The notes below the pieces were generated by a model, which saw only the letters and a list, made by a program, of their open reading frames with translations, searched no databases and was not told the DNA's origin. Positions 1 to 30,471 of a stretch of 30,471 bases of DNA are shown here, piece after piece. How positions within the stretch are numbered: the stretch's first letter is position 1; each line of letters opens with the position of its first letter. The DNA lies in the IMG/VR virus record IMGVR_UViG_3300045988_009951, positions 1 through 30,471 of that record. One strand, written 5' to 3'. The position numbers were made by a program, and so were the translations under genes. The stretch is from a virus.

Positions 1-1
1 A

Positions 2-328
2 GTGCCACACGATGCTCCTGTTCTCGACTTGCCAGAGCTGGAAATTCCAGAGGAACCAACTAAGCCAGAAAAACCAGTGGCACCGAAAGAGGCACCTAAC
101 AAGCTCGTAGACGCTCCGAAAACAAAAGAGGTAGAAATTACCGAGGTCGTTTATAAAAACGATTCTGAGCCAAAAGAAGTGGCAAATACGACGTTTTACG
201 GTGGTACTCTACCACATACTGGTGAAAAAGAGGGCATCATGTCAACTCTTGGTCTAGCAGTTATCGCTGTTGGTATCGCAGGTTTGACATTGAGTTTTAA
301 AAAATACAACGAAGGCGAAGGAGAATAA
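2..328 (+). CDS. C-terminal end of an LPXTG sortase-anchored cell-wall surface protein (5' end outside the window)
   Basis: Pro/Glu/Lys-rich wall-spanning stretch (PELEIPEEPTKPEKPVAPKEAP). Sortase motif LPHTGE, hydrophobic segment IMSTLGLAVIAVGIAGLTL, charged tail SFKKYNEGEGE. The stop lies 2 nt before the next ATG. Confidence 0.85.
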   Translation: MPHDAPVLDLPELEIPEEPTKPEKPVAPKEAPNKLVDAPKTKEVEITEVVYKNDSEPKEVANTTFYGGTLPHTGEKEGIMSTLGLAVIAVGIAGLTLSFKKYNEGEGE

Positions 329-330
329 TC

Positions 331-651
331 ATGAAAGAAAATAACAAACAAGTCGTATTTTACAACGCTGAAAAAGATGGATTTCTTATGAGCTATAAAG
401 ACAAAGGGAACCTAGCGTTTACAGCGACTTTTGACGACAGACTTTGGAAAGCGTTACATCTACCATTTGAACCATACGAAAAACAAAAAGCTGACATTGA
501 CAAGCTTGCTGAAGCGTTTGGCTGCGAAGTGCTTATCGTAGAAGCCGAATACAATGTAACTAAACTTGATGGATCAGACTTCGAACGTACAGAGCGTGAA
601 GGATCCTTGAAGAATGGAATCGAAGCGCTTATGGAATTATTGACTAATTAA
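331..651 (+). CDS. Hypothetical early phage protein (106 aa)
   Basis: ORF with an AAGGAGAA Shine-Dalgarno inside the end of the preceding gene (translational coupling). No recognisable domain. Confidence 0.7.
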   Translation: MKENNKQVVFYNAEKDGFLMSYKDKGNLAFTATFDDRLWKALHLPFEPYEKQKADIDKLAEAFGCEVLIVEAEYNVTKLDGSDFERTEREGSLKNGIEALMELLTN

Positions 652-723
652 CAAATTAAGCAGTGGTGGGAGGGTAGGCATTAAATATGGCAGATAATCA
701 AAAATACTACACAGGGGGTAGAA

Positions 724-1503
724 ATGGGAAACCGTAGAATGATAAGTAAAACTGTTACTCAAACACATCGATTCTTACGTTTGCCCCTAGAAGCACAAGC
801 TCTTTATTTTCACCTTATCCAAAATTGCGACGATGATGGCGTGGTGGAAGCATTCCCTATTCTCAGAATGATAGGGGCTAACGAGGATAACTTAGGGCTT
901 CTAGTTATCAAGCAATTCGTAAAACCTCTTAATGATGAAATGGTTTATTTCGTGGTTGATTTCCACGAACAAAACACTGTCAGAAAAGACAGATATGTAC
1001 CTAGCATTTATAAAGGATTGCTAGAGGAAAACACCGATGAAACCACTGGTAAACCACCGGTAAACCAAACGACAACCACTGGTTGCCCCAATATAAGTAA
1101 AGATAATACAAGTAAATATAATTTAAGTAAATCTAACAGTAGAGAGGATGAAACATCAGAAAATAGTCAAATTTCTTCTTCTGCTGCTGATGACCAATCA
1201 GATTTTAATATTTTCGGACATTATCAAGAACGAATTGGGCCTATCGATGGATACCAAATGGAAAAACTGAAAGGCTATATCGATTTCGATAAGTTAGAAA
1301 TCATGTTGGTCAAACGCGCCATAGATAGAGCCGCTGACAACTCGAAACGCTCATTTGGATATGTCAATTCTATTTTAAAAGCTTGGGCACAAAACGGGAT
1401 TCATACCGTTGCTCAGCAAGATGAAGAACAACGCCAATTTGACAGTCGTAAAAGCTTTGATGAACAGCCAGTTAAATTTGGACCAGCTTGCAGCAAATAC
1501 TAG
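724..1503 (+). CDS. Phage replisome organiser / replication initiation protein with a C-terminal DnaD-like domain
   Basis: N-terminus RFLRLPLEAQALYFHLIQNCDDDGVV resembles the phage replisome-organiser N-domain. C-terminus IGPIDGYQMEKLKGYID...RSFGYVNSILKAWAQNGIHT is a DnaD/DnaB_2-type repeat. A low-complexity linker carries DNA iterons. GGGGG RBS before the ATG. Confidence 0.8.
   Translation: MGNRRMISKTVTQTHRFLRLPLEAQALYFHLIQNCDDDGVVEAFPILRMIGANEDNLGLLVIKQFVKPLNDEMVYFVVDFHEQNTVRKDRYVPSIYKGLLEENTDETTGKPPVNQTTTTGCPNISKDNTSKYNLSKSNSREDETSENSQISSSAADDQSDFNIFGHYQERIGPIDGYQMEKLKGYIDFDKLEIMLVKRAIDRAADNSKRSFGYVNSILKAWAQNGIHTVAQQDEEQRQFDSRKSFDEQPVKFGPACSKY
1041..1137. repeat. Putative phage origin of replication (iterons plus AT-rich repeats) inside the replisome-organiser gene
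   Basis: AACCACTGGT occurs at 1041-1050 and 1074-1083. GGTAAACCA occurs at 1048-1056 and 1059-1067 (11-bp phasing). Three tandem 15-bp AT-rich units follow: ATAAGTAAAGATAAT / ACAAGTAAATATAAT / TTAAGTAAATCTAAC (1093-1137). Confidence 0.55.
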
Positions 1504-1514
1504 AGGTGATATCT

Positions 1515-2297
1515 ATGAGTTTAGAGCAAACAGCCAAGCAAATGCGAAGGCAGTACATGAAGCCTAGCGATAAATACTGCGATAAGCACCAACGGCACTA
1601 TGTCACGATTCAGTTTCCGAACTCAAAACCCTACACAGTGTGTGAGCTTTGCCATCGGGAAGAACAAGACCAACAGAACGCCATCAAAGCACAAAAACAG
1701 TACAACCGAGAGCAAGAGCAGAAACGCTTGTACTTCCTCAAAGATTTCAGCTTGCTGGATGATGATTTGAAGAATGCTAGCTTTGGCAACTACAAGGCAT
1801 TGACCAGAGAGCAGAAAGAAGACTTGAAAAATGTCAGAAATCAACTTAAAGGCTACCTTGACGGTCAAGACTACAACATTGTCTTAATCGGAGATACTGG
1901 AGTGGGCAAAAGCCATCTAGCTTATTCAGCACTTAAAGCTTTGTCTGATCACACGAAAAAGATGGGGCTATTCATCAACGTGGTTGACCTATTAGCCAAA
2001 ATTAAAGAGGATTTCAGTCTTGAAGCTGAATATATCAGACGCATATCGGAAGCTGAATGGCTAGTCCTCGATGATTTAGGGACTGAAAAAGTAACAGAGT
2101 GGTCTAACGGTATCTTGTATAGCATTTTGAACAAGCGTACCAAAACTATCATTACCACTAACTTAAGTCCACGGGACATCATGGGTACTTATGGAAAGCG
2201 TGTCTATTCTCGAGTTTTTAAGAAGACAGGACTTGGAACGACGAATGAACATGTTTATCAATTCAAGACACAACAAGATAAGAGGATGATGCTTTGA
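1515..2297 (+). CDS. DnaC/DnaI-like AAA+ helicase loader
   Basis: Walker A GDTGVGKS, Walker B WLVLDDLG, N-terminal Cys/His cluster CDKH...CELC. ATG 1515 preferred over 1488 because it follows an AGAGGTGA RBS. Confidence 0.85.
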   Translation: MSLEQTAKQMRRQYMKPSDKYCDKHQRHYVTIQFPNSKPYTVCELCHREEQDQQNAIKAQKQYNREQEQKRLYFLKDFSLLDDDLKNASFGNYKALTREQKEDLKNVRNQLKGYLDGQDYNIVLIGDTGVGKSHLAYSALKALSDHTKKMGLFINVVDLLAKIKEDFSLEAEYIRRISEAEWLVLDDLGTEKVTEWSNGILYSILNKRTKTIITTNLSPRDIMGTYGKRVYSRVFKKTGLGTTNEHVYQFKTQQDKRMML

Positions 2298-2476
2298 CAG
2301 AAAAAGAAGTTAAGCTAAAACTCTTTGAAGACTACGAGCGTATTCATGGGCTTGTAGTCTCGAAAGAGCACAAACAGAAAATGATGGATGATTTAGATCT
2401 GTATTCGTTTATCGAGAAAATTAACGAATATATGTATTTTGCTAAGAAATCAACGCAGATTTTTAGCGCACACTAG
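2294..2476 (+). CDS. Small hypothetical phage protein (60 aa, TTG start overlapping the upstream stop)
   Basis: ORF only. The start overlaps the TGA of the loader gene (TTGA). No domain recognised. Confidence 0.45.
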   Translation: MTEKEVKLKLFEDYERIHGLVVSKEHKQKMMDDLDLYSFIEKINEYMYFAKKSTQIFSAH

Positions 2477-2612
2477 AAAGCCCCTCTAAAATCGATTTTA
2501 AGGCGTGTGTTTTGCTCGGTGGTATAAATTGACTACGTCACTGTAAAGATTGCACTACACCCCATTAAAATGCGAAATAAGGGCATTCAAAACAAAAAAG
2601 GAAGACAAAGAC

Positions 2613-3368
2613 ATGACAAATCAACTACAAACACAAAACAAAAGAGATATTTCAACAGATACAAGTGCATGGACGTTTCAAGATATTAAACGCTACTACG
2701 ACCCACAAGATTTGTTGACAGAAAAACAAGTTGGGCAAGCTTTATCGCTGATTAAAGGTCGTAACCTCAACCCATTGCTAAACGAGGTCTATATCGTAGC
2801 TTACAAAAAGAAAAATGGTGGGGCTGAATTTGGCTTAATTGTCTCAAAAGAAGCATTCTTGAAGCGTGCAGCACAAAATCCAAACTATGAAGGATTTGAA
2901 GCCGGAGTGGTAGTTGTTGACAATTCTGGCGATATGGTTGAGCGGAAAGGGGCACTATTGCTACCTAACGACAATCTTGTCGGTGGTTGGGCAAGAGTTT
3001 ACCGCAAGAATTTCAAGGTTCCTGTAGAGGTTTTTGTTAGCCGTGAAGAATACGACAAAAAACAAAGCACTTGGAACGCTATGCCAGCAACCATGATTAG
3101 AAAGACTGCTCTTGTCAATGCCTTACGTGAAGCTTTTCCAGAGGATTTAGGAAGTATGTACACCGAGGATGATGGCGGTGAAACATTCGACAGGATCAAA
3201 GATGTAACACCACAAGAAACACAAGAGGATGTTAGAGCTCGCAAGATGGCTCAAATCGAACAAATGAAACAAGAACAATCGCAATTCCAACAAACAAGTG
3301 AAGACAGCTCTCAACCAGTTATCAACTCACAAAATGAGTCGGTTCAAGGCGAGCTTCTCGACTATTAA
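2613..3368 (+). CDS. recT: RecT/Bet-family single-strand annealing recombinase
   Basis: NPLLNEVYIVAYKKKNG..FGLIVSKEAFLKRA...GGWARVYRKNF...WNAMPATMIRKTALVNALREAFPEDLG matches the RecT/Bet core as I recall it. ATG 2613 follows AAAGGAAGA. The upstream TTG at 2550 is unlikely to be the start. Confidence 0.85.
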   Translation: MTNQLQTQNKRDISTDTSAWTFQDIKRYYDPQDLLTEKQVGQALSLIKGRNLNPLLNEVYIVAYKKKNGGAEFGLIVSKEAFLKRAAQNPNYEGFEAGVVVVDNSGDMVERKGALLLPNDNLVGGWARVYRKNFKVPVEVFVSREEYDKKQSTWNAMPATMIRKTALVNALREAFPEDLGSMYTEDDGGETFDRIKDVTPQETQEDVRARKMAQIEQMKQEQSQFQQTSEDSSQPVINSQNESVQGELLDY

Positions 3369-3381
3369 CGAGGTGTGAACA

Positions 3382-4392
3382 ATGCAAGAATTACAAGTTA
3401 ATATTGAACAAGCCAAAGTTGAGATTGTAGGGCAAGAGGTTTTTGAAAAAGGTATTGCTGATGTAGTTGCAAAGTATCAAAATTACACAGTCACCGCTGG
3501 CACTATCAAAGACGACAAGAAAGTCTTGGCTGAGTTACGAAAATTAACCAAGCAAATTTCAGACGAACGTATCAAAATCAAGAATGAGTTATCAAAACCA
3601 GCGACGGATTTTGAAAAATATATCAAGGAAACAGAGAAACCTCTTAAAAACATTATCAACCAAATTGCAAATGATGTGAAAGAGTTCGAAAATCATCAAA
3701 AAACACTGAGACTGGACACGGTTAAAAGCTATCTGGCCAACAAAGCTAGTGAGTACATGATTGACCCTCGTATTTTTGATGAAAAAGCAACGGAATACAT
3801 CAAAGTTGGCGATTTCATGGCAGATGGTGTAACTCTAAAGAAAGCGACTATGAAGGCATTAGACGACATGGTTACTTTTGAATATCAAAAACAAGAGGAA
3901 TTTAAAAAAGCCACTCAATCCATATCTGGACTTTGTTCAGAGTACGGAATGACCGACCAACCGTATATCCGTATGCTTCAAAATCTGACATTAGCAGAGG
4001 TGTTAGATCAGATTCGTTCAGACCATGCTTTTGAATTACAAAAACAAGAAGCTGAACGCAAAAGACAAGAACAAGAAGCACTACGACAAGCTGAATTACA
4101 AAAGCAAAAAGAAAAAATAGTAGAAACAACACCAACGGCATTAGTTGTTGATTCAGAAACAGGCGAAATTATCGAAAATACGCCAACAATTGAAGAAGCT
4201 AACATTCCAGAATCAAAACGTTATCGCCAAAAAATGACGCTTGAAGTCTACTTTGAAGATTCAGACGATAAAGACAGATTTAAACGTTTACTTAGCGAAA
4301 ACGGCTGGGAATACAAACAAAACTACACTGTCAGAGGCTATCAAAACATAGCCAGTATGACCGAAGAAGAATTGAAAATACATCTAAATTAA
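3382..4392 (+). CDS. Coiled-coil phage protein, DUF1351-like, of the kind usually found next to RecT and SSB
   Basis: Position between recT and ssb. Long helical Lys/Glu-rich sequence. N-terminus VNIEQAKVEIVGQ...VTAGTIKDDKKVLAELRKL resembles DUF1351 members. Family assignment is from memory only. Confidence 0.6.
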   Translation: MQELQVNIEQAKVEIVGQEVFEKGIADVVAKYQNYTVTAGTIKDDKKVLAELRKLTKQISDERIKIKNELSKPATDFEKYIKETEKPLKNIINQIANDVKEFENHQKTLRLDTVKSYLANKASEYMIDPRIFDEKATEYIKVGDFMADGVTLKKATMKALDDMVTFEYQKQEEFKKATQSISGLCSEYGMTDQPYIRMLQNLTLAEVLDQIRSDHAFELQKQEAERKRQEQEALRQAELQKQKEKIVETTPTALVVDSETGEIIENTPTIEEANIPESKRYRQKMTLEVYFEDSDDKDRFKRLLSENGWEYKQNYTVRGYQNIASMTEEELKIHLN

Positions 4393-4458
4393 TGTCAAGA
4401 CAAAAATCTAAACCCACGCTGGACGACTTCATCGTGAATAGAGAAAAGGAGAAAAATT

Positions 4459-4962
4459 ATGTTAAATTCGGTCTGCCTTGTTGGTCGCCTAACCCGTGAC
4501 CCCGAACTTAAATATACAGGTAACAATATCGCAGTAGCATCTTTCAGCCTTGCGGTTAACCGTAACTTCAAGGACGCTAACGGTGAACGGGAAACAGATT
4601 TTATCAATTGCGTTATCTGGCGCCAGCAAGCTGAAAATTTGGCTAACTGGGCTAAGAAGGGTGCATTGATTGGAATCACTGGACGCATCCAAACCCGTAG
4701 CTACGAGAATCAGCAAGGTCAACGAGTGTATGTAACCGAGGTGGTCGCTGAGAACTTCCAAATGTTGGAGAGCCGTGCAGCGCGTGAAGGTGGTAGCACT
4801 AACCAAGGCAACACATCGGGAGCGTCTGGCAATGACAACGGCTATGCAGGGCCTTACGGTCAGCAAGCACCGCAACAACAAGGGCCAAACTTTGCAAGAG
4901 AAAGCAGGCCATACGGGAACGCAAACCCTATGGATATCACTAGTGATGATTTGCCGTTCTAA
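4459..4962 (+). CDS. ssb: Single-stranded DNA-binding protein
   Basis: OB-fold core [29 protein letters not shown]...[37 protein letters not shown]. Gly/Gln/Pro-rich tail ending in the acidic tip DDLPF. Confidence 0.95.
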
Positions 4963-4973
4963 TTAGGTGAAAT

Positions 4974-5366
4974 ATGAAACTAGAATTTCTATTACCAAGG
5001 TCGAAAACTAAACCTGCTCAAAATTTAGTTATCAACAGTAATGACAGATTTCACTATCAAGCAGAGGGTCGGATGGTCAAAAAACTGCGATTAATAGCGA
5101 GAGCAGAAGCAGGGCTTAACATTAAGCCAGTATATAGCCCGGATAAGCCTTGTAAGGTGCTTGTCACGGTCTATGCACCAACCAGACGAAGATTAGACCC
5201 ACCTAACCTATATCCGACGGTTAAAGCTATTATAGACGGCTTGACGGACGCTAATTTGTGGCCAGACGACAATCACGAAGTTATCAAAATGATGTCGTTT
5301 CAGTATGGCGGGCTAAGTGGTGAGTCTGGGAAATTTAAGATTGTGTTAGACATTGAAGGAGCGTGA
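4974..5366 (+). CDS. rusA: RusA-like Holliday junction resolvase
   Basis: Motif PTRRRLDPPNLYPTVKAIIDGLTDANLWPDDNHEV parallels E. coli RusA [30 protein letters not shown]. The second Asp of the D-x-D pair is Pro here. The position after ssb is typical. Confidence 0.6.
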   Translation: MKLEFLLPRSKTKPAQNLVINSNDRFHYQAEGRMVKKLRLIARAEAGLNIKPVYSPDKPCKVLVTVYAPTRRRLDPPNLYPTVKAIIDGLTDANLWPDDNHEVIKMMSFQYGGLSGESGKFKIVLDIEGA

Positions 5367-5367
5367 A

Positions 5368-5676
5368 ATGAATAGCAAATATAAAGACAAGCTAGTCGGT
5401 GTATATGCTCCGGGCAGTTACGACCACACAAGTGTGTTAGGCCAAACGCAAGAGTTTTCGAAGTGGTTCTGGGCCAATTGCGAAGATATGGAATTTATCA
5501 GCGCCAAGCTAGGTATCAACACCAAGAAACTCAATCGGATTTTAACGCTGGAGCAACTACCGGACAAAGAATTACTGAAAGGAATGATGGAATTATGCGA
5601 TACAAATTTACAAGAACACCGTTCGCAGACGGAACGAATAGAATTTATGTACGTTCCAAAGAAATTGAGCAGTTAG
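5368..5676 (+). CDS. Hypothetical phage protein (102 aa)
   Basis: ATG 5368 follows a GAAGGAG RBS. The 3' third overlaps an alternative-frame ORF (see findings). Confidence 0.55.
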   Translation: MNSKYKDKLVGVYAPGSYDHTSVLGQTQEFSKWFWANCEDMEFISAKLGINTKKLNRILTLEQLPDKELLKGMMELCDTNLQEHRSQTERIEFMYVPKKLSS

Positions 5677-5700
5677 AAAAGATTTTGTTAGGAGAGGAAA

Positions 5701-6207
5701 ATGATGGATAGACAAGAAGCAGTACAGAAACTAGCAACAGCGGGACGCCTTTCAATGGCCCACGCAGAAGACCTATACGATTCTTTCTTCCCTAAACCAG
5801 TAGTACCACAATATGTGGCGGATTGGTATGAGGAGCATAAGGATGAGTTCGAAGTAAATCTATTTCAAGCTGTCTATGAGGCTTCAGATGGCTACACTGT
5901 TGACTCGACAAACAAGTTTTGGCATTGGTTGATGTCTAAGGATATCGATGCACTCACAATTCTCGTCAACGTGCACCAGTTCGGCTATGAGGTCGAGAAA
6001 GAGGCTAGGTATACGGTTAAAATTAAAGGTCGTTTAGGGCAATATCTAGGCAAATATTACTTAAACAACGAGGAATTAATGCTACAGTTTACAAGGACTC
6101 AATATAGTGAGGGTGGAAGTTTTACGAGAACAGAGCTAGAAGCGAACGGCTTTGGCTGGGTGTTTGATTGCCCAGGCGTTGAAGTGAAAGAGGTGGAGGG
6201 TGAATAA
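5701..6207 (+). CDS. Hypothetical phage protein (168 aa), possibly DUF1642-like
   Basis: AGGAGAGGAAA RBS. Typical streptococcal-phage early-region protein. Family name is from memory and not verified. Confidence 0.7.
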   Translation: MMDRQEAVQKLATAGRLSMAHAEDLYDSFFPKPVVPQYVADWYEEHKDEFEVNLFQAVYEASDGYTVDSTNKFWHWLMSKDIDALTILVNVHQFGYEVEKEARYTVKIKGRLGQYLGKYYLNNEELMLQFTRTQYSEGGSFTRTELEANGFGWVFDCPGVEVKEVEGE

Positions 6208-6514
6208 CCTAATTAATAAAATTAATAACTGGGCAGACGAGCGAAATTTAAAACAAGCTGACCCGAAAATTCAGTGGATGCGTGTGACAGAGGAAGTCGG
6301 AGAGATTCGGGATGTACTCTTGAAACCGACGAAATTCACTGAGCCACAAGCTGCGTTGAAAGATGCAATCGGTGATACGCTGGTAACAATTATCGTACTA
6401 GCACACCAACTAGACCTTGATGTAACTGAGTGTCTCGGTATTGCGTACGAGGAAATCAAGAATAGAAAAGGAAAGATGATTAATGGAACTTTCGTCAAAG
6501 AAGAAGACCTCTAA
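6200..6514 (+). CDS. MazG-like all-alpha nucleoside triphosphate pyrophosphohydrolase
   Basis: Metal-binding helix motifs EEVGEIRD and DAIGDTLVTIIVLA. Size ~100 aa. GTG start overlaps the upstream stop (GTGAATAA). Confidence 0.75.
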   Translation: MNNLINKINNWADERNLKQADPKIQWMRVTEEVGEIRDVLLKPTKFTEPQAALKDAIGDTLVTIIVLAHQLDLDVTECLGIAYEEIKNRKGKMINGTFVKEEDL

Positions 6515-6815
6515 GAAGTGGTACACGGATAGTTTGACTATTTCAAGCGCTATCTTATTCATTAGTCTAGCTGTCAACATGTTGTCAGTCTACTACGTTC
6601 TGACAGTGCCACGTAGAGTAGAAACGGTAACTATCCATCGGGTAGATAATGCTGGTTCTGAGATGTATGGCAAGGTGACTGGGAAAGAGAAGATTAACGA
6701 TTTATACACTATCGATTGCGGTGCTTACGGTAAGTTTCTGGTAAACAAGGAGCAATATGACAGTGTTAACGTTGGGGATGATATCCCTAGCTACTTAAGG
6801 GGGCGAGGACAATGA
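6483..6815 (+). CDS. Small membrane-anchored phage protein (110 aa, one N-terminal TM helix)
   Basis: Basic N-terminus KKKTSKK followed by the hydrophobic stretch LTISSAILFISLAVNMLSVYYVL. No catalytic motif. Confidence 0.6.
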   Translation: MELSSKKKTSKKWYTDSLTISSAILFISLAVNMLSVYYVLTVPRRVETVTIHRVDNAGSEMYGKVTGKEKINDLYTIDCGAYGKFLVNKEQYDSVNVGDDIPSYLRGRGQ

Positions 6816-7192
6816 TGCCTAGATTTAGAGCGTGGGATGGCGGCTCGCTATGCCGCATGTACAGTCCAGAGGAAGTGATGGTCGGCAATGGCGACATTTG
6901 GGTTATCGATGAGGATGGCGTTGCTGGTGAATGGATTGTGAATAATGACCTTGTTCTCATGCAATCAACTGGACTTACTGATAAAAATGGCAAAGAAATC
7001 TTTGAAGGGGATATTATTGATTCGGAGGATGGAATCCTATCCGGCGTAGTTGAGTTTAGACCGGATTTAGGAATGTTTGTTAGCACATTGATTAAATATA
7101 ATAATTTCGAACGTTTATGTAATGTCGCTGATTCAGTGCATATTATCGGTAATATTTACACGAATCCAGAGCTGGCAGAGGTGAACTCATGA
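6812..7192 (+). CDS. YopX-family phage protein
   Basis: RAWD...LMQSTGLTDKNGKEIFEGDII...IIGNIYTNPEL are the hallmark YopX motifs. Confidence 0.85.
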   Translation: MMPRFRAWDGGSLCRMYSPEEVMVGNGDIWVIDEDGVAGEWIVNNDLVLMQSTGLTDKNGKEIFEGDIIDSEDGILSGVVEFRPDLGMFVSTLIKYNNFERLCNVADSVHIIGNIYTNPELAEVNS

Positions 7193-7896
7193 CCAAATAC
7201 CAATATTCAGGACTGACACCAGAGCTGCATCAGCGGTTAGTCAGTGAACATGCGGCACTGAGGGAAACGTACAAAGGGAGTGCGTATAGACAGTTTTTCC
7301 GAGCTGTAAAACAGTGTGATGAGAAAAGAGCCGTTATCATTTATCAAGCACTTAATAATGCAGTTATGGAACGTGCCAGGATATCGCCCCAGACTGTTAA
7401 AAGGCTAAAAGGTATCATTTCTGACGAGCTATTCAACGACCTGCAAGATTATCTGTCTGAAAACTATACGAGGGGTAAAACCACGCGCCCAATGTTAGAT
7501 AAAACAAACGCAGGACTGCCAGAGCACCTTTTCAAGCGTTTCCGTGAAGAAGTTGAAGTTTTGCGAAAGGAACACCCTAAGGACTTTAATATCTATATTA
7601 GAGAAAAGAAAGAGGTCAATAAGAGACAAGCTAACAAAACCCGAAACGCCATCAATTGTTGCTATGCGGAGAAAGCTACTCTAACACCTTTGATGGCTAT
7701 TTACATGGAAGGCGTGCTGTCAAGAGAGCTATTCAGTAAAATTGCCGATTATGTCTTCAATCATTATGAATGGTCCGAGAGACTAGACGATGAAATTGAT
7801 CGTATTATTCTTAAATATCGGACTAAGGGCGAGTTAGGGCGTAACAAAATTACGGTCAGAAAAGCCCTATATAAAGCCTATGCGTTAGGCGTGTAG
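7189..7896 (+). CDS. Hypothetical phage protein (235 aa) made of two homologous halves
   Basis: ORF with an ATGA overlap to yopX. Residues ~9-100 and ~110-200 align: LTPELHQRL...ISDELFNDLQDYLSENY versus LPEHLFKRF...LSRELFSKIADYVFNHY. Confidence 0.7.
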   Translation: MTKYQYSGLTPELHQRLVSEHAALRETYKGSAYRQFFRAVKQCDEKRAVIIYQALNNAVMERARISPQTVKRLKGIISDELFNDLQDYLSENYTRGKTTRPMLDKTNAGLPEHLFKRFREEVEVLRKEHPKDFNIYIREKKEVNKRQANKTRNAINCCYAEKATLTPLMAIYMEGVLSRELFSKIADYVFNHYEWSERLDDEIDRIILKYRTKGELGRNKITVRKALYKAYALGV

Positions 7897-7926
7897 CTAG
7901 TGAGGGTTCGACTCCCTCGCTAGCTA
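7894..7926 (+). other. tRNA-like minihelix (acceptor stem plus T-arm mimic). Not a complete tRNA.
   Basis: 13-bp stem (TAGCTAGTGAGGG / CCCTCGCTAGCTA, one G-T wobble) closing the 7-nt loop TTCGACT. GGGTTCGACTCCC is a consensus tRNA T-arm. No D arm or anticodon arm upstream. Confidence 0.6.
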
Positions 7927-8249
7927 TTAGTCTGTCAAACACTAAAAAATAGAATATAGATTTTAGTGGCTTGAACACTTTTCAACACCGAGCAAGCTGA
8001 CAGACCTTGCTCAAACAAAACCCCAGCAAATTTAAGAAAAATCGCATTACTAAAAAAAGCCAAAGATCTCGCTGGTGTCTTGGCTGGAAGGAGGTGATAA
8101 AAGGCCCAAGAAACAACCCAAAAACAAATACATTAATCTTTCTTTTATAAAATCTCTTAATGTTTTTTGGGCCAAACAAAAAAAGACCGACACAATGGCC
8201 GGCACTCTTTGGAAGTCAACACTACTATTATACCAAAGAGGACAGAACA

Positions 8250-8666
8250 ATGCTATTGCCGGAAATTGATGAGAAAGCAACTATCAGAGGTTGCAAGCGA
8301 AAACTTCGAGAATATCCAAGATGGCGAGAGATAGCACACGATAGCGCTGAGCAGAAGATTACACAAGAGTTCACTTTTATGCCAAGAGGTGGCAGCGGAG
8401 TGAGCAGACCCGTGGAGAATATTGCAGTCAGACGTGTCGATGCTATGAACGAGCTAGAAGCCATAGAACAAGCAGTTAGCGGGCTATATCGTCCAGACTA
8501 TCGTAGAATACTGACAGAGAAATATCTAGCTTATCCACCTAAACCAAACTGGCAAATCGCCCAGGCAATCGGATTCGAAAGGACAGCCTTTCAAGGATTA
8601 CTAAATAATGCTATCCTAGCATTTGCAGAATTGTATAGAGATGGCAAATTAGTTGTGGAACATTGA
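8250..8666 (+). CDS. ArpU-family phage late transcriptional regulator
   Basis: LLPEIDEKATIRGCKRKLREYPRW...RRVDAMNELEAIEQAV..L....RRILTEKYL....PNWQIAQAIGFERTAFQGLLNNAILAFA resembles ArpU/RinA-type sigma-region-4-like regulators. Sits immediately upstream of the terminase genes. ATG 8250 follows AAAGAGGA. Confidence 0.8.
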   Translation: MLLPEIDEKATIRGCKRKLREYPRWREIAHDSAEQKITQEFTFMPRGGSGVSRPVENIAVRRVDAMNELEAIEQAVSGLYRPDYRRILTEKYLAYPPKPNWQIAQAIGFERTAFQGLLNNAILAFAELYRDGKLVVEH

Positions 8667-8716
8667 AATAACGGTATTTTGACGGTTAATTCACGGTGTC
8701 TAACAACTGTTTAAAG

Positions 8717-8725
8717 TGGTATTAT
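8717..8725 (+). promoter_or_regulatory. Candidate extended -10 promoter element (TGGTATTAT) upstream of the packaging operon
   Basis: TGn + TATTAT at 8717-8725. No convincing -35, so it would be activator-dependent or an extended -10 type. Confidence 0.3.
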
Positions 8726-8747
8726 TATATTATCGAAGAAAATTCAG

Positions 8748-8778
8748 AGACGGCTCACTTTGTGGGTTGTCTTTTTTT
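8748..8778 (+). terminator. Intrinsic terminator-like hairpin between arpU and terS
   Basis: 11-bp stem 8748-8758 / 8762-8772 (3 G-U wobbles), TTT triloop, followed by a T6 run 8773-8778. Confidence 0.5.
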
Positions 8779-8797
8779 CAGTATCAGAAAGGAGTTG

Positions 8798-9241
8798 ATG
8801 GAAAATGGGATGACCGAGAAACAAATAAAGTTTGCCGATGAGTACATCATCAGCCTAAACGCTACTCAAGCGTACAAGAAGGCTTATCCTAGTATTAAGA
8901 AGATAAGGACAGCGGAAGTCAATGGTAGTAAGCTACTAAGAAATACTGAGGTCAAGGCTTATATAGACGAACGACTGGATCAGTTAAAGTCAGAACGCGT
9001 TGCGGATCAACAAGAGGTCATGGAATTTCTAACAGCCGTCATGCGTGGAGAAGTTGAAGAGCCATTGCTCGTCCTAGATGGCGAGGGGATGCAACGCATT
9101 GCTCAAGCTAAGCCGAATGTTGCCACTCGGCGAGCTGCGGCGGTTGATATCGGCAAGCGTTACAGAATGTGGACAGACAAGGTTGAAGCCGATGTAACGC
9201 AAGATATCAACATCAATGTCGGTGAATGGAATGACGATTAA
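8798..9241 (+). CDS. terS: Terminase small subunit (Terminase_2 / P27-like)
   Basis: MTEKQIKFADEYIISLNATQAYKKAYPS....AEVNGSKLLRNTEVKAYIDERL is the typical helix-turn-helix N-terminus of this TerS family. Start is uncertain (ATG 8798 or 8810). The part of the ORF upstream from GTG 8696 is unlikely to be coding. Confidence 0.8.
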   Translation: MENGMTEKQIKFADEYIISLNATQAYKKAYPSIKKIRTAEVNGSKLLRNTEVKAYIDERLDQLKSERVADQQEVMEFLTAVMRGEVEEPLLVLDGEGMQRIAQAKPNVATRRAAAVDIGKRYRMWTDKVEADVTQDININVGEWNDD

Positions 9242-10496
9242 TCTTGAAATCAATCCAAGCAAGGTGTTTAATCGGCATATCTATGAGCATTTGTTTGATT
9301 ATGACACATTCACTGAGGTCCATTACGGTGGGGCATCTAGCGGTAAGAGTCACGGGGTCTTCCAGAAGATAGTCCTCAAAGCTCTTAAGAAGTGGGATAA
9401 GCCCCGCAAAATATTGATATTGCGTAAGGTAGGGTCTACGGTTCGTGATTCGGTGTTTGCGGACGTTCAAGCAGCCTTATCTTATTTCGGCGTGCTTAAT
9501 CTATGCAAGGTCAACATGAGCGCATTCCGTATTGAGTTACCGAACGGGGCTGAGCTGATTTTTAAAGGGATGGATAACCCAGAGAAAATCAAGTCTATCA
9601 AAGGCATATCAGACGTGGTCATGGAAGAAGCGTCAGAGTTTACGCTTGACGATTACACGCAGTTAACGCTTCGCTTGAGAGATAGAGCCCACAAACAAAA
9701 ACAAATCTATTTGATGTTTAACCCGGTGTCTAAGGCTAACTGGGTATATAATGCGTTTTTTGTGAAGAACCCTAAAAATACAGTGGTTTATCAAACGACG
9801 TACAAGGACAATCGTTTTCTGGACGACTTGACCAAGGAGAATATCGAGGAGCTAGCAAACCGAAACGAAGCCTACTACAAAATCTATGCTTTGGGTGAAT
9901 TTGCCACCCTCGATAAGTTAGTATTTCCAAAGTACGAAAAGAGATTACTCAATAAGGACGAGCTTAAACAGCTACCGTCCTTTTTTGGTCTTGACTTTGG
10001 TTTCACTAACGATCCCACAGCGTTCATGCACGTCAAAATAGACCGAGAGAATAAGCGGCTATATATCCTAGAGGAATATGTCAAGAAGGGCTTGCTTAAC
10101 AACCAGATAGCAGAAGCTATTACTAGCCTTGGTTATTCAAAAGAGGTGATTATGGCCGACTCAGCAGAGCAGAAATCTATTGCTGAACTGCAAACACTGG
10201 GCTTGCGTCGAGTTATCCCGGTAGATAAGGGCAAAGGCTCGGTTCTACAAGGTATTCAGTTCTTGCAGCAATTCGACATCATCGTTGATGAGAGATGTGT
10301 CAAGACGATTGAGGAACTTGAGAACTATACATGGCAGAAAGATAAGCATACAAACGAGTACATCAACAAGCCATGCGATAGTTATAACCATTGTATCGAC
10401 GCTATTAGGTACGCACTGCAAAACCTTATTTTCGTCAAGGATAAGCAGGATGTAGACGCTAAGATTAGACGGGTTAACAAACTGATAAGGAGATAG
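9231..10496 (+). CDS. terL: Terminase large subunit, PBSX family (headful packaging type)
   Basis: Walker A-like HYGGASSGKSH, ATPase coupling motif VVMEEASE, C-terminal nuclease region ADSAEQKSIAEL...DSYNHCIDAIRYAL. Start is either 9216 or 9231. Confidence 0.9.
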   Translation: MTINLEINPSKVFNRHIYEHLFDYDTFTEVHYGGASSGKSHGVFQKIVLKALKKWDKPRKILILRKVGSTVRDSVFADVQAALSYFGVLNLCKVNMSAFRIELPNGAELIFKGMDNPEKIKSIKGISDVVMEEASEFTLDDYTQLTLRLRDRAHKQKQIYLMFNPVSKANWVYNAFFVKNPKNTVVYQTTYKDNRFLDDLTKENIEELANRNEAYYKIYALGEFATLDKLVFPKYEKRLLNKDELKQLPSFFGLDFGFTNDPTAFMHVKIDRENKRLYILEEYVKKGLLNNQIAEAITSLGYSKEVIMADSAEQKSIAELQTLGLRRVIPVDKGKGSVLQGIQFLQQFDIIVDERCVKTIEELENYTWQKDKHTNEYINKPCDSYNHCIDAIRYALQNLIFVKDKQDVDAKIRRVNKLIRR

Positions 10497-10497
10497 A

Positions 10498-11997
10498 ATG
10501 ACGAACACAACACATAGTGCTGACGACATCTTACATGAAGGGCAGTACATTCCTAGATCATACCAATTTGAGCGAGACATGGAACCGACTAGCTTGCAGA
10601 AACGTGAAGACTTCCTTCGTTTTCCGAAAGAAGCTAACACCCACTTCATGGCTCAATCAGCTGACGACCTAGTGGACACGTTTCAAGGACGAGAGAAGTT
10701 AGAGAAGATGGTAGCTCAGTTCCAAGATGGACAGATAGACCGCTTGAATATCCTAGAGAGCTACTCAAACGGGAACAACTACACCATTCTAAATGGTCGT
10801 AAACGACTAGAGCCAGAGAAAGCTGACTACCGTATTAGGCATGATCTGGGCGGACAAGCTAGCCGCTTCTTCACTGGTTATACGGTGGGTCAACCTATTT
10901 CAATTGGTGCTACTGACACTGACAGCGACTTGACGGCTATTGATGACTTCAACGCTTACAACGACATTGAAGCTCTTAACCGTGAGTTAGTCTATGACGC
11001 TTCACGTTTTGGGCGAGCGTTTGAGCTGCATTATTATGATGAGTTTGGCAATCCAGCAGTGGTCTTGATTGATGCAAGGGAGATGTTCACAATCCGTAGC
11101 GCAGACGTCCGAAAAGATATCATTGCGGCTGTTCATTGCCCAGTGTACAACGGTGAAATGTTTGTCACGGTCTACACTGATAGCAAGATTGTCAGCTATG
11201 ATCCAAACTGGCAGGAAATCGAGCGTAAAGAAAACCCGTTCGGAATGGTGCCGGTAGTTGAATGGCAGAATAACCGAGAGCGTTCGGGAGATTGGGAGAA
11301 AGGGATTCCAATCATTGACGCTTACGACGCAGCAGAGTCGGACACAGCTAACTACATGTCAGACCTTAACGATGCCATGCTGGTTATCAAGGGTGATGTC
11401 GAAAGTACTGGCATGAATGCGTCTGACATCATGAAAATGAAGCACGCTAACATGCTAGTACTTGAGAGTGGTGTCGGACACAACGGGCAGCAAACGTCAC
11501 TAGATGCCGGCTATATCTACAAACAATATGATGTCAGCGGTGTCGAAGCGTATAAATCACGTTTGATTAAAGACTTCTTCCGCATTGTTGGATTGCCTAA
11601 CTTGCAAGACGATTCGACTTTCTCAGCTACGTCTGGGATCGCTATCCGCTACAAGCTAGTTGATTTGCAGCAAGTTACAGCCGTTAAGCGTGGGTTCTTT
11701 GTCAAGGCGCTCAGACGACGCTATAAGCTGCTTGAGTTGCTATCTAACAATCTCAAAGGTATCGAACCAGTGGACGCTGACATGCTGACATTTACGTTCC
11801 ATGAGAACCTGCCAACGGATGTATGGGCTGAGATTCAATCTGCTATCAATTCCGGCATGGAAATCTCACAAGAGACGCTTATGGAATCAGCTAGCTTCAC
11901 AGACGCTCGCAAAGAAAAGAGCCGTTTGCTCAAAGAGGGCGGGGCTACTGATCTAGAAGTTAGTCAGATTGTAGGTGTTGAGGATGATGACGAATAA
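10498..11997 (+). CDS. Portal protein (SPP1 gp6-like)
   Basis: 499 aa, directly after terL. Overall similarity to SPP1-type portals as recalled (e.g. ...FGRAFELHYYDE..., ...AESDTANYMSDLNDAMLVIKG...). Confidence 0.9.
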   Translation: MTNTTHSADDILHEGQYIPRSYQFERDMEPTSLQKREDFLRFPKEANTHFMAQSADDLVDTFQGREKLEKMVAQFQDGQIDRLNILESYSNGNNYTILNGRKRLEPEKADYRIRHDLGGQASRFFTGYTVGQPISIGATDTDSDLTAIDDFNAYNDIEALNRELVYDASRFGRAFELHYYDEFGNPAVVLIDAREMFTIRSADVRKDIIAAVHCPVYNGEMFVTVYTDSKIVSYDPNWQEIERKENPFGMVPVVEWQNNRERSGDWEKGIPIIDAYDAAESDTANYMSDLNDAMLVIKGDVESTGMNASDIMKMKHANMLVLESGVGHNGQQTSLDAGYIYKQYDVSGVEAYKSRLIKDFFRIVGLPNLQDDSTFSATSGIAIRYKLVDLQQVTAVKRGFFVKALRRRYKLLELLSNNLKGIEPVDADMLTFTFHENLPTDVWAEIQSAINSGMEISQETLMESASFTDARKEKSRLLKEGGATDLEVSQIVGVEDDDE

Positions 11998-12940
11998 TGA
12001 ACGCTACAATGCCGAGAGAAAAGCGCAATCAGACCTAATCAAGCGTGACATAGAGCGTGACAAGGTCTTAAAAGAGCTTTATCAAGCGTCATATAACCGT
12101 ATGCAGAGCCAAATAAACGGCTTTTACATGCGCTACGCTGACAAAGAGGGGCTAAGCCGTGCCGAAGCTATGAAGCGAGCTAATGAGTTCGATGTCACTG
12201 AGTATAGAGACCGAGCAAGAAAGGCAGTAGTCGAGAAGGATTTCTCACACGGCACTAACCAATGGCTAAGAATGTTTAACTTAAAAATGAAAGTCAGTCG
12301 GTTGGAGCTACTCAAAGCAGAATTAAGGCTTGAAATAGCTAGTCTTATATCAGACGTTAACGAAGTCTTCGACGAGGCGCGTGAGAGTGAATACTTAGCT
12401 GAATTTAAGCGCCAAGCGGGTATTCTGGGCAATTCTGCTGTCAATGCGGTAAGTCGTATGAGAGCAATTTTAGACGCTGATTTCTACGGGCAGAATTTTA
12501 GTTGCAGAGTTTGGGGCAGGAATGGACTTCATGGAAACATGCAGAAGGATGTGTTTAGCTCGTTAGCACGTATCTTCACCGACATGGACGGTTTTAAGCA
12601 GGAACGGCAGCGATTAGCTAAGAAATATAACACAAGCCAAGCCAACGCCCAGCGATTGCTCAAGACCGAAATAGCTCGCATTAATGCTGATACAGAATTG
12701 ATGATACTGAAAGAGAATGACTTCACGCATTTAATCTATGTTGCTGAAAGTGGAGCTTGCGATATCTGTAAGCCCCTAGATAGAAAAGCCATACCAATTA
12801 ACAAGGCAGAGAAAGGGGTTAACATGTACCCAATGCACCCTAACTGTCGCTGTTCAGCGTATGGCCACATCAAAATGGAATATAAAGCTGGTGGCAGCAC
12901 TCTTGATGAAGAAGCTGTTAACGGTGTTTGGGGTGAATAA
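11984..12940 (+). CDS. Head morphogenesis / minor capsid protein (SPP1 gp7, Mu F-like)
   Basis: Follows the portal gene. C-terminal motif ACDICKPLDRKAIPINKAEKGVNMYPMHPNCRCS is characteristic of the gp7/MuF domain. No extra toxin domain appended. Confidence 0.85.
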   Translation: MMTNNERYNAERKAQSDLIKRDIERDKVLKELYQASYNRMQSQINGFYMRYADKEGLSRAEAMKRANEFDVTEYRDRARKAVVEKDFSHGTNQWLRMFNLKMKVSRLELLKAELRLEIASLISDVNEVFDEARESEYLAEFKRQAGILGNSAVNAVSRMRAILDADFYGQNFSCRVWGRNGLHGNMQKDVFSSLARIFTDMDGFKQERQRLAKKYNTSQANAQRLLKTEIARINADTELMILKENDFTHLIYVAESGACDICKPLDRKAIPINKAEKGVNMYPMHPNCRCSAYGHIKMEYKAGGSTLDEEAVNGVWGE

Positions 12941-13026
12941 CCCTTTGTCCAGACCGTGCTGAGGACGTTAAAAGCTGCATGAGTTCGAGGGGGTTGCTCG
13001 TAAAAGCGTAAAGAAAGGAGCCTATC

Positions 13027-13578
13027 ATGGCAGAAAAAGAACTTGAAACAGTTGAGGATCCTCAAGAGGTTGAAGCTAGCCAACCAGAAAAAGAGGAGAA
13101 GATGGTGTCAGTTGCTGAAATGCAGCGTAGACTCAAACAGATGGAAGAGAAACATACTCTTGAAATTGCTGATATGCAAACCGGTATTCAATCTCAAATC
13201 GAGGAAGCCGTTGCTAAAGCTAAAATGAGTGAAGAAGAACTTCAAGAGCTGCAACAGAAACAGCGGGATAAAGAATTCGAAGAAGCCCAGAGCACAATTG
13301 CAGCACTTCAAGCCCAAATCGCTCAACGTCAAATGCAGGACATCGCTATTAAAGAGCTCGAAGCTCAAGGCGTGCCTGTCAATGAGTCAACGCTCGCGTT
13401 TGTTGTTAAAGGCGATGAAGAAGCTACTAAGCTAGCTGTTTCAAACATGGCTAATATCTTAAACTTGCAGAAACGAGAGGAAGCCAAAGCTCTACCACCT
13501 CGCACAAGCGGTGGAGAGGAAGGGCGTTCTCACCGTGGAAAAGACAAGTTTGATAAAGCCAAAATCACTAATTTCTAA
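13027..13578 (+). CDS. Capsid scaffolding protein
   Basis: Acidic, highly helical, Glu/Gln/Lys-rich 183-aa protein immediately upstream of the major capsid gene. AAAGGAG RBS. Confidence 0.8.
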   Translation: MAEKELETVEDPQEVEASQPEKEEKMVSVAEMQRRLKQMEEKHTLEIADMQTGIQSQIEEAVAKAKMSEEELQELQQKQRDKEFEEAQSTIAALQAQIAQRQMQDIAIKELEAQGVPVNESTLAFVVKGDEEATKLAVSNMANILNLQKREEAKALPPRTSGGEEGRSHRGKDKFDKAKITNF

Positions 13579-13596
13579 TCAAAGAAAGGAGAGCGC

Positions 13597-14529
13597 ATGG
13601 CTCAACAAAAATTCAATCCGGACACAGTCCTTTTGTCTGATTCTCTTGGTAAAGAGATTACATCAGAATACATCACTGATCTATTCACTGACGAACTTGT
13701 AAAAACTTCAAGAGTCATTCAGCTTGGTCAAAAAGTTGAAATGGACGGCAAAATGGTTCGTAAAGGCGTAGAAGTTGGTCAATTGACAGACGCTTATTTC
13801 GTAGGTGAAGGTCAAAAAATCGGTACTGCAAAAGTACAAACTAAATCTTACGTTCTTGAATCTCGTAAATTGTCAGTTATCTTGCCAGTTACAGAAGAAG
13901 TCCTCAACTACACTTGGACTGATTACTTCGAATCAATCAAGGACAAGATTGTCGATTTGTTTAACAAGAAAATTGACGGGGCAGCATTCCTTGGTTTGTA
14001 TAACAATCCATTCGGTGCTAACGTTTTGGCGTCTGCTAAACGTGCTCAAAACATTGTATCTGGGGACATCAACCTCAATAACATCTATGACGTTGAGGAC
14101 AAGTCGGAAAAAGAACCTAACGCATTTGTAGGACACCGCACAATCAACCGCACACTCCGTGGAATCGTTGACAATGTGAACGGTGGTCAACACATCTTCA
14201 CTAAACCAGCTAACCCTAACGCAATCGGTGAGCTTGATGGTCTTCCATATTCACAACTTCAATTGCAAGACGGGCAAACTTATCCGGCAGGTACATTGAT
14301 TACTGGTAACTTCAACGGTTTGGTGTACGGTATTCCAAACGGTACTAACTTGCGTCTTAAAATCGCAGATCAAGCTACTTTGTCTAAAGTTCAAAACGAT
14401 GGCACACTTGATTCTGGTGATGTTCACTTGTTCGAACAAGACATGCAAGCACTCCGTGCAATCTTTGAAATTGCCGTAGCGATTCCGAATGATGAAGCAT
14501 TTGCAGCTATCCAACCAGTAGGAGTCTAG
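13597..14529 (+). CDS. Major capsid protein
   Basis: 310 aa, position after the scaffold gene, highly expressed-type codon usage, AAAGGAGAG RBS. Confidence 0.85.
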   Translation: MAQQKFNPDTVLLSDSLGKEITSEYITDLFTDELVKTSRVIQLGQKVEMDGKMVRKGVEVGQLTDAYFVGEGQKIGTAKVQTKSYVLESRKLSVILPVTEEVLNYTWTDYFESIKDKIVDLFNKKIDGAAFLGLYNNPFGANVLASAKRAQNIVSGDINLNNIYDVEDKSEKEPNAFVGHRTINRTLRGIVDNVNGGQHIFTKPANPNAIGELDGLPYSQLQLQDGQTYPAGTLITGNFNGLVYGIPNGTNLRLKIADQATLSKVQNDGTLDSGDVHLFEQDMQALRAIFEIAVAIPNDEAFAAIQPVGV

Positions 14530-14542
14530 TCGGGAGGTTTAA

Positions 14543-14815
14543 ATGACCTATAAAGCTAAGATTACATTCCGTGACTTGCAAGATAACGAGTATATCTATC
14601 AAGTCGGGGAAGTTTACCCACGAGAAGGCTACGAGCCTTCTAAAGAGCGTGTGGCAGAAGTTCTTGAAAAAGGCGGTATCGAACCAGTCGAGCCGTCAAA
14701 AGAGCTTACAGTCAAAGAGCTCAAAGCAAAACTTGATGAAGATGGTATCGAGTATGATGCCAAAGCGAAAAAAGCAGATTTAGAAGAACTTCTAAAAGAT
14801 GCGGAGGAGGTCTGA
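14543..14815 (+). CDS. Small head-associated protein with a C-terminal HeH/SAP-like motif
   Basis: LTVKELKAKLDEDGIEYDAKAKKADLEELL is a helix-extended loop-helix (Rho-N / SAP-like) motif. GGGAGG RBS. Confidence 0.6.
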   Translation: MTYKAKITFRDLQDNEYIYQVGEVYPREGYEPSKERVAEVLEKGGIEPVEPSKELTVKELKAKLDEDGIEYDAKAKKADLEELLKDAEEV

Positions 14816-14816
14816 A

Positions 14817-15164
14817 ATGAACGATATCCAACTTGAGAAGATTAAGCGTCGGTTGGGTATCGACGTTGAAGACAAACTTGAGGATCAATTGATTGAAGAC
14901 TTAGTCAACGACGCTGAGAGCTATTTCAAAGCACTAGTTGGAACAGCCGAGATTGACAAGAAATATCACTTCATCATCGAAAATGTTGTTTACAAGCTCT
15001 ATGGTCGTAAGGGCTCAGAGGGTGTTAAAACCGAGAACGTAGACGGCTATTCAGTCACTTACGAGGATTGGGACGACATGTTCAAGCCTTATAGAAAGAT
15101 ACTGGATAAAGATTTCGGTCTGGACGGCTCATTAGCTCGAAAAGGTAAGGTGAAGTTTCTATGA
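14817..15164 (+). CDS. Head-tail connector protein (gp6-like, Phage_connect_1)
   Basis: N-terminus LEKIKRRLGIDVEDKLEDQLIEDLVNDAESYF is typical of this family. ATG 14817 follows GGAGGAGG. Confidence 0.75.
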   Translation: MNDIQLEKIKRRLGIDVEDKLEDQLIEDLVNDAESYFKALVGTAEIDKKYHFIIENVVYKLYGRKGSEGVKTENVDGYSVTYEDWDDMFKPYRKILDKDFGLDGSLARKGKVKFL

Positions 15165-15469
15165 AAACACCGCACCGCATAAAGCTAGTGAAACAGGGCG
15201 TTTCGACTTACAATCCGATTACTGATAAGCACGAAGAAAAGGCACAGTCTAGTAAGATTGTGCCTTGTTTAGTCAATTTTGTTGACCAGCAGCGTGTATT
15301 TGAAGCCTATGGGAGTAGGTCAGACGTGGTCATGATATGCCGATTCAATCAAGAGCAGAAGCCGTTTGACTACGCTCTATACGAGGGCAAGAAGTATTAC
15401 CCTATCGAACGCATTGAAGCAGCGATTAAGGGCGCAATCAGATTGAAAAGAGGTGAGCTAAATGGCTAA
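15161..15469 (+). CDS. Head closure / head-tail adaptor protein
   Basis: Assigned from position and size (102 aa) in the connector block. ATGA overlap with the upstream gene. Confidence 0.55.
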   Translation: MKTPHRIKLVKQGVSTYNPITDKHEEKAQSSKIVPCLVNFVDQQRVFEAYGSRSDVVMICRFNQEQKPFDYALYEGKKYYPIERIEAAIKGAIRLKRGELNG

Positions 15470-15815
15470 CTTTTCAATTGAATGGCGTGGGGATTTGGAG
15501 CTTGCTGCCGCATTAGGGAATGCAAGTCAAAAAATAAAAACCCAAGCTAACAATGTCCTAAAAAATGCCGGAGAAAAAGGCACTAACATCGCTCAACGTA
15601 AAGCTCCGGTAGATACCGGTTTTTTGAAAAGCGAAATCGCCGGACTGCCAAAGGGTGATGAGTATCACATCCATTCAGCGGCCTCTTATAGCGGCTATCA
15701 AGAATATGGGACACGTTATCAGCCGGGGACGCCATTCATGCGCCCCATGATGACAGAAATCGAGCCTTATTTCACAGACCAAATCCGTAAAGTTATGGAA
15801 GGAGCCTTCAAATGA
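15462..15815 (+). CDS. HK97 gp10-family tail component
   Basis: KAPVDTGFLKSEI....SAASYSGYQEYGTRYQPGTPFMRP matches the HK97 gp10 signature. Confidence 0.8.
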   Translation: MANFSIEWRGDLELAAALGNASQKIKTQANNVLKNAGEKGTNIAQRKAPVDTGFLKSEIAGLPKGDEYHIHSAASYSGYQEYGTRYQPGTPFMRPMMTEIEPYFTDQIRKVMEGAFK

Positions 15816-16192
15816 CACCTAGCCACGACTTATTCAGAAATCTATTTGCTATTGCTAGTGAGACGCTAGCAACTTACGACTACTTACCCGATTCATCCGC
15901 AAGCTATCCTTTCGCTTTTTTCGGTGAGAATAGCTCAGCACCTACACTCAATAACGACAATTTTGGAACGATAAGACAAACCGTCCATATCTACGGGACT
16001 AGAGTGCAGCGTGCAGAGCTAGACGCCCACTGCCAAGCGTTAGAGCAAGCTAGCGAACGAATTAAAGGGTTTGAATACAACTTATTGAAGACTGGTACAG
16101 ACAAGCAAGTCTTACCGGATAATACAGACGTCCAGCCATTGATCCACATTGTGCTGGATTTTTCATTTACTTACACAAAAAAGGAGGAATAA
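15812..16192 (+). CDS. Tail completion / tail terminator-like protein
   Basis: Assigned from position between the gp10-like gene and the major tail protein gene, and from size (126 aa). Confidence 0.5.
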   Translation: MTPSHDLFRNLFAIASETLATYDYLPDSSASYPFAFFGENSSAPTLNNDNFGTIRQTVHIYGTRVQRAELDAHCQALEQASERIKGFEYNLLKTGTDKQVLPDNTDVQPLIHIVLDFSFTYTKKEE

Positions 16193-16735
16193 ATGGCAGA
16201 ACTTATCTTAGGTAAAGACCTAATGGTCTTCTTCCGTCGTGTCAAAGACCAAAAAACGCAAGACGCTGCTAAAGTACGTTTCCAAACAGAACATACCATT
16301 AACGCTGAAAAAGAGGTCGAAACTACCAAAACTAAAGACGGTGTGGTTAACTCAATCTCAGACGGTGAAGTATCTGGGGAGTTTGTATCACTTGCTTATC
16401 GTGAAGATGGCACTACTACGGAAATGTGGCGTGAAATGCGTAAATGGTTTATCGCAGGCGAAAAAGTAGAGTGCTGGCAAGTTGACCTTGCTTCTAAGCG
16501 TGCGTCTGGTGGAAAAGATGTCTATGACGTCGAATATTACCAAGGCTATCTTAAGAACTTTGAAATTTCAGCACCCGCTGATGACAAAGTGGAGCTTTCT
16601 TACGAAATGGCTATCGACGGCAACGGTATTATCTCAACTGACAGCTTGACAGAAGCTCAGAAGAAAGCAGTTGCAAGCGCTCAATACGACTACCACACTC
16701 TTGCTAAAGAAGACAGCCTAACGTCATCTATCTAG
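16193..16735 (+). CDS. Major tail protein (phi13/TP901-1-like)
   Basis: 180 aa, strong AAGGAGGAA RBS, highly expressed-type codon usage, followed by a strong terminator and then the chaperone pair and TMP. Confidence 0.8.
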   Translation: MAELILGKDLMVFFRRVKDQKTQDAAKVRFQTEHTINAEKEVETTKTKDGVVNSISDGEVSGEFVSLAYREDGTTTEMWREMRKWFIAGEKVECWQVDLASKRASGGKDVYDVEYYQGYLKNFEISAPADDKVELSYEMAIDGNGIISTDSLTEAQKKAVASAQYDYHTLAKEDSLTSSI

Positions 16736-16742
16736 TCTAATT

Positions 16743-16770
16743 GCAGGGGCTTTGTGCCCTTGCTTTTTTT
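16743..16770 (+). terminator. Rho-independent terminator after the major tail protein gene
   Basis: GCAGGGGC-TTTGT-GCCCTTGC (8-bp stem, one G-U) followed by T7. Confidence 0.85.
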
Positions 16771-16790
16771 GTATAAAGGAGAAATAAAAC

Positions 16791-17132
16791 ATGATTCTAT
16801 CTATCAACGGACGAGACTTTGAATTGAAATTCGGACTTGCGTTCTTGCGTGAGATCAACAAATTGCACTCAGCAGAACTTGAGGGCATGAAGACTGGTTA
16901 CGGTGCTATGACATTGATTTCAGCCGGTGTCGCTATCAACGACCCTCTTGCATTCGTGGATATCATCAAAGCCGGTACGATTACAGCACCACAGAAACCA
17001 AGTGATGCTGACATTGAAGCTTATCTTGCTGATTTGATTGACAAAGGTAAATACAAAGAGACAATCGACTCTATTATTGACGAGTTAAAAGCGTCATCCC
17101 TACTCAAACTCGCAATGAACGTTCAAGAGTAG
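16791..17132 (+). CDS. Tail assembly chaperone (gpG-like)
   Basis: 113-aa acidic protein directly upstream of the TMP gene. AAGGAGAAA RBS. Confidence 0.75.
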   Translation: MILSINGRDFELKFGLAFLREINKLHSAELEGMKTGYGAMTLISAGVAINDPLAFVDIIKAGTITAPQKPSDADIEAYLADLIDKGKYKETIDSIIDELKASSLLKLAMNVQE

Positions 17133-17173
17133 GGCAAAGTCAACCAGATTATGATTTCAGCTATGACGACGCA

Positions 17174-17509
17174 ATGGCCCTGTTGATTGCAAGGCACGGC
17201 ATGAGCTACGCAGAAGCTGCTAGGACAACGCTTGTTGAATTCGAGGTATATAATACCGCCTACGCAATTAAACAAGAGGATATCCGTTTCAATGCAGCAA
17301 TTCAAGCGTGGTATAACCAGACCGTGCAAGCTACCAAAGGCAAGGGCAAAAGTGTTCGCTCAGCTTACCGAACTTTTAATGAGTTTTATGACCATGAAAA
17401 AGAGTTCAGTAAGATATTTAAACCAGAGGACGCTGTGCCTAGAAGTCGAGCGCTCTCGTTAGCTGATAAGAATAGGATCATCAATCAAAAAATGAAAGGG
17501 GGTAGTTAA
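17174..17509 (+). CDS. gpT-like extension of the tail assembly chaperone, probably made as a -1 frameshift fusion with 16791-17132
   Basis: The ORF is in the -1 frame relative to the chaperone gene. That frame is open from 17081, overlapping the chaperone 3' end. There is no Shine-Dalgarno before ATG 17174. The stop overlaps the TMP start (TAATG). Confidence 0.6.
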   Translation: MALLIARHGMSYAEAARTTLVEFEVYNTAYAIKQEDIRFNAAIQAWYNQTVQATKGKGKSVRSAYRTFNEFYDHEKEFSKIFKPEDAVPRSRALSLADKNRIINQKMKGGS

Positions 17510-20500
17510 TGGGAGCATCTTTTGACGTCACCGCCATACTTCGTGCCAATTCAAGCGACTTCACCAACGGTGTCAATGCTGCTAAGTCTGCCCTTGCTGA
17601 TTTAAAAAATCAGTCTGGGGGCATGCTTGCTCAAGTTGGTAGCAGTTTAAAGTCAGTCGGTAGCGCCATGCAGTCAGTCGGAGCCGGGATGACCACGGCT
17701 TTCACATTGCCAATGGTTGGTGGGTTAACTGCCGTCATCAAAGGCTATGCAGATCTTGAGCAATCGTTGGGTGGTGTTTCTACGCTGTTCAAACAGAATG
17801 GGTCAAGCGTCAATACACTGGCCAGAGACTACGGCATGACCAGACAGCAAGCCCAAGCGCTCTATAACACAATGGACCGTGAGGGGACCAACGTCATTGA
17901 GAACGCCAACCGAGCCTATAGGACGGCTGGTGTGTCTGCTAACCGATACATGGAGCAGGTAACGTCTTTCTCAGCTACCTTGTTGCAAGGTCTAGGCGGT
18001 GATACTGCCAAGGCTGCAAAATACGGGGATAAAGCCCTTGTCCAAATGTCAGATAATGCGAATAAATTCGGTACTAACATGACGGACATTCAAAACGCTT
18101 ACCAAGGCTTTGCCAAAGACAACTATTCAATGTTGGACAACTTGAAACTTGGTTATGGTGGTACCATGTCCGAAATGGCTCGTTTGGTCAATGAATCTGG
18201 TGTCTTGAATGGTGAATTTGAAGCTACGGCTGACAATATCCGTGATATTCCATTTCATACCTTGATTGATGCCATCGGTATTACTCAAGATAGATTGGGA
18301 GTTACCGGAACGACTGCTAAAGAAGCAAGTACAACCGTTTCGGGTTCGTTTAATTCCATGAAAGCAGCCGCTGAGAACTTAGTGGCCGGCCTTGGTAACA
18401 ACGAAGCTAATATCAAGCAGCTTATGGAAAACATGAAGCAGACTATCATCACGTTTAAAGACAATGTGGTTCGTGTTCTAGGGACTATCTGGGACAATCT
18501 GCCAGTGGACGGCTGGGTTAAATGGGCAGCGCTTATCGTTGGAGCAGCGGGGCCTATTATCACAGTGCTTGGGACCTTAATCATTTGGGTTGGGAATGTC
18601 GTTTCTGCACTAAGCACAATTGGTGGTGCTATCAGCTCGCTTGCTGGGTTCTTCTCAAGTGGTACCGCAGCAGTAGAAGGCTTTTCAATGGCTTTTGAAG
18701 GTGGCGAAGCCATGATGGTTTCATTTGGTAGTGCTGCCAGTGGTGTTTCTGCTGCTGCCCTTGCTGCGTTCGCTGGGATTGCGTTAGCGGTTGGGATGGT
18801 AGTAGCTGCGCTTGTTGATTTGTGGAACAATAACGAGAATTTCCGTTCGCAAGTTATTGCAATTTGGGAAACTATCAAGAGTGCGATCACTAACGCCGTT
18901 CAAGCCATTGTGTCGTTTGTTATGTCAATATGGGGCCAGTTAACGTCATTCTGGAACGAAAACCACGCCTTGATTATGCAGACGGCGACGACTTACTGGA
19001 ACATGTTCAAGAGCATGATTGAGAATGTCATGAACGCTATTCTTCCAGTCGTTCAAACTGGATTGAATTTGTTGATTACGCTGTTCTCAACGAGCTGGCA
19101 AATGATCACAACGGTCATTTCAACAGTCATTGAAGTTATTCTCAACATCATCAAGATGGGCATGCAGATTTTACAAGGCGACTGGTCTGGAGCGTGGGAA
19201 ACGTTCAAAACCATCTTGTCTACTGTGTGGGAAGGTATCAAGTCGCTTGTTTCAACCGGTATCAATGCTATTGGTCCGATTATCCAAGCGGGGATAGATT
19301 TCATCCGTGCGATTTGGGATGCAGCGTGGGCGTTGTTAGCTGTTCCATTCCAAGCACTTTGGGCATTACTTCAACAAATCGCTGGCGGAGCTATGACTGC
19401 CATTAGCGGTGTGATTAGTGCCGGGATTGCCGTGATTCAATCCATTTGGTCAGCAGCATGGACAGTTATCCAGACAGTGTTCTCAACCGTTTGGAACACA
19501 ATCATGTCTATTCTGTCACCTATCATGACCGGTATCTCAAGCATTATTTCAAGCACCTTGTCAGCTATCCAAGCGATTTGGAACGCTATCTGGACGGGTA
19601 TCCAAGCTGTTTTAGCTGGTGTATTAGCTGCTATTGTCGGATTGGTTACTGGTAACTTCTCGCAGGTTCAGGCGGCTATTTCGTCAATTATGTCAGCTAT
19701 TCAAGCCACTATCAGTGCGATTTGGAACGCCATCTTGTCGCTTATCAGCAGCGTATTGAGTGCGATTGCTAGCACTGTATCAAGTACATGGGCAGCGATT
19801 CAATCAGCGATTTCAAGTGCCATGAGTTCTGTTCAGAGCATTATCAGCTCAGCTTGGAGCACTGTTAGATCAGCAGTATCAAGTGCCATGAGCTCTATTC
19901 AGTCAGCTATCACTAGCGGATTTAGTGCCGTGGTATCAGCGGTATCAAGTGCCGGTCAGCGTATCATTTCAGCGGTCCGCTCAGCGTTCAGCGGTGCTCT
20001 TAGTGCAGCCCGTGGATTCGTCGGGCAAGCTGCAAGCGTCGGTGCTAACCTTATTAGCGGTTTCGTTAGCGGGGTTACATCCGCAGCCGGCAAGCTGATT
20101 TCAGCGGTTAAAGGTGCGGTAAGTAATGCGATTAATGGAGCTAAAGCCTTGCTTGGTATCAAATCACCATCCCGTGTATTCCGTCAGTTCGGTATCTATA
20201 CGGACAAAGGTTTCATCATTGGTGTCGATAGCAAAGCGGACCAAGTAGCCCGTTCAATGCGCTATATGGCCCAAGGAGCTATCGACGCATTCACTGGTCA
20301 AGATATCAACGGGGCTATCACTGATGAGCTTGGTAATATGGACGGCCAGTTAGGTCGATTAGCAGGGTATGATCCATCTGTTTCATTTAACGGCGGTAAG
20401 ATGTCGGTTACTCAACAAGCAGCGGACATCGTGCTTAAAATGGGTGATACAACTTACAGAGCATTTACTGAGGACATCACTAACGCTCAATCAATGGAAT

Positions 20501-20520
20501 TAATGCTTGATAACTATTAA
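17509..20520 (+). CDS. Tail tape measure protein (1003 aa)
   Basis: Size and position. The central ~550 aa is Ala/Ser/Ile-rich, with aromatic residues in a 4/7 (11-residue) rhythm (IWDAAWALLAVPFQALW, IWSAAWTVIQTVFSTVW, IWNAIWTGIQ) and hydrophobic segments. Confidence 0.95.
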   Translation: MGASFDVTAILRANSSDFTNGVNAAKSALADLKNQSGGMLAQVGSSLKSVGSAMQSVGAGMTTAFTLPMVGGLTAVIKGYADLEQSLGGVSTLFKQNGSSVNTLARDYGMTRQQAQALYNTMDREGTNVIENANRAYRTAGVSANRYMEQVTSFSATLLQGLGGDTAKAAKYGDKALVQMSDNANKFGTNMTDIQNAYQGFAKDNYSMLDNLKLGYGGTMSEMARLVNESGVLNGEFEATADNIRDIPFHTLIDAIGITQDRLGVTGTTAKEASTTVSGSFNSMKAAAENLVAGLGNNEANIKQLMENMKQTIITFKDNVVRVLGTIWDNLPVDGWVKWAALIVGAAGPIITVLGTLIIWVGNVVSALSTIGGAISSLAGFFSSGTAAVEGFSMAFEGGEAMMVSFGSAASGVSAAALAAFAGIALAVGMVVAALVDLWNNNENFRSQVIAIWETIKSAITNAVQAIVSFVMSIWGQLTSFWNENHALIMQTATTYWNMFKSMIENVMNAILPVVQTGLNLLITLFSTSWQMITTVISTVIEVILNIIKMGMQILQGDWSGAWETFKTILSTVWEGIKSLVSTGINAIGPIIQAGIDFIRAIWDAAWALLAVPFQALWALLQQIAGGAMTAISGVISAGIAVIQSIWSAAWTVIQTVFSTVWNTIMSILSPIMTGISSIISSTLSAIQAIWNAIWTGIQAVLAGVLAAIVGLVTGNFSQVQAAISSIMSAIQATISAIWNAILSLISSVLSAIASTVSSTWAAIQSAISSAMSSVQSIISSAWSTVRSAVSSAMSSIQSAITSGFSAVVSAVSSAGQRIISAVRSAFSGALSAARGFVGQAASVGANLISGFVSGVTSAAGKLISAVKGAVSNAINGAKALLGIKSPSRVFRQFGIYTDKGFIIGVDSKADQVARSMRYMAQGAIDAFTGQDINGAITDELGNMDGQLGRLAGYDPSVSFNGGKMSVTQQAADIVLKMGDTTYRAFTEDITNAQSMELMLDNY

Positions 20521-20542
20521 GAGAGAAAAGAGGTTTTAGCTA

Positions 20543-21334
20543 ATGTATGATTATGCTTCATTGAAGCGCACGGAATCAACGGTGCTGCAAAGAGCGCCAG
20601 TTGATAACATGCGTATCAACGGGACGCCTATAGAGGATACCATCCAAGGATATCGACAGCTTACAGTTAAGGGTCGCTCGTTGCTTAACCGTGAGATTTC
20701 AACTACTAGAGTTCCCGGGCGCCGTGGTGTCTGGGTGGACAGCGTCAATGACTCAGAGCGTGAGATTGAGGTTAAATACCAGTTAACTACGGTCACTAGC
20801 CAAGTCATGAGAACATCTTTCCGAGAACTTAACCGCATCTTGAGAGAGGTAGGCCCTAGCGGCTATCTCGAAGTAACTTTTGACGATGAGCCGGATTTTA
20901 CTTACTACGCCATTTTTAAAGAAGCGGACGAAGTAGAGGAAGATAGGCTGTCAGTCATTAGCAGTTTTGTTCTGCTAGTGCCAGACGGCTATAAGAAACG
21001 AGTTCCAGAGCGTTCTAACGACGTTGTTTATCTAACTTACGCTAAGAAAGTGATACCTGAGAAGATTGTAGCCGTGACATCGGCAGCGGCGACAGAATTT
21101 GAAATCATCAACGGTCAAACCAAGCTATCGTTTAAGGGTAGCTATGCGGCTAATAAGGAAATCGTCATTAAATTCGGTACCGAAGAAGTGACAGCTACTT
21201 ATGACGGACGTAATATTCTAAGTGAATTGCAACGTTTTAGCCCGCTTGAGCAGTTCTACGTTAAGGACGGCGATAGATTGACCGGAAAGAATGTGACTAT
21301 TCGTGAAGTTCAGTGGAGGGATGAAAGTCTATGA
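20543..21334 (+). CDS. Distal tail protein (Dit, siphovirus tail component)
   Basis: 263 aa, immediately after the TMP gene and overlapping (ATGA) the Tal gene. Confidence 0.8.
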   Translation: MYDYASLKRTESTVLQRAPVDNMRINGTPIEDTIQGYRQLTVKGRSLLNREISTTRVPGRRGVWVDSVNDSEREIEVKYQLTTVTSQVMRTSFRELNRILREVGPSGYLEVTFDDEPDFTYYAIFKEADEVEEDRLSVISSFVLLVPDGYKKRVPERSNDVVYLTYAKKVIPEKIVAVTSAAATEFEIINGQTKLSFKGSYAANKEIVIKFGTEEVTATYDGRNILSELQRFSPLEQFYVKDGDRLTGKNVTIREVQWRDESL

Positions 21335-24300
21335 TCTATTTATTCGATAAGGACGAAAAACTTATCAAGATTGTTCGCAAACCTGCAATTAAGAAGGCTT
21401 TGCAAAAATTCAGCCTAACCACTGAAAACTACATTTCAGACCGCTTGACCGTCGAAATGAAAGCCTTGAAGGATGACGAGCTGGCAAAACTGGAATACAT
21501 GGCTATTCAGTCAATCGACGATACTCATAAATTCCATTACTTCTACATTGCCCAAGGAAACACCAAAGGTGATATCACAACGCTTGTCGGTGTTCAGTCT
21601 GGTATCGAGGAGTTGCGTAAGACAGTAGTTTACGACAAACGCCCAACGGATCAACGTGCTAGACCAGTCATTGAATGGCTTCTTGCTGGCACAAACTGGA
21701 CCCCTCGCTTCATTGCTGAAACAAACCCAAAAAGCACTAATTTCTATTACATTTCCACATTTGACGCTTTGAAAAAAGTGTGCAAGGTGTGGGGCTTAGA
21801 AATGCAGTTCTTTGTTGAAATGAACGGTTCTCAGGTTGGCGCTAGATACATTGATTTCAAGCGTAAGGTTGGTGAAGCCGTTGGAAAGCGTGTGGTCTAT
21901 GGTCACAACGCTCTTGAAATTCTGCAAGAAGTTGAAAAAACAAACCTATACACTGCCTTGGTTGGTCGAGGTAAGGGGGAACAAGTTAGCTCAGCAGAAG
22001 ACACCGGCAAAGATGCCGATGGTTATGGTCGTAAAATCAACTTCGAGGAAATTGTCTGGTCGAAAGCCAAAGGGGACCCACTAGACAAGCCACTTGGTCA
22101 GAAGTATCTTGAAATCCCCGAAATGACCGCTAAATACGGCATTAAACAACCAGACGGCAAGATGCGCCCAAAGATTGGCTTTGCCGAATTTAGTGAGGAA
22201 GAAGACAAGAACGAGCTTATTAAACAGACTTACGAGGCTTTGATTGAGGCTTCCAGACCCAAGCTGACACTTAAAACGTCAACGGTATATCTCAAGGGTG
22301 TTCAAATCGGGGACACTATCCGAGTTGTTCGCCATGACAGACATCTTGATTATGATACACGTATCTTTGAAATCACATTTAACCGCTTAAACAATGAGTC
22401 TAGCGACATCAAGCTGGGAGATCGAGTTAGCGAAAGCAATGACGCAAAGGTACAGAGTACTGTCAACAAAGCTATTGATGAGTTTAAAGCTGGTGAGTTT
22501 ACTGAGTTTGTCAAGAAACTGCCAGAGTTTATCCCATCAGCTAATGGGTTTAACCATAATTGGTACACAAGCACTGATCCAACAGAATCTCACCCTGGAC
22601 AAGTCCTAATCAATGATTCTTGGTACAAACCAGACCCAGAACATGAGGGACACACTATCATGTATCGATGGACCGGTGAAATGTGGCAAGAGGTATTGAG
22701 AACGTGGGACGGTACGGGGCTTCAAGACAAAATCAAGAAAGAGTTTGAGAAAGTCGCAGCTGACATGGCTAAACAGCAATCAGACCACGACAGAGTGGTT
22801 GCTGAAATCACAGCCAAAGCTACTAATGCGGAAACATTAGCTAGTTCAGCTAAATCAACCGCAGAGGACGCTTTTAGCCATCTAAACGACGTCAAGAGTG
22901 AAGCTATCGCAGAAGCACGTTATTTGGACACCGTCGAGCGTGCAGAGACAGAGAAGAAGATTGCTGCATCTAAAAAAGACGCGCTATCAGAAGCTGTCAA
23001 ACTGGTCGACAATGCTAAAAGTACGCTAAACACGGACTTATCAGAAACTGAAAAGAAAGTTGAAGCTCTAAAGGGTTCTATTGGTACATTGTCGAATGAT
23101 ACATCAGTACAGTTTGCCAAAATCAATAACGCCTTGATTTCAGTAGCTAGCAAGCAAGATGTTGACAAAATCAGTCAGCGCGTGTCTAATGCTGAGACGG
23201 TTTTGACACAGCAAGCAGGGCAGATTTCTGCCAAGGCTAGCAAAGAGGATGTCAACACTGTTTCTGGACGTTTAAACAAGGCTGAGAGCTCGTTGACAGT
23301 TCAGGCTGGGCAAATCAGCCAGAAAGCCAACAAGCAGGACGTAGACACGCTGACAGGACGTGTGGATCGTGCTGAAACATCAATCACTCAGCAAGCGGAC
23401 ATGATTGCGTCTAAAGCTAACAAACAAGAGCTTGACAATGTCAATAATCGAGTGTTGAACGCTGAAAGTCGTATCACTCAGCAAGCTAACGAGATTAGTC
23501 AACGAGTGAAAACAAGCGATTTTAACAATGCTACTCAACGACTTGCGACGGCTGAAAGTTCAATCACTCAGCTAGGAAATAAAATCACTACTGAGATTAG
23601 CCGAGTAGACAGCAAGATTCCGACAGATTTTGGCAGTCGTAACTTGATTTTGAAATCAGCAGACTTCGAGAACTTACACCGTCAGCCATCAGGAAGTAAT
23701 GCTACTACCGACGGTCAGGCCTATATCATCGATTCCCAAAACTATCCTAATGATGTTTATGCTGGAATCTCATGGAATATGGCTGTTGAGAAGATTGAAG
23801 CCGGCGAAACATTCTCACTTCTAGCCCCGATTTACATCGACAGCAGCATCGATATTGATTTCGGCGCTAAAATTATGATAAAAAATCATAAAAGTAATGA
23901 TCATTTATTCGTCTATGACATACCGACGGGCGTTAAAGATGAATGGTTTGATGTCAAATTGACGTTTACTACTAGCAAGAGCGTTGAGCTTGGAGAGTGG
24001 CCGTTTTACATATCAGTGGTCAGAAATGGGTATCTGAAAATCAAACCGCCTATGCTGGTTAGAGGGGCACTCATCCCCTTGCAGCATACAGTAGCACCAG
24101 AGGATACCGAAGCCGAAATCAGCACGGTTAAAACGACGATAACACAGACCGAGCAGGGTGTCAGTCAGCTATCACAGAAACAATCTGAAACAGATAGCCG
24201 CATGACTAGCGCTGAAACCAAGGTTGATCAATTGGTCGGTGAAATGTCGTCTAAGGTATCGAAGACAGATTTTGACAAATTGTCCAAGAGCGTAGCGGCT

Positions 24301-26310
24301 AATAGTACCGCAATCACTCAGACAGATAGCAAAATCAGTTTAAAAGCAGACCGGACAGAAGTCCAAACTGCCAAAGCTACGGCTGACAGTGCAGTGTCTA
24401 AAGGTCAAGAGTTAGAGCGTAAAATCAACCAGACTAACGCAGAATTACGTGTTACAGCGGATTCTATCGCTCAAAAGGTTTCAAGAGTTGATTTTGACAA
24501 TCTTGGGAATAAAGTCACTAACGCTGAAACGCAAATCAACACGTTGGCTGGCAAGATTGAAACTAAGCTATCTAGAGTAGACCTAGATAGAACCATTGAT
24601 AGCAGAGGGTTTGTGTCGGCTACTACTGTCACAAATCTCATTCAACAATCAGAGCGAGGGACAACCCAGCTTATTAGCGAGGTTAAGAAACAGATCCCGT
24701 CAATCGGACAGGCCGGTGGTGATAACCTAATTCAGAACTCGGCGTTTCCACAAAATATAGACGGCTGGGGAACATGGGTTTATGGACAAGGAAATAAGAA
24801 TTTATTCGTAGGCAAGCACAGCGCTTACTACAATAACACTAGAGAGCTGCTCCGGTTGTACAATGCAGAAGCTCAACTCACTGCGACAGTGCCAGCGTCC
24901 ACTCGAAGGATTCCTCTAAAGAGAAACACGTCTTATCGAATTAACATATCCATCGTGGGTAGCGATAACTTGGCCGGGGCTGACATTTATTTGCTAGTTA
25001 GAAAAACGGGAGAGACCAAAGACTACACTAACATCTATCACTTGAAGCACATCAACGGTCCAGAGATTAGCACACTTAAGCGGTTTGGCTTAAGTGTTCA
25101 GAACGGAGAATTCGATGAAGGGTATATACGTATTGATAACAGAGGGCGCACGGATGCACAGCCGTCAAACTTGTTCTTTACAGAACTAGATTTTTACGAA
25201 GGTACTATGGACCGTGCTTGGCAACCGTCATCGAAGGATGTAAGCCAAGAGGTTACAGTTAAATTCAATGAAATCAAGTCAACCGTTGACGGTTTCAGCC
25301 GTACCATTGGCGAACATGGGCAGTCTATTTCTCAGATTATCCAAGATGCCAAGGGTACAGTTTGGAAAGTTGATAACCTAGAGGATAAGTGGGCTTTTAA
25401 TCTCGGTGTCACTAACAAGCAACTAGACAAGCTAGACACTGGGCTTGAAGCTACCAAGTCCGAAATGTCTCAGATTGCTGGTTCATGGGCGGTCAAGAAT
25501 TTGACAAGGTCTGGTGATGTACTCAACCAAATCAATCTCAACAAGGACGGCTCAGTTAAAATTGATGGTAAACTGGTTCAAATCACCGGTTCTACTTACA
25601 TCGAGGATGGAGTCATTAGCTCAGCCAAAATCGGAGAGCTTTCAGCAAGTAAAATCACTAGCGGGCGCTTAAACGCTTCACTGGTTGACGTTGTCAATCT
25701 AAACGCTTCAAGCGTAACTAGTGGCACGTTTACTGGTTTAAACTATCGCGGGGGCAAAATAGAAGGGCTTAACGGGTCAATGCGAGTTGACTTAAATCAA
25801 TCTGAGATTCATTTCTACGATAACGCAACGATTGAATTTCACAATAAGGATAACGCGCTGGTTCGACGTAAGGGACCGCACACAGCGTTTGTGCACTTCA
25901 ACGACACACCACCAGACGAAGACCAGAATACCGGTTCGCTGTTTGCGGCGATAGGCGTCACATCTTCTGGAGACGGCATAAATTCAGCGTCATCCGGTCG
26001 TTTTGCTGGGCTTCGTGTGTATCGTGCTGCAAGAGGTTTGGAACATGCCGCAGTTTTTGACCAAGCCGAATTGTACGGCGACAGAATTTTGCTAAAAGAT
26101 GACTTCTACTTTAACCGAGGGTTCTCTTTCCACCCAGCTTCACTTCCCGACGGGCGGTGGATAAATGTTACCAATCTTGCGTTTGCCGCTGCGGCACTCG
26201 CTAGGGTTTGGCAGCATTTTCTAAACGTTGGAGGGAACGGAAAGGATCCTGCATTTATCAACGCTTTAAAAAACGAACAAGCCACTTTTGGGAAAATCGA
26301 CCATTGGTAG
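21331..26310 (+). CDS. Tail-associated / receptor-binding protein (Tal-like N-terminus, coiled-coil repeats, two putative carbohydrate-binding modules, fibre-like C-terminus)
   Basis: The N-terminal ~380 aa resembles the prophage tail endopeptidase (Tal) domain. Two blocks of NAE(S/T)xITQ-type repeats are each followed by a beta-rich module starting (G)xNLIxxSxF. The C-terminus GVISSAKIGELSASKITSGRLNAS is typical of phage fibre proteins. Confidence 0.85.
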   Translation: MIYLFDKDEKLIKIVRKPAIKKALQKFSLTTENYISDRLTVEMKALKDDELAKLEYMAIQSIDDTHKFHYFYIAQGNTKGDITTLVGVQSGIEELRKTVVYDKRPTDQRARPVIEWLLAGTNWTPRFIAETNPKSTNFYYISTFDALKKVCKVWGLEMQFFVEMNGSQVGARYIDFKRKVGEAVGKRVVYGHNALEILQEVEKTNLYTALVGRGKGEQVSSAEDTGKDADGYGRKINFEEIVWSKAKGDPLDKPLGQKYLEIPEMTAKYGIKQPDGKMRPKIGFAEFSEEEDKNELIKQTYEALIEASRPKLTLKTSTVYLKGVQIGDTIRVVRHDRHLDYDTRIFEITFNRLNNESSDIKLGDRVSESNDAKVQSTVNKAIDEFKAGEFTEFVKKLPEFIPSANGFNHNWYTSTDPTESHPGQVLINDSWYKPDPEHEGHTIMYRWTGEMWQEVLRTWDGTGLQDKIKKEFEKVAADMAKQQSDHDRVVAEITAKATNAETLASSAKSTAEDAFSHLNDVKSEAIAEARYLDTVERAETEKKIAASKKDALSEAVKLVDNAKSTLNTDLSETEKKVEALKGSIGTLSNDTSVQFAKINNALISVASKQDVDKISQRVSNAETVLTQQAGQISAKASKEDVNTVSGRLNKAESSLTVQAGQISQKANKQDVDTLTGRVDRAETSITQQADMIASKANKQELDNVNNRVLNAESRITQQANEISQRVKTSDFNNATQRLATAESSITQLGNKITTEISRVDSKIPTDFGSRNLILKSADFENLHRQPSGSNATTDGQAYIIDSQNYPNDVYAGISWNMAVEKIEAGETFSLLAPIYIDSSIDIDFGAKIMIKNHKSNDHLFVYDIPTGVKDEWFDVKLTFTTSKSVELGEWPFYISVVRNGYLKIKPPMLVRGALIPLQHTVAPEDTEAEISTVKTTITQTEQGVSQLSQKQSETDSRMTSAETKVDQLVGEMSSKVSKTDFDKLSKSVAANSTAITQTDSKISLKADRTEVQTAKATADSAVSKGQELERKINQTNAELRVTADSIAQKVSRVDFDNLGNKVTNAETQINTLAGKIETKLSRVDLDRTIDSRGFVSATTVTNLIQQSERGTTQLISEVKKQIPSIGQAGGDNLIQNSAFPQNIDGWGTWVYGQGNKNLFVGKHSAYYNNTRELLRLYNAEAQLTATVPASTRRIPLKRNTSYRINISIVGSDNLAGADIYLLVRKTGETKDYTNIYHLKHINGPEISTLKRFGLSVQNGEFDEGYIRIDNRGRTDAQPSNLFFTELDFYEGTMDRAWQPSSKDVSQEVTVKFNEIKSTVDGFSRTIGEHGQSISQIIQDAKGTVWKVDNLEDKWAFNLGVTNKQLDKLDTGLEATKSEMSQIAGSWAVKNLTRSGDVLNQINLNKDGSVKIDGKLVQITGSTYIEDGVISSAKIGELSASKITSGRLNASLVDVVNLNASSVTSGTFTGLNYRGGKIEGLNGSMRVDLNQSEIHFYDNATIEFHNKDNALVRRKGPHTAFVHFNDTPPDEDQNTGSLFAAIGVTSSGDGINSASSGRFAGLRVYRAARGLEHAAVFDQAELYGDRILLKDDFYFNRGFSFHPASLPDGRWINVTNLAFAAAALARVWQHFLNVGGNGKDPAFINALKNEQATFGKIDHW
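23161..23610 (+). repeat. Five tandem 90-bp (30-aa) coding repeats inside the tail protein gene
   Basis: Units start at 23161, 23251, 23341, 23431 and 23521. Peptide consensus: D(V/F)(D/N)xxxxR(V/L)xxAE(S/T)x(I/L)TQQAxxISxKAxKx. Confidence 0.9.
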
Positions 26311-26323
26311 AAAGGAAACACTA

Positions 26324-26551
26324 ATGAACGAACAAATTTACACTTCAATGATTCAAGACATCGCAAGTCAGAACGCTAATTTGACGATTGAAAAAGCCGA
26401 GTTTAAGGCTCGCTTGCAGTCAACTGTTAGCGAACTTGAGCAAGCCAAATCACAACTAGAGCATTATCAAAATGTACTAGCGTCTGATTCAGACCTTAAC
26501 GACCTCTTTAATGAGGTAGCACAGAAAGGAGTGACGGATGAACAAATCTAA
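26324..26551 (+). CDS. Small coiled-coil phage protein (75 aa)
   Basis: ATG 26324 follows AAAGGAAA. Lies between the tail fibre gene and the lysis genes. No domain recognised. Confidence 0.6.
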   Translation: MNEQIYTSMIQDIASQNANLTIEKAEFKARLQSTVSELEQAKSQLEHYQNVLASDSDLNDLFNEVAQKGVTDEQI

Positions 26552-27137
26552 TTTCAGTGTCACATCAAGTTACTTGACCAATCCGACAACAACAAGGATT
26601 GCTATCCAGTCCAAAGATGGCTCGACGTGGTTGACCCGTGATGTTCCGGGCGACCACACAAGCAAGACGGATGAAGCTAAAATTCAGCTTATCTTGGATA
26701 TCTTAGCGACTGAGTTGGACCCTGCGGGGGCATTGGCACGCTATCAAGCCAAGTCAGAGGAATCAATTAAAGACCTTGACGGCCGCTTGAACTTAGCTGA
26801 GAAAGTAGCTGAACAAGGCGAACTAACTCGTAAAATCGCTAATGTTTCCATTCTCAATGCGGTAATGAGCCAAAATATCCAGTACGGCACAATCTACAAG
26901 CAATATCTGGAATTGTTACCGGTTGCTAAGAAAGGCGATGTATTCAACGCTGGGGATATCTTTGCTATCGAAGCCCCAGACCACGAAGAAGTAGACGGAG
27001 AAGGAAAACTGGTACTTATCCAAGTTAACGGCTCTTTCACTTACGATAATCAACCGTTCGCTGATTTTGCAAAAGGTGGCAAACTAGAAAATAACGGGGT
27101 TGCTACTGCATGGCTATTCAAACCGAAGGAGAATTAA
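26538..27137 (+). CDS. Hypothetical phage protein (199 aa) preceding the holin genes
   Basis: AAAGGAG RBS. Start overlaps the upstream gene. Stop overlaps the holin start (TAATG). Confidence 0.65.
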   Translation: MNKSNFSVTSSYLTNPTTTRIAIQSKDGSTWLTRDVPGDHTSKTDEAKIQLILDILATELDPAGALARYQAKSEESIKDLDGRLNLAEKVAEQGELTRKIANVSILNAVMSQNIQYGTIYKQYLELLPVAKKGDVFNAGDIFAIEAPDHEEVDGEGKLVLIQVNGSFTYDNQPFADFAKGGKLENNGVATAWLFKPKEN

Positions 27138-27565
27138 TGGTACAGAAACCAGACGGCATTTTTGGGCTATTTGATGTAGTCCGAGACTTCTATGCACACG
27201 GTATTGATGAGCACCCGTGGGTTCTTTTTCTCGTCATCGTCATCTTCTCAGACATTGCTGTGGGTGTATCTAGGGCTTGGGCTGCTCACGAACTTTCAAG
27301 TACAAAATTTCGCAAAGGAGCAGTCAGCCACACAGCAATGATTGTGTTTGTGGCAATATTCTATCCGTTTGCAAATTTCATGAATCTGACAAGCATCGTT
27401 GACACTTTTATCTTTGCCATGATAGCCGCTTACGGCTCTAGCATTTTGGCTAGCCTATCGGCATTAGGGGTGGAAATCCCTTATATCGACAAATACGTTA
27501 AGAAAAATATCGATAAAGAGAAATTCTTTTTGAAAGAAGAAAAGGAGAATAACGACAATGATTAA
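27137..27565 (+). CDS. Holin (multi-TM, Phage_holin_4-like)
   Basis: Three to four hydrophobic helices (WVLFLVIVIFSDIAVGV, AMIVFVAIFYPFANF, FIFAMIAAYGSSILASLSAL) and a charged C-terminus. AAGGAG RBS before ATG 27137. Confidence 0.8.
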   Translation: MVQKPDGIFGLFDVVRDFYAHGIDEHPWVLFLVIVIFSDIAVGVSRAWAAHELSSTKFRKGAVSHTAMIVFVAIFYPFANFMNLTSIVDTFIFAMIAAYGSSILASLSALGVEIPYIDKYVKKNIDKEKFFLKEEKENNDND

Positions 27566-27788
27566 TTTTAAACTACGTTTACAAAACAAGGCTACTCTAG
27601 TAGCTCTTATCTCAGCAATCTTTTTGATGCTGCAACAATTCGGACTTGAAATCCCGCACAATATTCAAGAGGGTGTAAATACATTTGTTGTGATTTTGGT
27701 AATCCTCGGAATTGTTACAGACCCAACCACTAAGGGTCTTGGAGACAGCGAGCAAGCCTTGGGCTACCACGAACCAAAGCAAGATTAA
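27558..27788 (+). CDS. Holin (small, phi LC3 / SPP1-holin family)
   Basis: MINFKLRLQNKATLVALISAIFLMLQQFG...VVILVILGIVTDPTTKGLGDSEQALGY matches the LC3-type holin pattern (two TM helices, DPTTKG motif). Confidence 0.85.
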   Translation: MINFKLRLQNKATLVALISAIFLMLQQFGLEIPHNIQEGVNTFVVILVILGIVTDPTTKGLGDSEQALGYHEPKQD

Positions 27789-27810
27789 TTGAACGAAGGA
27801 GATATTAACA

Positions 27811-28530
27811 ATGAGTAAAATTGAATCAAGTATTGCACGCATGCACCATCTACAATCAATTCCGGTTCATTATGACATGGGTGACCGTTACGGAAACGAC
27901 GCTGACGGCGACGGACGCATCGAATTTGACTGCTCATCAGCGGTAAGCTATGCACTCGAAATCAACTTAAATAACAACACGGAATCACTTCAACAAGCAT
28001 TGCCAGCGATTGGGTATGCGAAAGTGTTTGACGCTGTAGATGGCACATTCGATGGTCAACGTGGGGACGTTGTCATTTGGGCACCTCGTGACGGCTCAAG
28101 CTCGCTCGGTGCGTTTGGCCACGTATTGATTATGACTAGTGATAGCACAGCTATCCATTGCAATTATGGAATGGACGGTGTGACTGAAAATGATTATAAT
28201 TATATTTGGGATCTAAATGGCCGTCCTCGTGAAATTGTATTCCGTGAGAGTGGTACACCTCTTCCAGCACCAGTCCAAAGCGAATTTGAGCGTGAATTAG
28301 ATGTCAATACACGCTTAGAGAAGTCAGACAAGCCTTACTATGAAGGCACACTTACCACTGACTACTACGTTGAAGCTGGTCCTCGCATCGATAGCCAAGA
28401 CAAAGAATTTCTTCCAGCGGGCACAAGAGTCCGTGTTTATGAGAAACTAAACGGCTGGTCTCGAATCAACCACCCAGACAGCGCTCAATGGGTTGAAGAC
28501 CAGTATTTGGACGATTGCACAGATATGTAA
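27811..28530 (+). CDS. Endolysin: N-terminal Amidase_5-type peptidoglycan hydrolase plus C-terminal SH3b-like wall-binding domain
   Basis: FDCSSAVSYAL (catalytic Cys), QRGDVVIW and FGHVLIM (His) match streptococcal phage Amidase_5 lysins as recalled. The C-terminal GTRVRVYEKLNGWSRINH is SH3b-like. No signal peptide. Confidence 0.85.
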   Translation: MSKIESSIARMHHLQSIPVHYDMGDRYGNDADGDGRIEFDCSSAVSYALEINLNNNTESLQQALPAIGYAKVFDAVDGTFDGQRGDVVIWAPRDGSSSLGAFGHVLIMTSDSTAIHCNYGMDGVTENDYNYIWDLNGRPREIVFRESGTPLPAPVQSEFERELDVNTRLEKSDKPYYEGTLTTDYYVEAGPRIDSQDKEFLPAGTRVRVYEKLNGWSRINHPDSAQWVEDQYLDDCTDM

Positions 28531-28619
28531 TTAATTAGACCACGAAAAAATAAAATAACAAAAAGGAGTACATCACCTCCCCTCACACTGCAATAGGGAT
28601 ACCATGGCAGTAGTGGTCG

Positions 28620-28647
28620 AAGCCCTGGCATTTGCTGGGGCTTTTTT
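28620..28647 (+). terminator. Rho-independent terminator of the lysis operon
   Basis: AGCCCTGGC-ATTT-GCTGGGGCT (9-bp stem, two G-U) followed by T7. Confidence 0.85.
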
Positions 28648-28659
28648 TATTTGGTATAA
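28631..28659 (+). promoter_or_regulatory. Candidate promoter with a perfect extended -10 (TGGTATAAT) and weak -35 (TTGCTG, 17-bp spacer)
   Basis: TGG TATAAT at 28651-28659. The -35 candidate at 28631-28636 lies inside the 3' arm of the preceding terminator. Confidence 0.35.
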
Positions 28660-28695
28660 TAGTATTGGTTTTGAGAATAGCCTTCATAGGTAGAC

Positions 28696-28721
28696 GCCGC
28701 CCCTTTTATGGGCGGTTTTTT
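28696..28721 (+). terminator. Second rho-independent terminator
   Basis: (G)CCGCCC-CTTTTAT-GGGCGG(T) followed by TTTTTTATTTT. Confidence 0.8.
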
Positions 28722-28759
28722 ATTTTGCAAAAAAAATCTAAGTTTCTTTATCAAAAGTG

Positions 28760-28788
28760 TTGACAAACTATCATATATGATATATAAT
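28760..28788 (+). promoter_or_regulatory. Consensus sigma-70-type promoter (TTGACA-17 bp-TATAAT) with a 14-bp perfect palindrome in the spacer
   Basis: TTGACA 28760-28765, TATAAT 28783-28788. TATCATATATGATA 28769-28782 is its own reverse complement. Confidence 0.8.
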
Positions 28789-28821
28789 ATACATGTAAGA
28801 TAAAGAAAGGGAGTAAGAACC

Positions 28822-29157
28822 ATGAAAAAAGAACTTATGACAAACGCTTGGGAAATCGCAAAAGAAGCTGCTAAAAAATTTGGCGGTAAAGCTATCGAAT
28901 ACATCGCAGGAGCAATGAAAATGGCATGGGCTGCTATCAAAGATAGTGACACTAGCCTTGCTAAATTCCAAGCAGTTGAAGCTAAAATGCGTAAATCTGG
29001 TAAATGGTCAATGGTTGAAGTGCTTGATTCTGCTAAAGTGGTTAAATTCAACGAAGTAATGCACAAAGTAGGTGCTTACTACGGTATCGAAGTAGTAGCT
29101 GACGGTTCTAACATCGGTACTTACTACATTTCTGAAAAAGTTTGGGACGTAGCTTAA
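28822..29157 (+). CDS. Moron operon gene 1: unknown cytoplasmic protein (111 aa)
   Basis: AAGGGAG RBS. Codon choice dominated by GCT/GGT/CGT/TAC/ATC/GAA/AAA, as in highly expressed genes. Helical Ala/Lys-rich N-terminus (NAWEIAKEAAKKFGGKAIEYIAGAMKMAWAAIK) and a beta-rich C-terminus. No TM helix or signal peptide. No family recognised. Confidence 0.8.
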   Translation: MKKELMTNAWEIAKEAAKKFGGKAIEYIAGAMKMAWAAIKDSDTSLAKFQAVEAKMRKSGKWSMVEVLDSAKVVKFNEVMHKVGAYYGIEVVADGSNIGTYYISEKVWDVA

Positions 29158-29177
29158 TAAAAAAAGGAGAAAATAAA

Positions 29178-29441
29178 ATGACTAAATATAAACAAGGATT
29201 GAAAGAGCAGCGTGAGAGAGTACAAGCCATTCGCAATGAAGTTTTCTCAGACAAAGCAGAAAAACTAGAAACAGATCTCGTGAGAATTGCGAACGGAGAT
29301 GTTTATAAAATCATTCCACGATTTGGGACTAAATACGAAGATAGCCGAATCATCAAATTAGATCCAGAAGATGTGGAATATCACATCGAAGAAGCTCGCA
29401 AAGTTAGAGAGCTTGCGAAAATTATGGCAAGCAAGGATTAA
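29178..29441 (+). CDS. Moron operon gene 2: unknown charged protein (87 aa)
   Basis: ATG 29178 lies 8 nt after AAGGAG. The TTG at 29142 is unlikely to be the start. No TM helix or signal peptide. No family recognised. Confidence 0.75.
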   Translation: MTKYKQGLKEQRERVQAIRNEVFSDKAEKLETDLVRIANGDVYKIIPRFGTKYEDSRIIKLDPEDVEYHIEEARKVRELAKIMASKD

Positions 29442-29458
29442 AAAAGAGGAACAAAGAC

Positions 29459-30010
29459 ATGATTATCAACAACGACATCAAAGAGTTAATCTTGGAATAT
29501 GTAGGACGTTATTTCAAGTTCGAGAATGACTTCTATAAATTGCCAAACATCAAATTCACTGACGCAAACTGGCAAAAATTCAAGAACGGTGACACTTCCA
29601 TCGAAAAAATGGGAGCAGCACGGGCGAATGCCATGCTTGATTGCCTATTTGATGATTTTGAACTTGCCATGATTGGTAAGGCTCAAATTGATTACTACAT
29701 GGATAATTCTTTAAAAATGAATATGCCATTTTACGCCTATTATGATCAATTCAAAAAACAACAACTCTTAAAATGGCTTGAAAATAGCCACGATGACATC
29801 ATTGGAGGGGCTGGCAGAATGTACACGGCAAGCGGAAACTGGATTGCTAGTGCTTATTTAGAAATTGCATTAGAATCTAGTTCCATCGGGGACGGTGGCT
29901 ATATGCTTCAAATGCGTTTCAAGAACTACTCACGAGACCCTAGACCGATACCAGCAGGTCGCCAAAATCGACTTGAGTGGATTGAAAATAATTTAGAGAA
30001 TATCCGTTAA
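29459..30010 (+). CDS. Moron operon gene 3: unknown cytoplasmic protein (183 aa)
   Basis: AAGAGGAA RBS. AT-rich relative to the structural genes. No TM helix, signal peptide or catalytic motif that I recognise. Confidence 0.8.
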   Translation: MIINNDIKELILEYVGRYFKFENDFYKLPNIKFTDANWQKFKNGDTSIEKMGAARANAMLDCLFDDFELAMIGKAQIDYYMDNSLKMNMPFYAYYDQFKKQQLLKWLENSHDDIIGGAGRMYTASGNWIASAYLEIALESSSIGDGGYMLQMRFKNYSRDPRPIPAGRQNRLEWIENNLENIR

Positions 30011-30011
30011 A

Positions 30012-30035
30012 GACTAGGTTTATCCTAGCCTTTTT
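30012..30035 (+). terminator. Weak terminator-like hairpin after the moron operon
   Basis: GACTAGG-TTTAT-CCTAGCC (5 contiguous bp plus one) followed by T5. Confidence 0.45.
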
Positions 30036-30150
30036 GTGTATTCGTGATAAATCGTTAGACATTTAATTCAAATAAAGGTACACTATAGATGTACTTTTGG
30101 ACGATTACGTGCAGAATGTTTTTGTTTTTTCTATTGTCACTTGGTAGCTC

Positions 30151-30471
30151 ATGCTGCCAAGTCTTTTTTATGCTCAATCAAGAATTTTAGTATCCTTGAT
30201 TGAAATGCTGGTCGTGCTTCTCATTATCAGTATTCTCCTTTTGCTCTTTGTACCTAACTTGAGCAAGCAGAAGGATTCTGTTAAAGAGACTGGAAATGCG
30301 GCTGTGGTCAAGGTCGTGGATTCTCAAGCAGAACTTTATGAAATGAAGAATAACAAGACAGCTAGCTTAGCCTCTCTTGTTTCAGAAGGTCAAATCACGC
30401 AAAAACAGGCAGATTCATACAATGATTACTATGCGAAACATGGTGGCGAAAGCCGCTCAGTGGCCAATTAG
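30151..30471 (+). CDS. comGC: Competence pseudopilin ComGC/ComYC with its 5' end replaced by prophage-junction sequence (probably inactivated while the prophage is integrated)
   Basis: LIEMLVVLLIISILLLLFVPNLSKQKDSVKETGNAAVVKVVDSQAELY is the conserved ComGC N-terminal helix and core. The expected basic leader and the (G/A)-F-T-L prepilin cleavage site are replaced by MLPSLFYAQSRILVS. There is no Shine-Dalgarno upstream of the ATG. Confidence 0.85.
   Translation: MLPSLFYAQSRILVSLIEMLVVLLIISILLLLFVPNLSKQKDSVKETGNAAVVKVVDSQAELYEMKNNKTASLASLVSEGQITQKQADSYNDYYAKHGGESRSVAN
30174..30203. mobile_element. Candidate attR core: inverted repeat TCAATCAAG-N12-CTTGATTGA at the phage/comGC junction
   Basis: 9-bp perfect inverted repeat. 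The right arm is comGC coding sequence (L-I-E of the conserved LIEML). ComGC-like sequence is absent to the left of it. Confidence 0.5.

Follow-up and report, generated by a model that had tools for sequence, protein, structure and literature searches.

The three closely spaced genes between the endolysin gene and attR of the IMG/VR record IMGVR_UViG_3300045988_009951 (30,471 nt in all, hereafter the window) raise the question of whether they constitute an undescribed prophage-encoded system, as a sequence-only reading had proposed, or a locus that is already known. Our analysis indicated, with a probability of roughly 85%, that they make up the acr ('variable region') operon, an anti-CRISPR locus, of a prophage from Streptococcus salivarius, that the third gene encodes AcrIIA6, and that the three proteins are not an obligate system. 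The features of the operon and its flanks are as follows.

28619..28654 (hairpin 28619-28644), plus strand: first intrinsic terminator, closing the lysis cassette; 11-bp stem (6 GC pairs), then a T-run
28696..28726 (hairpin 28696-28716), plus strand: second intrinsic terminator; 7-bp stem (6 GC pairs), then a T-run
28760..28788, plus strand: consensus sigma-A promoter of the acr/'variable region' operon, TTGACA-17-TATAAT; 12/12 consensus positions
28768..28783, no strand assigned: probable operator, CTATC-N6-GATAT; conserved half-sites, found only in AcrIIA6 operons
28822-29157, plus strand: g1 (111 aa), leader gene of the Phage_Gp111 family
29178-29441 (ATG at 29178), plus strand: g2 (87 aa), 'orf13' family, in the slot between the leader gene and AcrIIA6
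29459-30010, plus strand: g3 (183 aa), predicted anti-CRISPR protein AcrIIA6
30014..30038 (hairpin 30014-30028), plus strand: weak terminator-like hairpin at the operon end; 5-bp stem, then CCTTTTTGTG
30039..30207, no strand assigned: prophage right arm to the attR junction, from comparison with the circular/attP form in L005

The architecture described earlier was borne out. Two hairpins followed by T-runs close the lysis operon, and the second is retained 5' of the promoter in related loci; together they insulate the acr operon from late lysis transcription. The promoter is the sole perfect match to TTGACA-17-TATAAT in the scanned 2-kb region and is conserved in approximately 70 distinct related loci; perfect or consensus sigma-A early promoters are known to precede post-lysin variable regions (PMC13575424). 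The three genes are separated by gaps of only 20 nt (g1-g2) and 17 nt (g2-g3), and the ribosome-binding sequences GGGAG, AAGGAG, and AGAGGA lie 8-9 nt upstream of the starts of g1, g2, and g3, respectively. As had been claimed, the operon is an accessory unit between lysin and attR with transcription of its own. A hairpin does stand at its end, but the 5-bp stem makes it a weak terminator. Likewise, g3 is more AT-rich than the structural genes, but equally so are its neighbors (GC 0.38-0.39 for all three genes versus 0.41-0.47). An Rfam scan of positions 28400-30471 returned sub-threshold chance matches only.

Comparison of the right arm with the circular/attP form of the element revealed a single 1-nt indel in a T-run up to position 30207 and divergence beyond it; since phage-identical DNA extends to this position, the operon is located approximately 170 bp inside the right prophage end. 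The final 57 nt of the right arm supply codons 1-19 of a hybrid comGC, whose product is annotated in an S. salivarius MAG. S. salivarius is the host, and the phage, which is temperate and encodes a large serine recombinase, has comGC as its integration site. The expectation that the operon is expressed from the prophage agrees with Ventura 2002, as reported in PMC6237837, where the lysin-attR genes of the homologous module in S. thermophilus temperate phages are transcribed in lysogens.

A phmmer search matched g3 over its full length (residues 1-183 of both proteins) to PDB entries 6EYY, 6EYX, and 6RJ9 with an E value of 4e-104, and 153 of the 183 residues were identical, with no gaps, to 6EYY, the experimentally validated AcrIIA6 of phage D1811. 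The protein also matched phrog_4964 (E 1e-112), and a gene identical to g3 carries the precomputed assignment PF28149:AcrIIA6. For reference, the minimum identity among AcrIIA6 alleles is 76.5% (Hynes 2018). Truncated AcrIIA6 without the N-terminal HTH/dimerisation region loses interference inhibition (PMC13131331); g3 is full length (183 aa), and its N-terminal 75 residues align without gaps and with few substitutions, indicating that this region is retained. On this homology, g3 is assigned as the anti-CRISPR AcrIIA6, an allosteric inhibitor of St1Cas9-type (CRISPR1) Cas9 with an N-terminal HTH dimerisation domain. Because g3 is AcrIIA6, the predicted function of the operon is counter-defence and not that of a new defence system. 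The sequence-only reading was right that phage-host immunity is concerned, but the direction is anti-CRISPR counter-defence; its proposals of defence against phages, immunity to superinfection, and control of competence were not supported. Its description of the proteins as unrecognisable did not hold: g3 has solved structures and falls in a well-known family, g1 belongs to PF07410, and a homologue of g2 was cloned and assayed in 2022. The locus as a whole is the known 'variable region' or acr locus (Hynes 2018; Song 2022; PMC13575424), and the order lysin-promoter-gp111-Acr also occurs in Sfi11, Sfi19, D4276, and SA-TP2.

How the operon is controlled was examined through the sequence TATCATATATGATA at positions 28769-28782, a perfect 14-bp palindrome that lies, as previously noted, wholly within the spacer of the promoter, immediately next to the -10 element. 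The palindrome alone is not statistically striking, since the window contains four perfect palindromes of at least 14 bp and about two are expected by chance; its significance derives from its position and comparative conservation. The half-sites are conserved across related loci, and the central 6 bp vary. All of the approximately 65 distinct AcrIIA6 operons (~65/~65) carry TTGACAAACTATC-N6-GATATATAAT or a one-mismatch variant, under any leader gene (gp111, orf10, orf14, or none) and with or without Aca12 downstream. The TATC-N6-GATA operator was found in 0/15 operons without AcrIIA6; the palindromes of these operons are different ones and go with Aca12 or Aca13. In the reverse test, IMG/VR yielded 60 exact matches to the pattern, 50 with AcrIIA6 downstream, 2 just after AcrIIA6, and 8 at contig ends, so that 52/52 evaluable occurrences adjoin AcrIIA6. 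In these comparisons the operator tracks AcrIIA6 and not the leader gene, and this association is the one fresh result of our analysis.

The strong promoter overlapped by an inverted repeat, directly 5' of acr genes in the same orientation, is as in Aca-regulated acr operons, and it makes the autoregulation suggested earlier plausible. A dedicated aca gene is absent from the operon: a tblastn search for homologues of Aca11, Aca12, and Aca13 found none in the 30.5-kb window, and the sole HTH encoded in the operon is that within AcrIIA6. We rejected gp111 as the operator-binding regulator, because loci with nearly invariant gp111 (96-98% identity) differ in operator type, and one and the same operator accompanies other leader genes or none at all. 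In the crystal structure, the AcrIIA6 HTH dimer superposes on the C.Esp1396I-DNA complex, and AcrIIA6 binds DNA in BLI assays, with sequence specificity not reported there (PMC6060171). AcrIIA6 is also among the bifunctional Acrs listed in PMC10901769, and binding of Aca12 to its own inverted repeat was shown by EMSA (PMC13551039). From the crystallographic HTH dimer and an operator that tracks AcrIIA6, we infer autorepression, and we lean towards TATC-N6-GATA being the operator for the AcrIIA6 N-terminal HTH dimer, in which case AcrIIA6 would serve as both Acr and Aca.

Instead of AcrIIA6, the protein that binds the palindrome may be the prophage repressor, an early regulator of the Cro type, or a host factor, or the palindrome may belong to a non-regulatory recombination module linked to AcrIIA6; we regard this as unlikely, although several observations are compatible with it. 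The loci are phylogenetically related, and the association could reflect a promoter module linked to AcrIIA6 and inherited by descent; the right half-site extends into the -10 region, where sequence is under constraint in any case; 14-bp palindromes are not rare by chance, as counted above; and the BLI binding was not reported as sequence specific. However, the operator is kept in at least four phage backgrounds that differ in their early and lysogeny modules (Moineauvirus, Brussowvirus, Piorkowskivirus, and S. salivarius prophages with tyrosine or serine recombinases) and across the four leader-gene states. The left half-site ACTATC is kept in a normally unconstrained spacer while the central 6 bp drift, other operon types have different palindromes at the same place that track their own HTH proteins, and Cro promoters bear a different palindrome. 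If CTATC-N6-GATAT is the AcrIIA6 operator, it would complete the picture of a self-regulating Acr. It would likewise help in mining for further anti-defence operons, since the motif also stands 5' of orf11 and orf12-Aca12 units.

The leader gene g1 is a member of Pfam PF07410 (Phage_Gp111; E 1.8e-26, 93.4 bits versus a gathering cutoff of 27.1 bits), the match spanning residues 4-110 of g1 and positions 1-116 of the 117-position profile, and it also matches phrog_8487. A homologue with 79% identity, 'orf1', proved toxic to E. coli (Song 2022). The protein is basic (pI 9.0), and the gene has the codon set of highly expressed genes, as had been recognised: 20 of its 24 two-fold pyrimidine-ending codons end in C (approximately 50% in other phage genes), with codon fractions of 0.75 for GGT and 0.71 for GCT. 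In streptococcal phages, gp111 precedes AcrIIA6, AcrIIA5, AcrIIA25+AcrIIA6, AcrIIA31.1, and AcrIIA31+Aca12, and its conservation is wider than that of any single Acr; among the genes of these loci, gp111 would rank first in both conservation and strength of expression. The alternative leader genes orf10 and orf14 also encode basic proteins, and Pfam and PHROGs scans placed the alternative leaders in families of unknown function only. Alignment of the gp111 profile with orf10 by hhalign gave a weak match (44.6% probability) with a common 'ALKxAW' motif. A PDB sequence search with g1 gave noise only. Its AF2 model had a pLDDT of 66.6, with a C-terminal half too poor to trust, and Foldseek found no PDB match with an E value below 0.08.

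The middle gene, g2, is 68% identical to 'orf13' (E 9e-42). When orf13 was cloned and assayed in E. coli, none of SpyCas9, St1Cas9, and St3Cas9 was inhibited (Song 2022). The family is very narrow and occurs only within acr loci, in the contexts orf10-g2-AcrIIA6(-Aca12), orf14-g2-AcrIIA6, orf13-AcrIIA31-Aca12, and orf13-Aca12; even a 41%-identical member precedes an Aca12-like gene. A profile search of 1.84 billion representative proteins retrieved 10 relatives only, all small proteins of the same type. Scans against Pfam, NCBIfam, PADLOC, and PHROGs gave nothing significant, the PDB sequence search gave noise only, and tblastn against 50,697 GenBank phage records gave no match. The AF2 model of g2 had a pLDDT of 90.9, and Foldseek found no match with an E value below 0.08 in the PDB or BFVD. 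In a BLAST comparison of g1 and g2 with the Table S1 set of Song 2022 plus AcrIIA4 and AcrIIA5, only the non-validated candidates orf1 (g1) and orf13 (g2) matched, and homology to the validated AcrIIA4, 5, and 24-32 was not found. The gene is a mobile cassette, and we tentatively propose, at slightly below even odds, that g2 is most likely an anti-defence protein aimed beyond the three Cas9s tested with orf13; since orf13 was inactive on these, the role is assigned by guilt by association only. The orf13/g2 family thus offers a well-folded candidate restricted to acr loci, of which one homologue has been tested, against three Cas9s.

A fuller scheme would combine several of these assignments: g2 as a new anti-defence protein with an unseen small fold (helix, four-stranded sheet, helix) and a target beyond the three Cas9s (CRISPR of type III-A or I-E, say, or some system other than CRISPR in oral/gut streptococci), AcrIIA6 as the sequence-specific autorepressor of the whole operon via TATC-N6-GATA, and gp111 as a broadly conserved early counter-defence or takeover factor. 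That all of these hold jointly is doubtful. It is also possible, though again improbable, that g1 and/or g2 are not anti-defence proteins but early host-takeover or regulatory factors, such as basic nucleic-acid-binding proteins that modulate acr mRNA translation or stability, or factors for host-function shut-off. The basic charge shared by gp111, orf10, and orf14, the extreme codon optimisation of gp111, the toxicity of orf1, the conservation of gp111 beyond any one Acr, and the lack of Acr activity in orf13 (Song 2022) are in keeping with such roles. However, g2 is confined to acr loci beside Acr or Aca genes, profile scans and fold searches detected no DNA- or RNA-binding domain in g1 or g2, and functional AcrIIA6 operons may have one leader gene in place of another, or none, so that these genes are not needed for AcrIIA6 expression.

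Rather than being co-inherited as a triad, g1, g2, and g3 each assort independently among phages, which rules out an obligate three-protein complex. A prophage-encoded, autoregulated system of three novel co-acting proteins for anti-phage defence, superinfection immunity, or competence control is very improbable: the 'lysogenic conversion' slot between lysin and attR, the operon's own promoter together with the reported lysogenic expression of homologous genes, and the disruption and rebuilding of comGC by the prophage would suit it, but g3 is AcrIIA6 by homology, the genes assort independently, PADLOC gave no match up to E 1 for any of the three proteins, and the module also occurs in the strictly virulent phages Sfi19, D1811, and P5641, for which superinfection immunity makes no sense. 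The main value of the analysis is corrective, in that a region singled out as the most promising for an undescribed defence system turns out to be a textbook acr locus.

For this acr operon we propose the following course of events. With the two terminators isolating it from late lysis transcription, the consensus sigma-A promoter would drive immediate-early expression on infection, and expression probably continues in the lysogen, by analogy with Sfi21-type prophages. Relatives of AcrIIA6 act as dimers that contact the REC lobe of St1Cas9-type Cas9 and reduce its DNA binding allosterically. In this way AcrIIA6 would shield both an incoming phage genome and the established prophage from type II-A targeting, and as it accumulated it would repress its own operon via TATC-N6-GATA. 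In this scheme, gp111 would be a conserved, very highly expressed leader and not the operator-specific regulator, and g2 would be a mobile acr-locus cassette with an anti-defence role against another target.

The closest known counterpart is the acrIIA6 locus of S. thermophilus phages D1811, Sfi19, and Sfi11 (gp111-gp183), where AcrIIA6 was discovered because it lies downstream of the conserved gp111 gene (Hynes 2018). Both loci occupy the post-lysin position and have the same promoter and operator, with 80-95% nucleotide identity; the leader is gp111, 77-80% identical to g1 at the amino-acid level, and the AcrIIA6 proteins have 183 aa and are 83-84% identical to g3. The operon described here differs in the additional 87-aa gene between gp111 and AcrIIA6, in its S. 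salivarius host, and in residing on a temperate element with a large serine recombinase in comGC. The gp111-AcrIIA25-AcrIIA6 operon of P7602, P5641, and CHPC577 (Song 2022) has the identical three-gene layout with the same promoter and operator, and a variable gene of approximately 90 aa occupies the middle slot in both. However, AcrIIA25 is unrelated to g2 and is a validated inhibitor of SpyCas9 and St3Cas9, whereas the g2/orf13 family was negative on three Cas9s.

Two further groups bear on regulation. The streptococcal acr-aca12 and acr-aca13 operons share the genomic slot, the -35/-10 elements, the 5'-UTR, and the leader genes gp111 and orf13 with the operon described here; however, they use other promoter-embedded palindromes, TTGAC-N4-GTCAA and TATAGTAnATGTACTATA, and encode an Aca HTH protein, either dedicated or fused, that is missing from the window. 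The bifunctional Acr-Aca proteins (AcrIIA1, AcrIIA13-15, and AcrIF24) resemble the present case in combining an HTH-bearing Acr with a strong promoter that holds an inverted repeat, without a separate aca gene. AcrIIA6 differs from them in that its putative autorepression is drawn from comparative genomics and in that its HTH is also the dimer interface used in Cas9 inhibition.

Three genes (g1, g2 and g3) follow the endolysin gene of this Streptococcus salivarius prophage, and the region contains the following features.

27811-28530: endolysin gene, preceding both terminator-like hairpins
28619-28644: terminator-like hairpin with T-run, after the endolysin gene
28696-28716: second terminator-like hairpin with T-run, after the endolysin gene
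28760-28788: sigma-70-type promoter, TTGACA-17-TATAAT (12/12 match)
28769-28782: perfect palindrome TATCATATATGATA, within the promoter spacer
28822-29157: g1, 111 aa, own Shine-Dalgarno motif
29178-29441: g2, 87 aa, own Shine-Dalgarno motif, 20 nt after g1
29459-30010: g3, 183 aa, own Shine-Dalgarno motif, 17 nt after g2
30014-30038: weak hairpin with T-run, operon end

The features described in the sequence-only reading were thus all present, including three tightly spaced, RBS-bearing genes, and the two terminators, own promoter and spacer palindrome bear out its proposal of an insulated, probably autoregulated accessory operon. It had also singled out g3 as more AT-rich than the structural genes; this is correct, but a composition count showed the same for all three genes. 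A 139-aa TTG-initiated ORF on the minus strand (28647-29066), antisense to the promoter and g1, shares its DNA with that promoter and a conserved coding gene and is most likely spurious. The window contains four perfect palindromes of at least 14 bp against approximately two expected; since such a palindrome is not improbable alone, its meaning must be judged from where it lies and from what related loci show.

A phmmer search of the PDB matched g3 over all 183 residues to 6EYY, 6EYX and 6RJ9 (E 4e-104), with 153 of 183 residues identical to the AcrIIA6 structure and zero gaps. The PHROGs family phrog_4964 also matched (E 1e-112), and identical genes on metagenomic contigs are precomputed as PF28149:AcrIIA6. 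By homology, g3 is AcrIIA6, the operon's identified effector. Despite the precomputed assignment of the identical protein, the Pfam-A copy searched here returned no family for g3, and a Pfam-only screen using that copy would therefore miss the key identification. AcrIIA6 was discovered by cloning the gene 3' of the 'conserved gene' to which g1 corresponds (Hynes et al. 2018; PMC6060171); in its crystal structure, the N-terminal HTH dimer can be overlaid on the C.Esp1396I-DNA complex, and AcrIIA6 was also found to bind DNA (PMC6060171). It is included in a list of bifunctional Acr/Aca proteins (PMC10901769).

The three proteins had been considered unrecognisable members of an undescribed system, possibly anti-phage defence. 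However, besides g3, g1 belongs to Pfam PF07410 (Phage_Gp111; 93.4 bits against a 27.1-bit cutoff), g2 is 68% identical (E 9e-42) to 'orf13' (WP_124788532.1) of Song et al. 2022, and the acr locus has already been described (Hynes et al. 2018, Song et al. 2022). Since g3 is AcrIIA6, the direction is counter-defence; no PADLOC defence-system model matched g1, g2 or g3. Judged by sequence, this is an ordinary, nicely preserved anti-CRISPR operon, and its residual interest lies in an AcrIIA6-specific candidate operator, the orf13/g2 family and gp111 (g1). Johnson et al. 2025 (CRISPR J) may already assign some of the operon genes.

Alignment of the upstream regions revealed that the -35, -10 and 5'-UTR are conserved and that the spacer splits into discrete palindrome types. 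Counting distinct sequences, we compared approximately 65 AcrIIA6 operons with 15 lacking AcrIIA6. The motif TTGACAAACTATC-N6-GATATATAAT or a one-mismatch variant was present in every AcrIIA6 operon, with gp111, orf10, orf14 or no leader gene in front and with or without Aca12 downstream, and in 0 of the 15 others, although these counts are not independent events because the loci are related by descent. Operons without AcrIIA6 carried TTGAC-N4-GTCAA with Aca12 or AcrIIA5, TATAGTAnATGTACTATA with the Aca13-fused AcrIIA31.1, or TTGACGnACGTrAAG with AcrIIA31-Aca12. In the reverse search, the exact pattern occurred 60 times in IMG/VR: AcrIIA6 lay at most 2.6 kb downstream in 50, two were second promoters directly behind the AcrIIA6 gene, and eight were at contig ends, so that no evaluable occurrence lacked AcrIIA6. 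The 5'-UTR (window 28789-28821, …GTAAGATAAAGAAAGGGAGTAAGAACC-ATG), conserved in all related loci with all four operator types, may be the counterpart of an RNA motif that PMC13551039 predicts in the 5'-UTR of acr-aca12 operons.

Gp111 was rejected as the operator specificity determinant because it is 96-98% identical between loci with different operator types. Homologues of the HTH regulators Aca11, Aca12 and Aca13 were not detected by tblastn in the 30.5-kb window. Leader genes lying between the promoter and AcrIIA6 have been exchanged repeatedly, which argues against simple linkage of operator and AcrIIA6. We infer that the AcrIIA6 HTH dimer probably represses its own operon through the spacer palindrome: the central six bases vary whereas the half-sites are conserved, and both the 10-bp spacing of the half-site centres and the site's overlap with the spacer and the -10 edge fit repression by such a dimer. 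Our literature search found no paper defining an AcrIIA6 operator. A second AcrIIA6-type promoter/operator lies directly 3' of acrIIA6, ahead of orf11 or orf12-Aca12 units, in some related loci (L016/L188, ~4830-4910; L162, 6435-6463; L116), which suggests that one regulator may control several anti-defence transcription units.

The codon set of highly expressed genes attributed to g1 was evident as a striking bias, with C ending 20 of 24 two-fold pyrimidine-ending codons and GGT and GCT preferred. The protein is 79% identical to 'orf1' (ARU14016.1, phage P7602), whose toxicity in E. coli left its Acr status open (Song et al. 2022). Its AF2 model was mediocre (pLDDT 66.6): the helical hairpin at the N-terminus was predicted with confidence and the beta meander at the C-terminus was poorly defined. 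Foldseek found no fold match in the PDB. Gp111 is basic (pI 9.0), as are the alternative leaders orf10 and orf14, and in the surveyed loci it heads operons of AcrIIA6, AcrIIA5, AcrIIA25+AcrIIA6, AcrIIA31.1 (Aca13 fusion) and AcrIIA31+Aca12. In the AcrIIA31-Aca12 loci (L059-L063, ~2507-2737), an N-terminally truncated 69-aa homologue retains residues 30-108 alone, the beta-rich C-terminal half, so the two halves may be separable modules. An N-terminal helical motif, '…(E/N)A(L/W)K/E.AW…K', is common to gp111 (g1 28822-28940), orf10 and a 132-aa S. mitis ORF (L145, 4489-4884). Remote homology among leader genes is possible but unproven, since hhalign matched gp111 to orf10 weakly (44.6% probability).

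No match to g2 was found in Pfam, PHROGs, PADLOC, NCBIfam or the PDB, and 'orf13' gave no inhibition of SpyCas9, St1Cas9 or St3Cas9 (Song et al. 2022). In the surveyed loci, its relatives always lie within acr loci (orf10-g2-AcrIIA6(-Aca12), orf14-g2-AcrIIA6, orf13-AcrIIA31-Aca12, orf13-Aca12); the order is orf13-AcrIIA31-Aca12 or orf13-Aca12-like-orf2 in S. oralis, S. pseudopneumoniae and S. mitis genomes, and an Aca12-like gene still follows a member of only 41% identity. The family is tiny, forming 45 clusters at a 90% identity threshold and, in a set of 1.84 billion proteins, 10 representatives at 50%; it is absent across 50,697 GenBank phage records. The AF2 model of g2 was confident (pLDDT 90.9, pTM 0.75), comprising helix 2-22, a small four-stranded sheet and helix 63-85, with no significant match in the PDB (best E 0.31) or BFVD (best E 0.09). 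Near its N-terminus (29178-29190), g2 is three codons shorter than nearly all relatives (MT---KYKQ versus MTTYKEYKQ); at least 10 metagenomic contigs encode the same 87-aa protein unchanged.

A 480-aa large serine recombinase, encoded directly after AcrIIA6 on contigs of the circular form, integrated the prophage in comGC (window 30039-30471, with the junction near 30207; 6834-8491 in the circular/attP form, L005). Phage-identical DNA extends to 30207. The hybrid ComGC encoded at 30151-30471 has an exact match annotated from an S. salivarius MAG, and its first 19 codons come from phage DNA (MLPSLFYAQSRILVSLIEM|LVVLL...). With the native prepilin leader and the usual A|FTLxE cleavage motif replaced in this way, lysogens may have altered competence-pilus function. 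In S. thermophilus, the lysin-to-attR genes of homologous prophages are reported to be transcribed in the lysogen (PMC6237837, citing Ventura 2002).

Searches with g1, g2, g3 and the promoter pattern supplied approximately 200 loci. A co-inherited triad was ruled out since each gene occurred with varied partners; by this distribution, the three are independently assorting cassettes. AcrIIA6 neighbourhoods were mined for candidates by Song et al. 2022, and a 2026 paper named the post-lysin region the 'variable region' (PMC13575424). The promoter-g1 segment shares 80-95% nucleotide identity with this region of S. thermophilus and S. salivarius phages. Sfi11, Sfi18 and Sfi19 carry gp111-gp183, with gp183 annotated as AcrIIA6; in D4276, a gp111 homologue precedes AcrIIA5; and in the S. 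salivarius temperate phage SA-TP2 the endolysin is followed by a 111-aa gene, AcrIIA6 and an integrase, in that order. P7602, P5641 and CHPC577 carry gp111-AcrIIA25-AcrIIA6, a layout to which that of the window is equivalent, with g2 occupying the AcrIIA25 slot.

Follow-up and report, generated by a model that had tools for sequence, protein, structure and literature searches.

Prophages that insert into comGC, or comYC, are already known, and the one described here extends this knowledge to Streptococcus salivarius without any new mechanism. Such insertions, made through the integrase lineage that we also meet here, have been reported in S. pneumoniae, S. mutans, S. parauberis and Lactococcus lactis (PMC4774983, PMC12378983, PMC8637289, PMC10713843). 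In pneumococcus, it was shown experimentally that the prophages disrupting comYC abolish transformation (PMC4774983; see also PMC12637031). The serine-integrase core of pneumococcal PPH100 in comGC has been given as ACCAACATCTCCACCAA (PMC8637289), which is the reverse complement of TTG GTG GAG ATG TTG GT and encodes L-V-E-M-L-V. The S. mutans phage phiKSM96, for its part, was reported to be inserted between comGB and comGC, at a place described as intergenic and not inside comGC (PMC10713843). As for S. salivarius, no report of a comGC/comYC prophage was found in the literature, of which our coverage is incomplete.

The stretch of DNA analysed here, which we will call the window, is 30,471 nucleotides long and comes from the IMG/VR virus record IMGVR_UViG_3300045988_009951. 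We consider it highly probable that it stems from a temperate siphovirus of about 38 kb, integrated by a large serine recombinase (LSR) in the comGC gene of S. salivarius, that the window ends at attR, and that the comG operon is split by the insertion. Positions 1..30196 (+ strand) would make up the right-hand ~30 kb of the ~38-kb prophage, with replication, packaging, head, tail and lysis functions and a moron unit. The PHROGs found in the window include a DnaD-like loader, the small and large terminase subunits, a portal, a major head protein, a tape measure, a Dit and a holin, while the lysogeny module and the integrase lie off the window, to its left. The rest is host DNA: the segment 30197-30471 is identical to S. 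salivarius comGC at 274/275 positions, and the alignment between the window and uninterrupted comGB-comGC DNA (L001, L002) starts only at nucleotide 30197. A pattern scan with one genome per species gave 7 loci, from S. salivarius strains, S. raffinosi and a Streptococcus sp., all with the intact allele, and the native S. salivarius comGC N-terminus is MKMMLKKLNAVKLRAFTLIEM in 7/7 of these representative genomes. Since all of these loci are intact and the identity is so high, the host is identified on sequence grounds as S. salivarius, and the odd N-terminus MLPSLFYAQSRILVS encoded by the window is, on the same grounds, not a natural comGC allele. This answers a check that had been proposed in the preliminary description of this DNA, namely an alignment to uninterrupted comGC, which could have revealed alleles starting with MLPSLFYAQSRILVS.

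The comGC' ORF at the right end of the window (30151..30471, + strand, 106 aa) is a hybrid in which 15 phage codons precede the host part of comGC, which runs from Leu+3 to its stop codon. Its translation is MLPSLFYAQSRILVS-LIEMLVVLLIISILLLLFVPNLSKQ...SVAN, with LIEMLVVLL directly after MLPSLFYAQSRILVS, and an in-frame stop is found immediately 5' of it. The ComGC equivalog model of NCBIfam (pilin_ComGC) covers hybrid residues 15-94 (E 1.2e-34), and the first 15 codons are phage DNA that takes the place of the native leader MKMMLKKLNAVKLRAFT. A functional class III prepilin signal comprises a basic leader, G or A at -1, F at +1 and Glu at +5; in the hybrid (...SRIL|VSLIEM), -1 is Leu, +1 is Val, and Glu+5 alone is kept. 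No Shine-Dalgarno sequence stands ahead of the hybrid ATG (TTGTCACTTGGTAGCTC-ATG), in contrast to native comGC, which has GGAAGGA 10 nt 5' of its ATG. As for the database proteins of the hybrid type that were shown, they carry the ComGC C-terminal domain PF26697 and none has the prepilin motif PF07963, whereas most intact ComGCs of 104-108 aa have both. The preliminary description had recognized the composite N-terminus with ComGC from LIEMLVVLL on, the missing basic leader and prepilin peptidase site (-1 Leu, +1 Val) and the missing RBS, and these points hold, as does the rest of what it described in the sequence. The hybrid comGC' ORF is predicted to be non-functional.

The protein search returned two classes of near-identical ComGC. 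The intact class is mostly 104-109 aa long, starts with MKMMLKKLNAVKLRAFTLIEM and carries PF07963 in most cases; the hybrid class, which counts dozens of clusters with lengths of 117-132 aa, matches the phage-derived residues of the window and lacks PF07963, and further upstream its sequences are frame-shifted and unrelated to one another. The hybrid ORF recurs in identical form on 21 other contigs, six of which were inspected, and their upstream DNA consists of phage genes or small unannotated genes wherever the contig reaches far enough. Downstream of the identical ORF come comGD, comGE, comGF, comGG, a methyltransferase gene and ackA. Similar attR junctions are found on 17 IMG/VR contigs, and the same junction is met with diverse phage backbones. 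Given the 21 contigs, the 17 attR junctions and the dozens of hybrid protein clusters, prophages with this comGC junction appear to be common in human-associated metagenomes.

The left end of the prophage was reached through another scaffold. An exact search of IMG/VR with the first 41 nt of the window gave no match, and an exact look-up of the DnaD-like protein of the window led to scaffold L046, which is 100.000% identical to positions 1-11503 of the window and reaches 9.3 kb further left. Its order is comGA (T2SSE), comGB (T2SSF), the 5' end of comGC, attL, the LSR gene, and the genes of a PH/SHOCT protein, an ImmA-type peptidase and an HTH repressor. The attL site reads ATGAAAATG...CGTGCTTTTACGCTGATTGAAATG | AATGTAACTAAAAC..., which is the 5' end of comGC joined to phage DNA, and the LSR gene lies on the strand opposite to comG, with its end 17 bp from the attL core. 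The integrase and attL being outside the window, they are assigned to it by way of this 11.5-kb identity with L046; the contig would end in comGC', about 220 nt before the end of the window. The same arrangement is seen in a second IMG/VR prophage, both ends of which were recovered (attL on L024, attR on L012): the attL of L024 adjoins a ComGB fragment (NCBIfam E 1.9e-62), and the recombinase of this prophage is 95% identical to that of L046. The expectation that the missing 5' end of comGC would be found at attL, with comGA and comGB on the far side of the prophage, is thus met in both L046 and L024, directly after comGB, and so is the expected splitting of the comG operon, with comGA and comGB left of attL and comGD-GG downstream of attR on the contigs that carry the same hybrid ORF.

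The integrase is an LSR, orthologous to the integrase of the pneumococcal comYC prophages. This protein of 480 aa matches the Pfam families Resolvase (1.9e-41) and Recombinase (2.4e-20), as well as Zn_ribbon_recom (4.7e-05) with a score of 24.1 bits, just under the 25.3-bit gathering cut-off, and its Y-x-R-x-S motif is present as YVRVS. It therefore has the domain set of an LSR: a resolvase catalytic domain with its Ser nucleophile, a recombinase domain and a zinc ribbon. Among PDB structures, it matches the catalytic domain of the TP901-1 integrase (3.8e-45) and the C-terminal part, i.e., recombinase, zinc ribbon and coiled coil, of the A118 integrase (2.7e-21). It is 71% identical to the integrase of IPP46 (S. 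pneumoniae 670), with 480/480 residues aligned and no gaps, about 70% identical to the integrases of many pneumococcal prophages, and 63% identical to the recombinase family protein of S. mutans phiKSM96. No recombination directionality factor, on which excision by LSRs depends, was recognized by sequence.

All four att sites were recovered, namely attB (7 genomes), attL, attR and attP (5 viral contigs). To predict attP, the phage arm of attR was placed next to that of attL, and the resulting sequence was then sought with an exact-pattern scan. Among the 5 IMG/VR attP contigs, attP lies well inside the contig on L026 and L029, which indicates that sibling phages exist in excised or replicating form. 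Aligning the junction with intact comGC and with attL had been suggested as the way to define the identity core, and the four-way att comparison gives a common core of 11 bp, TGATTGAAATG (30197..30207, + strand), the sole sequence common to attB, attP, attL and attR, which covers the last 2 nt of the Leu+3 codon and the codons of Ile+4, Glu+5 and Met+6. Judging from this comparison, strand exchange must occur within the 11-bp identity. In turn, attP is a quasi-palindrome of about 50 bp, ATCAAGAATTTTAGTATCCTTGATT-GA-AATGAA[G/T]G...TAAAAC..., the symmetry of which was assessed on four S. salivarius attP versions and on that of phiKSM96. The axis at GA (core offset 5) is the top dyad axis in 5/5 attP, with 14-17/22 matches, the mean of the best axis in shuffled sequences being 11.3 and P(>=16) about 0.002, while attB shows little dyad symmetry about GA (9/25). 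The P half-site (30177..30201, + strand), i.e., the phage arm of attP that is kept in attR, mirrors the P' arm at 16-19/25 positions in the 5 attP. LSRs in general make a staggered cut at the central 2 bp of their sites. The predicted crossover dinucleotide is this GA (30202..30203, + strand), the first two bases of the GAA codon of Glu+5, a residue conserved without exception in type IV pilins; the crossover most probably takes place there, a placement based on symmetry, any position of the core being formally possible. A short identity between attP and attB, together with an imperfect dyad of attP about a central dinucleotide, is what characterizes LSR sites. The exchange also has the form of a conservative one, attL and attR being parts of attB and attP with no duplication beyond the core, and joining the left part of attL to the right part of the attR of the window gives an intact ComGC of 108 aa.

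Further outward, the LSR-specific sequence starts at about 30169, where SA-TP2 diverges, which places the module boundary about 34 bp to the left of the crossover. This phage, the nearest among the named phages of S. salivarius, was considered as a source of attP and rejected, as its similarity to the window stops at about 30168, after which it has a tyrosine integrase and an unrelated att. A blastn search in distant mode with 30120-30330 against 50,697 phage records gave nothing, so that no GenBank phage of this collection carries this attP arm, and the best coverage of the window by any of its phages is <=16%.

Between the lysis genes and the junction, the window carries the moron unit. The gene of the lysin (Pfam Amidase_5, 27811-28530) is followed by two terminator-like hairpins (28619-28644 and 28696-28716), ahead of the promoter of the unit, which is of the sigma-70 consensus type (TTGACA-17-TATAAT, 28760..28788, + strand, 12/12 match). 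Three genes come next on the + strand: a Gp111-family ORF (28822-29157, Pfam PF07410, E 1.8e-26), an ORF of 99 aa (29142-29441) with no match in Pfam, NCBIfam, PHROGs or PDB, and the gene of the anti-CRISPR AcrIIA6 (29459..30010, 183 aa), with a full-length match to the solved structures 6eyy and 6eyx (E 4e-104) and 79.7% nucleotide identity to the gene annotated as AcrIIA6 in S. salivarius phage SA-TP2. A weak terminator-like hairpin (30014..30028, + strand, -8.1 kcal/mol) follows acrIIA6, and a strong intrinsic terminator lies further on at 30139..30170 (+ strand), with a 10-bp stem (30139-30162), a 4-nt loop and the T-run CTTTTTTAT. Its fold reaches -16.2 kcal/mol (z -4.67), and 0/200 shuffles are as stable. 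This terminator is present in 16/18 of the attR junctions listed, in all attP contigs and also in SA-TP2, and because the latter is a phage with a tyrosine integrase, we interpret the hairpin as the right-end terminator, or insulator, of the phage. The hybrid ATG (30151-30153) falls precisely where the loop meets the stem, with A and T in the loop and G opening the 3' arm of the stem. In Rfam, the whole window gave nothing at the gathering threshold, and 29900-30471 gave only a chance-level miRNA match.

Taken together, these elements allow one to propose how the prophage would affect competence. The phage LSR would pair attP with attB in the codons +3 to +6 of mature ComGC (L-I-E-M), and integration would leave comGA, comGB and a 5' stub (the leader and AFTLIEM) at attL, while the rest of comGC and comGD-GG would find themselves about 38 kb away at attR, behind the strong phage terminator. 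The distal part of comGC would then be fused to 15 phage codons that bring no basic leader, no A|F site and no RBS. Transcription of the comG operon starts from the comGA promoter, which is ComX-dependent. The major and minor pilins would be cut off from this promoter, and processing of the major pilin would be impossible, leaving the lysogen unable to build the transformation pilus. The ComX-box motif TACGAATA is absent from the vicinity of the junction, its single match in the window (24803, minus strand) being at chance level; a weak promoter-like match (30200-30227, 9/12) lies inside comGC and could permit some transcription of the distal comG genes. Because the hybrid lacks leader, cleavage site and RBS and has its ATG at the terminator loop, the comG operon is very probably inactivated. 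From this anatomy and from the pneumococcal experiments (PMC4774983), the lysogen should lose transformation. Serine recombination being conservative, excision would in principle rebuild the intact 108-aa ComGC exactly, given what the joined halves of attL and attR encode; this particular copy of the prophage is presumed able to excise.

The preliminary description had also drawn attention to a 9-bp inverted repeat at the junction, TCAATCAAG-N12-CTTGATTGA (30174..30203), and had taken it for the core-site geometry of an integrase. The repeat does exist, with perfect complementarity between TCAATCAAG (30174-30182) and CTTGATTGA (30195-30203) across a 12-nt spacer, but its proposed role does not hold, considering that the identity lies at 30197-30207, the axis at 30202-30203, and that the enzyme is an LSR. 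If a tyrosine integrase made the junction, the repeat would represent core-type binding sites that flank the overlap region, and the switch from phage to host at 30197 does fall inside its right arm, which thus crosses the boundary; such repeats are moreover expected only about 0.035 times per 436 bp. This reading is nevertheless hardly credible, and the comparison of the att sites refutes it. The integrase beside attL is a serine recombinase, and SA-TP2, the related phage with a tyrosine integrase, has a wholly different att region. The inverted sites of a tyrosine integrase flank a spacer whose sequence attP and attB have in common, whereas here the spacer AATTTTAGTATC differs from attB (GCTTTTACGC or GCTTTTACAC), so that strands cannot be exchanged within it, and the identity is found to its right. 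The centre of the repeat (30188/9) is 14 bp left of the GA axis, and as a dyad axis it is about null in the four S. salivarius attP versions (11-13/22, against 14-17 for GA) and outside the top axes in phiKSM96, the attP of which lacks the left arm TCAATCAAG although its centre is near-identical. The 30 att sites fall into 7 arm haplotypes, and all variants lose pairs (from 9 to 8, 7, 6 or 5) with no compensation, a count to be read knowing that attR was sought with a pattern in which the left arm was already fixed at its inner 7 nt. Folded as RNA, the repeat is not compelling either (-10.3 kcal/mol, z -2.0). Perfect 9-bp inverted repeats with 3-20 nt spacers number 4 in the window (3 distinct), against 2.5 +/- 2.1 in dinucleotide shuffles, so the repeat is unremarkable window-wide and only mildly unusual at its exact spot. 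It is off-axis and lies within, or overlaps, the P half-site and the core: its right arm is made of the core and the inner P half-site, and its left arm sits at the outer edge of that half-site. The best view is thus that it arises incidentally from two constrained elements and is not a pair of core-type sites.

Granting that an LSR made the junction, its consequence could be conceived differently. Many phages that integrate into the ends of genes supply a replacement 5' end, and the hybrid could be functional by design, with ComGC made and competence kept; the phage arm partly resembles the host sequence that it displaces (SRILVSLIEM vs KLRAFTLIEM), and the gene is intact from Glu+5 onward. 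Yet the two look alike because each is a half-site of one and the same recombinase, the hybrid has neither the basic leader nor the G/A-1 and F+1 site, the prepilin motif was in no hybrid-type protein shown, the RBS is missing, the ATG is caught in the terminator hairpin, and the distal genes are about 38 kb from the comGA promoter. Besides, the frame upstream of FYAQSRILVS varies among sibling junctions (P0001, P0004, P0021, P0025, P0027), which argues that the 5' part of the hybrid is not under coding selection, and we regard a functional hybrid as very unlikely. Even less credence, practically none, goes to the idea that MLPSLFYAQSRILVS is a natural allele of comGC or that the junction is an assembly chimera: the ORF is open, and nothing else speaks for it, against the canonical leader in 7/7 genomes and in intact metagenomic alleles, the identical ORF on 21 independent contigs with the 17 IMG/VR attR contigs, and the matching attL and attP sites. 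It is also conceivable that the prophage is defective or domesticated, its excision being lost and comGC permanently inactive, like a pseudogene, as nothing in the window proves activity and no directionality factor was recognized. This we find quite unlikely, since no module is broken and the ORFs run long and uninterrupted, the LSR has its full length, the attP form of sibling phages having these arms was met on 5 viral contigs, and the diversity of the backbones that share the junction implies frequent fresh integrations. The opposite idea, that the prophage is a reversible switch of competence and not a simple knockout, is an unlikely one too, and it draws on the orientation of the genes. 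ComX-driven transcription from comGA would pass comGB and the comGC stub and run antisense into the convergent operon of LSR, PH/SHOCT, ImmA and repressor, which might couple competence to prophage control and lead either to an excision that restores comGC or to an induction that kills the cells "curing" themselves by transformation; the 53-55-aa peptide encoded at attL, with its intact prepilin leader and cleavage site, could in addition titrate the prepilin peptidase. The insertion of an LSR phage that splits comG and would silence its distal genes is the reading that we retain.

The main lines of the preliminary description are thereby kept, i.e., a prophage in comGC, a split operon and an attL with the 5' end of the gene, while the role given to the inverted repeat is abandoned, as is the link that made the moron operon part of a shutdown of DNA uptake, the unit encoding the anti-CRISPR AcrIIA6 (6eyy, E 4e-104). 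S. salivarius is a dominant commensal of the mouth and the gut and a probiotic chassis, and genetic engineers make use of its ComRS/XIP competence. If prophages inserting in comGC form a common family, they would explain why some S. salivarius strains are not transformable, and they would extend to the salivarius group the conflict of "phage versus transformation" that is known in pneumococcus. The att set could serve as a marker for such lysogens, by PCR or in silico, and the LSR with its att pair, defined here from four sites, is a possible tool for genome engineering. The Glu+5 codon, which does not vary among type IV pilins, would be the anchor of the integrase family, and this would account for a single integrase lineage tracking comGC across species.

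In relation to the known systems, the closest is the pneumococcal PPH100 group (SP670_2190 of S. pneumoniae 670-6B, IPP46). The two have orthologous LSRs (71% identity over the full length), they hit the same pilin codons (L-V-E-M-L-V there, (L)-I-E-M from TGATTGAAATG here), they split the operon in the same way (comGA/GB from comGC'-GG) and they carry a lysogeny module of the ImmA/repressor type. Having an integrase orthologous to SP670_2190 and an insertion at the orthologous site of the major pilin, the present prophage belongs among the comYC/comGC-targeting prophages of streptococci as described by Croucher et al. (2016). It differs from the PPH100 group in its host, S. salivarius, where competence is under ComRS, in its identity core, which is shorter and of another sequence, in its AcrIIA6 gene, and in its backbone, which comes from the siphovirus pool of S. 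thermophilus and S. salivarius and not from the pneumococcal one; the comparison indicates that a backbone of this type has acquired a comGC-targeting LSR/attP module. The S. mutans phage phiKSM96 (OQ627164) has an almost identical attP centre, TTTTAGTATCCTTGATTGAAATGAAAGATAGTAAAA, in which the core recurs with the same GA dyad axis, and an anti-CRISPR gene, AcrIIA5, also adjoins its attP, but its outer P arm lacks TCAATCAAG, no terminator hairpin is found at its attP and the gene order around it is another one. More remote are A118 and phi10403S of Listeria and the lactococcal TP901-1, which share with our prophage the architecture of the enzyme, the short att sites and the quasi-palindromic attP, and in the case of A118 and phi10403S, the insertion in a competence gene, comK. 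They are distant relatives in sequence, and comK is a regulator and not a pilin gene. The prophage phi10403S excises reversibly, in what is termed "active lysogeny", a regulated excision that makes no virions and gives the host gene back; compared with it, what the att sites of the present prophage point to is the capacity for a precise restoration of comGC, through the joining of the left part of attL to the right part of attR.

At the left end of the prophage, comGA and comGB directly precede a comGC stub, both on L046 (the scaffold that extends the window leftwards through attL) and on L024 (the attL contig of an independent sibling prophage). This stub is an open reading frame of 53-55 amino acids (L046 1493-1660) that reads MKMMLKKLNAVKLRAFTLIEM before running into phage antisense sequence, and its prepilin leader and cleavage site are both intact. 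Transcription of the host comG genes would here enter the 3' end of the large serine recombinase (LSR) gene in antisense. The comparison of the att half-sites revealed a difference in spacing, as the P arm of attP (window 30177-30201) carries TTTTA-N7-TGATT, whereas the B arm of the uninterrupted comGB-comGC DNA (L002) carries TTTTA-N3-TGATT, which puts the TTTTA motif of the P arm 4 bp farther out from the centre than that of the B arm; in the B' arm, no counterpart is seen. In A118-type integrases, the motifs of the zinc-ribbon domain are spaced differently in the attP and attB half-sites, and the offset observed here recalls that arrangement.

Four more distant ComGC relatives (P0064, P0067, P0070 and P0073), which share 67-73% identity with the hybrid ComGC of the window, are likewise hybrid, with a foreign N-terminus followed by (RILVT)LIEM, (RILVS)FIEM, RIEM or LFEM. 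This suggests that the integrase lineage targets the same comGC codons in additional hosts, presumably other streptococcal species. Two S. salivarius contigs encode a second large serine recombinase, of 568 aa and with a DUF4368 domain, downstream of the comG operon at a distance of about 6 kb (with its neighbours, L040 16398-20321 and L041 6476-10399). Its gene adjoins those of a relaxase and of a TrwB-like coupling protein, so that this locus probably represents an integrative mobilisable or conjugative element.

At the right end, a non-coding stretch of about 130 bp that includes a terminator hairpin (window 30036-30168) is kept in both the LSR phage and SA-TP2, an S. salivarius phage with a tyrosine integrase. 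The two diverge abruptly at about 30169, which marks a point of modular exchange of integrase/att cassettes. Upstream of the hairpin, the conserved stretch had no match in Rfam, and the short ORFs within 30036-30168 vary in reading frame among sibling phages. At 30056-30084, the sequence weakly resembles a promoter.

The early region encodes a 681-aa protein (C-terminus at window 2-328, whole gene at L046 7560-9605) with a GbpC domain (E 4.5e-24) and an Adhesin_P1_N domain; it is a phage-borne antigen I/II-like glucan-binding or adhesin module, which may act as a lysogenic-conversion factor in oral colonisation. Close to attR, a full-length AcrIIA6 anti-CRISPR gene (29459-30010) forms, with a Gp111-family gene and a 99-aa ORF (29142-29441) that could be a further anti-defence gene, a self-contained unit bounded by its own promoter (28760-28788) and terminator (30014-30028). 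In the S. mutans phage phiKSM96, AcrIIA5 adjoins an attP of the same type as that of this AcrIIA6-bearing prophage.
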